The notes below the pieces were generated by a model that did not search any database, had not been told where the DNA came from, and saw nothing but the letters and a program-made list of their open reading frames with translations. Source: Auanema rhodensis (Eukaryota > Animalia > Nematoda). From it: DNA of 64,000 bases. Made by a program: the position numbers and the translations under genes. Positions within the stretch are counted from its first letter, which is position 1, and each line of letters begins with the position of its first letter. Positions 1-64,000 of the stretch are shown here, in pieces. The DNA lies in assembly GCA_964057225.1 (NCBI GenBank), contig OZ059900.1, positions 14,880,001 to 14,944,000 of the forward strand, written 5' to 3'.

Positions 1-2162
1 GCATGTGACAGACGCGGATACTCACCACTATACTACCGAGGATTGAATTTGCACTTAGAAACTTTCATTAAGAGTGTGAGTTTGAATTATAGTAGAAAAA
101 TGAAACACTGTTTCTAACATATCTTGATTTATGGCCTACTTTACTCAAAGAGCTAATTGAAGTTTGGTGTTAGAATGAACAATTGATTAACGCTGACGTT
201 TTAATTTTTTTCATCGTAATTGAGATAGAACATTTAAAATAAATGGAAATGTTTAACAATTTAGAAAAAAAACACAAGCTCAAATCACTTTTGAAAAAAC
301 AGAAAGTTTAAAACAGCCCTTTTTCTAATAATTATCTTTTTCATCCGATTTTTGGAAAAAAACAAAAATAGCATAACATTAAATAACGATGAATCAGAAC
401 AAAAAAAATTCTCCCCGTCCGGGAATTGAACCCGGGTCTCGCATGTGACAGACGCGGATTCTCACCACTATACTACCGAGGATTGAATTCGCACTTAGAA
501 ACTTTCATTAAGAGTGTGAGTTTGAATTATAGTAGAAAAATGAAACACTGTCTCTAACATATCTTGATTTATGGCCTACTTTACTCAAAGAGCTAATTGG
601 ATTTGGTGTTAGAATGAACAATTGATTAACGCTGACGTTTCAATTTTTTTCATCGTAATTGAGATAGAACATTTAAATTAAATGGAAATGTTTAACAATT
701 TAGAAAAAAAACACAAGCTCAAATCACTTTTGAAAAAATAGAAAGTTTAAAACAACCTTTTTTCTAATAATTATCTTTTTTATCCGACTTTCGGAAGAAA
801 ACAAAAATAGCTTAACATTCAATAACGATGAATCAGAACAAAAACATTCTCCCCGGCCGGGAATTGAACCCGGGTCTCGCATGTGACAGACGCAGATACT
901 CACCACTATCCTACCGAGGATTGAATTTGCACTTAGAAACTTTCATTAAGAGTGTGAGTTTGAATTAAAGTAGAAAAATGAAACACTGTCTCTAACATAT
1001 ATTGATTTATGGCCTACTTTACTCAAAGAGCTAATTGAAGTTTGGTGTTAAAATGAACAACTGATTAACGCTGACGTTCCATTTTTTTTCATCGTAATTG
1101 AGATAGAACATTTAAATTAAATGGAAATGTTTAAAAATTTAGAAAAAATCACAAGCTCAAATCACTTTTGAAAAAACAGAAAGTTTAAAACAACCTTTTT
1201 TCTAATAATTATCTTTTTAATTCGACTTTTGGAAGAAAACAAAATAGCATAACATTCAATAACGATGAATCAGAACAAAAACATTCTCCCCGGCCGGGAA
1301 TTTAACCCGGGTCTCGCATGTGACAGACGCGGATACTCACCACTATACTACCGAGGATTGAATTTGCACTTAGAAACTTTCATTAAGAGTGTGAGTTTGA
1401 AATATAGTAGAAAAATGAAACACAGTCTCTAACATATATTGATTTATGGCCTACTTTACTCAAAGAGCTAATTGAAGTTTGGTGTTAAAATGAACAATTG
1501 ATTAACGCTGACGTTCCATTTTTTTTCATCGTAATTGAGATAGAACATTTAAATTAAATGGAAATGTTTAAAAATTTAGAAAAAATCACAAGCTGAAATC
1601 ACTTTTGAAAAAACAGAAAGTTTAAAACAACCTTTTTTCTAATAATTATCTCTTTAATTCGACTTTTGGAAGAAAACAAAAATAGCATAACATTCAATAA
1701 CGATGAATCAGAACAAAAACATTCTCCCCGGCCGGGAATGGAACCCGGGTCTCGCATGTGACAGACGCGGATACTCACCACTATACTACCGAGGATTGAA
1801 TTTGCACTTAGAAACTTTCATTAAGAGTGTGAGTTTGAATTAAAGTAGAAAAATGAAACACTGTCTCTAACATATATTGATTTTTGGCCTACTTTACTCG
1901 AAGAGCTAATTGAAGTTTGGTGTTACAATTAACGATTGATTAACGCTGATGTTTCAATTTTTTTCATCGTAATTAAGATAGAACACTTAAATTAAATAGA
2001 AATGTTTGAAAATATGAAAAAAAATCACAAGCTCAAACCACTTTTGAAAAAGCAGAAAGTTTAAAACAATCTTTTTTCTAATAATTATCGTCTTTATCCG
2101 ACTTTTTGAAGAAAACAAAAATAGCATAACATTCAATAACGATGAATCCGAACGAAAACATT

Positions 2163-2234
2163 CTCCCCGGCCGGGAATTGAACCCGGGTCTCGCATGTGA
2201 CAGACGCGGATACTCACCACTATACTACCGAGGA
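2163..2234 (-). tRNA. tRNA-Asp(GTC), consensus-type copy in segment A
   Basis: Reverse complement TCCTCGGTAGTATAGTGGTGAGTATCCGCGTCTGTCACATGCGAGACCCGGGTTCAATTCCCGGCCGGGGAG folds as a cloverleaf with anticodon GTC; A and B boxes present; no encoded CCA. Confidence 0.97.
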
Positions 2235-3034
2235 TTGAATTTGCACTTAGAAACTTTCATTAAGAGTGTGAGTTTGAATTATAGTAGAAAAATAAAACAC
2301 TGTCTCTAACATATATTGATTTATGGCCTACTTTACTCAAAGAGCTAATTGAAGTTTGGTGTTAAAATGAACAAATGATTAACGCTGACGTTTCATTTTT
2401 TTTCATCGTAATTGAGATAGAATACTTAAATTAAATGGAAATGTTTAAAAATTTAGAAAATATCACTGGCTCAAATCACTTTTGAAAAAACAGAAAGTTT
2501 AAAACAACCTTTTTTCTAATAATTATCTTTTTTACTTTTGGAAGAAAACAAAAATAGCATAACATTCAATAACGATGAATCAGAACAAAAACATTCTCCC
2601 CGACCGGGAATTGAACCCGGGTCTCGCATGTGACAGACGCAGATACTCACCACTATTGTACCGAGGATTGAATTTGCACTTAGGAACTTTCATTAAGAGT
2701 GTGAGTTTGAATTAAAGTAGAAAAATGAAACACTGTCTCTAACATATCTTGATTTATGGCCTACTTCACACAAAGAGCTAATTGAAGTTTGGTGTTACAA
2801 TGAACAATTGATTAACGCTGACGTTTCAATTATTTTCATCGTAATTAAGATAGAACACTTAAATTAAATAGAAATGTTTGAAAATTTAAAAAAAAATCAC
2901 AAGCTCATATCACTTTTGAAAAAGCAGAAAGTTTAAAACAATCTTTTTTCTAATAATTATTGTTTTTATCCGACTTTTTGAAGAAAACAAAAATAGCATA
3001 ACATTCAATAACGATGAATCAGAACAAAAACATT

Positions 3035-3086
3035 CTCCCCGGTCGGGAATTGAACCCGGGTCGCGCATGTGACAGACGCGGATACT
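3035..3086 (-). pseudogene. 5'-truncated tRNA-Asp at rearranged junction with Gypsy copy 1
   Basis: tRNA match stops at ...ggatact (3086), followed by an out-of-register array spacer piece and LTR fragments. Confidence 0.85.
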
Positions 3087-3110
3087 ACAAGATCAAATCA
3101 CTTTTGAAAA

Positions 3111-3269
3111 TATATTTAAAATCATATTCATTTTCTCATAGTCTGTTTGGATCTCTCAACTTGGAACCATTGAGAATCTAAATGGAACTCCTCAAGACTC
3201 AGGCATCTCATCATCTCATTATCTTACTTTCTCTTTATCTGCTTTATATTCTCTTTCTTAACTCTAGCT
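3111..3269 (+). repeat. Scrambled LTR fragments (3' end piece 3111-3188, internal piece 3189-3269) preceding the 5' LTR
   Basis: 3111-3188 matches the LTR 3' end (..ctaaatggaac); 3189-3269 matches the LTR interior (tcctcaagactcagg..tctagct). Confidence 0.85.
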
Positions 3270-3675
3270 TGTTACATACGAAAGCAGCTGACCATGACAG
3301 CTGCTATTATAAAACTACTGCAGATAGTTTTTAAGCAATTCTGAGAATATTCTAGATGCACTTTTTATAAGCTTTGTAACAATTTGTGTAAACTGAGTAG
3401 GAGTTGTATGGATATATAAACCTGAGTCCTCAAGACTCAGGCATCTCATCATCTCATTATCTTACTTTCTCTTTATCTGCTTTATATTCTCTTTCTTAAC
3501 TCTAGCTTTAATCTTTGTATAATTATATTATATTGCGAACAATAAACCTTTATATATTTCATCTCTTGTTTCTTATTTCACCTTACATTACACATTTATA
3601 TTTAAAATCATATTCATCTTCTCATAGTCTGTTTGGATCTCTCAACTTGGAACCATTGAGAATCTAAATGGAACG
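3270..3675 (+). repeat. 5' LTR of Gypsy copy 1 (406 bp, 11-bp deletion near start)
   Basis: TGTTACA...GGAACG; matches 10518-10934 with roughly 14 substitutions by eye. Confidence 0.92.
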
Positions 3676-3693
3676 TGGAGGTTCCACCGAGAT
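3676..3693 (+). promoter_or_regulatory. Primer-binding site complementary to tRNA-Gln 3' end
   Basis: TGGAGGTTCCACCGAGAT directly after the LTR is the reverse complement of ATCTCGGTGGAACCT-CCA, the metazoan tRNA-Gln 3' end. Confidence 0.88.
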
Positions 3694-4873
3694 CCTTCCT
3701 TTTGGACAGGATCTCGTAAAGGAACTCAAGCGCTACCGTCTACATCTCTTATTCAATTAAAAATCTTATCGCTCTCTTAAAGTTAGCTTATAATATTTTC
3801 TTAAAAATTCTAAAACTTTTCTATTAAAAATTATATCCAAAAACTCTTTACAAAAACTCAGTTTTCTATTCATTATATTCTCATAAATCATTTTCAGTTA
3901 TTCAGAAGAGTACCTATATCATTCTCTCTATCCAAAATCCTATATACGAAAATTATTCAAATTCAATAATTAACTTTTCTAAGAATTATAAGTTTATTTT
4001 CACATTTTTTGAACAAAAATAGTTAAGTTCTTTATAAAATTAATTTAGAATTAAGAAATAAAAAGGAATATTGCTTCTATACCTCTCAATCTTAATCATC
4101 TTATCATATTATCTCAATCTTCATCTTATCATACTATTTTAATCATACTATCATACCATATTTTCCTTATTTTCTTTATGTTCGTTTATAAAACTATTAT
4201 TCTTATACTACTACACTGTATTCTCATAAACCCACCCCTTCCCCCCCGTAATTTCATAAGCAAGAAATCCCGTGTTAAACACGACAGTAAAAATATTTAT
4301 TAGGCGCAGCGTATCCAAATTCCGATTACCTTAGCACCTGAAAAAACGAAAAATAATTAAATTAATCAATAAGTTTTAACTCATACGCAAAAACCATTCC
4401 CCCCCTCGTTAAGAATAATGCCAGACACTCAAGAGACTCGAGCGGAGGCCGACACTCAGGATAAGACGTACGCCCCATGAAATAATTAGAGAATTTTTGA
4501 ATTGAAATCTGCCCCACATTGATATAAATAATAAGAGTGGTCTCGCCATCATAGAGTCAGGGAGCAGGATGCAGAAGGCAGCTGACATACCTGTGACTCA
4601 GATAGGTTAATGAGGTCTGGGAAAATGAAATGATTGCGAAAATTCTATTTTGTATCCTTGTCCCAAAAGACTGGCGAACTATTAACTTTCATTTCATGCT
4701 TTTTTCACGATATAGAACTTGTCCCTTCGAAAAGGCACACTAGTTTCAAACCTGTGTTAGACCTGGACGAGCTATATTGGTAAAGAGATTACTTGCAAGA
4801 CTAGCTACCTTCATAAGAATCGCGCACACAAACCCAACATTATTCTTTACGTTTTTCTATATATATAAACATT

Positions 4874-7813
4874 TTGGCACACGTTGGATATAACAAATTT
4901 CTTTACAGGATACCAACGATGCTGCCCAATACTGGTCCAAAACCTCCGCTGGACCCTGCTGCCACTTCAAATATTATAAGAAGAAAAAGGCAACCGCCCG
5001 CAACATATTCTCCCCCCTCTGCAAAACAAGCGAAGTTAAGCATTAAAACAAAGTCAATGGTAATACATACCCCAAGACATCGTGGCATTCAAAAACAATT
5101 CACCAATCCCAAATCACATGAAAAAACGAAGAAACAAAAAACAGACATAGTCGAAAGAAACACCTTAGAAAAGAAAATTATCCCAAGCATTAAACCTATT
5201 CCTAAAAACATAGCAAGCAAAGGGAACCCTCAAAACCCCCCAACCAACACCATACCAAAAACAATCAACCCAATCAATCCTTTAATAGCCACCCCTAGAA
5301 GAAGCAATACACCAACCACACAAAAATCACCTACGCCCGCACTTTCTTCAACCACACCCGCAGTAAGCTCATCCCCACCTCTACGAAACTCACCTTCATC
5401 CATTGATCATTCTACATCTGGGCATTCTCTATTTCCGTCTCTTCCATCGCAAACTAATCAAGCAAATACTTTTGTCGCAGAAAACAAGAGAATTAACCCA
5501 AGAATGGACCCAATGGATGAAGGCGCACCACTTACGCAAACCTCGGGAAGGGCACCTGTTCCAACACCTACAATCATCCCTCAACCAGCAGCGATTCCGT
5601 CCGCCATACGCGATATAAAAACTCCACGCTACGATGGAAAAACACCATTCAACCGCTATCTACTATATCTAGATGAACACTTCAACGCTACAAGAACAAC
5701 TATGCCCGAACGTTTTCAAAGCATACAATTATTGCTAGAAGATGATCGAGCAAGGGGAGCGTACAGAAAACTCACAACCGAAGATAAGCGACTTGGATGG
5801 GACCATGTCAAAAAGCGACTCTCAGAAATGATCACACCGAAAAAACAGAGAGAACGAGCAATGCACCGCCTACATGGCTTGAAACAGTTACCAACGGAAT
5901 CGGTACAAAGCTTTGCAACAAGATGTTCTAACGAAGCCTACTCGGCTATGGACATGAACAACGAAAGTGAGCTTAACATGCTCCGATCCACCTTCACCTG
6001 GGGACTAAGACCCGAAATAAGCGAACATGTTAGCCGTCTAGACCCACCAAACTTTGAGGAAGCTTACGAAATGGCCTTACGAGAAGAACTCTTTATACAA
6101 AATAGACCACCATCGTTCGTCAACAATATGGAGAAGTCGTTCAACAACCTCAACATTCGAGACTCAAAGGACAACAATCAATACCAGAGAAACGAATCTA
6201 AGGATTTCAAAGGAACCAAACCGATGTATAATGGCAATGGCAAACTACACAACCGATATCCGGACAGATACAACAACCAATATCGGCCTCATCAACACCA
6301 ATACAGGAACCATAACTCACGATTTTCTCAAAATAAGGAATCAAGACAAAACTACTTCGACAGATCACGGAACAGAAGCCAGGAAAGACCATACTATCGA
6401 AACCGCGACCAAAACTATAGCGGACACAACAACCGGCGACAATCAAATAATCACGAACAATACCCCTCTCAATACAATCGAAGCCAATACAACAATTATA
6501 GAAGTCGCCCGCGCAGCACCTCCAATGGACCGGAACAGTATAGAGAACGCACACAGAGCCCAGGAGTACGTTTTCAAGTCAACAACGTCACGGAAAACGA
6601 AGTACCGAACAACAAACGAAAATCAACACCATTCCTACCCCTCTTTATCACAATTATCGCACTCATTATAAACACATGCAGTGCAGAAACAACGTACCAG
6701 TTATGCACAGGAAACAGAGGAGGAATATATGTTGAACCGCCATCTCCAACAGCTTGCCGATTCATCGCACCAACTAATAACCATATCCAGAAGACTACAG
6801 CAGAATTGTTCATCCAAAACCTACAACCAAAAGAATGGGAAGCATGGAAATGTGCAATTGAAACTTACCAACTCTGCATTCACGACGTTTTCTTCACCAG
6901 AGAAACTAATGTCTCACTAGCAAAAGTTTCACCAACAACACTGCAAGAATGTTCGTCAGCTATTAAAGAAAGAATATTCAACGGTACCAACCTTCACAGA
7001 GAAGCACCAGGACTCTATGGAACTTCATTCCCACATACAACTATTACTAATGGTATATGGAAACAGGAATGCGAACAACGTACCAGATTCATAGCTGAAC
7101 GAGGACACATGACCAGCCTACAAGACAATACAGTACTCTCAGATATATTCATAAACGACAACGGATGCACCAGTGACAAAGGACAATGCATAACCAACAA
7201 CGCTCTCATCATATGGACCCCACCATCAGAAAAACATAGTTGCTCGTACACTTCATTAGGCTCTCACGAAGTTTTTATATCAGAAGACACCATATTGATT
7301 CCCGGAATTCAAAGTGCTTTCATTCTAAACAATAAAACACCGGAAAAAGAAGCCTCCTCATGCTTACAAAAAGAGATATTTACTACAAATAATGGAACTC
7401 TAATCTCCTTCAACTCAACCTCAAGCTTAGGACGATCAAGAAGACACGCAATCACGGAATACCCTAAAGGATTCTTGACAGTTCATCAATACCCCTCGCT
7501 AAGATATTCAGCCAGCAAAACCGGAACTATTCTACTATATACAACCTATATTCAACGGAAAAGACTTGACATCTATTATAATCTCAATAACATAACAAAT
7601 ATGTTGCCTAAGTATATCGCAATCTTCAAATACCTAGGTATAAATTTTGATGTTATCAAAAATCGTCTTATATGGCACAAATATGAAGACGTCAACATAG
7701 CCATTCTACACGCCCTAGGAGAAGCACAAATAAGAGAAGCAACAAAAATCGCGATCGATAATCTATCGTATAAGGAACTTAAGCATAAACTTAGCAAACG
7801 GATCAAAAATTAA
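4874..7813 (+). CDS. gag: Gag (Pro/Ser/Thr-rich N-term, capsid, N/Q/R/Y-rich tail) fused to internal signal peptide and N-half of envelope glycoprotein; likely start ATG 4919
   Basis: Retrotransposon capsid-like PRYDG..F..Y and LKQ..ESVQSFATR segments; hydrophobic FLPLFITIIALIINTCSA (6632-6685); then Cys-rich region with N-glycosylation sequons and RSRR furin-type site (7433-7444). Confidence 0.85.
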   Translation: MAHVGYNKFLYRIPTMLPNTGPKPPLDPAATSNIIRRKRQPPATYSPPSAKQAKLSIKTKSMVIHTPRHRGIQKQFTNPKSHEKTKKQKTDIVERNTLEKKIIPSIKPIPKNIASKGNPQNPPTNTIPKTINPINPLIATPRRSNTPTTQKSPTPALSSTTPAVSSSPPLRNSPSSIDHSTSGHSLFPSLPSQTNQANTFVAENKRINPRMDPMDEGAPLTQTSGRAPVPTPTIIPQPAAIPSAIRDIKTPRYDGKTPFNRYLLYLDEHFNATRTTMPERFQSIQLLLEDDRARGAYRKLTTEDKRLGWDHVKKRLSEMITPKKQRERAMHRLHGLKQLPTESVQSFATRCSNEAYSAMDMNNESELNMLRSTFTWGLRPEISEHVSRLDPPNFEEAYEMALREELFIQNRPPSFVNNMEKSFNNLNIRDSKDNNQYQRNESKDFKGTKPMYNGNGKLHNRYPDRYNNQYRPHQHQYRNHNSRFSQNKESRQNYFDRSRNRSQERPYYRNRDQNYSGHNNRRQSNNHEQYPSQYNRSQYNNYRSRPRSTSNGPEQYRERTQSPGVRFQVNNVTENEVPNNKRKSTPFLPLFITIIALIINTCSAETTYQLCTGNRGGIYVEPPSPTACRFIAPTNNHIQKTTAELFIQNLQPKEWEAWKCAIETYQLCIHDVFFTRETNVSLAKVSPTTLQECSSAIKERIFNGTNLHREAPGLYGTSFPHTTITNGIWKQECEQRTRFIAERGHMTSLQDNTVLSDIFINDNGCTSDKGQCITNNALIIWTPPSEKHSCSYTSLGSHEVFISEDTILIPGIQSAFILNNKTPEKEASSCLQKEIFTTNNGTLISFNSTSSLGRSRRHAITEYPKGFLTVHQYPSLRYSASKTGTILLYTTYIQRKRLDIYYNLNNITNMLPKYIAIFKYLGINFDVIKNRLIWHKYEDVNIAILHALGEAQIREATKIAIDNLSYKELKHKLSKRIKN

Positions 7814-7955
7814 GGATTTTAAGAAGATACTACAAACCAAAACAGGAGACTACTATGAAATCGCGAAAGAAATTGCTTACTCACTTGCGGAAATACCTAC
7901 TACGTTAGCTACAGGAGAAACAACACCATCTTTAGAAGAATACTTATATCAACTC

Positions 7956-10322
7956 ATGCCACCAAGAAAACCAAGACTCACCAAGACACGAAACGATTTA
8001 GAACTGTACGAACAACTAGCACAAGCAAAAATTATCCTGAACGCAATGAATAATCCGAAGAAGCTACATTCAAAAGAAGAATACGAAGCAGAAATGAAGA
8101 AATGGATCAAATATGAAAAAGAACTGAATTTACCACCATTACAACTGCCAAACTACACAGTTATCTTCGATGGCGACGATATATTCTACGGCTTCCGGAA
8201 AAGAAATCCTACAAATTATAGCATTACACAAGAGGATAGTGAAAAATTTTATAATCATTATCTACCCCTTATCAGTACTCCCGGAACACGACCTTTTGCA
8301 ACCACAATTAGAAGCACTTCGACCCCCCTACAAACTACTACTACAACCACTACCACGACCCCTAAGCCTACAACCATAAGAAACGTCATCACTTCGGCAA
8401 TCACACCCAAAACACATATATCCACAACAACTAGACCCAAACCAACAATACCCACGTCTTCATCAACTACTACTACTACTACCACTACTACTACTACTAC
8501 TTCTACTACTGCTAGACCCAGATCAACAACAACCACAACACCTACAACAACCACAACTATATTCACCACTCATCGACCAACACAATCATTCTCCACCCCC
8601 CAATCTACATTCAATATTACTACAAACCCAATCACAATCACCTCAAGCCAGGAATACAATAGGAAAGAATCACTCACCAAGTCACCGCCTCCAAGAACTA
8701 CAAAAAGATCTATCACTACCACTCGCAGCACACCTGAAGAAATATCATCACATATTGGTAAGAAATCCCACGTAGACTACATTAAAGCTAAGAACGATAT
8801 CGTCCAAAAATGGAATGAACATCTTCATCAACAAGAAACGCAATCTCATCTACAATATGCCACTACCAATCTGGAAGATGATATCATACGTACGTTCACA
8901 ACAAACAGAAACAACATCTGCCACGTACAAAATAAACAAATACTTACCTGGTGGGCTATTCTTCAAATAAATCCTACTATAGGGATGCGTACAATGCTAC
9001 GACGACAGGATATATCTGCAAGATTCATAAATGATAAACTAATTTATGTAATGCCATGCACACCAATTCAAATTACAAAAACATACCGTGATCACAAAGT
9101 CAACAGCACGTGTTTTCTGGAAACCCCAGTCAAAACGGAACATCACGGCCAACTGTTCATCCTACCAGGTACAAGAGACCTCACACCGATGGCACATGCC
9201 ATACCATGCGGACTCACAATCAAGGATCCCTGGAAAGAAAACGATCAATGGACTAATAATAACCAATCAATAAATGTAACATCACCAGCATACATCGACG
9301 AGTTAGGATCAATCAACCTAGAACATATCAAGTTTAATGGAAGCAACATTTTCAACAACCTAACAGAATCAACGTTTCCTATGGCACTAGCAATATCATA
9401 TGGATCCAGCTTAGCAACGCTACAGGCTACTTTACCAGGAAGAATAAAACCTGTAATCAAACAAAGATTAATTCCTAACATGAACCCTGTTACCCTAACA
9501 GCAGGAGCAGCCAGCAGCTTACTACTCAGCTACGAACATGCAAAAGAAGCTATAACTTGGAAAATGTTTGACTTTCTGTCACCAATATGGGAAAAGATTC
9601 AAACCTGGACACTACGCGTACTTGCTATCATTGGATCAATCATCATAACAATTGGCATAATCACACTCGCCACCTGGATAATAAAAATATACACATGTAG
9701 TTCAAGGATACCCATCAACAATGTCAAATGGGAAACAGAATACTTACAACCACTACCAACTGAGAACACAAGAACAGAAACATCTCATCCTTCTCCGTCC
9801 GCTCCATACCTCGACAACCATCACAACAGCTGTCAACTCACATTGTATGATCCTTCAGCACCAATTCCTGAACACATTTATGAAGCTTATTTCCCTACAA
9901 GCATGAAGAAAGAAAACATAAACTACATAGGAGGATCACAATTACCGTTTGTCCCGATTTCAATCCACAATCACATCTTTAAGGCACTATGGGACACGGG
10001 AGCATCAGCATCATACATGCGAGAATCCACCTTCAAACAACTGCCCGCTGCAACGATGGTACTAAAACAAACAACAGCGATAGTCGCGAATAAATCTAAA
10101 TTCTCATTTATGGGATACACAAGGATCCTCATAACAATAGGAACAACAGAAACAGAACACAAATTTTATGTAGCAGAAGATAACTACTGTCCAGCACCAG
10201 TGTTACTTGGAATAGACTTCATGGAAGCATTACATCAACAAGGAATTTACACTTCAATGGAGCTACTTGGACTAGCATCAATGACGGAAATGATCCAGGA
10301 AATTGACCAACTGGCGGATTAA
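7956..10322 (+). CDS. env: C-half of gB-like Env (Thr-rich mucin tract, gB core, TM) + aspartic protease, fused to last 21 codons of the accessory ORF; frame is open from ~7734
   Basis: HLQY..ICHVQN..W..INP..ISARFINDK..PCTPI resembles herpes gB domains III/IV; TM VLAIIGSIIITIGIITLATWII; protease ALWDTGAS and LLGIDF; ends MELLGLASMTEMIQEIDQLAD identical to the ORF 46765-47448 C-terminus. Confidence 0.85.
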   Translation: MPPRKPRLTKTRNDLELYEQLAQAKIILNAMNNPKKLHSKEEYEAEMKKWIKYEKELNLPPLQLPNYTVIFDGDDIFYGFRKRNPTNYSITQEDSEKFYNHYLPLISTPGTRPFATTIRSTSTPLQTTTTTTTTTPKPTTIRNVITSAITPKTHISTTTRPKPTIPTSSSTTTTTTTTTTTTSTTARPRSTTTTTPTTTTTIFTTHRPTQSFSTPQSTFNITTNPITITSSQEYNRKESLTKSPPPRTTKRSITTTRSTPEEISSHIGKKSHVDYIKAKNDIVQKWNEHLHQQETQSHLQYATTNLEDDIIRTFTTNRNNICHVQNKQILTWWAILQINPTIGMRTMLRRQDISARFINDKLIYVMPCTPIQITKTYRDHKVNSTCFLETPVKTEHHGQLFILPGTRDLTPMAHAIPCGLTIKDPWKENDQWTNNNQSINVTSPAYIDELGSINLEHIKFNGSNIFNNLTESTFPMALAISYGSSLATLQATLPGRIKPVIKQRLIPNMNPVTLTAGAASSLLLSYEHAKEAITWKMFDFLSPIWEKIQTWTLRVLAIIGSIIITIGIITLATWIIKIYTCSSRIPINNVKWETEYLQPLPTENTRTETSHPSPSAPYLDNHHNSCQLTLYDPSAPIPEHIYEAYFPTSMKKENINYIGGSQLPFVPISIHNHIFKALWDTGASASYMRESTFKQLPAATMVLKQTTAIVANKSKFSFMGYTRILITIGTTETEHKFYVAEDNYCPAPVLLGIDFMEALHQQGIYTSMELLGLASMTEMIQEIDQLAD

Positions 10323-10517
10323 AGAAGAGAGGAAAGGTTTAAATCATTTATAAAATTCTATCTCTTGAAAAAATTTTTCTCTTTATCAATAGTTTGTTGA
10401 AAAAAAAAAATTTGCTTTATCTCATGCCATTTTAATTTTTTTATTTTTTTATTTTTCTCTCTTAATTATTATTTGCATATAACAGCTGAGGTCAGCTGAC
10501 TTGTATCCGTTGGGGCA

Positions 10518-10934
10518 TGTTACATACATATCTCAAAGGAAAGCAGCTGACCATGGCAGCTGCTATTATTAAACTAATGCAGATAGTTTTTAAGCAATTC
10601 TGAGAATATTCTAGATGCACTTTTTATAAGCTTTGTAACAATTTGTGTAAACTGAGTAGGAGTTGTATGGATATATAAACCTGAGTCCTCAAGACTCAGG
10701 CATCTCATTATCTCATTATCTTACTTTCTCTTTATCTTCTTTATATTCTCTTTCTTAACTTTAGCTTTAATCTTTGTATAATTATATTATAATGCGAACA
10801 ATAAACCTTTATATATCTCATCTCTTGTTTAATATTTCACCTTACATTACACACTTATATTTAAAATCATACTCATCTTCTCATAGTCTGTTTGGATATC
10901 TCAACTTGGAACCATTGGGAATCTAAATGGAACG
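10518..10934 (+). repeat. 3' LTR of Gypsy copy 1 (417 bp)
   Basis: TG start after short GGGG tract; TATATAAA 10672-10679; AATAAA ~10800; ends GGAACG, then array resumes at ctgtctct. Confidence 0.95.
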
Positions 10935-13900
10935 CTGTCTCTAACATATCTTGATTTATGGCCTACTTTACTCAAAGAGCTAATTGAAGTTTGGTGTTAA
11001 AATGAACAATTGATTAACGCTGACGTTTCAATTTTTTTCATCGTAATTGAGATAGAACATTTAAATTAAATGGAAATGTTTAAAAATTTAGAAAAAATCA
11101 CAAGCTCAAATCACTTTTGAAAAAACAGAAAGTTTAAAACAACCTTTTTTCTAATAATTATCTTTTTTATCCGACTTTTGTAAAAAAACAAAAATAGCAT
11201 AACATTCAATAACGATGAATCAGAACAAAAACATTCTCCCCGGCCGGGAATTGAACCCGGGTCTCGCATGTGACAGACGCGGATACTCACCACTATACTA
11301 CCGAGGATTGAATTTGCACTTAGAAACTTTCATTAAGAGTGTGAGTTTGAATTATAGTAGAAAAATGAAACACTGTCTCTAACATATCTTGATTTATGGC
11401 CTACTTTACTCAAAGAGCTAATTGAAGTTTGGTGTTAAAATGAACAATTGATTAACGCTGACGTTTCAATTTTTTTCATCGTAATTGAGATAGAACATTT
11501 AAATTAAATGAAAATGTTTTAAAATTTAGAAAAAATCACAAGCTCAAATCACTTTTGAAAAAACAGAAAGTTTAAAACAACCTTTTTTCTAATAATTATC
11601 TTTTTAATTCAACTTTTGGAAGAAAACAAAAATAGCATAACATTCAATAACGATGAATCAGAACAAAAACATTCTCCCCGGCCGGGAATTGAACCCGGGT
11701 CTCGCATGTGACAGACGCGGATACTCACCACTATACTACCGAGGATTGAATTTGCACTTAGAAACTTTCATTAAGAGTGTGAGTTTGAATTATAGTAGAA
11801 AAATGAAACACTGTCTCTAACATATCTTGATTTATGGCCTACTTTACTCAAAGAGCTAATGGAAGTTTGGTGTTAGAATGAACAATTGATTAACGCTGAC
11901 GTTTCAATTTTTTTCATCGTAATTGAGATAGAACATTTAAATTAAATGGAAATGTTTAAAAATTTAGAAAAAATCACAAGCTCAAATCACTTTTGAAAAA
12001 ACAGAAAGTTTAAAACAACCTTTTTTCTAATAATTATCTTTTTTATCCGACTTTTGTAAAAAAACAAAAATAGCATAACATTCAATAACGATGAATCAGA
12101 ACAAAAACATTCTCCCCGGCCGGGAATTGAACCCGGGTCTCGCATGTGACAGACGCGGATACTCACCACTATACTACCGAAGATTGAATTTGCACTTAGA
12201 AACTTTCATTGAGATTGTGAGTTTGAATTATAGTAGAAAAATGAAACACTGTCTCTCACATATCTTGATTTATGGCCTACTTTACTCAAAGAGCTAGTTG
12301 AAGTTTGGTGTTAGAATGAACAATTGATTAACGTTGACGTTTCAATTTTTTTCATCGTAATTGAGATAGAACATTTAAATTAAATGGAAATGTTTAACGA
12401 TTTAGAAAAAATCACAAGCTCAAATCACTTTTGAAAAAACAGAAAGTTTAAAACAACCTTTTTTCTAATAATTATCTTTTTTATCCGACTTTTGGAAGAA
12501 AACAAAAATAGCATAACATTCAATAACGATGAATCAGAACAAAAACATTCTCCCCGGCCGGGAACTGAACCCGGGTCTCGCATGTGACAGACGCGGATAC
12601 TCACCACTATACTACCGAGGATTGAATTTGCACTTAGAAACTTTCATTAAGAGTGTGAGTTTGAATTATAGTAGAAAAATGAAACACTGTCTCTAACATA
12701 TCTTGATTTATGGCCTACTTTACTCAAAGAGCTAATGGAAGTTTGGTGTTAGAATGAACAATTGATTAACGCTGACGTTTCAATTTTTTTCATCGTAATT
12801 GAGATAGAACATTTAAATTACATGGAAATGTTTAAAAATTTAGAAAAAATCACAAGCTCAAATCACTTTTGAAAAAACAGAAAGTTTAAAACAACCTTTT
12901 TTCTAATAATTATCTTTTTTATCCGACTTTTGTAAAAAAACAAAAATAGCATAACATTCAATAACGATGATTCAGAACAAAAACATTCTCCCCGGCCGGG
13001 AATTGAACCCGGGTCTCGCATGTGACAGACGCGGATACTCACCACTATACTACCGAGGATTGAATTTGCACTTAGAAACTTTCTTTAAGAGTGTGAGTTT
13101 GAATTATAGTAGAAAAATGAAACACTGTCTCTAACATATCTTGATTTATGGCCTACTTTACTCAAAGAGCTAATTGAAGTTTGGTGTTAAAATGAACAAT
13201 TGATTAACGCTGACGTTTCAATTTTTTTCATCGTAATTGAGATAGAACATTTAAATTAAATGGAAATGTTTAAAAATTTAGAAAAAATCACAAGCTCAAA
13301 TCACTTTTGAAAAAACAGAAAGTTTAAAACAACCTTTTTTCTAATAATTATCTTTTTAATTCGACTTTTGGAAGAAAACAAAAATAGCATAACATTCAAT
13401 AACGATGAATCAGAACAAAAACATTCTCCCCGGCCGGGAACTGAACCCGGGTCTCGCATGTGACAGACGCGGATACTCACCACTATACTACCGAGGATTG
13501 AATTTGCACTTAGAAACTTTCATTAAGAGTGTGAGTTTGAATTATAGTAGAAAAATGAAACACTGTCTCTAACATATCTTGATTTATGGCCTACTTTACT
13601 CAAAGAGCTAATGGAAGTTTGGTGTTAGAATGAACAATTGATTAACGCTGACGTTTCAATTTTTTTCATCGTAATTGAGATAGAACATTTAAATTACATG
13701 GAAATGTTTAAAAATTTAGAAAAAATCACAAGCTCAAATCACTTTTGAAAAAACAGAAAGTTTAAAACAACCTTTTTTCTAATAATTATCTTTTTTATCC
13801 GACTTTTGTAAAAAAACAAAAATAGCATAACATTCAATAACGATGAATCAGAACAAAAACATTCTCCCCGGCCGGGAACTGAACCCGGGTCTCGCATGTG

Positions 13901-14914
13901 ACAGACGCGGATACTCACCACTATACTACCGAGGATTGAATTTGCACTTAGAAACTTTCATTAAGAGTGTGAGTTTGAATTATAGTAGAAAAATGAAACA
14001 CTGTCTCTAACATATCTTGATTTATGGCCTACTTTACTCAAAGAGCTAATGGAAGTTTGGTGTTAGAATGAACAATTGATTAACGCTGACGTTTCAATTT
14101 TTTTCATCGTAATTGAGATAGAACATTTAAATTACATGGAAATGTTTAAAAATTTAGAAAAAATCACAAGCTCAAATCACTTTTGAAAAAACAGAAAGTT
14201 TAAAACAACCTTTTTTCTAATAATTATCTTTTTTATCCGACTTTTGTAAAAAAACAAAAATAGCATAACATTCAATAACGATGAATCAGAACAAAAACAT
14301 TCTCCCCGGCCGGGAATTGAACCCGGGTCTCGCATGTGACAGACGCGGATACTCACCACTATACTACCGAGGATTGAATTTGCACTTAGAAACTTTCTTT
14401 AAGAGTGTGAGTTTGTATTATAGTAGAAAAATGAAACACTGTCTCTAACATATCTTGATTTATGGCCTACTTTACTCAAAGAGCTAATTGAAGTTTGGTG
14501 TTAAAATGAACAATTGATTAACGCTGACGTTTCAATTTTTTTCATCGTAATTGAGATAGAACATTTAAATTAAATGGAAATGTTTAAAAATTTAGAAAAA
14601 ATCACAAGCTCAAATCACTTTTGAAAAAACAGAAAGTTTAAAACAACCTTTTTTCTAATAATTATCTTTTTAATTCGACTTTTGGAAGAAAACAAAAATA
14701 GCATAACATTCAATAACGATGAATCAGAACAAAAACATTCTCCCCGGCCGGGAATTGAACCCAGGTCTCGCATGTGACAGACGCGGATACTCACCACTAT
14801 ACTACCGAGGATTGAATTTGCACTTAGAAACTTTCATTAAGAGTGTGAGTTTGAATTATAGTAGAAAAATGAAACACTGTCTCTAACATATCTTGATTTA
14901 TGGCCTACTTTACT
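10935..14914 (-). repeat. tRNA-Asp tandem array, segment B (9 tRNA copies)
   Basis: Exact 438-bp spacing; tRNAs from 11236-11307 to 14740-14811. Confidence 0.96.
11236..11307 (-). tRNA. tRNA-Asp(GTC), first copy of segment B
   Basis: Consensus sequence; TTTTT Pol III terminator a few bases downstream on the minus strand. Confidence 0.97.
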
Positions 14915-15188
14915 TTTTTTGTTCGCATTAACACTTTAACCGCTTATTGAATTTGAATTGATACTCTCTGGTATCCTTTATACATTTACATTAAGTTGGT
15001 AAGTTATTTTATAAGTTCAATTTGTTTTATTTTAATTTTATTATTTCACATTTTATATTGTTTATATTTCATTCACATCTGTTATCTTATACAATTTCCT
15101 TTGTTCATCTGTCCAGAAATAAATCTTTTGTCTCAAATTACTCATCCTTTTCATACACATACTTTCTGATCAATCAAACATTAATATT

Positions 15189-18100
15189 TTGAATACCTTT
15201 TGGATATCCTTATTATATTTCAACCAATTAATATTAATATTGATATTGGCCAAACACCCTCAAGCCCATAAGACCATGAAAGCTCATGAAATCGACCAAC
15301 TTGTCACCAAAGACATTGGCGAAGAACATCCGCCCACAGTTGCAAAACTGATCAAGGGCATTTTGGACTATTGTGATGAGAGAGATCTCATGGTGAACAC
15401 AGGCGAAGTTGAGGAATATACTCAACTTATCCAACTTCGCCGAGATGAACTCGATGACTATCAGAGTTCATTTGACTCTACAGTACATGACTCAACAACA
15501 TTGCAAAATGACATGAACAGAATGAAATACTCCAGAAAAAATTTAGAGATGAGTTTCTTTTCTGGAATACAAAAACATTTGAACATCACACCAGATAGAA
15601 CACGACGACACAGAACACAAAGCACAAGTTCTGATGAAATCGGTTCCACACAAAGACAACCTACTCAAAAACGAGTGTACACTACTCGAGCAAACAATAG
15701 TGACGTTATGATCGCATCTCCTCAGCACGATATTTCAATGCTTGAACCAAACAGTAACTCCACTCTTTTGAACGATGACCTAATGCCGATATCAGAAAAT
15801 GATCTTGTTCATTCTTTTAACAATCTGAGTACTGGTTCTCATAGCTTGGAAAGAGCTAGAGCTGATGCTGACAATGTTGGAACCCCACTTGGAGCAGCTA
15901 ATAAGCGGAAAGCTCTCTCACCATTGAGACACGCGCACTACGATTCTCGACCAATTACAGTCGAACAACATACAAACAATGTTCCCGATCATTGGTCAAC
16001 TATGCAACAGAACATAGCACGACAATCTTCGATCCCACCTACTGTACAAACATCAATACTCACGCCTCGTCTTCCAACAGTTAAAGTACCACATTTCAAC
16101 GGTAATCCAGAAGACTTTCTTGGATTTTGGGAGTTGTTCACAGCAGTAATTGATGTTCAACCCTTGTCAGAGATTGAAAAGTTTTCCATTTTGCTCGACA
16201 GACTTTCTGGTCCAGCTGAAGAATGTTTACTGTGCTTGCCACGCATTGGTGTGAGTTACAGTAAGGCAAAGACCATCCTCATGGAAGAGTACATGAACCC
16301 CTCTATGTTAGACTCTAAACTATACGATTCACTGAGAGCCTTACCGGCAGCACTAGACAATAGTGCTTCGATACTACATACGATCCGCAAAGCTGATCAA
16401 ATCATATCGATGAGGATACGATACAGTCCTAATGTAGATCACACAGGGCTTCGCGTCATACTCTTCTCAAAATTACCTCGACACATCTATAACAGCATAT
16501 ACAAATCGAAACAACATACTACAATTACGTCAATCATTGAATACATCACGGAAGCCGCAAAAGCATTGCAGCTTGAAGAAGCCGATAAAAATGCAATGAG
16601 TCAGAGAAATAGCAATACTGTTCATATTGCAGCAGGACAACTACACACTAGTCGGCGAGAACAGTTCAATAACCAGAAATGCAATCTCTGTCTTGGCAAT
16701 CATTCTCCCACCAAATGTTATTCTATTCAATCGGTAGAAGAAAGGAAGAAGATAGCTGTATCCAAACAGCTATGCTTCAAATGTTTTTCGAAGACACACT
16801 CAGCCATTGGATGTCACGCACCGAATTGTCACCGCTGTGACAAAACACATCATGAGTCTCTGTGTCAACGCGATTCTCAATCCCGGAGTAATAGTAGGAC
16901 TAGAACTCACTCGAAGGATAGGATGAATCGGCATCCACCACAAACGCACAGAGGTTTTGAGGCTAACACAAGAAGATCACCTCATCGGAACAACGAAAAC
17001 AACAGAAAAGACCGCAGTGCGTCTATGAGACACTCATCGAGAAGCAAATCACCCTCATATTCACGGAGCAGATCACCTTACCCACAACGAAGACAATACA
17101 GAGCTCACTCCCCACGCCAACATATCTCGACTGCTACTGCACTCACTTACCCTTACGACCACATTTCAAATACATCAGGACCAGTCAATGACAAGGCCTT
17201 TGAATTCAGAAGAAACCACGTCGGAGTAGTCAGTGTGACAGTATTTGATTGCCACGATAATCCACATCATGTATACGCCTTGTTGGATTCGGGTTCACAA
17301 GTAGCTATCGTACGTAGAGAGTTGATCAACCGCTTGGGATTACCATTCGATGAAGATGTACGCATGAGAATGGAAACCGCGGGGGAACAATTTCTTCTTA
17401 AAGACACGCAAGCTATTATGATCGATCTCTACAATAACGATGGAGAGTGCATATCTGCCCCATGTGTTATAATGGATAAGGTTCTTTCAGCCATACAACC
17501 GTTAAGACTGACAAATGCCGATCAGCGTTTTATACGCCAGAACATTGGCTACTTATCTCGCAAATTGAATGATCCTATAGAGATTGATATCATCTTGGGC
17601 ATTGCTGAGGTCCATGCGAGTACCATCTATGATGAACCAATTATGCAATTGCCCGATTGCAATCTAGTCGCTCACCCCACTTTCTTTGGATATACACTAT
17701 CGGGAAGGTATGACTTAGATGACAACAACCCCACATACGCGGATAATGTAATCACATGCACAACAAAAATACATGACGATGTTGATCTCACAAAAATGTG
17801 GTCCATGGAATCTATTGGGATTCGAGACAACATATCAATCGAAGAAGAACAACAAGGGGTACTGAGCCAGTTCAATGAACAAGTAAGAAAGACATGGGAA
17901 GGCGTACACGTATCCTTTCCGTGGAAGGAAAACAAACACGCACTGGCCGATAACTACAGTATCGCATTAGCTAGACTGCGACAACAATTCAATCACGCAA
18001 AGAGCAATCCCGAGATGTGGGCAAAATACAATGAAATTTTTCAACAACAATTGGAGAGTAATATCATTGAAGACGCTCCAATTCACCCTGATAGCTCCCC

Positions 18101-21100
18101 AACTTATTATATACCGCATCAAGCGGTAGTTAAGTTGTCGAGTAACACTACCAAAGTACGTATAGTACTTGATGCATCCTCTCATCGACGAGGAGAACTA
18201 TCATTGAATGATGTTATACATCAGGGTCCAACAATCTTACCAAATCTAACAGGTCTATTGTTACGATGCAGGTTTGGAAAATACATGATCATCAGTGACG
18301 TTGAGAAGGCCTTTCACATGGTACATCTTAATAACACCGAAAAAGACGCCACTCGATTCCTTTGGCTTCACGATCTTTCGTTACCACCTGAACAGGATAA
18401 TATACGGGTGTTCCGATTTAACAGAGTACCATTCGGAGTCAATGCTTCTCCATTCCTTCTCGCTGGCGCAATCCAATTTGGGCTGAAATCCCATTCAGAC
18501 ACACAACTTACGAGTTGTATCATAGATAATCTTTATGTAGACAATCTCATTCTCACCTTTGATGAGACCTCACAAGGAGTAATGTTATACACACAGTGTA
18601 AGTCTGCGTTCAACGATATGAAGATGAACTTGAGAGAATTTTGTACTAATGACAAGAACACTATGAAAAGCATTCCAAAACATGACAAAGCAGAGAAGGT
18701 ACTGCAAAAAGTTTTGGAAATTTATTGGGACTCACACCTAGACACATTCAGTCTTGCACTTCAGATGGATTATACAGGTGACAGTATAACCAAGCGACTG
18801 GTACTCAGTACAGCGCACAAAACATTTGATCCAGTAGGATGGTTGAGTCCTTTAATCTTATTATCACGACACTTCTTACAAAAACTGTGGACACTTGGTT
18901 ACGCATGGGATGAACCAATCTCTCCCGACCTTCAACGTGAATGGAAACAGATATGCAGTTCGGTTCATGGATACCGATACCACGTACCTCGAAACATTCG
19001 CAATGACCACGTGAACGAACTCTGCATTTTTGTAGATGCTAGTACTATCGGATACGGTGCGGTAGGATATCTACGTACACTAGACCAAAAATCTCATGTT
19101 ACCGGAGTACACTTCCTCATGGCGAAACAGCGATTAGCACCACAGAACAAAAGCAAATCGCAGAAAAAAGATAAAAATAAAAAGCAACCGCTCACTATTC
19201 CTAGACTTGAACTACTTTCATTTTTTATCGGATGTCACATCATTGAGTTTCTGTTACAAGAAAGTAAATTGAACATATCGATCGTACGAATCTTCTCAGA
19301 TTCGGAAATATCACTTGCGTGGGTATGCAAACCAAATCCTGATGCAGGAATATTCGTCGATAACCGAGTTAGATCGTGTCGCGTTATCATTGATAAAGTC
19401 AAAGATAGTTATAATTTCTTTATTTACCACGTCGATACAGACCACAACCCAGCTGATCACGCAACGCGTGGACTTACAAGGGAAAACATTGACAAATCCA
19501 CATGGTTCACAGGACCGAAATTCTTACAAACGCACGACAAAGAATGGGAGATGACCAGACCCTATACTTATGTAGAGGACGACTCACAAGTACTGATCGC
19601 TAGTACCTCCATCACTACATTTGTCGACGATCCATCAATTTTCCGATATCAAAGCTCGCGATTAACATGTCTCATACGAACAACCGCATACGTACTTCGG
19701 TTTATACAACTCTTACAACAACGACGTCTACATCGCATCAACAACGACAACGAGATTGCTCTAAACCCTTCAACAATATCAGCTGACGAATATAAGGAGG
19801 CAGAGAGAGTTACTTATATTGATGTACAGAGTACAGTAGATAAAGAAGACAAGAGATGGAAACACCTTGGCCTCTATCACGATGAAATGGGTGTTATTCG
19901 ATGCAAAGGTAGACTGGAACACATGGAAGCTGAGGAGGATTGTATACATCCTATTTTCATACCGGATAATCACCCATTTGCTTCTATCATGATAAGAGAC
20001 ATGCACACCAAACTTTTCCACGCCGGTGGTAATCATTTACGTTCCGAAATACGACGACGATTTTGGTTACCAAGACTTCCCCGCAAGGTACAGAACATTT
20101 TGAAACAATGCGCGGTTTGTAAAAAACTTCATGGACGACCATTCAAATACCCCAACATGTCCTCACTTCCTCCTGAGAGAGTACAACGCAGTAACCCCTT
20201 TCAAAATTGCGGCATTGATCTTGCTGGTCCCTTCAACATACACGATGACACACGTCACATCACAGAGAAAAGATGGATTATGCTTGTCACCTGTATGGCC
20301 ACACGCGCTATCCATCTTGAAGTGGTACAAGACCTATCCGCATCCGAAACCTTGTTAGCACTTCGCAGATTCATCTCTCGAAGAGGTTCTCCTGATCTCA
20401 TCTGGAGCGATAACGGGTCTAATTTTACCCTCTGTCAGAAAATCTTTGCTCTCATACAAGATCCAAACGTCGACACGTATCTGACGCATCACAAGGTAAC
20501 TTGGAAGTTCATCACTCCGTTGGCACCTTGGAAAGGTGGTTTTTACGAGAGGATGGTCGGTATCATGAAATCGGCTCTTAGAACTAGTCTAACAACATCA
20601 TGTAAAGCCCACATGTTTTCAACGATTGTGACAGAGGTTGAACAAATTGTAAATACTCGACCATTAACATACACATTTAATACCACAACCGATCTATCTC
20701 CCATTCGACCGATCGACTTTCTACAAACGAACACATCAGTTACAATCCCCGACATAGAACTCAGTGAACTGCCCACTCATTTACGATCCAGGCGAGACTG
20801 CATAGATCGGTTAAACAACATTCAGAAAACACTTGACAAATTTTGGCAACGATGGCATGATGAATATGTCGTCGCCCTTCGAGCAACACACATGTTGGAT
20901 CACAAGCAAGGACATTTCTCCACAGCTACACCAAAAGTAGGCACAGTAGTGCTAATGTCAGATGACAATACGAAACGAAACCAGTGGAAAATGGGTTTAA
21001 TAACAAGCATACAGAACACGGAATCTGTGAGAGTTGCAGAAGTCCGTACATCTGATGGACACAAACTATTTAGACCCATCAATCGCCTGATTCCCCTTGA

Positions 21101-23750
21101 AATTCCTTCCGACAACGAGCATCATACGGAAAACAGGCATACGCAGTCCCCACACAAATCAGACAAAACTGTCACGTTTAAAGAAACTCCAGAGGTCATT
21201 TTACTCGATAACGAAGTATCATCCACCGTTGTGGAAACCAGCACATCGACCGGACCCAATACAACTGAAAACGTGATAGACCCAAACGTTATCACTATCA
21301 ACGATGATGATGACATCGAAGTGATCACCATTGCAGATGATGAAGGTGAAAATGAACCACAACCTCGAAAACGACGACGTCTCCCCAGTTACACACATTT
21401 TTTCATAGCCATGATACTGGGTATTCTCGTCAATCCAATGTCCGCAACCAACATCTGCCAGTTCTCTTGCATCAAAGGAGGAGTAGGCATATCAAACTGC
21501 GGTACTGGACATCCCATCCGAGTTTGTGCCCGGGAAACATGTGTAGAGTACAACCCAAATACTCCCAACTTCACCATAGTATTTCCGGCTTATGTTGTAT
21601 TGCATGACCACACATTCATCTCACGACATATTATCGATAAAAATGACACATTTGCATTGCATCAACTGGATTGTCCAGCAACTCCGTTTTGCGATATGAT
21701 TCAATGTCTGTTCTGTCTTGAACTACTCCACAACCCATCTTGTTTCCCATACGCAGCACTCTCGGCGACCGCACTCATCATATGGCTCATTCTATTTAGC
21801 ATTCTTTTAAGCATCATAGTCATCCGAATTTGTTCTAAAAAATTTGTTCACATTGCACAATACACCCTTTTTTCCGTTTGGCGTATGATCACTCAATGTC
21901 TCCCCTCTCATATAAGATCTCATATCTCTATTCAGGAAGAACGATCGGTACTCGAGTACGTCCCGCTCAGTTCTCACAAGCTACCTCGATGGCAGAAGTC
22001 TACACCCTCACAACGATCACGACAACGTGACCGATTAGTTCACCGAGTCGGGTATTTTTTGGTTGCAATAATCGTCATTTTTTTGATTGAATCTCTCGTA
22101 GTTAATGCATGTACTATTGTTCCTCCGAGTATATCACATGTTCCAGGCAACTCCGTCTCGAACTTATCACCTACTCACCAAGTCAACCAAGTCAGCAGCT
22201 CCACCACCCTCCATACTTACGATAATGAGGTATGTTTTACAACTTCACATTCAAACCGATCATACGCCAATCCCCTCACGAACTCACACCTGCGCATCAA
22301 ACTTATGTATACACGTATACTGTGCACGAAAGTATCCTTATTTTTTACACGTCACACCATCGTAAAAACTGAATCCGAAAAACGGTGTCCCCATATGGGC
22401 TCTTGTGTAGGATCGTTTTGTGCGAACGTTCGACCCAATACATCAATCTCAGAACTCTCATTAGCCAACCAATATCCAGGTACCAGCTATTGTTCAGAAA
22501 GCTGTGGATTTCTATCATGCGGTTGTGCGTTGCCAACTTCTGGTTGTCTCTTCTATCGCAACTTTCATGTTCCCAATGACAATATCACCCACGAAGTTTT
22601 CTACTGCTCACGATGGACACCTAGGGTTTTTCTCCAGATTAGCATCCATACAGCTATTGAGAACAAAACTGAAACGATCTCGCACGTCCCCTTTTTACCA
22701 CACTCTACAAAAATCATTAACGGGTACCATATTACTCTTGGGAGAATAACATATTCTGATAATGAAATCCTCCATAGACGATTCATTACTTCCAACTCGA
22801 GAATTGCAGTTTTACCTCACTCTGCTACATTTTCATACTCGTGCGGAGAAGTTAAAACCGCTGACCCATTCTCCGAATGTACTGCAACAGACACATGTTC
22901 ATGCAGACCAGCCGAAACAGTCGAAAATTGCTATTGTCAGGACAACAATCCTAACATGCTCTATACTAATAACTACACCCTACCATTATCTCTTCCATCT
23001 CTGACCATGATCCCAAAAAACAATCTCATTTTTGCTCATCCCATAAGCGCTGTTGACATTAAAATGTGGACAAATATCTCAGATGTCACTTATGAATACG
23101 ACAATAGTCCTACTATTTGCGAACTAAAATCCAAAGACCTAGTTGGATGTTTTGACTGTGTTACTGGAGCAACAACAATCATTACTTGCATCAGTACATC
23201 ATCCCACATTCGAATTTCGTGCGACGATGAAGAATTTCTGCTTACATGCAATTCTCAGGGTTACAACAACTCTATTCGCATACAGAGCAATTTTTCAACA
23301 CCGTCTATAACGTGTACTCATCCGTGTACTTCCGCCACATTACATCTCAAAGGCAACTTGTACTACGTGAACGAATACATAGGTGTTGAACAGTCCACTC
23401 ATCAGATTACAAACAGTTCATTCAGTCTCCTGAACGTCGAGTTTACCATACCGAGCTTTTTTGTACCCACTCACTTAATCAGCTCACTTGTTTCGTTTTA
23501 CTCGGACTACCTTAAAACGATTGTAATACTATTGAGTGTTTTGATCACAGTACTCGGCTTTGTAACCGCCGTAATTGACCGCGTCTTCCAGTTGTCAAGT
23601 ACACCCGCTCTCTTAGCATATTTACCCATACAAATACTTATTATCTGCGCAATTCCTTTTCGCATCATTTTTTTCACAATTCATTTGTTGTTCAAGATTG
23701 TAGTTCGAGCCAGTCATAGCGCAGTGGCTAAGGGTACGCACTCTCAGTGA
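15189..23750 (+). CDS. BEL/Pao Gag-Pro-RT-RNaseH-IN-Env polyprotein (Gn + class II fusogen Gc); likely start ATG 15276
   Basis: LPTVKVPHFNGNPEDFLGFWELF gag; three Cys/His knuckles; LLDSGSQ protease; YYIPHQAV, VPFGVNASPFLL, YVDN RT; FVDAS, TIPRLEL, NPAD RNaseH; H..H..C..C with IDLAGP, SDNGSNF, GGFYERMV integrase; signal-like FFIAMILGILV; Gc motif RCPHMGSC..YPGTSYCSESCG..CGC.LPTSGCLFYR; C-terminal TM. Confidence 0.95.
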   Translation: MNTFWISLLYFNQLILILILAKHPQAHKTMKAHEIDQLVTKDIGEEHPPTVAKLIKGILDYCDERDLMVNTGEVEEYTQLIQLRRDELDDYQSSFDSTVHDSTTLQNDMNRMKYSRKNLEMSFFSGIQKHLNITPDRTRRHRTQSTSSDEIGSTQRQPTQKRVYTTRANNSDVMIASPQHDISMLEPNSNSTLLNDDLMPISENDLVHSFNNLSTGSHSLERARADADNVGTPLGAANKRKALSPLRHAHYDSRPITVEQHTNNVPDHWSTMQQNIARQSSIPPTVQTSILTPRLPTVKVPHFNGNPEDFLGFWELFTAVIDVQPLSEIEKFSILLDRLSGPAEECLLCLPRIGVSYSKAKTILMEEYMNPSMLDSKLYDSLRALPAALDNSASILHTIRKADQIISMRIRYSPNVDHTGLRVILFSKLPRHIYNSIYKSKQHTTITSIIEYITEAAKALQLEEADKNAMSQRNSNTVHIAAGQLHTSRREQFNNQKCNLCLGNHSPTKCYSIQSVEERKKIAVSKQLCFKCFSKTHSAIGCHAPNCHRCDKTHHESLCQRDSQSRSNSRTRTHSKDRMNRHPPQTHRGFEANTRRSPHRNNENNRKDRSASMRHSSRSKSPSYSRSRSPYPQRRQYRAHSPRQHISTATALTYPYDHISNTSGPVNDKAFEFRRNHVGVVSVTVFDCHDNPHHVYALLDSGSQVAIVRRELINRLGLPFDEDVRMRMETAGEQFLLKDTQAIMIDLYNNDGECISAPCVIMDKVLSAIQPLRLTNADQRFIRQNIGYLSRKLNDPIEIDIILGIAEVHASTIYDEPIMQLPDCNLVAHPTFFGYTLSGRYDLDDNNPTYADNVITCTTKIHDDVDLTKMWSMESIGIRDNISIEEEQQGVLSQFNEQVRKTWEGVHVSFPWKENKHALADNYSIALARLRQQFNHAKSNPEMWAKYNEIFQQQLESNIIEDAPIHPDSSPTYYIPHQAVVKLSSNTTKVRIVLDASSHRRGELSLNDVIHQGPTILPNLTGLLLRCRFGKYMIISDVEKAFHMVHLNNTEKDATRFLWLHDLSLPPEQDNIRVFRFNRVPFGVNASPFLLAGAIQFGLKSHSDTQLTSCIIDNLYVDNLILTFDETSQGVMLYTQCKSAFNDMKMNLREFCTNDKNTMKSIPKHDKAEKVLQKVLEIYWDSHLDTFSLALQMDYTGDSITKRLVLSTAHKTFDPVGWLSPLILLSRHFLQKLWTLGYAWDEPISPDLQREWKQICSSVHGYRYHVPRNIRNDHVNELCIFVDASTIGYGAVGYLRTLDQKSHVTGVHFLMAKQRLAPQNKSKSQKKDKNKKQPLTIPRLELLSFFIGCHIIEFLLQESKLNISIVRIFSDSEISLAWVCKPNPDAGIFVDNRVRSCRVIIDKVKDSYNFFIYHVDTDHNPADHATRGLTRENIDKSTWFTGPKFLQTHDKEWEMTRPYTYVEDDSQVLIASTSITTFVDDPSIFRYQSSRLTCLIRTTAYVLRFIQLLQQRRLHRINNDNEIALNPSTISADEYKEAERVTYIDVQSTVDKEDKRWKHLGLYHDEMGVIRCKGRLEHMEAEEDCIHPIFIPDNHPFASIMIRDMHTKLFHAGGNHLRSEIRRRFWLPRLPRKVQNILKQCAVCKKLHGRPFKYPNMSSLPPERVQRSNPFQNCGIDLAGPFNIHDDTRHITEKRWIMLVTCMATRAIHLEVVQDLSASETLLALRRFISRRGSPDLIWSDNGSNFTLCQKIFALIQDPNVDTYLTHHKVTWKFITPLAPWKGGFYERMVGIMKSALRTSLTTSCKAHMFSTIVTEVEQIVNTRPLTYTFNTTTDLSPIRPIDFLQTNTSVTIPDIELSELPTHLRSRRDCIDRLNNIQKTLDKFWQRWHDEYVVALRATHMLDHKQGHFSTATPKVGTVVLMSDDNTKRNQWKMGLITSIQNTESVRVAEVRTSDGHKLFRPINRLIPLEIPSDNEHHTENRHTQSPHKSDKTVTFKETPEVILLDNEVSSTVVETSTSTGPNTTENVIDPNVITINDDDDIEVITIADDEGENEPQPRKRRRLPSYTHFFIAMILGILVNPMSATNICQFSCIKGGVGISNCGTGHPIRVCARETCVEYNPNTPNFTIVFPAYVVLHDHTFISRHIIDKNDTFALHQLDCPATPFCDMIQCLFCLELLHNPSCFPYAALSATALIIWLILFSILLSIIVIRICSKKFVHIAQYTLFSVWRMITQCLPSHIRSHISIQEERSVLEYVPLSSHKLPRWQKSTPSQRSRQRDRLVHRVGYFLVAIIVIFLIESLVVNACTIVPPSISHVPGNSVSNLSPTHQVNQVSSSTTLHTYDNEVCFTTSHSNRSYANPLTNSHLRIKLMYTRILCTKVSLFFTRHTIVKTESEKRCPHMGSCVGSFCANVRPNTSISELSLANQYPGTSYCSESCGFLSCGCALPTSGCLFYRNFHVPNDNITHEVFYCSRWTPRVFLQISIHTAIENKTETISHVPFLPHSTKIINGYHITLGRITYSDNEILHRRFITSNSRIAVLPHSATFSYSCGEVKTADPFSECTATDTCSCRPAETVENCYCQDNNPNMLYTNNYTLPLSLPSLTMIPKNNLIFAHPISAVDIKMWTNISDVTYEYDNSPTICELKSKDLVGCFDCVTGATTIITCISTSSHIRISCDDEEFLLTCNSQGYNNSIRIQSNFSTPSITCTHPCTSATLHLKGNLYYVNEYIGVEQSTHQITNSSFSLLNVEFTIPSFFVPTHLISSLVSFYSDYLKTIVILLSVLITVLGFVTAVIDRVFQLSSTPALLAYLPIQILIICAIPFRIIFFTIHLLFKIVVRASHSAVAKGTHSQ

Positions 23751-23887
23751 TTGATGACGGGTTCAATACCCAGTGAGTCCTCGATTTATTTTCTCGATTT
23801 CTTAGTTCCCTATCATAGCAAACGATTGTTCAATTTGATTTACACCAGTCCTACACAATTTATCATTTCGCCGGGGGGAGGTATACT

Positions 23888-24307
23888 ATGTATAAAAACC
23901 ATCATTATTTCAGTCTTGATAACATCAAAGAATGGAGCGATTCCCTTGATCAACTCCAGGATAACGGCAACGCAAAGATGCCAAACAAAGGTCAGAATAT
24001 GTCTGCACCAAAAAAGCAGAACAACTCTAAAGTGAAGTACAGAAAAATGGAAGAAGACATGAAATGTCAACTCTGTTGGAAGAAGGGCCACACCATGGGA
24101 AAATGCACAGTCTACAAGACTGCAGCACAACGCGTCAAGCGTTGCAAGTTGATCAACATGTGCTTGAAGTGTTTGCGGAACCACTTTGGAAAACCGTGTG
24201 TGGAGAAGATGAAGAAAATATGTCATGTGTGCAAAGGAAGCGGACTGGACCACGATCATCCTGGTGTATTATGCAAGCTGCAGTTTGCGGAGGAACTAGC
24301 AGAATGA
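23888..24307 (+). CDS. Small basic protein with three Cys/His (Zn-knuckle-like) clusters
   Basis: CQLCWKKGHTMGKC, CLKCLRNHFGKPC, CHVC..HDHPGVLC; same layout as the BEL gag knuckles upstream. Confidence 0.7.
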   Translation: MYKNHHYFSLDNIKEWSDSLDQLQDNGNAKMPNKGQNMSAPKKQNNSKVKYRKMEEDMKCQLCWKKGHTMGKCTVYKTAAQRVKRCKLINMCLKCLRNHFGKPCVEKMKKICHVCKGSGLDHDHPGVLCKLQFAEELAE

Positions 24308-24340
24308 AATCAGTTCTGATTTCTCTCTCCTGGCCCGGAA

Positions 24341-24695
24341 TATCGCGAATGCGATTATTCATCATTCAATCGATGCAATCTCATCACGTTGGCTGATGAG
24401 AGTCACGGACACTCTGTTTTATACCACCGTCGCGGACGGTCGCTTTTCTCTCTCCTCGCTGCTGTCTTTATCTTATGACTCATCTAGTCTGAACCACCGT
24501 TTTATCCTTGTCCTTTAGTAAGACTATCTCTAGTCTAATTAGTGATGTATATCTAGTCTTATTACATTCACTCTAGTCTTCTATGTACTTTATCTAGTCT
24601 TATTATATATCTTCTAGTCCTTATATTCTATATTATGTATATCTGAATGGCATATGAATGAATCTTTCTTCCTCTAATAGTCTTTTATGTTAACA
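24341..24695 (+). repeat. Putative 3' LTR of the BEL element
   Basis: Starts TATCGCG after GGCCCGGAA (compare TGTCGCG terminus of the solo LTR at 63589); AATGAA ~24657; ends TAACA; ~6 TCTAGTC motifs; no partner LTR to confirm ends. Confidence 0.45.
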
Positions 24696-24753
24696 GGGCA
24701 TAGAATAGAAAGTGTGAACCTGGGAGGCTATTTGAAGAGCCCTCTATCTTCAA

Positions 24754-24807
24754 AACCCGGGTCTCGCATGTGACAGACGCGGATACTCACCACTATACTA
24801 CCGAGGA
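24754..24807 (-). pseudogene. 3'-truncated tRNA-Asp (nt 1-54) at the BEL right junction
   Basis: tRNA match begins at aacccggg; T-loop remainder and acceptor 3' strand are missing. Confidence 0.88.
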
Positions 24808-25173
24808 TTGAATTTGCACTTAGAAACTTTCATTAAGAGTGTGAGTTTGAATTATAGTAGAAAAATGAAACACTGTCTCTAACATATCTTGATTTATGGC
24901 CTACTTTACTCAAAGAGCTAATTGAAGTTTGGTGTTAGAATGAACAATTGATTAACGCTGACGTTTCAATTTTTTTCATCGTAATTGAGATAGAACATTT
25001 AAATTAAATGGAAATGTTTAAAAATTTAGAAAAAATCACAAGCTCAAATCACTTTTGAAAAAACAGAAAGTTTAAAACAACCTTTTTTCTAATAATTATC
25101 TTTTTTATCCGACTTTTGTAAAAAAACAAAAATAGCATAACATTCAATAACGATGAATCAGAACAAAAACATT

Positions 25174-25245
25174 CTCCCCGGCCGGGAATTGAACCCGGGT
25201 CTCGCATGTGACAGACGCGGATACTCACCACTATACTACCGAGGA
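25174..25245 (-). tRNA. tRNA-Asp(GTC), first complete copy of segment C
   Basis: Consensus cloverleaf, anticodon GTC. Confidence 0.97.
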
Positions 25246-28200
25246 TTGAATTTGCACTTAGAAACTTTCATTAAGAGTGTGAGTTTGAATTATAGTAGAA
25301 AAATGAAACACTGTCTCTAACATATCTTGATTTATGGCCTACTTTACTCAAAGAGCTAATTGAAGTTTGGTGTTAGAATGAACAATTGATTAACGCTGAC
25401 GTTTCAATTTTTTTCATCGTAATTGAGATAGAACATTTAAATTAAATGGAAATGTTTAAAAATTTAGAAAAAATCACAAGCTCAAATCACTTTTGAAAAA
25501 ACAGAAAGTTTAAAACAACCTTTTTTCTAATAATTATCTTTTTTATCCGACTTTTGTAAAAAAACAAAAATAGCATAACATTCAATAACGATGAATCAGA
25601 ACAAAAACATTCTCCCCGGCCGGGAATTGAACCCGGGTCTCGCATGTGACAGACGCGGATACTCACCACTATACTACCGAGGATTGAATTTGCACTTAGA
25701 AACTTTCATTAAGAGTGTGAGTTTGAATTATAGTAGAAAAATGAAACACTGTCTCTAACATATCTTGATTTATGGCCTACTTTACTCAAAGAGCTAATTG
25801 AAGTTTGGTGTTAGAATGAACAATTGATTAACGCTGACGTTTCAATTTTTTTCATCGTAATTGAGATAGAACATTTAAATTAAATGGAAATGTTTAAAAA
25901 TTTAGAAAAAATCACAAGCTCAAATCACTTTTGAAAAAACAGAAAGTTTAAAACAACCTTTTTTCTAATAATTATCTTTTTTATCCGACTTTTGTAAAAA
26001 AACAAAAATAGCATAACATTCAATAACGATGAATCAGAACAAAAACATTCTCCCCGGCCGGGAATTGAACCCGGGTCTCGCATGTGACAGACGCGGATAC
26101 TCACCACTATACTACCCAGGATTGAATTTGCACTTAGAAACTTTCATTAAGAGTGTGAGTTTGAATTATAGTAGAAAAATGAAACACTGTCTCTAACATA
26201 TCTTGATTTATGGCCTACTTTACTCAAAGAGCTAATTGAAGTTTGGTGTTAGAATGAACAATTGATTAACGCTGACGTACCATTTTTTTTCATCGTAATT
26301 GAGATAGAACATTTAAATTAAATGGAAATGTTTAAAAATTTAGAAAAAATCACAAGCTCAAATCACTTTTGAAAAAACAGAAAGTTTAAAACAACCTTTT
26401 TTCTAATAATTATCTTTTTAATTCGACTTTTGTAAAAAAACAAAAATAGCATAACATTCAATAACGATGAATCAGAACAAAAACATTCTCCCCGGCCGGG
26501 AATTGAACCCGGGTCTCGCATGTGACAGACGCGGATACTCACCACTATACTACCGAGGATTGAATTTGCACTTAGAAACTTTCATTAAGAGTGTGAGTTT
26601 GAATTATAGTAGAAAAATGAAACACTGTCTCTAACATATCTTGATTTATGGCCTACTTTACTCAAAGAGCTAATTGAAGTTTGGTGTTAGAATGAACAAT
26701 TGATTAACGCTGACGTTTCAATTTTTTTCATCGTAATTGAGATAGAACATTTAAATTAAATGGAAATGTTTAAAAATTTAGAAAAAATCACAAGCTCAAA
26801 TCACTTTTGAAAAAACAGAAAGTTTAAAACAACCTTTTTTCTAATAATTATCTTTTTTATCCGACTTTTGTAAAAAAACAAAAATAGCATAACATTCAAT
26901 AACGATGAATCAGAACAAAAACATTCTCCCCGGCCGGGAATTGAACCCGGGTCTCGCATGTGACAGACGCGGATACTCACCACTATACTACCCAGGATTG
27001 AATTTGCACTTAGAAACTTTCATTAAGAGTGTGAGTTTGAATTATAGTAGAAAAATGAAACACTGTCTCTAACATATCTTGATTTATGGCCTACTTTACT
27101 CAAAGAGCTAATTGAAGTTTGGTGTTAGAATGAACAATTGATTAACGCTGACGTACCATTTTTTTTCATCGTAATTGAGATAGAACATTTAAATTAAATG
27201 GAAATGTTTAAAAATTTAGAAAAAATCACAAGCTCAAATCACTTTTGAAAAAACAGAAAGTTTAAAACAACCTTTTTTCTAATAATTATCTTTTTAATTC
27301 GACTTTTGTAAAAAAACAAAAATAGCATAACATTCAATAACGATGAATCAGAACAAAAACATTCTCCCCGGCCGGGAATTGAACCCGGGTCTCGCATGTG
27401 ACAGACGCGGATACTCACCACTATACTACCGAGGATTGAATTTGCACTTAGAAACTTTCATTAAGAGTGTGAGTTTGAATTATAGTAGAAAAATGAAACA
27501 CTGTCTCTAACATATCTTGATTTATGGCCTACTTTACTCAAAGAGCTAATTGAAGTTTGGTGTTAGAATGAACAATTGATTAACGCTGACGTACCATTTT
27601 TTTTCATCGTAATTGAGATAGAACATTTAAATTAAATGGAAATGTTTAAAAATTTAGAAAAAATCACAAGCTCAAATCACTTTTGAAAAAACAGAAAGTT
27701 TAAAACAACCTTTTTTCTAATAATTATCTTTTTAATTCGACTTTTGGAAGAAAACAAAAATAGCATAACATTCAATAACGATGAATCAGAACAAAAACAT
27801 TCTCCCCGGCCGGGAATTGAACCCGGGTCTCGCATGTGACAGACGCGGATACTCACCACTATACTACCGAGGATTGAATTTGCACTTAGAAACTTTCATT
27901 AAGAGTGTGAGTTTGAATTATAGTAGAAAAATGAAACACTGTCTCTAACATATCTTGATTTATGGCCTACTTTACTCAAAGAGCTAATTGAAGTTTGGTG
28001 TTAGAATGAACAATTGATTAACGCTGACGTACCATTTTTTTTCATCGTAATTGAGATAGAACATTTAAATTAAATGGAAATGTTTAAAAATTTAGAAAAA
28101 ATCACAAGCTCAAATCACTTTTGAAAAAACAGAAAGTTTAAAACAACCTTTTTTCTAATAATTATCTTTTTAATTCGACTTTTGTAAAAAAACAAAAATA

Positions 28201-31200
28201 GCATAACATTCAATAACGATGAATCAGAACAAAAACATTCTCCCCGGCCGGGAATTGAACCCGGGTCTCGCATGTGACAGACGCGGATACTCACCACTAT
28301 ACTACCGAGGATTGAATTTGCACTTAGAAACTTTCATTAAGAGTGTGAGTTTGAATTATAGTAGAAAAATGAAACACTGTCTCTAACATATCTTGATTTA
28401 TGGCCTACTTTACTCAAAGAGCTAATTGAAGTTTGGTGTTAGAATGAACAATTGATTAACGCTGACGTACCATTTTTTTTCATCGTAATTGAGATAGAAC
28501 ATTTAAATTAAATGGAAATGTTTAAAAATTTAGAAAAAATCACAAGCTCAAATCACTTTTGAAAAAACAGAAAGTTTAAAACAACCTTTTTTCTAATAAT
28601 TATCTTTTTAATTCGACTTTTGTAAAAAAACAAAAATAGCATAACATTCAATAACGATGAATCAGAACAAAAACATTCTCCCCGGCCGGGAATTGAACCC
28701 GGGTCTCGCATGTGACAGACGCGGATACTCACCACTATACTACCGAGGATTGAATTTGCACTTAGAAACTTTCATTAAGAGTGTGAGTTTGAATTATAGT
28801 AGAAAAATGAAACACTGTCTCTAACATATCTTGATTTATGGCCTACTTTACTCAAAGAGCTAATTGAAGTTTGGTGTTAGAATGAACAATTGATTAACGC
28901 TGACGTACCATTTTTTTTCATCGTAATTGAGATAGAACATTTAAATTAAATGGAAATGTTTAAAAATTTAGAAAAAATCACAAGCTCAAATCACTTTTGA
29001 AAAAACAGAAAGTTTAAAACAACCTTTTTTCTAATAATTATCTTTTTAATTCGACTTTTGTAAAAAAACAAAAATAGCATAACATTCAATAACAATGAAT
29101 CAGAACAAAAACATTCTCCCCGGCCGGGAATTGAACCCGGGTCTCGCATGTGACAGACGCGGATACTCACCACTATACTACCGAGGATTGAATTTGCACT
29201 TAGAAACTTTCATTAAGAGTGTGAGTTTGAATTATAGTAGAAAAATGAAACACTGTCTCTAACATATCTTGATTTATGGCCTACTTTACTCAAAGAGCTA
29301 ATTGAAGTTTGGTGTTAGAATGAACAATTGATTAACGCTGACGTACCATTTTTTTTCATCGTAATTGAGATAGAACATTTAAATTAAATGGAAATGTTTA
29401 AAAATTTAGAAAAAATCACAAGCTCAAATCACTTTTGAAAAAACAGAAAGTTTAAAACAACCTTTTTTCTAATAATTATCTTTTTAATTCGACTTTTGGA
29501 AGAAAACAAAAATAGCATAACATTCAATAACGATGAATCAGAACAAAAACATTCTCCCCGGCCGGGAATTGAACCCGGGTCTCGCATGTGACAGACGCGG
29601 ATACTCACCACTATACTACCGAGGATTGAATTTGCACTTAGAAACTTTCATTAAGAGTGTGAGTTTGAATTATAGTAGAAAAATGAAACACTGTCTCTAA
29701 CATATCTTGATTTATGGCTTACTTTACTCAAAGAGCTAATTGAAGTTTGGTGTTAGAATGAACAATTGATTAACGCTGACGTTCCATTTTTTTTCATCGT
29801 AATTGAGATAGAACATTTAAATTAAATGGAAATGTTTAAAAATTTAGAAAAAATCACAAGCTCAAATCACTTTTGAAAAAACAGAAAGTTTAAAACAACC
29901 TTTTTTCTAATAATTATCTTTTTAATTCGACTTTTGGAAGAAAACAAAAATAGCATAACATTCAATAACGATGAATCAGAACAAAAACATTCTCCCCGGC
30001 CGGGAATTGAACCCGGGTCTCGCATGTGACAGACGCGGATACTCACCACTATACTACCGAGGATTGAATTTGCACTTAGAAACTTTCATTAAGAGTGTGA
30101 GTTTGAATTATAGTAGAAAAATGAAACACTGTCTCTAACATATCTTGATTTATGGCCTACTTTACTCAAAGAGCTAATTGAAGTTTGGTGTTAGAATGAA
30201 CAATTGATTAACGCTGACGTACCATTTTTTTTCATCGTAATTGAGATAGAACATTTAAATTAAATGGAAATGTTTAAAAATTTAGAAAAAATCACAAGCT
30301 CAAATCACTTTTGAAAAAACAGAAAGTTTAAAACAACCTTTTTTCTAATAATTATCTTTTTAATTCGACTTTTGGAAGAAAACAAAAATAGCATAACATT
30401 CAATAACGATGAATCAGAACAAAAACATTCTCCCCGGCCGGGAATTGAACCCGGGTCTCGCATGTGACAGACGCGGATACTCACCACTATACTACCGAGG
30501 ATTGAATTTGCACTTAGAAACTTTCATTAAGAGTGTGAGTTTGAATTATAGTAGAAAAATGAAACACTGTCTCTAACATATCTTGATTTATGGCCTACTT
30601 TACTCAAAGAGCTAATTGAAGTTTGGTGTTAGAATGAAGAATTGATTAACGCTGACGTTCCATTTTTTTTCATCGTAATTGAGATAGAACATTTAAATTA
30701 AATGGAAATGTTTAAAAATTTAGAAGAAATCACAAGCTCAAATCACTTTTGAAAAAACAGAAAGTTTAAAACAACCTTTTTTCTAATAATTATCTTTTTA
30801 ATTCGACTTTTGGAAGAAAACAAAAATAGCATAACATTCAATAACGATGAATCAGAACAAAAACATTCTCCCCGGCCGGGAATTGAACCCGGGTCTCGCA
30901 TGTGACAGACGCGGATACTCACCACTATACTACCGAGGATTGAATTTGCACTTAGAAACTTTCATTAAGAGTGTGAGTTTGAATTATAGTAGAAAAATGA
31001 AACACTGTCTCTAACATATCTTGATTTATGGCCTACTTTACTCAAAGAGCTAATTGAAGTTTGGTGTTAGAATGAAGAATTGATTAACGCTGACGTTCCA
31101 TTTTTTTTCATCGTAATTGAGATAGAACATTTAAATTAAATGGAAATGTTTAAAAATTTAGAAAAAATCACAAGCTCAAATCACTTTTGAAAAAACAGAA

Positions 31201-34200
31201 AGTTTAAAACAACCTTTTTTCTAATAATTATCTTTTTAATTCGACTTTTGGAAGAAAACAAAAATAGCATAACATTCAATAACGATGAATCAGAACAAAA
31301 ACATTCTCCCCGGCCGGGAATTGAACCCGGGTCTCGCATGTGACAGACGCGGATACTCACCACTATACTACCGAGGATTGAATTTGCACTTAGAAACTTT
31401 CATTAAGAGTGTGAGTTTGAATTATAGTAGAAAAATGAAACACTGTCTCTAACATATCTTGATTTATGGCCTACTTTACTCAAAGAGCTAATTGAAGTTT
31501 GGTGTTAGAATGAACAATTGATTAACGCTGACGTACCATTTTTTTTCATCGTAATTGAGATAGAACATTTAAATTAAATGGAAATGTTTAAAAATTTAGA
31601 AAAAATCACAAGCTCAAATCACTTTTGAAAAAACAGAAAGTTTAAAACAACCTTTTTTCTAATAATTATCTTTTTAATTCGACTTTTGGAAGAAAACAAA
31701 AATAGCATAACATTCAATAACGATGAATCAGAACAAAAACATTCTCCCCGGCCGGGAATTGAACCCGGGTCTCGCATGTGACAGACGCGGATACTCACCA
31801 CTATACTACCGAGGATTGAATTTGCACTTAGAAACTTTCATTAAGAGTGTGAGTTTGAATTATAGTAGAAAAATGAAACACTGTCTCTAACATATCTTGA
31901 TTTATGGCCTACTTTACTCAAAGAGCTAATTGAAGTTTGGTGTTAGAATGAAGAATTGATTAACGCTGACGTTCCATTTTTTTTCATCGTAATTGAGATA
32001 GAACATTTAAATTAAATGGAAATGTTTAAAAATTTAGAAAAAATCACAAGCTCAAATCACTTTTGAAAAAACAGAAAGTTTAAAACAACCTTTTTTCTAA
32101 TAATTATCTTTTTAATTCGACTTTTGGAAGAAAACAAAAATAGCATAACATTCAATAACGATGAATCAGAACAAAAACATTCTCCCCGGCCGGGAATTGA
32201 ACCCGGGTCTCGCATGTGACAGACGCGGATACTCACCACTATACTACCGAGGATTGAATTTGCACTTAGAAACTTTCATTAAGAGTGTGAGTTTGAATTA
32301 TAGTAGAAAAATGAAACACTGTCTCTAACATATCTTGATTTATGGCCTACTTTACTCAAAGAGCTAATTGAAGTTTGGTGTTAGAATGAACAATTGATTA
32401 ACGCTGACGTACCATTTTTTTTCATCGTAATTGAGATAGAACATTTAAATTAAATGGAAATGTTTAAAAATTTAGAAAAAATCACAAGCTCAAATCACTT
32501 TTGAAAAAACAGAAAGTTTAAAACAACCTTTTTTCTAATAATTATCTTTTTAATTCGACTTTTGGAAGAAAACAAAAATAGCATAACATTCAATAACGAT
32601 GAATCAGAACAAAAACATTCTCCCCGGCCGGGAATTGAACCCGGGTCTCGCATGTGACAGACGCGGATACTCACCACTATACTACCGAGGATTGAATTTG
32701 CACTTAGAAACTTTCATTAAGAGTGTGAGTTTGAATTATAGTAGAAAAATGAAACACTGTCTCTAACATATCTTGATTTATGGCCTACTTTACTCAAAGA
32801 GCTAATTGAAGTTTGGTGTTAGAATGAAGAATTGATTAACGCTGACGTTCCATTTTTTTTCATCGTAATTGAGATAGAACATTTAAATTAAATGGAAATG
32901 TTTAAAAATTTAGAAAAAATCACAAGCTCAAATCACTTTTGAAAAAACAGAAAGTTTAAAACAACCTTTTTTCTAATAATTATCTTTTTAATTCGACTTT
33001 TGGAAGAAAACAAAAATAGCATAACATTCAATAACGATGAATCAGAACAAAAACATTCTCCCCGGCCGGGAATTGAACCCGGGTCTCGCATGTGACAGAC
33101 GCGGATACTCACCACTATACTACCGAGGATTGAATTTGCACTTATAAACTTTCATTAAGAGTGTGAGTTTGAATTATAGTAGAAAAATGAAACACTGTCT
33201 CTAACATATCTTGATTTATGGCCTACTTTACTCAAAGAGCTAATTGAAGTTTGGTGTTAGAATGAACAATTGATTAACGCTGACGTACCATTTTTTTTCA
33301 TCGTAATTGAGATAGAACATTTAAATTAAATGGAAATGTTTAAAAATTTAGAAAAAATCACAAGCTCAAATCACTTTTGAAAAAACAGAAAGTTTAAAAC
33401 AACCTTTTTTCTAATAATTATCTTTTTAATTCGACTTTTGTAAAAAAACAAAAATAGCATAACATTCAATAACGATGAATCAGAACAAAAACATTCTCCC
33501 CGGCCGGGAATTGAACCCGGGTCTCGCATGTGACAGACGCGGATACTCACCACTATACTATCGAGGATTGAATTTGCACTTAGAAACTTTCATTAAGAGT
33601 GTGAGTTTGAATTATAGTAGAAAAATGAAACACTGTCTCTAACATATCTTGATTTATGGCCTACTTTACTCAAAGAGCTAATTGAAGTTTGGTGTTAGAA
33701 TGAACAATTGATTAACGCTGACGTACCATTTTTTTTCATCGTAATTGAGATAGAACATTTAAATTAAATGGAAATGTTTAAAAATTTAGAAAAAATCACA
33801 AGCTCAAATCACTTTTGAAAAAACAGAAAGTTTAAAACAACCTTTTTTCTAATAATTATCTTTTTAATTCGACTTTTGGAAGAAAACAAAAATAGCATAA
33901 CATTCAATAACGATGAATCAGAACAAAAACATTCTCCCCGGCCGGGAATTGAACCCGGGTCTCGCATGTGACAGACGCGGATACTCACCACTATACTACC
34001 GAGGATTGAATTTGCACTTAGAAACTTTCATTAAGAGTGTGAGTTTGAATTATAGTAGAAAAATGAAACACTGTCTCTAACATATCTTGATTTATGGCCT
34101 ACTTTACTCAAAGAGCTAATTGAAGTTTGGTGTTAGAATGAAGAATTGATTAACGCTGACGTTCCATTTTTTTTCATCGTAATTGAGATAGAACATTTAA

Positions 34201-37200
34201 ATTAAATGGAAATGTTTAAAAATTTAGAAAAAATCACAAGCTCAAATCACTTTTGAAAAAACAGAAAGTTTAAAACAACCTTTTTTCTAATAATTATCTT
34301 TTTAATTCGACTTTTGGAAGAAAACAAAAATAGCATAACATTCAATAACGATGAATCAGAACAAAAACATTCTCCCCGGCCGGGAATTGAACCCGGGTCT
34401 CGCATGTGACAGACGCGGATACTCACCACTATACTACCGAGGATTGAATTTGCACTTAGAAACTTTCATTAAGAGTGTGAGTTTGAATTATAGTAGAAAA
34501 ATGAAACACTGTCTCTAACATATCTTGATTTATGGCCTACTTTACTCAAAGAGCTAATTGAAGTTTGGTGTTAGAATGAACAATTGATTAACGCTGACGT
34601 TCCATTTTTTTTCATCGTAATTGAGATAGAACATTTAAATTAAATGGAAATGTTTAAAAATTTAGAAAAAATCACAAGCTCAAATCACTTTTGAAAAAAC
34701 AGAAAGTTTAAAACAACCTTTTTTCTAATAATTATCTTTTTAATTCGACTTTTGGAAGAAAACAAAAATAGCATAACATTCAATAACGATGAATCAGAAC
34801 AAAAACATTCTCCCCGGCCGGGAATTGAACCCGGGTCTCGCATGTGACAGACGCGGATACTCACCACTATACTACCGAGGATTGAATTTGCACTTAGAAA
34901 CTTTCATTAAGAGTGTGAGTTTGAATTATAGTAGAAAAATGAAACACTGTCTCTAACATATCTTGATTTATGGCCTACTTTACTCAAAGAGCTAATTGAA
35001 GTTTGGTGTTAGAATGAACAATTGATTAACGCTGACGTACCATTTTTTTTCATCGTAATTGAGATAGAACATTTAAATTAAATGGAAATGTTTAAAAATT
35101 TAGAAAAAATCACAAGCTCAAATCACTTTTGAAAAAACAGAAAGTTTAAAACAACCTTTTTTCTAATAATTATCTTTTTAATTCGACTTTTGTAAAAAAA
35201 CAAAAATAGCATAACATTCAATAACGATGAATCAGAACAAAAACATTCTCCCCGGCCGGGAATTGAACCCGGGTCTCGCATGTGACAGACGCGGATACTC
35301 ACCACTATACTATCGAGGATTGAATTTGCACTTAGAAACTTTCATTAAGAGTGTGAGTTTGAATTATAGTAGAAAAATGAAACACTGTCTCTAACATATC
35401 TTGATTTATGGCCTACTTTACTCAAAGAGCTAATTGAAGTTTGGTGTTAGAATGAACAATTGATTAACGCTGACGTACCATTTTTTTTCATCGTAATTGA
35501 GATAGAACATTTAAATTAAATGGAAATGTTTAAAAATTTAGAAAAAATCACAAGCTCAAATCACTTTTGAAAAAACAGAAAGTTTAAAACAACCTTTTTT
35601 CTAATAATTATCTTTTTAATTCGACTTTTGGAAGAAAACAAAAATAGCATAACATTCAATAACGATGAATCAGAACAAAAACATTCTCCCCGGCCGGGAA
35701 TTGAACCCGGGTCTCGCATGTGACAGACGCGGATACTCACCACTATACTACCGAGGATTGAATTTGCACTTAGAAACTTTCATTAAGAGTGTGAGTTTGA
35801 ATTATAGTAGAAAAATGAAACACTGTCTCTAACATATCTTGATTTATGGCCTACTTTACTCAAAGAGCTAATTGAAGTTTGGTGTTAGAATGAAGAATTG
35901 ATTAACGCTGACGTTCCATTTTTTTTCATCGTAATTGAGATAGAACATTTAAATTAAATGGAAATGTTTAAAAATTTAGAAAAAATCACAAGCTCAAATC
36001 ACTTTTGAAAAAACAGAAAGTTTAAAACAACCTTTTTTCTAATAATTATCTTTTTAATTCGACTTTTGGAAGAAAACAAAAATAGCATAACATTCAATAA
36101 CGATGAATCAGAACAAAAACATTCTCCCCGGCCGGGAATTGAACCCGGGTCTCGCATGTGACAGACGCGGATACTCACCACTATACTACCGAGGATTGAA
36201 TTTGCACTTAGAAACTTTCATTAAGAGTGTGAGTTTGAATTATAGTAGAAAAATGAAACACTGTCTCTAACATATCTTGATTTATGGCCTACTTTACTCA
36301 AAGAGCTAATTGAAGTTTGGTGTTAGAATGAACAATTGATTAACGCTGACGTTCCATTTTTTTTCATCGTAATTGAGATAGAACATTTAAATTAAATGGA
36401 AATGTTTAAAAATTTAGAAAAAATCACAAGCTCAAATCACTTTTGAAAAAACAGAAAGTTTAAAACAACCTTTTTTCTAATAATTATCTTTTTAATTCGA
36501 CTTTTGGAAGAAAACAAAAATAGCATAACATTCAATAACGATGAATCAGAACAAAAACATTCTCCCCGGCCGGGAATTGAACCCGGGTCTCGCATGTGAC
36601 AGACGCGGATACTCACCACTATACTACCGAGGATTGAATTTGCACTTAGAAACTTTCATTAAGAGTGTGAGTTTGAATTATAGTAGAAAAATGAAACACT
36701 GTCTCTAACATATCTTGATTTATGGCCTACTTTACTCAAAGAGCTAATTGAAGTTTGGTGTTAGAATGAACAATTGATTAACGCTGACGTTTCAATTTTT
36801 TTCATCGTAATTGAGATAGAACATTTAAATTAAATGGAAATGTTTAAAAATTTAGAAAAAATCACAAGCTCAAATCACTTTTGAAAAAACAGAAAGTTTA
36901 AAACAACCTTTTTTCTAATAATTATCTTTTAAATTCGACTTTTGGAAGAAAACAAAAATAGCATAACATTCAATAACGATGAATCAGAACAAAAACATTC
37001 TCCCCGGCCGGGAATTGAACCCGGGTCTCGCATGTGACAGACGCGGATACTCACCACTATACTACCGAGGATTGAATTTGCACTTAGAAACTTTCATTAA
37101 GAGTGTGAGTTTGAATTATAGTAGAAAAATGAAACACTGTCTCTAACATATCTTGATTTATGGCCTACTTTACTCAAAGAGCTAATTGAAGTTTGGTGTT

Positions 37201-40200
37201 AGAATGAACAGTTGATTAACGCTGACGTACCATTTTTTTTTCATCGTAATTGAGATAGAACATTTAAATTAAATGGAAATGTTTAAAAATTTAGAAAAAA
37301 TCACAAGCTCAAATCACTTTTGAAAAAACAGAAAGTTTAAAACAACCTTTTTTCTAATAATTATCTTTTTAATTCGACTTTCGTAAAAAAACAAAAATAG
37401 CATAACATTCAATAACGATGAATCAGAACAAAAACATTCTCCCCGGCCGGGAATTGAACCCGGGTCTCGCATGTGACAGACGCGGATACTCACCACTATA
37501 CTACCGAGGATTGAATTTGCACTTAGAAACTTTCATTAAGAGTGTGAGTTTGAATTATAGTAGAAAAATGAAACACTGTCTCTAACATATCTTGATTTAT
37601 GGCCTACTTTACTCAAAGAGCTAATTGAAGTTTGGTGTTAGAATGAAGAATTGATTAACGCTGACGTTCCATTTTTTTTCATCGTAATTGAGATAGAACA
37701 TTTAAATTAAATGGAAATGTTTAAAAATTTAGAAAAAATCACAAGCTCAAATCACTTTTGAAAAAACAGAAAGTTTAAAACAACCTTTTTTCTAATAATT
37801 ATCTTTTTAATTCGACTTTTGGAAGAAAACAAAAATAGCATAACATTCAATAACGATGAATCAGAACAAAAACATTCTCCCCGGCCGGGAATTGAACCCG
37901 GGTCTCGCATGTGACAGACGCGGATACTCACCACTATACTACCGAGGATTGAGTTTGCACTTAGAAACTTTCATTAAGAGTGTGAGTTTGAATTATAGTA
38001 GAAAAATGAAACACTGTCTCTAACATATCTTGATTTATGGCCTACTTTACTCAAAGAGCTAATTGAAGTTTGGTGTTAGAATGAACAATTGATTAACGCT
38101 GACGTACCATTTTTTTTCATCGTAATTGAGATAGAACATTTAAATTAAATGGAAATGTTTAAAAATTTAGAAAAAATCACAAGCTCAAATCACTTTTGAA
38201 AAAACAGAAAGTTTAAAACAACCTTTTTTCTAATAATTATCTTTTTAATTCGACTTTTGTAAAAAAACAAAAATAGCATAACATTCAATAACGATGAATC
38301 AGAACAAAAACATTCTCCCCGGCCGGGAATTGAACCCGGGTCTCGCATGTGACAGACGCGGATACTCACCACTATACTATCGAGGATTGAATTTGCACTT
38401 AGAAACTTTCATTAAGAGTGTGAGTTTGAATTATAGTAGAAAAATGAAACACTGTCTCTAACATATCTTGATTTATGGCCTACTTTACTCAAAGAGCTAA
38501 TTGAAGTTTGGTGTTAGAATGAACAATTGATTAACGCTGACGTACCATTTTTTTTCATCGTAATTGAGATAGAACATTTAAATTAAATGGAAATGTTTAA
38601 AAATTTAGAAAAAATCACAAGCTCAAATCACTTTTGAAAAAACAGAAAGTTTAAAACAACCTTTTTTCTAATAATTATCTTTTTAATTCGACTTTTGGAA
38701 GAAAACAAAAATAGCATAACATTCAATAACGATGAATCAGAACAAAAACATTCTCCCCGGCCGGGAATTGAACCCGGGTCTCGCATGTGACAGACGCGGA
38801 TACTCACCACTATACTACCGAGGATTGAATTTGCACTTAGAAACTTTCATTAAGAGTGTGAGTTTGAATTATAGTAGAAAAATGAAACACTGTCTCTAAC
38901 ATATCTTGATTTATGGCCTACTTTACTCAAAGAGCTAATTGAAGTTTGGTGTTAGAATGAACAATTGATTAACGCTGACGTACCATTTTTTTTCATCGTA
39001 ATTGAGATAGAACATTTAAATTAAATGGAAATGTTTAAAAATTTAGAAAAAATCACAAGCTCAAATCACTTTTGAAAAAACAGAAAGTTTAAAACAACCT
39101 TTTTTCTAATAATTATCTTTTTAATTCGACTTTTGGAAGAAAACAAAAATAGCATAACATTCAATAACGATGAATCAGAACAAAAACATTCTCCCCGGCC
39201 GGGAATTGAACCCGGGTCTCGCATGTGACAGACGCGGATACTCACCACTATACTACCGAGGATTGAATTTGCACTTAGAAACTTTCATTAAGAGTGTGAG
39301 TTTGAATTATAGTAGAAAAATGAAACACTGTCTCTAACATATCTTGATTTATGGCCTACTTTACTCAAAGAGCTAATTGAAGTTTGGTGTTAGAATGAAG
39401 AATTGATTAACGCTGACGTTCCATTTTTTTTCATCGTAATTGAGATAGAACATTTAAATTAAATGGAAATGTTTAAAAATTTAGAAAAAATCACAAGCTC
39501 AAATCACTTTTGAAAAAACAGAAAGTTTAAAACAACCTTTTTTCTAATAATTATCTTTTTAATTCGACTTTCGTAAAAAAACAAAAATAGCATAACATTC
39601 AATAACGATGAATCAGAACAAAAACATTCTCCCCGGCCGGGAATTGAACCCGGGTCTCGCATGTGACAGACGCGGATACTCACCACTATACTACCGAGGA
39701 TTGAATTTGCACTTAGAAACTTTCATTAAGAGTGTGAGTTTGAATTATAGTAGAAAAATGAAACACTGTCTCTAACATATCTTGATTTATGGCCTACTTT
39801 ACTCAAAGAGCTAATTGAAGTTTGGTGTTAGAATGAACAATTGATTAACGCTGACGTACCATTTTTTTTCATCGTAATTGAGATAGAACATTTAAATTAA
39901 ATGGAAATGTTTAAAAATTTAGAAAAAATCACAAGCTCAAATCACTTTTGAAAAAACAGAAAGTTTAAAACAACCTTTTTTCTAATAATTATCTTTTTAA
40001 TTCGACTTTTGGAAGAAAACAAAAATAGCATAACATTCAATAACGATGAATCAGAACAAAAACATTCTCCCCGGCCGGGAATTGAACCCGGGTCTCGCAT
40101 GTGACAGACGCGGATACTCACCACTATACTACCGAGGATTGAATTTGCACTTAGAAACTTTCATTAAGAGTGTGAGTTTGAATTATAGTAGAAAAATGAA

Positions 40201-43200
40201 ACACTGTCTCTAACATATCTTGATTTATGGCCTACTTTACTCAAAGAGCTAATTGAAGTTTGGTGTTAGAATGAACAATTGATTAACGCTGACGTTCCAT
40301 TTTTTTTCATCGTAATTGAGATAGAACATTTAAATTAAATGGAAATGTTTAAAAATTTAGAAAAAATCACAAGCTCAAATCACTTTTGAAAAAACAGAAA
40401 GTTTAAAACAACCTTTTTTCTAATAATTATCTTTTTAATTCGACTTTTGGAAGAAAACAAAAATAGCATAACATTCAATAACGATGAATCAGAACAAAAA
40501 CATTCTCCCCGGCCGGGAATTGAACCCGGGTCTCGCATGTGACAGACGCGGATACTCACCACTATACTACCGAGGATTGAATTTGCACTTAGAAACTTTC
40601 ATTAAGAGTGTGAGTTTGAATTATAGTAGAAAAATGAAACACTGTCTCTAACATATCTTGATTTATGGCCTACTTTACTCAAAGAGCTAATTGAAGTTTG
40701 GTGTTAGAATGAACAATTGATTAACGCTGACGTTTCAATTTTTTTCATCGTAATTGAGATAGAACATTTAAATTAAATGGAAATGTTTAAAAATTTAGAA
40801 AAAATCACAAGCTCAAATCACTTTTGAAAAAACAGAAAGTTTAAAACAACCTTTTTTCTAATAATTATCTTTTAAATTCGACTTTTGGAAGAAAACAAAA
40901 ATAGCATAACATTCAATAACGATGAATCAGAACAAAAACATTCTCCCCGGCCGGGAATTGAACCCGGGTCTCGCATGTGACAGACGCGGATACTCACCAC
41001 TATACTACCGAGGATTGAATTTGCACTTAGAAACTTTCATTAAGAGTGTGAGTTTGAATTATAGTAGAAAAATGAAACACTGTCTCTAACATATCTTGAT
41101 TTATGGCCTACTTTACTCAAAGAGCTAATTGAAGTTTGGTGTTAGAATGAACAATTGATTAACGCTGACGTACCATTTTTTTCATCGTAATTGAGATAGA
41201 ACATTTAAATTAAATGGAAATGTTTAAAAATTTAGAAAAAATCACAAGCTCAAATCACTTTTGAAAAAACAGAAAGTTTAAAACAACCTTTTTTCTAATA
41301 ATTATCTTTTTAATTCGACTTTTGGAAGAAAACAAAAATAGCATAACATTCAATAACGATGAATCAGAACAAAAACATTCTCCCCGGCCGGGAATTGAAC
41401 CCGGGTCTCGCATGTGACAGACGCGGATACTCACCACTATACTACCGAGGATTGAATTTGCACTTAGAAACTTTCATTAAGAGTGTGAGTTTGAATTATA
41501 GTAGAAAAATGAAACACTGTCTCTAACATATCTTGATTTATGGCCTACTTTACTCAAAGAGCTAATTGAAGTTTGGTGTTAGAATGAACAATTGATTAAC
41601 GCTGACGTACCATTTTTTTTTCATCGTAATTGAGATAGAACATTTAAATTAAATGGAGATGTTTAAAAATTTAGAAAAAATCACAAGCTCAAATCACTTT
41701 TGAAAAAACAGAATGTTTAAAACAACCTTTTTTCTAATAATTATCTTTTTAATTCGACTTTCGTAAAAAAACAAAAATAGCATAACATTCAATAACGATG
41801 AATCAGAACAAAAACATTCTCCCCGGCCGGGAATTGAACCCGGGTCTCGCATGTGACAGACGCGGATACTCACCACTATACTACCGAGGATTGAATTTGC
41901 ACTTAGAAACTTTCATTAAGAGTGTGAGTTTGAATTATAGTAGAAAAATGAAACACTGTCTCTAACATATCTTGATTTATGGCCTACTTTACTCAAAGAG
42001 CTAATTGAAGTTTGGTGTTAGAATGAACAATTGATTAACGCTGACGTACCATTTTTTTTCATCGTAATTGAGATAGAACATTTAAATTAAATGGAAATGT
42101 TTAAAAATTTAGAAAAAATCACAAGCTCAAATCACTTTTGTAAAAACAGAAAGTTTAAAACAACCTTTTTTCTAATAATTATCTTTTTAATTCGACTTTT
42201 GGAAGAAAACAAAAATAGCATAACATTCAATAACGATGAATCAGAACAAAAACATTCTCCCCGGCCGGGAATTGAACCCGGGTCTCGCATGTGACAGACG
42301 CGGATACTCACCACTATACTACCGAGGATTGAATTTGCACTTAGAAACTTTCATTAAGAGTGTGAGTTTGAATTATAGTAGAAAAATGAAACACTGTCTC
42401 TAACATATCTTGATTTATGGCCTACTTTACTCAAAGAGCTAACTGAAGTTTGGTGTTAGAATGAACAATTGATTAACGCTGACGTTCCATTTTTTTTCAT
42501 CGTAATTGAGATAGAACATTTAAATTAAATGGAAATGTTTAAAAATTTAGAAAAAATCACAAGCTCAAATCACTTTTGAAAAAACAGAAAGTTTAAAACA
42601 ACCTTTTTTCTAATAATTATCTTTTTAATTCGACTTTTGGAAGAAAACAAAAATAGCATAACATTCAATAACGATGAATCAGAACAAAAACATTCTCCCC
42701 GGCCGGGAATTGAACCCGGGTCTCGCATGTGACAGACGCGGATACTCACCACTATACTACCGAGGATTGAATTTGCACTTAGAAACTTTCATTAAGAGTG
42801 TGAGTTTGAATTATAGTAGAAAAATGAAACACTGTCTCTAACATATCTTGATTTATGGCCTACTTTACTCAAAGAGCTAATTGAAGTTTGGTGTTAGAAT
42901 GAACAATTGATTAACGCTGACGTACCATTTTTTTTCATCGTAATTGAGATAGAACATTTAAATTAAATGGAAATGTTTAAAAATTTAGAAAAAATCACAA
43001 GCTCAAATCACTTTTGAAAAAACAGAAAGTTTAAAACAACCTTTTTTCTAATAATTATCTTTCTAATTCGACTTTTGTAAAAAAACAAAAATAGCATAAC
43101 ATTCAATAACGATGAATCAGAACAAAAACATTCTCCCCGGCCGGGAATTGAACCCGGGTCTCGCATGTGACAGACGCGGATACTCACCACTATACTATCG

Positions 43201-46164
43201 AGGATTGAATTTGCACTTAGAAACTTTCATTAAGAGTGTGAGTTTGAATTATAGTAGAAAAATGAAACACTGTCTCTAACATATCTTGATTTATGGCCTA
43301 CTTTACTCAAAGAGCTAATTGAAGTTTGGTGTTAGAATGAACAATTGATTAACGCTGACGTACCATTTTTTTTCATCGTAATTGAGATAGAACATTTAAA
43401 TTAAATGGAAGTGTTTAACAATTTAGAAAAAAAACACAAGCTCAAATCACTTTTGAAAAAACAGAAAGTTTAAAACAACCTTTTTTCTAATAATTATCTT
43501 TTTAATTCGACTTTTGGAAGAAAACAAAAATAGCATAACATTCAATAACGATGAATCAGAACAAAAACATTCTCCCCGGCCGGGAATTGAACCCGGGTCT
43601 CGCATGTGACAGACGCGGATACTCACCACTATACTACCGAGGATTGAATTTGCTCTTAGAAACTTTCATTAAGAGTGTGAGTTTGAATTATAGTAGAAAA
43701 ATGAAACACTGTCTCTAACATATCTTGATTTATGGCCTACTTTACTCAAAGAGCTAATTGAAGTTTGGTGTTAGAATGAAGAATTGATTAACGCTGACGT
43801 TCCATTTTTTTTCATCGTAATTGAGATAGAACATTTAAATTAAATGGAAATGTTTAAAAATTTAGAGAAAATCACAAGCTCAAATCACTTTTGAAAAAAC
43901 AGAAAGTTTAAAACAACCTTTTTTCTAATAATTATCTTTTTAATTCGACTTTTGGAAGAAAACAAAAATAGCATAACATTCAATAACGATGAATCAGAAC
44001 AAAAACATTCTCCCCGGCCGGGAATTGAACCCGGGTCTCGCATGTGACAGACGCGGATACTCACCACTATACTACCGAGGATTGAATTTGCACTTAGAAA
44101 CTTTCATTAAGAGTGTGAGTTTGAATTATAGTAGAAAAATGAAACACTGTCTCTAACATATCTTGATTTATGGCCTACTTTACTCAAAGAGCTAATTGAA
44201 GTTTGGTGTTAGAATGAACAATTGATTAACGCTGACGTACCATTTTTTTTCATCGTAATTGAGATAGAACATTTAAATTAAATGGAAATGTTTAAAAATT
44301 TAGAAAAAATCACAAGCTCAAATCACTTTTGAAAAAACAGAAAGTTTAAAACAACCTTTTTTCTAATAATTATCTTTTTAATTCGACTTTTGGAAGAAAA
44401 CAAAAATAGCATAACATTCAATAACGATGAATCAGAACAAAAACATTCTCCCCGGCCGGGAATTGAACCCGGGTCTCGCATGTGACAGACGCGGATACTC
44501 ACCACTATACTACCGAGGATTGAATTTGCACTTAGAAACTTTCATTAAGAGTGTGAGTTTGAATTATAGTAGAAAAATGAAACACTGTCTCTAACATATC
44601 TTGATTTATGGCCTACTTTACTCAAAGAGCTAATTGAAGTTTGGTGTTAGAATGAACAATTGATTAACGCTGACGTACCATTTTTTTTCATCGTAATTGA
44701 GATAGAACATTTAAATTAAATGGAAATGTTTAAAAATTTAGAAAAAATCACAAGCTCAAATCACTTTTGAAAAAACAGAAAGTTTAAAACAACCTTTTTT
44801 CTAATAATTATCTTTTTAATTCGACTTTTGTAAAAAAACAAAAATAGCATAACATTCAATAACGATGAATCAGAACAAAAACATTCTCCCCGGCCGGGAA
44901 TTGAACCCGGGTCTCGCATGTGACAGACGCGGATACTCACCACTATACTATCGAGGATTGAATTTGCACTTAGAAACTTTCATTAAGAGTGTGAGTTTGA
45001 ATTATAGTAGAAAAATGAAACACTGTCTCTAACATATCTTGATTTATGGCCTACTTTACTCAAAGAGCTAATTGAAGTTTGGTGTTAGAATGAACAATTG
45101 ATTAACGCTGACGTACCATTTTTTTTCATCGTAATTGAGATAGAACATTTAAATTAAATGGAAATGTTTAAAAATTTAGAAAAAATCACAAGCTCAAATC
45201 ACTTTTGAAAAAACAGAAAGTTTAAAACAACCTTTTTTCTAATAATTATCTTTTTAATTCGACTTTTGGAAGAAAACAAAAATAGCATAACATTCAATAA
45301 CGATGAATCAGAACAAAAACATTCTCCCCGGCCGGGAATTGAACCCGGGTCTCGCATGTGACAGACGCGGATACTCACCACTATACTACCGAGGATTGAA
45401 TTTGCACTTAGAAACTTTCATTAAGAGTGTGAGTTTGAATTATTTTAGAAAAATGAAACACTGTCTCTAACATATCTTGATTTATGGCCTACTTTACTCA
45501 AAGAGCTAATTGAAGTTTGGTGTTAGAATGAACAATTGATTAACGCTGACGTACCATTTTTTTTCATCGTAATTGAGATAGAACATTTAAATTAAATGGA
45601 AATGTTTAAAAATTTAGAAAAAATCACAAGCTCAAATCACTTTTGAAAAAACAGAAAGTTTAAAACAACCTTTTTTCTAATAATTATCTTTTTAATTCGA
45701 CTTTTGGAAGAAAACAAAAATAGCATAACATTCAATAACGATGAATCAGAACAAAAACATTCTCCCCGGCCGGGAATTGAACCCGGGTCTCGCATGTGAC
45801 AGACGCGGATACTCACCACTATACTACCGAGGATTGAATTTGCACTTAGAAACTTTCATTAAGAGTGTGAGTTTGAATTATAGTAGAAAAATGAAACACT
45901 GTCTCTAACATATCTTGATTTATGGCCTACTTTACTCAAAGAGCTAATTGAAGTTTGGTGTTAGAATGAAGAATTGATTAACGCTGACGTTCCATTTTTT
46001 TTCATCGTAATTGAGATAGAACATTTAAATTAAATGGAAATGTTTAAAAATTTAGAAAAAATCACAAGCTCAAATCACTTTTGAAAAAACAGAAAGTTTA
46101 AAACAACCTTTTTTCTAATAATTATCTTTTTAATTCGACTTTTGGAAGAAAACAAAAATAGCAT

Positions 46165-46581
46165 CGTTCCATTTAGATTCTCAATGGTTCCAAGTTGAGA
46201 GATCCAAACAGACTATGAGAAGATGAGTATGATTTTAAATATAAGTGTGTAATGTAAGGTGAAATAAGAAACAAGAGATCAAATATATAAAGGTTTATTG
46301 TTCGCATTATAATATAATTATACAAAGATTTAAGCTAGAGTTAAGAAAGAGAATATAAAGAAGATAAAGAGAAAGGAAGATAATAAGATAATGAGATGCC
46401 TGAGTCTTGAGGACTCAGGTTTATATATCCATACAACTCCTACTCAGTTTACACAAATTGTTACAAAGCTTATAAAAAGTGCATCTAGAATATTCTCAGA
46501 ATTGCTTAAAAACTATCTGCATTAGTTTAATAATAGCAGCTGCCATGGTCAGCTGCTTTCCTTTGAGATATGTATGTAACA
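46165..46581 (-). repeat. 3' LTR of Gypsy copy 2
   Basis: Direct repeat of 55392-55808. Confidence 0.96.
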
Positions 46582-46764
46582 TGCCCCAACGGATACAAGT
46601 CAGCTGACCTCAGCTGTTATATGCAAATAATAATTAAGAGAGAAAAATAAAAATTAAAAAAAAAATGGCATGAGATAAAGCAAATTTTTCAACAAACTAT
46701 TGATAAAGAGAAAAAATTTTAAGAGATAGAATTTTATAAATGATTTAAACCTTTCCTCTCTTCT

Positions 46765-47448
46765 TTAATCCGCCAGTTGGTCAATTTCCTGGATCATTTC
46801 CGTCATTGATGCTAGTCCAAGCAGCTCCATTGTTCTGATGGTTTGGCTAACTGCTTTTGCCTTACTTTTTGATGCGGACATGTTGGTAGTCCTTTTTGTC
46901 AGTAGTTTTTTGATTACTACTGATAGGTCTTGCCCTATCTCTATCCACGATGCTTCTTCTTCGGTTCCGCTATTTCCTACAGCTTGTTGTGTCATCTGTG
47001 TTGTCCATGTCGGCATTGCTTTGTAGATGTCAGCTGTGGTCTGCGTTCTGGCGGGTTGTCCCAGCATTATGTTTCGGATTCTGTTCTCTTTCTGGCTGAG
47101 AGAACATCCTTCTGTCCATTTCTTTTGATGCTGGCGAAGCTCCTTCAGATCGTGATCCTTATAGTTTTTGGTTTTCTCCTCCAATAGTTCCATCATAAAT
47201 AGGATGTGCTGTGTCTTCTTTTCCAATTTGCTCGTTTGGAGGCTTATTATTGGTCCTAAGTTGGGCTTCATGCAGTTGATAGGTAGAAGACCTTCACGAA
47301 GGTTTTCTACCTCTATCCATTCTTGTTCAATAGTGGTCGCTAGAGGGACCAGTGGTGTTGGAGTTGCGAGGAATGTAGAGAGTGTGACGTTGGCGAGAGA
47401 GGAGGTCATTTTGAGTAAGAAAAGTGTTATTGAATTTTTCTCTATCAA
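46765..47448 (-). CDS. Accessory ORF of unknown function between pol and 3' LTR; likely start ATG 47409
   Basis: 227-codon open frame in element sense; C-terminal 21 codons conserved in copy 1 with synonymous differences. Confidence 0.7.
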   Translation of the reverse strand: MIEKNSITLFLLKMTSSLANVTLSTFLATPTPLVPLATTIEQEWIEVENLREGLLPINCMKPNLGPIISLQTSKLEKKTQHILFMMELLEEKTKNYKDHDLKELRQHQKKWTEGCSLSQKENRIRNIMLGQPARTQTTADIYKAMPTWTTQMTQQAVGNSGTEEEASWIEIGQDLSVVIKKLLTKRTTNMSASKSKAKAVSQTIRTMELLGLASMTEMIQEIDQLAD

Positions 47449-47612
47449 AATTTTCTCTTTATATAGTTTGTTTTTCAGTGATTGTTACAATTTGTTAAAA
47501 TTAAAGGATAGAAATTAGAATTTCGGTGGTTTTTGATCTATGTCTTATGTTTAATGTACTATACGAAAGAAAGGAAAATTATTTTTACAATTCTACGATT
47601 TTTGTTAGTTAA

Positions 47613-50600
47613 TTAAAAGTTTCGTACTTGTTCTCCTTTGTTTTGCGATGGGGATTTATTCTGCTGCTTTTTGCTTTGATCCGCTTTTCCATGTAGTTCC
47701 AATTCTCCATTACTTCTGATTTCTTCGTCTCGTGTTTTTCTTTTGGGTTGTAGTTTAACATGATACGGGCGTGAGTTTTCATTTCCTATTCCTAGTGCTG
47801 CGGCAAGTGTAGTGTTCCAATTTTTGATTGCTGGTGAGTTTTTGTTTCTGTCCTCAAATAGCTCCTTTCTGTTTTCATTCTTGAATTGATCTCGTAGCTT
47901 TTCGTATGTTTTTGCGTTATTATCTTCTATATCGTTTTGATTAGGACCTTCTTCTTGAGAGAAAGGTGTCAGCTGTCTGAGGTCCTCTTGAATTCTGTCG
48001 ATTGTTGTTGATTCATTTTCTAATTGTATATTAGAATTTGTTATTCTTCTTGCTGTAGCAAGGTCGTCAGGTGTTTCTGAATTATGTTCAATTTCTTCTT
48101 CGTTTACTCCTCTGTTATTCCCTGTGATAGGTAACAGTTGCGCGAGAGTATCTGGACTGCCTGTTGGGTAACAGTTGTTGTTATTTTCCGTATTATTGGT
48201 TTGTTCCCATTCATCCAGATTATTCCAACTTGTTTCTTCTTCTTCTTCTTCTTCGTTTGCTATGTCTTGGTCCTCTTCTTCCTCTTCTTCATTATTTCTT
48301 GTTGATATAAGATTATCGTCTGGTGGAAAATAACGTATGTTATTTTTGTGAGCTTTTATAACATTTCCATCTTGGTCCGTTATGCTGATGTTGTTTCCTT
48401 CAATTGTCACAATCCGGTAAGGTCCATCTCTTCGTATTTGTAATTTGTTGCTTGGGTTCGCTCTTTGTACAAATACTCGATCTCCTATATCTAATATTCT
48501 TTCTTTTGTCCTATGTGCTTGATCGTATTTCTGCTTCATTCTTTCTTCATTGGTGGCAATCTTTTCCTTGACTTTTTCTTGAATATCTCTTAAGTTTTTG
48601 AGCTGATCCGTGGTATTTTGTTCTTCCGGTGTTTCCAAGTTTTTGTCAATGGGTAGACGTGCTACTTGTCCAAACAAACATTCGTATGGTGATGTTTTAG
48701 TGGTGGCGTTTGGTAATCTGTTGAGTGTAAAAATAATCTTCGGAAGTATCTTATCCCAATCGTTTTGTTCGTCATTAACGTAGGCTGTTAATGCTTCTTC
48801 GATCGTCCGATGTAATCTTTCTACTTGTCCGTTAGCGTTTTTGTAATACGGCATAGTAGTGTGGTGTGTAGTTCCAAAATTACTGCACATAGTGGTGAAA
48901 TCGTTTGAAATAAAATTAGATCCATTGTCTGTGATGATAGTGACAGGTGGTCCAAAAACATAGAAGAGGTATTTTTCGATAGCTGATATAATTTCTTCTG
49001 ATGTTTGTCTGATTAGCGGAATTGCGATTATCCATTTTGAAAAAGAATCTTGAATTGAAAGAACATATCTGTTTTCTTGTTCTGTCCTAGGTAATGGTCC
49101 GAGTATATCCATGTGTACTCTTTGCCATGGTTTTGTTGATGTTGGAAAATTTTTCATTGGTTCCACCGTTGCTTCATGAGGGTTGTTCTTTCTTTTCGCA
49201 CAAGCAAGACATCTGTTGATGTAGTTTGTAATGTCTTCTTGCATTCCAGTCCATGTAAATCGTCTTGATATTGAGTCCATTGTTTTGTTTATTCCTAGAT
49301 GAGCTCCGAGTGTCGGATCTTCATGAAATTTCTTCATAATTGGATTAATTATGTGCTCTTCTCGTGGTAAAATTGTTCGTGGTACTTGTAGGCTTCTTTT
49401 TGGTTTTGAGTATAGTACATCGTTGTACACAATATATCTGTCCGTCAGTTGTCGTCCAGCTGTATTATTCTTTATTTTATCCATAGTTTCTTTTATCCAA
49501 TTTGATTGATTCTGAACTGATCGAATATCTGCTATCGTGAAGGTGTTTATCTGATGAATAGTATCTTCCGTCGTTTTTCTTTCGTTTTTCTTCTTTGCTG
49601 GTGGTTTTGCTTCGTTGATTTCATCTTCAAAATATCGTGATAATGCGTCACATACACTGTTTAATTTTCCTGGTCTGTAGATAATTTCAATATCGTATTC
49701 TTGTAAAACAATTTGAAATTTTGCTAAACGACCTATTAAATCCTTTCTAGTCATTAAACTAGTGAGTGGTCTATGGTCCGTGATAATTTTGGTTGCTGTT
49801 CCTAGTATGTAGGTGCGGAATTGTTTGACGGCGAATGTAAGAGCTAATGCTTCTACTTCTATTGGTGGATAATTCCTTTCAGCTTTGTTGAGTTTCCGAC
49901 TAGCAAAAGCTATTGGATGTAATGGTTCTTGATCGTCTTTCGCTTGAAGTAGTACAGCGCCAACTGCTATCATACTTCCATCACTTTCAATAACATATGG
50001 TCGTTTCGGGATTGGTGCTTGTAACACAGGTGCTTGAGTCAATGTTTTCTTCAAAGTATTAAAAGCAATTTCTTCTTCTTCTGTCCATTTGAACGGAGTG
50101 TCTTTCCGAGTGAGGTTGTAGAGTGGTGTTGCTATTCCTGCAGCGTTCTTTATGAACCTTCTGAAGTAGTTTACTACTCCCATGAAAGCTCTTACTCCTG
50201 TTGTTGATTTTGGTTGGGAATAATCTTGTATTGCCTTAATTTTATGTGGGTCCGGTTTAATTCCTTCTTGTCCAACTATGTATCCTAGAAATTTTACTTC
50301 CTTTCTTGCGAATGCGCATTTCTTCAGTTTTATTTTGAATCCTATTTGAGTTACTGCTTCCAAAACTTCTTCAATATCTTTTAAATGTGCTGTCGTAGAT
50401 TCAGAGATTAACAGTAAATCATCTAGATATACGAATAGCTTGCATTTAACCATTGATTGCAGGTATCGTACTGCGTTTTGAAAAGTATGGGGTGATCCAC
50501 ATAATCCCATCGGCATTCGACAATATTGATAAGTTCCACTTGTTGTTGTGAAAGCTGTAAGATGACGATCTTCTTTCTTAAGAGGTATTTGGAAAAATCC

Positions 50601-53600
50601 AGATACTAAATCAAAGTTGCTGAAGATCCTTGCTCCAGCGGCCAAATCTAGGATGTCCTGTATGTTTGATATGACATATACTTGTTTCTGAGTGATTGCA
50701 TTCAGAGCTCGAAAGTCCGTTACAAATCTATGAGTTTTGTCTTTCTTCTTCACCAAAATTACTGGACTAGTTGTCATTGAGTTTGATGGTTCAATGATTC
50801 TTTGTTGTAGCATTTCTTCTATTTGTTTCTCCACTTCTTCTTGTTGGGAGAGTGTTATACGATAAGTAATTTTGAATGATGGTGTTTTTCCTGGCATGAT
50901 TGGAATGGAGTGTTCAATTGGTCCTAGGAAGAGTCCGATATTTCTATCTTCGTTGAGAAACGCTTGTTTATGTAGTAAAATTATTTCTTTCAGTTGCTGT
51001 TGTTCGATTTGTGAGAAGCAGGCTTCTGAAAGGTCAAGCTCATTGATGAAATTGTCTGGGAAATATGGCAGTTGTTCTTCCCATCGAGCTTCTGGAGGTA
51101 TGTATTGTCCTTCGTATTTTTCTTGGTTGTCCTTTGGTATCGCTTCTGCTATCCCTATTTCTTGATTCATTTGAATTTCGAGTGGCTGTTTGCATATGTT
51201 CGTCGCGTAAATTTGTACTCCGTATCCAGTGGGCGTAAATATGGTAGGCGTAAAAGAGAGTTTGTTGCCTGGTTTCTTACAATCTAGAAACGCTTGTTCA
51301 TAGCTTTCTGGATCGTGTACTTCTAGCGTGAGCGTTCTTGTTTCTCCTGGTCTTAGCGTTTTGTTTTCTAAGCTAACCACATATGCTTTCGTGGTCTGGT
51401 GTTCCCACGGAGATGTTTCTCGTGCTAGTGGAACATGTGTTGTGCCGATAACAATTGTTTTATCCAGCGGTCGAAGTGAGGTGTAAATTCCTTGTTGATG
51501 TAATGCTTCCATGAAGTCTATTCCAAGTAACACTGGTGCTGGACAGTAGTTATCTTCTGCTACATAAAATTTGTGTTCTGTTTCTGTTGTTCCTATTGTT
51601 ATGAGGATCCTTGTGTATCCCATAAATGAGAATTTAGATTTATTCGCGACTATCGCTGTTGTTTGTTTTAGTACCATCGTTGCAGCGGGCAGTTGTTTGA
51701 AGGTGGATTCTCGCATGTATGATGCTGATGCTCCCGTGTCCCATAGTGCCTTAAAGATGTGATTGTGGATTGAAATTGGGACAAACGGTAATTGTGATCC
51801 TCCTATGTAGTTTATGTTTTCTTTCTTCATGCTTGTAGGGAAATAAGCTTCATAAATGTGTTCAGGAATTGGTGCTGAAGGATCATACAATGTGAGTTGA
51901 CAGCTGTTGTGATGGTTGTCGACGTATGGAGCGGACGGAGAAGGATGAGATGTTTCTGTTCTTGTGTTCTCAGTTGATAGTGGTTGTAAGTATTCTGCTT
52001 CCCATTTGACATTGTTGATGGGTATCCTTGAACTACATGCGTATATTTTTATTATCCAGGTGGCGAGTGTGATTATGCCAATTGTTATGATGATTGATCC
52101 AATGATAGCAAGTACGCGTAGTGTCCAGGTTTGAATCTTTTCCCATATTGGTGACAGAAAGTCAAACATTTTCCAAGTTATAGCTTCTTTTGTATGTTCG
52201 TAGCTGAGTAGTAAGCTGCTGGCTACTCCTGCTGTTAGGGTAACAGGGTTCATGTTAGGAATTAATCTTTGTTTGATTACAGGTTTTATTCTTCCTGGTA
52301 AAGTAGCCTGTAGCGTTGCTAAGCTGGATCCATATGATATTGCTAGTGCCATAGGAAACGTTGATTCTGTTAGATTGTTGAAAATGTTGCTTCCATTAAA
52401 CTTGATATGTTCTAGGTTGATTGATCCTAACTCGTCGATGTATGCTGGTGATGTTACATTTATTGATTGGTTATTATTAGTCCATTGATCGTTTTCTTTC
52501 CAGGGATCCTTGATTGTGAATCCGCATGGTATGGCATGTGCCATCGGTGTGAGGTCTCTTGTACCTGGTAGGATGAACAGTTGGCCGTGATGTTCCGTTT
52601 CGACTGGGGTTTCCAGAAAACACGTGCTGTTGACTTTGTGATCACGGTATGTTTTTGTAATTTGAATTGGTGTGCATGGCATTACATAAATTAGTTTATC
52701 ATTTATGAATCTTGCAGATATATCCTGTCGTCGTAGCATTGTACGCATCCCTATAGTAGGATTTATTTGAAGAATAGCCCACCAGGTAAGTAGTTGTTTA
52801 TTTTGTACGTGGCAGATGTTGTTTCTGTTTGTTGTGAACGTACGTATGATATCATCTTCCAGATTGGTAGTGGCATATTGTAGATGAGATTGCGTTTCTT
52901 GTTGATGAAGATGTTCATTCCATTTTTGGACGATATCGTTCTTAGCTTTAAGGTAGTCTACGTGGGCTTTCTTACCAATATGTGATGATATTTCTTCAGG
53001 TGTGCTGCGAGTGGTAGTGATAGATCTTTTTGTAGTTCTTGGAGGCGGTGACTTGGTGAGTGATTCTTTCCTATTGTATTCCTGGCTTGAGGTGATCGTG
53101 ATTGGGTTTGTAGTAATATTGAATGTAGATTGGGGGGTGGAGAATGATTGTTTTGGTCGATGAGTGGTGAATATAGTTGTGGTTGTTGTAGGTGTTGTGG
53201 TTGTTGTTGATCTGGGTCTAGCAGTAGTAGAAGTAGTAGTAGTAGTAGTGGTAGTAGTAGTAGTAGTTGATGAAGACGTGGGTATTGTTGGTTTGGGTCT
53301 AGTTGTTGTGGATATATGTGTTTTGGGTGTGATTGTCGAAGTGATAGTTGTTCTTGTAGCGTTGAAGTGTTCATCTAGATATAGTAGATAGCGGTTGAAT
53401 GGTGTTTTTCCATCGTAGCGTGGAGCTTTTATATCGCGTATGGCGGACGGAATCGCTGCTGGTTGAGGGATGATTGTAGGTGTTGGAACAGGTGCCCTTC
53501 CCGAGGTTTGCGTAAGTGGTGCGCCTTCGTCCATTGGGTCCATTCTTGGGTTAATTCTCTTGTTTTCTGCAACAAAAGTATTTGCTTGATTAGTTTGCGA

Positions 53601-54173
53601 TGGAAGAGACGGAGATAGAGAATGCCCAGATGTAGAATGATCAATGGATGAAGGTGAGTTTCGTAGAGGTGGGGATGGGCTTACTGCGGGTGTGGTTGAA
53701 GAAAGTGCGGGCGTAGGTGATTTTTGTGTGGTTGGTGTATTGCTTCTTCTAGGGGTGGCTATTAAAGGATTGATTGGGTTGATTGTATTTGGTATGGTGT
53801 TGGTTGGGGGGTTTTGAGGGTTCCCTTTGCTTGCTATGTTTTTAGGAATAGGTTTAATGTTTGGGATAATTTTCTTTTCTAAGGTGTTTCTTTCGACTAT
53901 GTCTGTTTTTTGTTTCTTCGTTTTTTCATGTGATTTGGGATTGGTGGATTGTTTTTGAATGCCGCGATGTCTTGGGGTATGTATTACCATTGACTTTGTT
54001 TTAATGCTTAACTTCGCTTGTTTTGCAGAGGGGGGAGAATATGTTGCGGGCGGTTGTCTTTTTCTTCTTATAATATTTGAAGTGGCAGCAGGGTCCAGCG
54101 GAGGTTTTGGACCAGTATTGGGCAGCATCGTTGGTATCCTGTAAGGAAATTTGTTATATCCAACGTGTGCCAA
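47613..54173 (-). CDS. pol: Gypsy polyprotein: truncated Gag / C-half Env - protease - RT - RNaseH - integrase with long acidic tail
   Basis: WDTGA; SPVILVKKKD, DLVSGFFQI, MPMGL, YLDD; ESDGS..VGAVL, EALAL, TDHRPL, DALSR; H..H..C..C, HMDILGP, TDNGSNF, NGQVER; GPY motif; order PR-RT-RH-IN is Ty3/Gypsy. Confidence 0.96.
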   Translation of the reverse strand: MAHVGYNKFPYRIPTMLPNTGPKPPLDPAATSNIIRRKRQPPATYSPPSAKQAKLSIKTKSMVIHTPRHRGIQKQSTNPKSHEKTKKQKTDIVERNTLEKKIIPNIKPIPKNIASKGNPQNPPTNTIPNTINPINPLIATPRRSNTPTTQKSPTPALSSTTPAVSPSPPLRNSPSSIDHSTSGHSLSPSLPSQTNQANTFVAENKRINPRMDPMDEGAPLTQTSGRAPVPTPTIIPQPAAIPSAIRDIKAPRYDGKTPFNRYLLYLDEHFNATRTTITSTITPKTHISTTTRPKPTIPTSSSTTTTTTTTTTTTSTTARPRSTTTTTPTTTTTIFTTHRPKQSFSTPQSTFNITTNPITITSSQEYNRKESLTKSPPPRTTKRSITTTRSTPEEISSHIGKKAHVDYLKAKNDIVQKWNEHLHQQETQSHLQYATTNLEDDIIRTFTTNRNNICHVQNKQLLTWWAILQINPTIGMRTMLRRQDISARFINDKLIYVMPCTPIQITKTYRDHKVNSTCFLETPVETEHHGQLFILPGTRDLTPMAHAIPCGFTIKDPWKENDQWTNNNQSINVTSPAYIDELGSINLEHIKFNGSNIFNNLTESTFPMALAISYGSSLATLQATLPGRIKPVIKQRLIPNMNPVTLTAGVASSLLLSYEHTKEAITWKMFDFLSPIWEKIQTWTLRVLAIIGSIIITIGIITLATWIIKIYACSSRIPINNVKWEAEYLQPLSTENTRTETSHPSPSAPYVDNHHNSCQLTLYDPSAPIPEHIYEAYFPTSMKKENINYIGGSQLPFVPISIHNHIFKALWDTGASASYMRESTFKQLPAATMVLKQTTAIVANKSKFSFMGYTRILITIGTTETEHKFYVAEDNYCPAPVLLGIDFMEALHQQGIYTSLRPLDKTIVIGTTHVPLARETSPWEHQTTKAYVVSLENKTLRPGETRTLTLEVHDPESYEQAFLDCKKPGNKLSFTPTIFTPTGYGVQIYATNICKQPLEIQMNQEIGIAEAIPKDNQEKYEGQYIPPEARWEEQLPYFPDNFINELDLSEACFSQIEQQQLKEIILLHKQAFLNEDRNIGLFLGPIEHSIPIMPGKTPSFKITYRITLSQQEEVEKQIEEMLQQRIIEPSNSMTTSPVILVKKKDKTHRFVTDFRALNAITQKQVYVISNIQDILDLAAGARIFSNFDLVSGFFQIPLKKEDRHLTAFTTTSGTYQYCRMPMGLCGSPHTFQNAVRYLQSMVKCKLFVYLDDLLLISESTTAHLKDIEEVLEAVTQIGFKIKLKKCAFARKEVKFLGYIVGQEGIKPDPHKIKAIQDYSQPKSTTGVRAFMGVVNYFRRFIKNAAGIATPLYNLTRKDTPFKWTEEEEIAFNTLKKTLTQAPVLQAPIPKRPYVIESDGSMIAVGAVLLQAKDDQEPLHPIAFASRKLNKAERNYPPIEVEALALTFAVKQFRTYILGTATKIITDHRPLTSLMTRKDLIGRLAKFQIVLQEYDIEIIYRPGKLNSVCDALSRYFEDEINEAKPPAKKKNERKTTEDTIHQINTFTIADIRSVQNQSNWIKETMDKIKNNTAGRQLTDRYIVYNDVLYSKPKRSLQVPRTILPREEHIINPIMKKFHEDPTLGAHLGINKTMDSISRRFTWTGMQEDITNYINRCLACAKRKNNPHEATVEPMKNFPTSTKPWQRVHMDILGPLPRTEQENRYVLSIQDSFSKWIIAIPLIRQTSEEIISAIEKYLFYVFGPPVTIITDNGSNFISNDFTTMCSNFGTTHHTTMPYYKNANGQVERLHRTIEEALTAYVNDEQNDWDKILPKIIFTLNRLPNATTKTSPYECLFGQVARLPIDKNLETPEEQNTTDQLKNLRDIQEKVKEKIATNEERMKQKYDQAHRTKERILDIGDRVFVQRANPSNKLQIRRDGPYRIVTIEGNNISITDQDGNVIKAHKNNIRYFPPDDNLISTRNNEEEEEEDQDIANEEEEEEETSWNNLDEWEQTNNTENNNNCYPTGSPDTLAQLLPITGNNRGVNEEEIEHNSETPDDLATARRITNSNIQLENESTTIDRIQEDLRQLTPFSQEEGPNQNDIEDNNAKTYEKLRDQFKNENRKELFEDRNKNSPAIKNWNTTLAAALGIGNENSRPYHVKLQPKRKTRDEEIRSNGELELHGKADQSKKQQNKSPSQNKGEQVRNF

Positions 54174-55373
54174 AATAATTTTATATATAGAAAAACGTAA
54201 AGAATAATGTTGGGTTTGTGTGCGCGATTCTTATGAAGGTAGCTAGTCTTGCAAGTAATCTCTTTACCAATATAGCTTGTCCGGGTCTAACACAGGTTTG
54301 AAACTAGTGTGCCTTTTCGAAGGGACAAGTTCTATATTGTGAAAAAGGCATGAAATGAAAGTTAATAGTTCGCCAGTCTTTTGGGACAAGGATACAAAAT
54401 AGAATTTTCGCAATCATTTCATTTTCCCAGACCTCATTAACCTATCTGAGTCACAGGTATGTCAGCTGCCTTCTGCATCCTGCTCCCTGACTCTATGATG
54501 GCGAGACCACTCTTATTATTTATATCAATGTGGGGCAGATTTCAATTCAAAAATTCTCTAATTATTTCATGGGGCGTACGTCTTATCCTGAGTGTCGGCC
54601 TCCGCTCGAGTCTCTTGAGTGTCTGGCATTATTCTTAACGAAGGGGGGATGGTTTTTGCGTATGAGTTAAAACTTATTGATTAATTTAATTATTTTTCGT
54701 ATTTTCAGGTGCTAAGGTAATCGGAATTTGGATACGCTGCGCCTAATAAATATTTTTACTGTCGTGTTTAACACGGGATTTCTTGCTTATGAAATAACGG
54801 GGGGGGGGGGAAGGGGTGGGTTTATGAGAATACAGTGTAGTAGTATAAGAATAATAGTTTTATAAACGAACATAAAGAAATTAAAAATATGGTATGATAT
54901 GATGATTAAGATAGTATGATAAGATGAAGATTCAGATAATATGATAAGATGATTAAGATTGAGAGGTATAGAAGCAATATTCTTTTTTTTTTTTTTTTTA
55001 TTTCTTAATTCTAAATTAATTTTATAAAGAACTTAACTATTTTTGTTCAAAAAATGTGAAAATAAACTTATAATTCTTAGAAAAGTTAATTATTGAATTT
55101 GAATAATTTTCGTATATAGGATTTTGGATAGAGAGAATGATAAATGATATAAGTACTCTTATGAATAATTGAAAATGATTTATGAGAATATAATGAATGG
55201 AAAACTGAGTTTTTTGTAAAGAGTTTTTGGATATAATTTTTAATAGAAAAGTTTTAGAGTTTTTATGAAAATATTATAAGCTAACTTTAAGAGAGAGATA
55301 AGATTTTTAATTGAATAAGAGATGTAGACGGTAGCGCTTGAGTTCCTTTACGAGATCCTGTCCAAAAGGAAGG

Positions 55374-55391
55374 ATCTCGGTGGAACCTCCA
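55374..55391 (-). promoter_or_regulatory. Primer-binding site (tRNA-Gln)
   Basis: Same 18-mer as 3676-3693, abutting the 5' LTR. Confidence 0.88.
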
Positions 55392-55808
55392 CGTTCCATT
55401 TAGATTCTCAATGGTTCCAAGTTGAGAGATCCAAACAGACTATGAGAAGATGAGTATGATTTTAAATATAAGTGTGTAATGTAAGGTGAAATAAGAAACA
55501 AGAGATCAAATATATAAAGGTTTATTGTTCGCATTATAATATAATTATACAAAGATTTAAGCTAGAGTTAAGAAAGAGAATATAAAGAAGATAAAGAGAA
55601 AGGAAGATAATAAGATAATGAGATGCCTGAGTCTTGAGGACTCAGGTTTATATATCCATACAACTCCTACTCAGTTTACACAAATTGTTACAAAGCTTAT
55701 AAAAAGTGCATCTAGAATATTCTCAGAATTGCTTAAAAACTATCTGCATTAGTTTAATAATAGCAGCTGCCATGGTCAGCTGCTTTCCTTTGAGATATGT
55801 ATGTAACA
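55392..55808 (-). repeat. 5' LTR of Gypsy copy 2
   Basis: TGTTACA...GGAACG on minus strand, 417 bp. Confidence 0.96.
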
Positions 55809-55847
55809 GCATAACATTCAATAACGATGAATCAGAACAAAAACATT

Positions 55848-55919
55848 CTCCCCGGCCGGGAATTGAACCCGGGTCTCGCATGTGACAGACGCGGATACTC
55901 ACCACTATACTACCGAGGA
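55848..55919 (-). tRNA. tRNA-Asp(GTC), first copy of segment D
   Basis: Consensus cloverleaf; terminator TTTTT at 55839-55843 retained. Confidence 0.97.
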
Positions 55920-58900
55920 TTGAATTTGCACTTAGAAACTTTCATTAAGAGTGTGAGTTTGAATTATAGTAGAAAAATGAAACACTGTCTCTAACATATC
56001 TTGATTTATGGCCTACTTTACTCAAAGAGCTAATTGAAGTTTGGTGTTAGAATGAACAATTGATTAACGCTGACGTTCCATTTTTTTTCATCGTAATTGA
56101 GATAGAACATTTAAATTAAATGGAAATGTTTAAAAATTTAGAAAAAATCACAAGCTCAAATCACTTTTGAAAAAACAGAAAGTTTAAAACAACCTTTTTT
56201 CTAATAATTATCTTTTTAATTCGACTTTTGGAAGAAAACAAAAATAGCATAACATTCAATAACGATGAATCAGAACAAAAACATTCTCCCCGGCCGGGAA
56301 TTGAACCCGGGTCTCGCATGTGACAGACGCGGATACTCACCACTATACTACCGAGGATTGAATTTGCACTTAAAAACTTTCATTAAGAGTGTGAGTTTGA
56401 ATTATAGTAGAAAAATGAAACACTGTCTCTAACATATCTTGATTTATGGCCTACTTTACTCAAAGAGCTAATTGAAGTTTGGTGTTAGAATGAACAATTG
56501 ATTAACGCTGACGTTTCAATTTTTTTCATCGTAATTGAGATAGAACATTTAAATTAAATGGAAATGTTTAAAAATTTAGAAAAAATCACAAGCTCAAATC
56601 ACTTTTGAAAAAACAGAAAGTTTAAAACAACCTTTTTTCTAATAATTATCTTTTTAATTCGACTTTTGGAAGAAAACAAAAATAGCATAACATTCAATAA
56701 CGATGAATCAGAACAAAAACATTCTCCCCGGCCGGGAATTGAACCCGGGTCTCGCATGTGACAGACGCGGATACTCACCACTATACTACCGAGGATTGAA
56801 TTTGCACTTAGAAACTTTCATTAAGAGTGTGAGTTTGAATTATTTTAGAAAAATGAAACACTGTCTCTAACATATCTTGATTTATGGCCTACTTTACTCA
56901 AAGAGCTAATTGAAGTTTGGTGTTAGAATGAACAATTGATTAACGCTGACGTTCCAATTTTTTTCATCGTAGTTGAGATAGAACATTTAAATTAAATGGA
57001 AATGTTTAAAAATTTAGAAAAAATCACAAGCTCAAATGACTTTTGAAAAAACAGAAAGTTTAAAACAACCTTTTTTCTAATAATTATCTTTTTTATCCGA
57101 CTTTTGTAAAAAAACAAAAATAGCATAACATTCAATAACGATGAATCAGAACAAAAACATTCTCCCCGGCCGGGAATTGAACCCGGGTCTCGCATGTGAC
57201 AGACGCGGATACTCACCACTATACTACCGAGGATTGAATTTGCACTTAGAAACTTTCATTAAGAGTGTGAGTTTGAATTATTTTAGAAAAATGAAACACT
57301 GTCTCTAACATATCTTGATTTATGGCCTACTTTACTCAAAGAGCTAATTGAAGTTTGGTGTTAGAATGAAGAATTGATTAACGCTGACGTTCCATTTTTT
57401 TTCATCGTAATTGAGATAGAACATTTAAATTAAATGGAAATGTTTAAAAATTTAGAAAAAATCACAAGCTCAAATCACTTTTGAAAAAACAGAAAGTTTA
57501 AAACAACCTTTTTTCTAATAATTATCTTTTTAATTCGACTTTTGGAAGAAAACAAAAATAGCATAACATTCAATAACGATGAATCAGAACAAAAACATTC
57601 TCCCCGGCCGGGAATTGAACCCGGGTCTCGCATGTGACAGACGCGGATACTCACCACTATACTACCGAGGATTGAATTTGCACTTAGAAACTTTCATTAA
57701 GAGTGTGAGTTTGAATTATTTTAGAAAAATGAAACACTGTCTCTAACATATCTTGATTTATGGCCTACTTTACTCAAAGAGCTAATTGAAGTTTGGTGTT
57801 AGAATGAACAATTGATTAACGCTGACGTTCCATTTTTTTTCATCGTAATTGAGATAGAACGTTTAAATTAAATGGAAATGTTTAAAAATTTAGAAAAAAT
57901 CACAAGCTCAAATCACTTTTGAAAAAACAGAAAGTTTAAAACAACCTTTTTTCTAATAATTATCTTTTTAATTCGACTTTTGGAAGAAAACAAAAATAGC
58001 ATAACATTCAATAACGATGAATCAGAACAAAAACATTCTCCCCGGCCGGGAATTGAACCCGGGTCTCGCATGTGACAGACGCGGATACTCACCACTATAC
58101 TACCGAGGATTGAATTTGCACTTAGAAACTTTCATTAAGAGTGTGAGTTTGAATTATTTTAGAAAAATGAAACACTGTCTCTAACATATCTTGATTTATG
58201 GCCTACTTTACTCAAAGAGCTAATTGAAGTTTGGTGTTAGAATGAAGAATTGATTAACGCTGACGTTCCATTTTTTTTCATCGTAATTGAGATAGAACAT
58301 TTAAATTAAATGGAAATGTTTAAAAATTTAGAAAAAATCACAAGCTCAAATCACTTTTGAAAAAACAGAAAGTTTAAAACAACCTTTTTTCTAATAATTA
58401 TCTTTTTAATTCGACTTTTGGAAGAAAACAAAAATAGCATAACATTCAATAACGATGAATCAGAACAAAAACATTCTCCCCGGCCGGGAATTGAACCCGG
58501 GTCTCGCATGTGACAGACGCGGATACTCACCACTATACTACCGAGGATTGAATTTGCACTTAGAAACTTTCATTAAGAGTGTGAGTTTGAATTATAGTAG
58601 AAAAATGAAACACTGTCTCTAACATATCTTGATTTATGGCCTACTTTACTCAAAGAGCTAATTGAAGTTTGGTGTTAGAATGAACAATTGATTAACGCTG
58701 ACGTTCCATTTTTTTTCATCGTAATTGAGATAGAACATTTAAATTAAATGGAAATGTTTAAAAATTTAGAAAAAATCACAAGCTCAAATCACTTTTGAAA
58801 AAACAGAAAGTTTAAAACAACCTTTTTTCTAATAATTATCTTTTTAATTCGACTTTTGGAAGAAAACAAAAATAGCATAACATTCAATAACGATGAATCA

Positions 58901-61900
58901 GAACAAAAACATTCTCCCCGGCCGGGAATTGAACCCGGGTCTCGCATGTGACAGACGCGGATACTCACCACTATACTACCGAGGATTGAATTTGCACTTA
59001 GAAACTTTCATTAAGAGTGTGAGTTTGAATTATAGTAGAAAAATGAAACCCTGTCTCTAACATATCTTGATTTATGGCCTACTTTACTCAAAGAGCTAAT
59101 TGAAGTTTGGTGTTAGAATGAACAATTGATTAACGCTGACGTTCCATTTTTTTTCATCGTAATTGAGATAGAACATTTAAATTAAATGGAAATGTTTAAA
59201 AATTTAGAAAAAATCACAAGCTCAAATGACTTTTGAAAAAACAGAAAGTTTAAAACAACCTTTTTTCTAATAATTATCTTTTTAATTCGACTTTTGGAAG
59301 AAAACAAAAATAGCATAACATTCAATAACGATGAATCAGAACAAAAACATTCTCCCCGGCCGGGAATTGAACCCGGGTCTCGCATGTGACAGACGCGGAT
59401 ACTCACCACTATACTACCGAGGATTGAATTTGCACTTAGAAACTTTCATTAAGAGTGTGAGTTTGAATTATAGTAGAAAAATGAAACACTGTCTCTAACA
59501 TATCTTGATTTATGGCCTACTTTACTCAAAGAGCTAATTGAAGTTTGGTGTTAGAATGAACAATTGATTAACGCTGACGTTTCAATTTTTTTCATCGTAA
59601 TTGAGATAGAACATTTAAATTAAATGGAAATGTTTAAAAATTTAGAAAAAATCACAAGCTCAAATCACTTTTGAAAAAACAGAAAGTTTAAAACAACCTT
59701 TTTTCTAATAATTATCTTTTTAATTCGACTTTTGGAAGAAAACAAAAATAGCATAACATTCAATAACGATGAATCAGAACAAAAACATTCTCCCCGGCCG
59801 GGAATTGAACCCGGGTCTCGCATGTGACAGACGCGGATACTCACCACTATACTACCGAGGATTGAATTTGCACTTAGAAACTTTCATTAAGAGTGTGAGT
59901 TTGAATTATTTTAGAAAAATGAAACACTGTCTCTAACATATCTTGATTTATGGCCTACTTTACTCAAAGAGCTAATTGAAGTTTGGTGTTAGAATGAACA
60001 ATTGATTAACGCTGACGTTCCAATTTTTTTCATCGTAATTGAGATAGAACATTTAAATTAAATGGAAATGTTTAAAAATTTAGAAAAAATCACAAGCTCA
60101 AATGACTTTTGAAAAAACAGAAAGTTTAAAACAACCTTTTTTCTAATAATTATCTTTTTTATCCGACTTTTGTAAAAAAACAAAAATAGCATAACATTCA
60201 ATAACGATGAATCAGAACAAAAACATTCTCCCCGGCCGGGAATTGAACCCGGGTCTCGCATGTGACAGACGCGGATACTCACCACTATACTACCGAGGAT
60301 TGAATTTGCACTTAGAAACTTTCATTCAGAGTGTGAGTTTGAATTATAGTAGAAAAATGAAACACTGTCTCTAACATATCTTGATTTATGGCCTACTTTA
60401 CTCAAAGAGCTAATTGAAGTTTGGTGTTAGAATGAACAATTGATTAACGCTGACGTTCCATTTTTTTTCATCGTAATTGAGATAGAACATTTAAATTAAA
60501 TGGAAATGTTTAAAAATTTAGAAAAAATCACAAGCTCAAATCACTTTTGAAAAAACAGAAAGTTTAAAACAACCTTTTTTCTAATAATTATCTTTTTAAT
60601 TCGACTTTTGGAAGAAAACAAAAATAGCATAACATTCAATAACGATGAATCAGAACAAAAACATTCTCCCCGGCCGGGAATTGAACCCGGGTCTCGCATG
60701 TGACAGACGCGGATACTCACCACTATACTACCGAGGATTGAATTTGCACTTAGAAACTTTCATTCAGAGTGTGAGTTTGAATTATAGTAGAAAAATGAAA
60801 CACTGTCTCTAACATATCTTGATTTATGGCCTACTTTACTCAAAGAGCTAATTGAAGTTTGGTGTTAAAATGAACAATTGATTAACGCTGACGTTCCAAT
60901 TTTTTTCATCGTATTTGAGATAGAACATTTAAATTAAATGGAAATGTTTAAAAATTTAGAAAAAATCACAAGCTCAAATCACTTTTGAAAAAACAGAAAG
61001 TTTAAAACAACCTTTTTTCTAATAATTATCTTTTTTATCCGACTTTTGTAAAAAAACAAAAATAGCATAACATTCAATAACGATGAATCAGAACAAAAAC
61101 ATTCTCCCCGGCCGGGAATTGAACCCGGGTCTCGCATGTGACAGACGCGGATACTCACCACTATACTACCGAGGATTGAATTTGCACTTAGAAACTTTCA
61201 TTCAGAGTGTGAGTTTGAATTATAGTAGAAAAATGAAACACTGTCTCTAACATATCTTGATTTATGGCCTACTTTACTCAAAGAGCTAATTGAAGTTTGG
61301 TGTTAGAATGAACAATTGATTAACGCTGACGTTCCAATTTTTTTCATCGTAATTGAGATAGAACATTTAAATTAAATGGAAATGTTTAAAAATTTAGAAA
61401 AAATCACAAGCTCAAATCACTTTTGAAAAAACAGAAAGTTTAAAACAACCTTTTTTCTAATAATTATCTTTTTAATTCGACTTTTGGAAGAAAACAAAAA
61501 TAGCATAACATTCAATAACGATGAATCAGAACAAAAACATTCTCCCCGGCCGGGAATTGAACCCGGGTCTCGCATGTGACAGACGCGGATACTCACCACT
61601 ATACTACCGAGGATTGAATTTGCACTTAGAAACTTTCATTAAGAGTGTGAGTTTGAATTATTTTAGAAAAATGAAACACTGTCTCTAACATATCTTGATT
61701 TATGGCCTACTTTACTCAAAGAGCTAATTGAAGTTTGGTGTTAGAATGAACAATTGATTAACGCTGACGTTCCATTTTTTTTCATCGTAATTGAGATAGA
61801 ACATTTAAATTAAATGGAAATGTTTAAAAATTTAGAAAAAATCACAAGCTCAAATGACTTTTGAAAAAACAGAAAGTTTAAAACAACCTTTTTTCTAATA

Positions 61901-63434
61901 ATTATCTTTTTTATCCGACTTTTGTAAAAAAACAAAAATAGCATAACATTCAATAACGATGAATCAAAACAAAAACATTCTCCCCGGCCGGGAATTGAAC
62001 CCGGGTCTCGCATGTGACAGACGCGGATACTCACCACTATACTACCGAGGATTGAATTTGCACTTAGAAACTTTCATTCAGAGTGTGAGTTCGAATTATA
62101 GTAGAAAAATGAAACACTGTCTCTAACATATCTTGATTTATGGCCTACTTTACTCAAAGAGCTAATTGAAGTTTGGTGTTAGAATGAACAATTGATTAAC
62201 GCTGACGTTTCAATTTTTTTCATCGTAATTGAGATAGAACATTTAAATTAAATGGAAATGTTTAAAAATTTAGAAAAAATCACAAGCTCAAATCACTTTT
62301 GAAAAAACAGAAAGTTTAAAACAACCTTTTTTCTAATAATTATCTTTTTTATCCGACTTTTGGAAGAAAACAAAAATAGCATAACATTCAATAACGATGA
62401 ATCAGAACAAAAACATTCTCCCCGGCCGGGAATTGAACCCGGGTCTCGCATGTGACAGACGCGGATACTCACCACTATACTACCAAGGATTGAATTTGCA
62501 CTTAGAAACTTTCATTAAGAGTGTGAGTTTGAATTATAGTAGAAAAATGAAACACTGTCTCTAACATATCTTGATTTATGGCCTACTTTACTCAAAGAGC
62601 TAATTGAAGTTTGGTGTTAGAATGAACAATTGATTAACGCTGACGTTCCATTTTTTTTCATCGTAATTGAGATAGAACATTTAAATTAAATGGAAATGTT
62701 TAAAAATTTAGAAAAAATCACAAGCTCAAATCACTTTTGAAAAAACAGAAAGTTTAAAACAACCTTTTTTCTAATAATTATCTTTTTAATTCGACTTTTG
62801 GAAGAAAACAAAAATAGCATAACATTCAATAACGATGAATCAGAACAAAAACATTCTCCCCGGCCGGGAATTGAACCCGGGTCTCGCATGTGACAGACGC
62901 GGATACTCACCACTATACTACCGAGGATTGAATTTGCACTTAGAAACTTTCATTAAGAGTGTGAGTTTGAATTATAGTAGAAAAATGAAACACTGTCTCT
63001 AACATATCTTGATTTATGGCCTACTTTACTCAAAGAGCTAATTGAAGTTTGGTGTTAAAATGAACAATTGATTAACGCTGACGTTTCAATTTTTTTCATC
63101 GTAATTGAGATAGAACATTTAAATTAAATGGAAATGTTTAAAAATTTAGAAAAAATCACAAGCTCAAATCACTTTTGAAAAAACAGAAAGTTTAAAACAA
63201 CCTTTTTTCTAATAATTATCTTTTTAATTCGACTTTTGGAAGAAAACAAAAATAGCATAACATTCAATAACGATGAATCAGAACAAAAACATTCTCCCCG
63301 GCCGGGAACTGAACCCGGGTCTCGCATGTGACAGACGCGGATACTCACCACTATACTACCGAGGATTGAATTTGCACTTAGAAACTTTCATTAAGAGTGT
63401 GAGTTTGAATTATAGTAGAAAAATGAAACACTGT

Positions 63435-63589
63435 TGTGGCGTTATACCACAAGTGTATAGTATGGTTGGAAGTAAAACACAAAGCAAATATGTAAAAAAG
63501 GGTTTATTGATGAATTAACAAGACAAGCACGGAATAAAATCACTGACTGCGAACGTTGAAAATGTAAGACCTACTCGCTTATCGCGACA
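63435..63589 (-). mobile_element. 155-bp solo-LTR-like insertion
   Basis: TG..CA ends with imperfect inverted termini (TGTGGCG / CGCGACA); 5-bp TSD ACTGT at 63430-63434 and 63590-63594; AATAAA on minus strand near 63503. Confidence 0.85.
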
Positions 63590-64000
63590 ACTGTCTCTAA
63601 CATATCTTGATTTATGGCCTACTTTACTCAAAGAGCTAATGGAAGTTTGGTGTTAGAATGAACAATTGATTAACGCTGACGTTTCAATTTTTTTCATCGT
63701 AATTGAGATAGAACATTTAAATTAAATGGAAATGTTTAAAAATTTAGAAAAAATCACAAGCTCAAATCACTTTTGAAAAAACAGAAAGTTTAAAACAACC
63801 TTTTTTCTAATAATTATCTTTTTAATTCGACTTTTGGAAGAAAACAAAAATAGCATAACATTCAATAACGATGAATCAGAACAAAAACATTCTCCCCGGC
63901 CGGGAATTGAACCCGGGTCTCGCATGTGACAGACGCGGATACTCACCACTATACTACCGAGGATTGAATTTGCACTTAGAAACTTTCATTAAGAGTGTGA

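Follow-up and report, generated by a model that had tools for sequence, protein, structure and literature searches.

The window, the 64-kb stretch of Auanema rhodensis DNA that was analysed, holds two copies of a young multi-copy Ty3/Gypsy LTR retroelement family in which the envelope is placed between Gag and the protease. The order Gag-Env-PR-RT-RH-IN is real, because it was found in the proteins of relatives, in public contigs and in an RT-RH clade, without merging the two copies. Intact members of the family probably make one polyprotein in this order, which would cross the ER membrane twice and carry an Env of predicted class III.

Two gypsy copies in a tRNA-Asp array

The window was a 438-bp tandem repeat array. 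Each unit carried one tRNA-Asp(GTC) gene, and 82 of these genes were called in the window. The array was interrupted by four segments.

3087-10934, plus strand: gypsy copy 1, including rearranged LTR fragments
14915-24753: BEL/Pao element with a phlebovirus-type envelope
46165-55808, minus strand: gypsy copy 2, 9,644 bp
155 bp: short insertion with TG...CA ends

Targeted insertion beside tRNA genes was considered and was not supported, as the junction positions varied within the 438-bp unit. The features of copy 1 were as follows.

3087-3269: rearranged LTR fragments to the left of the 5' LTR, no target-site duplication recoverable
3270..3675, plus: 5' LTR, ends TG...CG, identical to the 3' LTR in 392 of 417 alignment columns
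3676..3687, plus: primer-binding site of tRNA-Gln type, a 12-mer
4919..6631, plus: Gag, starting at ATG 4919 (Retrotrans_gag, E 1.6e-5)
6578..6589, plus: VNNV, a putative cleavage site of the element's protease, shortly upstream of the signal
6632-6685, plus: predicted internal signal peptide (hydropathy), with a counterpart in seven relatives
6686..7444, plus: Env N-terminal half, predicted class III fusogen fold, ending at RSRR
7433-7444, plus: furin motif RSRR
7445..8303, plus: Cys-free insert after the furin motif, with a module of about 55 aa (7577-7747) common to relatives
8304..8768, plus: Thr/Ser-rich mucin-like stretch, 54% S+T
8757..9608, plus: Env C-terminal half, the region matching gB domains III-IV
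9618..9686, plus: predicted TM helix (hydropathy)
9714..9725, plus: INNV, candidate protease site after the TM
9918-9929, plus: INYI, second candidate protease site, before PR
9942..10256, plus: aspartic protease (DTG), in the same frame as the TM
10518..10934, plus: 3' LTR

Gag was composed of a disordered Pro/Ser/Thr-rich N-terminus, a capsid domain (Pfam, 5744-6010) and an Arg/Asn/Gln-rich C-terminus. A CCHC knuckle was absent from this C-terminus, and Gag held one Cys in 566 aa. The parts named in the original prediction were recovered in copy 1. The signal-peptide-like stretch after Gag was the sole hydrophobic peak of its frame, and the Cys-rich glycoprotein with an RSRR site had 10 Cys in 253 aa. 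The TM, expected at ~9618-9690, was the sole 19-residue peak of its frame, and the protease that follows it in frame matched its family with E 2.7e-8. Copy 1 had also been read as a gag-env-pol polyprotein; the order stood and the single frame did not. The copy spanned two frames (4817-7813 and 7734-10322), with a frameshift near 7.8 kb within the Env insert. RT, RH and IN were missing, and the deletion junction lay at 10256 with 2-nt microhomology.

Copy 2 was flanked by a 4-bp target-site duplication.

55392-55808 and 46165-46581, minus: LTRs, 417 bp each, identical at 417 of 417 positions
47613..54128, minus: ORF with the N-terminal part of Gag fused to a Thr-rich stretch, the Env C-half, TM, PR, RT, RH and IN
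50274-50753, minus: RT
49695-50087, minus: RH
48843-49349, minus: IN
46765..47409, minus: extra ORF of 214 codons downstream of pol

One frame of 2205 codons (47613-54230, minus) ran from the Env C-half through TM, PR, RT and RH to IN, as had been predicted for this copy. The in-frame internal deletion at 53344 corresponded to the loss of copy-1 positions 5704-8389, again with 2-nt microhomology. Splicing was rejected as the origin of both deletions, because their ends were not GT-AG and carried the microhomology instead. The 214-codon ORF gave no family match above the cutoff. The paired LTRs, the target-site duplication and the Gln-type primer-binding site are Ty3/Gypsy hallmarks, and the order PR-RT-RH-IN in copy 2 was that of Ty3/Gypsy pol. 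Ty3/Gypsy LTRs usually, though not universally, end in TG...CA; all four LTRs here ended in TG...CG. At the position expected for the polypurine tract, the 3' LTR was preceded by just a short G run.

Neither copy alone displays the whole polyprotein, because copy 1 is frameshifted and has lost RT-RH-IN, and copy 2 has lost the segment 5704-8389. The parts of the two copies added up to an element of 12,330 bp, which agreed, as arithmetic only, with the predicted ~12.3 kb. Of 261 codons compared between the copies, 4 differed synonymously and 6 non-synonymously, and of 622 compared, 4 and 13 did; these numbers are too small for a test of selection. Both copies are defective, and could be mobilised only in trans.

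Gene order and envelope in relatives and public contigs

The Env-PR-RT part of copy 2 was used as the query of a protein search, which gave 104 matches, and 13 of them were scanned for domains. Of these 13, 10 were nematode proteins in which a fusion-glycoprotein match stood before RT, and the other three did not have that order. The 10 came from Auanema, Caenorhabditis, Diploscapter, Ancylostoma and Oesophagostomum. In five nematode relatives (P0005, P0006, P0009, P0011 and P0012), Gag, Env, PR and RT were all in one protein. A profile search yielded three further Caenorhabditis proteins. RT-RH of the window was 75.7% identical to an Auanema protein. The RT phylogeny was consistent with these results. 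A midpoint-rooted RT-RH tree was made from the window and the 43 of 100 proteins with enough RT-RH cover, and it placed the window in a nematode clade of 15 members with support 1.00, which points to a rhabditid nematode as the likely host. Env was upstream in the 14 members examined for it (all but P0015).

The stretch was contained in 15 public runs, 13 of which held at least half its words. Four runs, X1, X2, X6 and X11, each from a different study, were compared with copy 1 through their contigs, and the window itself may derive from one of the compared runs. Their depths were uncalibrated and were not read as copy number. In all four runs the contigs continued into pol past 10256. One X11 contig of 3282 nt went unbroken from gag to Env, and Env-PR-pol was unbroken in contigs of X1 (3684 nt) and X2 (3590 nt). 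At the frameshift, the contigs differed from copy 1 in four of four runs, with all of the depth in three and 154 of 304 in X1. The deletion of copy 2 was not in the contigs of its four runs, and loose ends at 53344-53345 were seen in all four. The single frame, as read at the sequence level, is therefore found in the relatives and the public contigs, and not in either window copy.

The 253 aa after the signal contained 10 Cys, 8 of which were invariant across six aligned sequences. The Env C-half matched Monjiviricetes_fusion above the cutoff (E 2.1e-12) and Glycoprotein_B below it (E 3.2e-6). A profile of nine Env sequences matched PDB chains of herpesvirus gB, with E-values from 7.4e-10. The Env N-half alone belonged to no Pfam family and gave 0 of 396 candidates in a word-based protein search, and it was identified solely through alignment to relatives and fold comparison. 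Its model (pLDDT 71) matched herpes gB with E 1.5e-10 and TM 0.52. The best predicted viral structures were the glycoproteins of Beihai rhabdo-like virus 3 (E 1.1e-13) and Midway nyavirus (E 4.5e-13). These family, profile and fold matches suggested that Env is a predicted class III fusogen, similar to herpes gB and the nyamivirus glycoprotein. The whole-ectodomain model of a relative was weak (pLDDT 59, pTM 0.34) and matched gB with E 2.3e-16 yet with TM of ~0.25. The arrangement of the ectodomain domains is thus not established, because this model resembles gB by E-value and not by overall shape.

The linker between the furin motif and the Env C-half measured ~440 residues here versus ~17-140 in the five relatives measured. 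Against a profile built from six relatives, the module of about 55 aa in the insert reached 21.0 bits, and the best of 200 shuffles reached 7.1. Thr-rich stretches resembling that of the window were present in 3 of 12 relatives checked (P0001, P0009 and P0012). N-glycosylation sequons were mildly enriched, at ~1.8-2.0 per 100 aa in the Env halves versus 0.9-1.2 in Pol and Gag.

Proposed membrane topology, candidate cleavage sites and rival readings

The signal and the TM were judged by hydropathy only, which showed a single peak of each kind in the window. Several relatives had an additional hydrophobic stretch just before PR that was absent from the window; if it crosses the membrane, it would conflict with a simple topology. 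By standard translocation rules, an internal signal and a TM in this order would lead to cytosolic Gag, luminal Env and cytosolic Pol.

In the window, [IV]N-x-hydrophobic motifs were located 18 residues before the signal, ~10 after the TM and just before PR. Further motifs were in the RH-IN linker and, once, inside RT-RH, and none was in Env. In seven relatives, the 280 aa upstream of the signals held 8 motifs, spread over 5 of the 7 proteins, and the 280 aa downstream of the TMs held 7, spread over 6 of the 7, versus one in 4836 aa of the predicted lumen. These counts are to be read with the definition of the motif, which was made after viewing the window together with part of this set of relatives, and three of the seven (P0006, P0106 and P0107) are close kin. 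P0005 had no strict [IV]N motif at either junction. We infer that the motifs are candidate sites for the element's own protease. Since they would flank Env on the cytosolic sides and are nearly absent within it, they support the membrane-threading model.

The polyprotein could then be processed in the following way. Gag would be translated in the cytosol. The internal signal would direct Env across the ER membrane, and signal peptidase would free the Env N-terminus in the lumen. The TM would halt transfer and return PR-RT-RH-IN to the cytosol. The element protease would reach the cytosolic side only and cut the [IV]N-x-hydrophobic sites, and these cuts would detach Gag from its signal anchor and separate Pol from a short Env tail. 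The RSRR site of Env would be cleaved by host furin. The three products would arise in a 1:1:1 ratio and start on one membrane, and this would favour the budding of enveloped particles able to pass from cell to cell. The original prediction had proposed such a membrane-threaded polyprotein, and hydropathy, the Env fold and the placement of the motifs are in line with it. It had also proposed that Pol is left tethered to the membrane until cleaved. Pol probably does not stay so, because candidate sites lie ~10 residues after the TM and before PR.

Other readings of the layout were weighed. Env could be made from a separate subgenomic RNA, spliced or trans-spliced, or a programmed frameshift near 7.8 kb could set the ratio of Gag to Env-Pol, with the long polyprotein as a minor product. 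In favour of this, copy 1 switches frame inside Env, and a 1:1:1 ratio is unusual among retroelements. We consider it unlikely, as the contigs of all four runs differed from copy 1 at the break (at about half depth in X1) and the relatives read through in one frame. In addition, the two sets of listed joints (12 and 13) included none of GT-AG type on the sense strand, although rare forms are lost from contigs. That the whole layout is an accident of the locus, arising from nested insertion, from a chimaera or from misassembly of the repeat array, has next to no probability. Both copies are damaged, and the 438-bp array that contains them also holds a BEL element that has an envelope itself. 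However, the BEL envelope is of phlebovirus type, which is another class, and the same order was seen in ten nematode proteins and in the contigs of four runs from four studies. The proteins of relatives and the public contigs refuted this reading.

The remaining question concerned whether Env is used. Env might be a captured passenger of an intracellular retrotransposon that forms no infectious particles and merely anchors assembly to membranes through it. Copy 2 lacks most of Env, yet its LTRs are identical and its target-site duplication is clean, so it may have moved without an Env of its own. Env was also only 22-46% identical to that of relatives, versus 48-76% for RT-RH. Nevertheless, the Cys residues, the signal and the TM were kept across distant nematodes, the furin motif was kept in most relatives, and the dominant contigs of the family had Env whole. 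A passenger Env is therefore distinctly improbable. The single membrane-threaded polyprotein with a predicted class III Env is the reading we prefer. With candidate protease sites flanking Env on either cytosolic side, it would become understandable that a secreted fusogen can be placed amid a cytosolic polyprotein.

Antisense RNA and comparison with known systems

Contigs from three RNA-like runs of one study skipped 12 segments (41-588 nt) in a region that runs from the Env C-half through PR to the beginning of RT; the RNA nature of these runs is the guess of a tool, and no run was recorded as RNA. Each of the 12 segments had GT-AG ends when read antisense to the element, and 9 recurred in two or three runs. 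By chance, GT-AG ends would be found at 2.5% of random joints.

50585..52999, plus: 12 GT-AG introns of an antisense transcript, a family-level signal

A 13th antisense intron of 469 nt was found on copy 1 in X11. The antisense introns were absent from the DNA runs examined (X1, X2 and X6 on copy 1; X2 on copy 2). When 11 of the 12 introns were used, omitting an alternative one of 78 nt, 7 of 10 antisense exons had stops in all three frames, and a coding role was rejected for this reason. Because the sense strand of the element was 39% A, the opposite strand is rich in U and resembles intron sequence. The simplest reading of this RNA is that transcripts reading through from a host locus were cryptically spliced, but it may instead be a regulator encoded by the element. 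The RNA-like runs had no cover over the LTR and leader, which was not counted as evidence.

A more ambitious reading would make the family a working enveloped nematode virus. Its own protease would cut on both cytosolic sides of Env, a lineage-specific module and a mucin-like shield would sit at the furin linker, and an element-encoded multi-intron antisense RNA across env-pro-RT would limit expression. We regard this combination as rather unlikely. The family is recent and occurs in several public data sets, so it may be a workable system for studying whether nematode gypsy elements spread between cells. Two leads are worth keeping: the cleavage-site pattern, and the spliced antisense RNA, which may bear on how the host or the element restrains the family. 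A literature search, with most subscription journals outside its range, listed nothing on how these elements are processed, on their antisense splicing or on their insertion into tRNA arrays.

In the C-E region of flaviviruses and hepaciviruses, a capsid is followed by an internal signal and a luminal glycoprotein; cytosolic cuts are made by the viral protease and luminal cuts by host enzymes. The proposed polyprotein would work alike, but these viruses are not relatives, as their replication enzymes are unrelated and their fusogen class is different. The nematode BEL/Pao elements (Atlas virus, Cer13 group) share with the window family a nematode LTR element with Env fused into one polyprotein. 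They differ in their Belpaoviridae enzymes, in the position of Env after integrase and in its phlebovirus-type class II glycoprotein. Pao peptidase or DUF1759 and a phlebovirus-type Env after integrase were not in the gypsy copies; the BEL neighbour alone carried them. Insect errantiviruses (gypsy, ZAM) and vertebrate retroviruses are likewise LTR elements with gag, pol and env, but their env is a separate ORF 3' of pol, of F-type in Drosophila errantiviruses (PMC13524379). A separate env ORF downstream of pol in the errantivirus style was not found in the window element.

The non-canonical nematode endogenous retroviruses (NERVs) of Sacco et al. 2022 reportedly have one continuous gag-env-pro-pol ORF, a nyamivirus-like Env and small extra ORFs. 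The extra ORF in copy 2 and the match of the Env to a nyavirus fit this description.

The original prediction had asked whether the gag-env-pol layout was new, and it belongs to a group that is already described. Chary & Hayashi (eLife 2026, PMC13524379) report that in Nematoda, Bryozoa and Platyhelminthes the gypsy elements with an env have only an HSV/gB-type ENV, in the order GAG-ENV-POL, and credit the nematode case to Sacco et al. 2022 (J Gen Virol 103, doi 10.1099/jgv.0.001739). Supplementary file 1 of that paper has 36 Nematoda rows. The window family shares with these elements the GAG-ENV-POL order, a gB-type Env between signal and TM, and chromadorean hosts. Its Env lies between gag and pol, is of predicted class III and is flanked by a signal and a TM as judged from hydropathy and alignment only, and its RT groups with nematode elements that have Env upstream. 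A tRNA-Gln primer-binding site is also in several Caenorhabditis rows of that file, and the 12-mer of the window is the same as that of at least two of them (Clat_4 and Ctro_1). The main text of PMC13524379 gave no match for 'single ORF', 'fused' or 'mucin', and its passages on these elements held no processing model. Judged from the published description, the gene order adds one more family to this group. As far as PMC13524379 describes its elements, the window family differs from them in the ~440-aa insert after the furin motif, in LTRs that end in CG and in the antisense spliced RNA.

LTR ends and the frame downstream of pol

The LTRs of the two gypsy copies were inspected at their termini. 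All four ended in CG rather than the usual CA (3675, 10934, 46165 and 55392), and copy 2 showed a clean 4-bp target duplication despite these ends. Copy 2 also carried an extra frame after pol, for which no family match was found.

46765-47409, minus strand: extra ORF of 214 codons downstream of pol, copy 2

The deletion in copy 1 joined the protease, in frame, with the last codons of this ORF.

Antisense introns over the gypsy element

Across three RNA-like runs, all from a single study, thirteen GT-AG introns were observed on the strand antisense to the gypsy element. The exons between them were non-coding.

50585-52999 (plus strand) and 8209-8677 (minus strand): antisense GT-AG introns, same three runs

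The tRNA-Asp array and its other insertions

The 438-bp "satellite" of the window (1-64000) consisted of tRNA-Asp(GTC) genes in tandem, of which 82 were called, and most units shared 97-100% identity. The array may extend past the window. Two further insertions were located in it.

14915-24753, plus strand: BEL/Pao element, Gag-Pol-Env frame with a phlebovirus G2-type glycoprotein at its end
63435-63589: TG...CA insertion of 155 bp with a 5-bp target duplication

The BEL/Pao frame ran for 2875 codons without breaks and was followed by a 162-codon frame (23819-24307) with Cys/His knuckle-like motifs. No LTR pair was found for this element in the window. The 155-bp insertion probably represents a solo LTR from a third family. 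In the repeat unit it lay no more than a few bases from the position of the copy 1 right end, with the tRNA gene roughly 65 bp downstream, and this near-coincidence may be due to chance.

Relatives of the gypsy polyprotein

Among the protein-search relatives, P0004 was a C. nigoni gene model combining a gB-type gypsy polyprotein with BEL integrase and phlebovirus G2 parts, which probably reflects nested insertion or merged annotation. P0002, P0003, P0005, P0006, P0007 and their kin carried a conserved Pro-rich hydrophobic stretch directly before the protease, which could form a membrane-embedded hairpin. This stretch was absent from the window's gypsy family.

Follow-up and report, generated by a model that had tools for sequence, protein, structure and literature searches.

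On balance, we favour the reading that the defective retroelement copy A, found in the window analysed here (a single stretch of 64,000 nt from Auanema rhodensis), carries the env gene of a GAG-ENV-POL Ty3/gypsy element, that this gene encodes a gB-type fusogen, and that a helical domain sits in the furin loop of this fusogen ahead of a threonine-rich tract, with which it would likely form an attachment head on an O-glycosylated stalk. A gB-type env in nematode Gypsy elements is already in print; beyond this there remains a defined, foldable domain of ~115 residues that many fusogens of nematode retroelements carry in their cleavage loop. The main text of Chary and Hayashi (eLife 2026, PMC13524379) and the other literature that we searched gave no description of a helical domain or mucin tract after the furin site, and such a description may stand in Sacco et al. 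2022 (J Gen Virol 103:001739) or in the figure supplements. In the Cer1 literature, the passage on 'mucin' concerns plg-1, and we found nothing there on this env.

Anatomy of copy A and type of its fusogen

Table 1. Features of copy A, and the extent of copy B, in window coordinates
Feature	Position (nt)	Strand	Basis
Copy A, defective env-bearing element	3270-10934	+	LTRs, primer site, two overlapping ORFs
5' LTR of copy A, TG...CG ends, 406 nt	3270-3675	+	alignment to 3' LTR
Primer-binding site, tRNA-Gln type	3676-3687	+	sequence
Gag, same frame as env N-half	4919-6622	+	Retrotrans_gag E 1.6e-5, above cut-off
Internal signal/hydrophobic segment that separates Gag from Env	6623-6685	+	hydropathy peak; relatives have it at the equal position
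Env domains I-II, 10 family cysteines	6686-7432	+	149 homologues; cysteine and hydrophobic columns
Furin-type site RSRR	7433-7444	+	sequence
Helical insert, ~276 codons	7445-8270	+	homologues, profile; first ~120 aa are the clade-wide core
Thr/Ser/Pro-rich mucin-like tract, 154 aa (65 T, 19 S, 17 P)	8271-8732	+	composition
gB-type core: central helix (domain III), domain IV, domain V/membrane-proximal	8790-9602	+	PF24664, PF00606; 4/4 family cysteines
Transmembrane anchor	9603-9695	+	hydropathy up to 2.5
Cytoplasmic tail, two PSAP late-domain-like motifs	9795-9863	+	motif positions; putative function
Aspartyl protease	9930-10255	+	gag-asp_proteas E 2.7e-8
3' LTR of copy A, purine-rich tract just before	10518-10934	+	
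Copy B, same family as copy A	46165-55808	-	LTRs, ORF domains

The env gene of copy A is located between gag and the protease gene, not after the integrase gene (Table 1). It is read in two ORFs, 4817-7813 (gag and the first part of env) and the overlapping 7734-10322 (the remaining env and the protease); apart from this one break, gag and env share a frame, as do env and the protease. Beyond 10255 a deletion has removed RT, RNase H and integrase, and 4644 nt are absent relative to copy B, in which the env core and pol form one ORF, and the complete gag-env-pol order is present in relatives. Hydropathy indicates a signal sequence and a C-terminal transmembrane anchor in Env. Signal cleavage is predicted near CSA/ET, the threonine-rich tract is probably O-glycosylated, and the strands of a structural model mark two candidate hydrophobic fusion loops, DVFF (~6884-6895) and GIW (~7052-7060). 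In the tails of 22 relatives (one protein without a protease was dropped from this count), P[ST]AP occurs in 6 and [ST]AP in 10, as against 26 occurrences in 25,761 pol residues.

The break between the two frames falls inside the insert, in the ORF overlap at 7734-7813. Contigs from seven of eight public runs bridge this position and differ from copy A there, the eighth run having no coverage, and P0123, a natural Auanema protein, matches both sides in one frame (E 1e-28 and 9e-27). Therefore, the break is likely peculiar to copy A or arose in its assembly, and the insert genuinely belongs to the env of this family. An origin of the insert from a nested insertion or an assembly artefact was rejected: there is no second copy or repeat of it in the window, its base composition is similar, contigs bridge it and the relative reads it in one frame.

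To judge by its sequence, Env is a class III fusogen of the gB type, for which fusion activity is predicted. The Pfam profile PF24664 (Monjiviricetes_fusion) matches it with 45.9 bits (E 2.7e-12; cut-off 27), PF00606 matches at E 4e-6 but below its cut-off of 43, a phmmer search reached the PDB gB chain 8y48 at E 0.0035, and the family profile matches herpes gB at 1e-13. The AlphaFold model of a relative (P0126, as a monomer) matches gB and Chandipura G at 9-13% identity and has the five-domain fold with a long central helix, which we use as a proxy for copy A. All 14 conserved family cysteines (14/14) are present in copy A, presumably paired in disulfides. The original prediction of a gB-type class III fusogen was thus borne out by both profile and structure, the former through PF24664 and the family profile and the latter through the model of P0126, and the peptides that it had quoted were located in ORF 7734-10322 (QSHLQY at 8841, NICHVQ at 8913, WWAILQ at 8949 and CFLETP at 9111). 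Word-index searches with the env core gave no match among 1605 and 1808 candidates, relatives being reached with an RT query instead, and a scan of IMG/VR found no relative.

The insert in the cleavage loop and its possible role

Herpesvirus gB, the Monjiviricetes G proteins (Nyamiviridae, Chuviridae, Xinmoviridae) and the env described here have in common the class III fold, the domain order and a cleavage loop between domains II and III. In HSV-2 gB this loop comprises ~26 residues (461-486) without a folded domain, whereas in copy A it comprises ~470; the HSV gB domain II loop at the matching position is O-glycosylated and binds PILR-alpha and MAG (bioRxiv 10.64898/2026.02.03.703472).

How widespread are such enlarged loops? 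In a set of 266 proteins, the N-half profile matched 163 and the core profile 94, and the linker between them could be measured in the 87 proteins with both halves. Its median length is 59 aa (range 12 to 506), with at least 200 aa in 22 and at least 400 aa in two; the linker of copy A (~469 codons) is the second longest, after one of 506 aa in Aphelenchus, and the linker of its family is among the longest. Linkers of at least 150 aa are present in 29 of the 87. Among these, a basic site stands at the start in 26 (by a loose pattern), a Ser/Thr tract of at least 40 residues is present in 21, and the helical-domain profile matches 19, eight of which were training rows of the profiles; both modules are found in 12 and no helical match in 10, and seven of the 19 carriers of the helical domain have a scant Thr tract or none. 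Many of these relatives are automatic gene models that may lose or add sequence. In the window and in the eight relatives with both modules whose linkers were inspected, the site invariably comes first, then the helical domain, the Thr tract and the core.

The large insert and mucin tract at the furin loop had been foreseen, and the insert had been described as ~250 aa of unrecognised sequence; it is indeed unrecognised, and its actual size is ~276 codons. The suggestion that it was new to this element did not hold, as homologues occur in Auanema, Caenorhabditis and Ancylostoma elements. The first part of the insert of copy A scores 22.7 bits on a held-out profile, a value reached by 0 of 1000 shuffles. 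In profile-profile comparisons with hhalign, the Auanema and Caenorhabditis groups match at 96.6% (E 6e-10) and the Caenorhabditis and Ancylostoma/C. remanei groups at 66.5%, and the subgroup of copy A matches the Ancylostoma/C. remanei group weakly (32%, E 5e-4; reversed controls at most 0.5%); the profile of the latter group alone did not detect the insert piece of copy A. We consider it highly probable that the helical insert is an inherited feature of the clade.

The helical domain of P0126, a relative that is ~22-28% identical, folds at a pLDDT of ~90, and the fold that we suggest for copy A is taken from this relative; a single-sequence fold of the env N-half and first insert part of copy A itself reached a pLDDT of just 33.7. 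The domain has no conserved cysteine (1/9 at a single column). A separate search of the insert region, as had been proposed, was run, by tests of little power, and no match assigned a fold: the insert pieces and P0123 gave no Pfam match better than E 0.05, and the ESM Atlas gave no usable match for the insert (best TM 0.33, on a poor model), a result that speaks for neither novelty nor absence. The structure search with the whole P0126 model was dominated by gB and coiled coils, and residues 255-370 were barely probed by it. Other post-furin inserts of 310-506 aa and of a different sequence type were seen in P0242, P0158, P0209 and P0127 (Aphelenchus and unnamed elements), which suggests that domains of more than one kind have entered this loop.

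What might the insert do? Rhabdovirus G binds receptors itself; herpes gB depends on partner proteins. The constant order of site, helical domain, Thr tract and core suggests a layout in which a head is carried on a stalk, and we tentatively propose, as a reading about as easily wrong as right, that the helical domain serves as an attachment head and the Thr tract as its mucin stalk. Intact members of the family would make one polyprotein, in which the hydrophobic segment after Gag would direct the ectodomain of Env into the ER for release by signal peptidase; the transmembrane segment at 9603-9695 would bring the chain back to the cytosol, to be followed by the PSAP tail (with possible recruitment of ESCRT) and by PR-RT-RH-IN. 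A furin-like protease would then cleave at RSRR, and the half with the fusion loops would stay disulfide-linked to the anchored half, as in gB. From then on, the anchored half would begin with the helical domain as its free N-terminus; carried at the end of ~150 glycosylated residues, this domain would bind the surface of a host cell before refolding of the gB core and fusion. Against this proposal stands the fact that the fusogen does not need the insert, since 58 of the 87 relatives have linkers of less than 150 aa. If the module proves to be such a head on a stalk, it would offer a concrete handle on the choice of target cells by endogenous viruses in worms close to C. elegans.

The position of the helical domain, directly between the cleavage site and the refolding central helix, would also suit a folding chaperone or a clamp of the prefusion state, which would cap the trimer and determine how readily it is triggered, with the Thr tract as a flexible tether that lets it swing away; an all-helical domain without a conserved cysteine fits such a packing role. 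We regard this as unlikely, as most relatives are without the domain and yet keep all 14 cysteines, a spacer of 150-230 aa is long for a clamp, and a second strict basic site, by which the insert would be excised, is present in only 4 of the 29 long linkers. By the same count, excision of the insert by two furin cuts, in the manner of RSV p27, was rejected as a general process.

Alternatively, the Thr tract may be a glycan shield or a guard against proteases or lectins, and the helical domain incidental scaffolding. Viral mucin domains often act as shields, and linkers with a mucin tract only do exist (P0037, P0038, P0046, P0148, P0167 and P0169); however, nematodes have, to our knowledge, no antibodies, so that the usual reason for a shield is absent, and the conserved folded domain is left unexplained, which makes this reading quite improbable. 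More doubtful still is a neutral growth of a tolerant loop, by ACT/ACA slippage and drift, without any function. The variation in linker length from 12 to 506 aa, the ease with which triplet slippage gives Thr tracts, and the 13 nonsynonymous against 4 synonymous codon differences between copies A and B (over the common 8388-10256), as for decaying copies, agree with it, but the helical part is homologous across genera (the 96.6% match above), the insert reads without a stop in a relative, and the homologous domain folds confidently. We therefore give it very little weight, and retain the attachment head on a mucin stalk as our working proposal.

Element family and origin of env

It is nearly certain that copy A belongs to the published nematode group of GAG-ENV-POL Ty3/gypsy (Metaviridae) elements. 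The hallmarks of Ty3/gypsy elements are present in the family (LTRs, primer-binding site, purine tract and, in copy B, a target duplication), and the assignment to a Gypsy lineage is upheld by the Ty3/gypsy PR-RT-RH-IN of copy B. Pfam searches found no BEL/Pao pol domains (Peptidase_A17, DUF1759, DUF5641) in either copy, whereas the neighbouring element at 15123-23750 has them. The Ascaris element Tas, which had been named as the comparator, was the wrong choice: Tas and Anakin, which we take to be BEL/Pao elements with a gB/chuvirus-like env, resemble the present family in having a class III env in an LTR retroelement and differ from it in their pol.

As stated in the parts of PMC13524379 available to us, the errantiviruses of Nematoda, Bryozoa and Platyhelminthes have solely HSV/gB-type ENV in GAG-ENV-POL order, a combination first reported in nematodes by Sacco et al. 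2022 (as cited there), and supplement 6 lists ENV-POL matches in two Auanema genomes. The present family is like the nematode 'ancient errantiviruses' of the C1 group in gene order, Ty3/gypsy pol and tRNA-Gln primer site; the reverse complement of its primer site is identical to the primer-binding site listed for Clat_errantivirus_4 and Ctro_errantivirus_1 (supplementary file 1), and a comparison by eye of the Nematoda_C1 rows revealed a domain I-II cysteine pattern like its own.

In its RT-RNase H, copy B shares 77% identity with a protein of Auanema sp. JU1783, followed by Heterorhabditis and Caenorhabditis elements. In a quick maximum-likelihood RT tree (midpoint root; 42 of 121 rows, with most Cordylochernes and many unnamed rows omitted, and without the named elements of PMC13524379), copy B pairs with the JU1783 protein and lies within clades of 12 and 26 rows, with SH-aLRT 100 for all three groupings, and the profile finds a gB core in 21 of the 26 rows, the other rows being shorter models. 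The JU1783 element proteins (P0001, P0122 = CAI4220545.1, P0123 = CAI4220633.1 and P0125 = CAI4220786.1) share with this family 77% of RT, 56% of protease, 46% of core and 32-43% of helical-insert residues. P0001 has a TTTTTTPKP-type tract and a PSAP tail, as in copy A, and these proteins form a separate family whose mucin repeat unit is unlike that of copy A.

The original interpretation, that this Gypsy lineage captured a gB-like env independently and with a new insert, is hardly credible, for while the second half of the insert (7734-8270) is lineage-restricted, being matched by just two Auanema proteins among 266, and GAG-ENV-POL elements are not monophyletic across phyla (PMC13524379, as far as available), the RT nests with SH-aLRT 100 among carriers of a gB core, the env N-half aligns best to nematode element proteins, and gene order and tRNA-Gln primer site are common to the published group.

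Antisense RNA and genomic setting

A spliced, seemingly non-coding antisense RNA apparently spans env. Of 16 distinct joints inside 5018-9945, 13 are GT-AG introns on the antisense strand, where chance would give ~2.4% each; they came from four runs of one study that we guessed to be RNA, several being seen in three runs, and are absent from four runs guessed to be DNA. The introns are mostly 43-78 nt, with others of 469 and 1016 nt. The exon chain that was tried gave no sign of protein coding, the longest stop-free stretch being 123 aa. This RNA is possibly a silencing or regulatory RNA. A wider picture, which we think somewhat unlikely as a whole, would be that rhabditid and strongylid GAG-ENV-POL retroelements built an attachment protein into the fusogen, namely a clade-inherited helical domain, possibly of a new fold, that is exposed by furin on a mucin stalk and sets which worm cells are entered; such elements would have class III entry machinery in one chain, with an exchangeable receptor-binding head, and the host would counter them with the spliced antisense RNA that crosses env.

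The window is a tandem array with a 438-bp unit and 82 tRNA-Asp(GTC) genes, broken up by three retroelements. These insertions may reflect targeting of the array or merely a safe harbour; copy B lies ~40 nt from the end of a tRNA gene. Copies A and B are 97-99% identical in their common stretches, both are defective, and copy A is unable to make the whole protein. The 5' and 3' LTRs of copy A align with 392 matches, 14 mismatches and 11 gap columns, and no target duplication was found for this copy; to the left of its 5' LTR (3090-3270) lie rearranged LTR fragments of 78 and 82 nt. Copy B has identical LTRs (417/417) and a 4-nt target duplication (GCAT), retains PR-RT-RH-IN with gypsy-type domains in a 2205-aa ORF, and is without 2684 nt that comprise the end of gag, the env N-half and the helical insert; it is a recently inserted non-autonomous derivative. 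In the stretch 47613-54230 (minus strand), the in-frame deletion of copy B has fused the beginning of Gag directly to the mucin tract, which is followed by the env core, the transmembrane segment and a full pol. Between pol and the 3' LTR of copy B, an open frame of 239 codons (46765-47484, minus strand) without a Pfam match may be an accessory ORF. All four LTRs (3270-3675, 10518-10934, 46165-46581 and 55392-55808) end in ...AACG, that is, TG...CG and not TG...CA, and the primer-binding site directly abuts this end.

The third element is an uninterrupted BEL/Pao ORF of 2875 aa (15123-23750), which is Atlas/Cer13-like and encodes a phlebovirus-like Gc (PF07245, E 3e-63); self-BLAST of 14801-25000 found no LTR pair for it. 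Elements with a class II env (this one) and a class III env (copy A) adjoin in the window. Behind the BEL ORF, at ~23891-24305 on the plus strand, lies a small Cys/His-rich ORF (CQLC...H...C; CLKC...H...C; CHVC...H...C) that resembles gag zinc knuckles.
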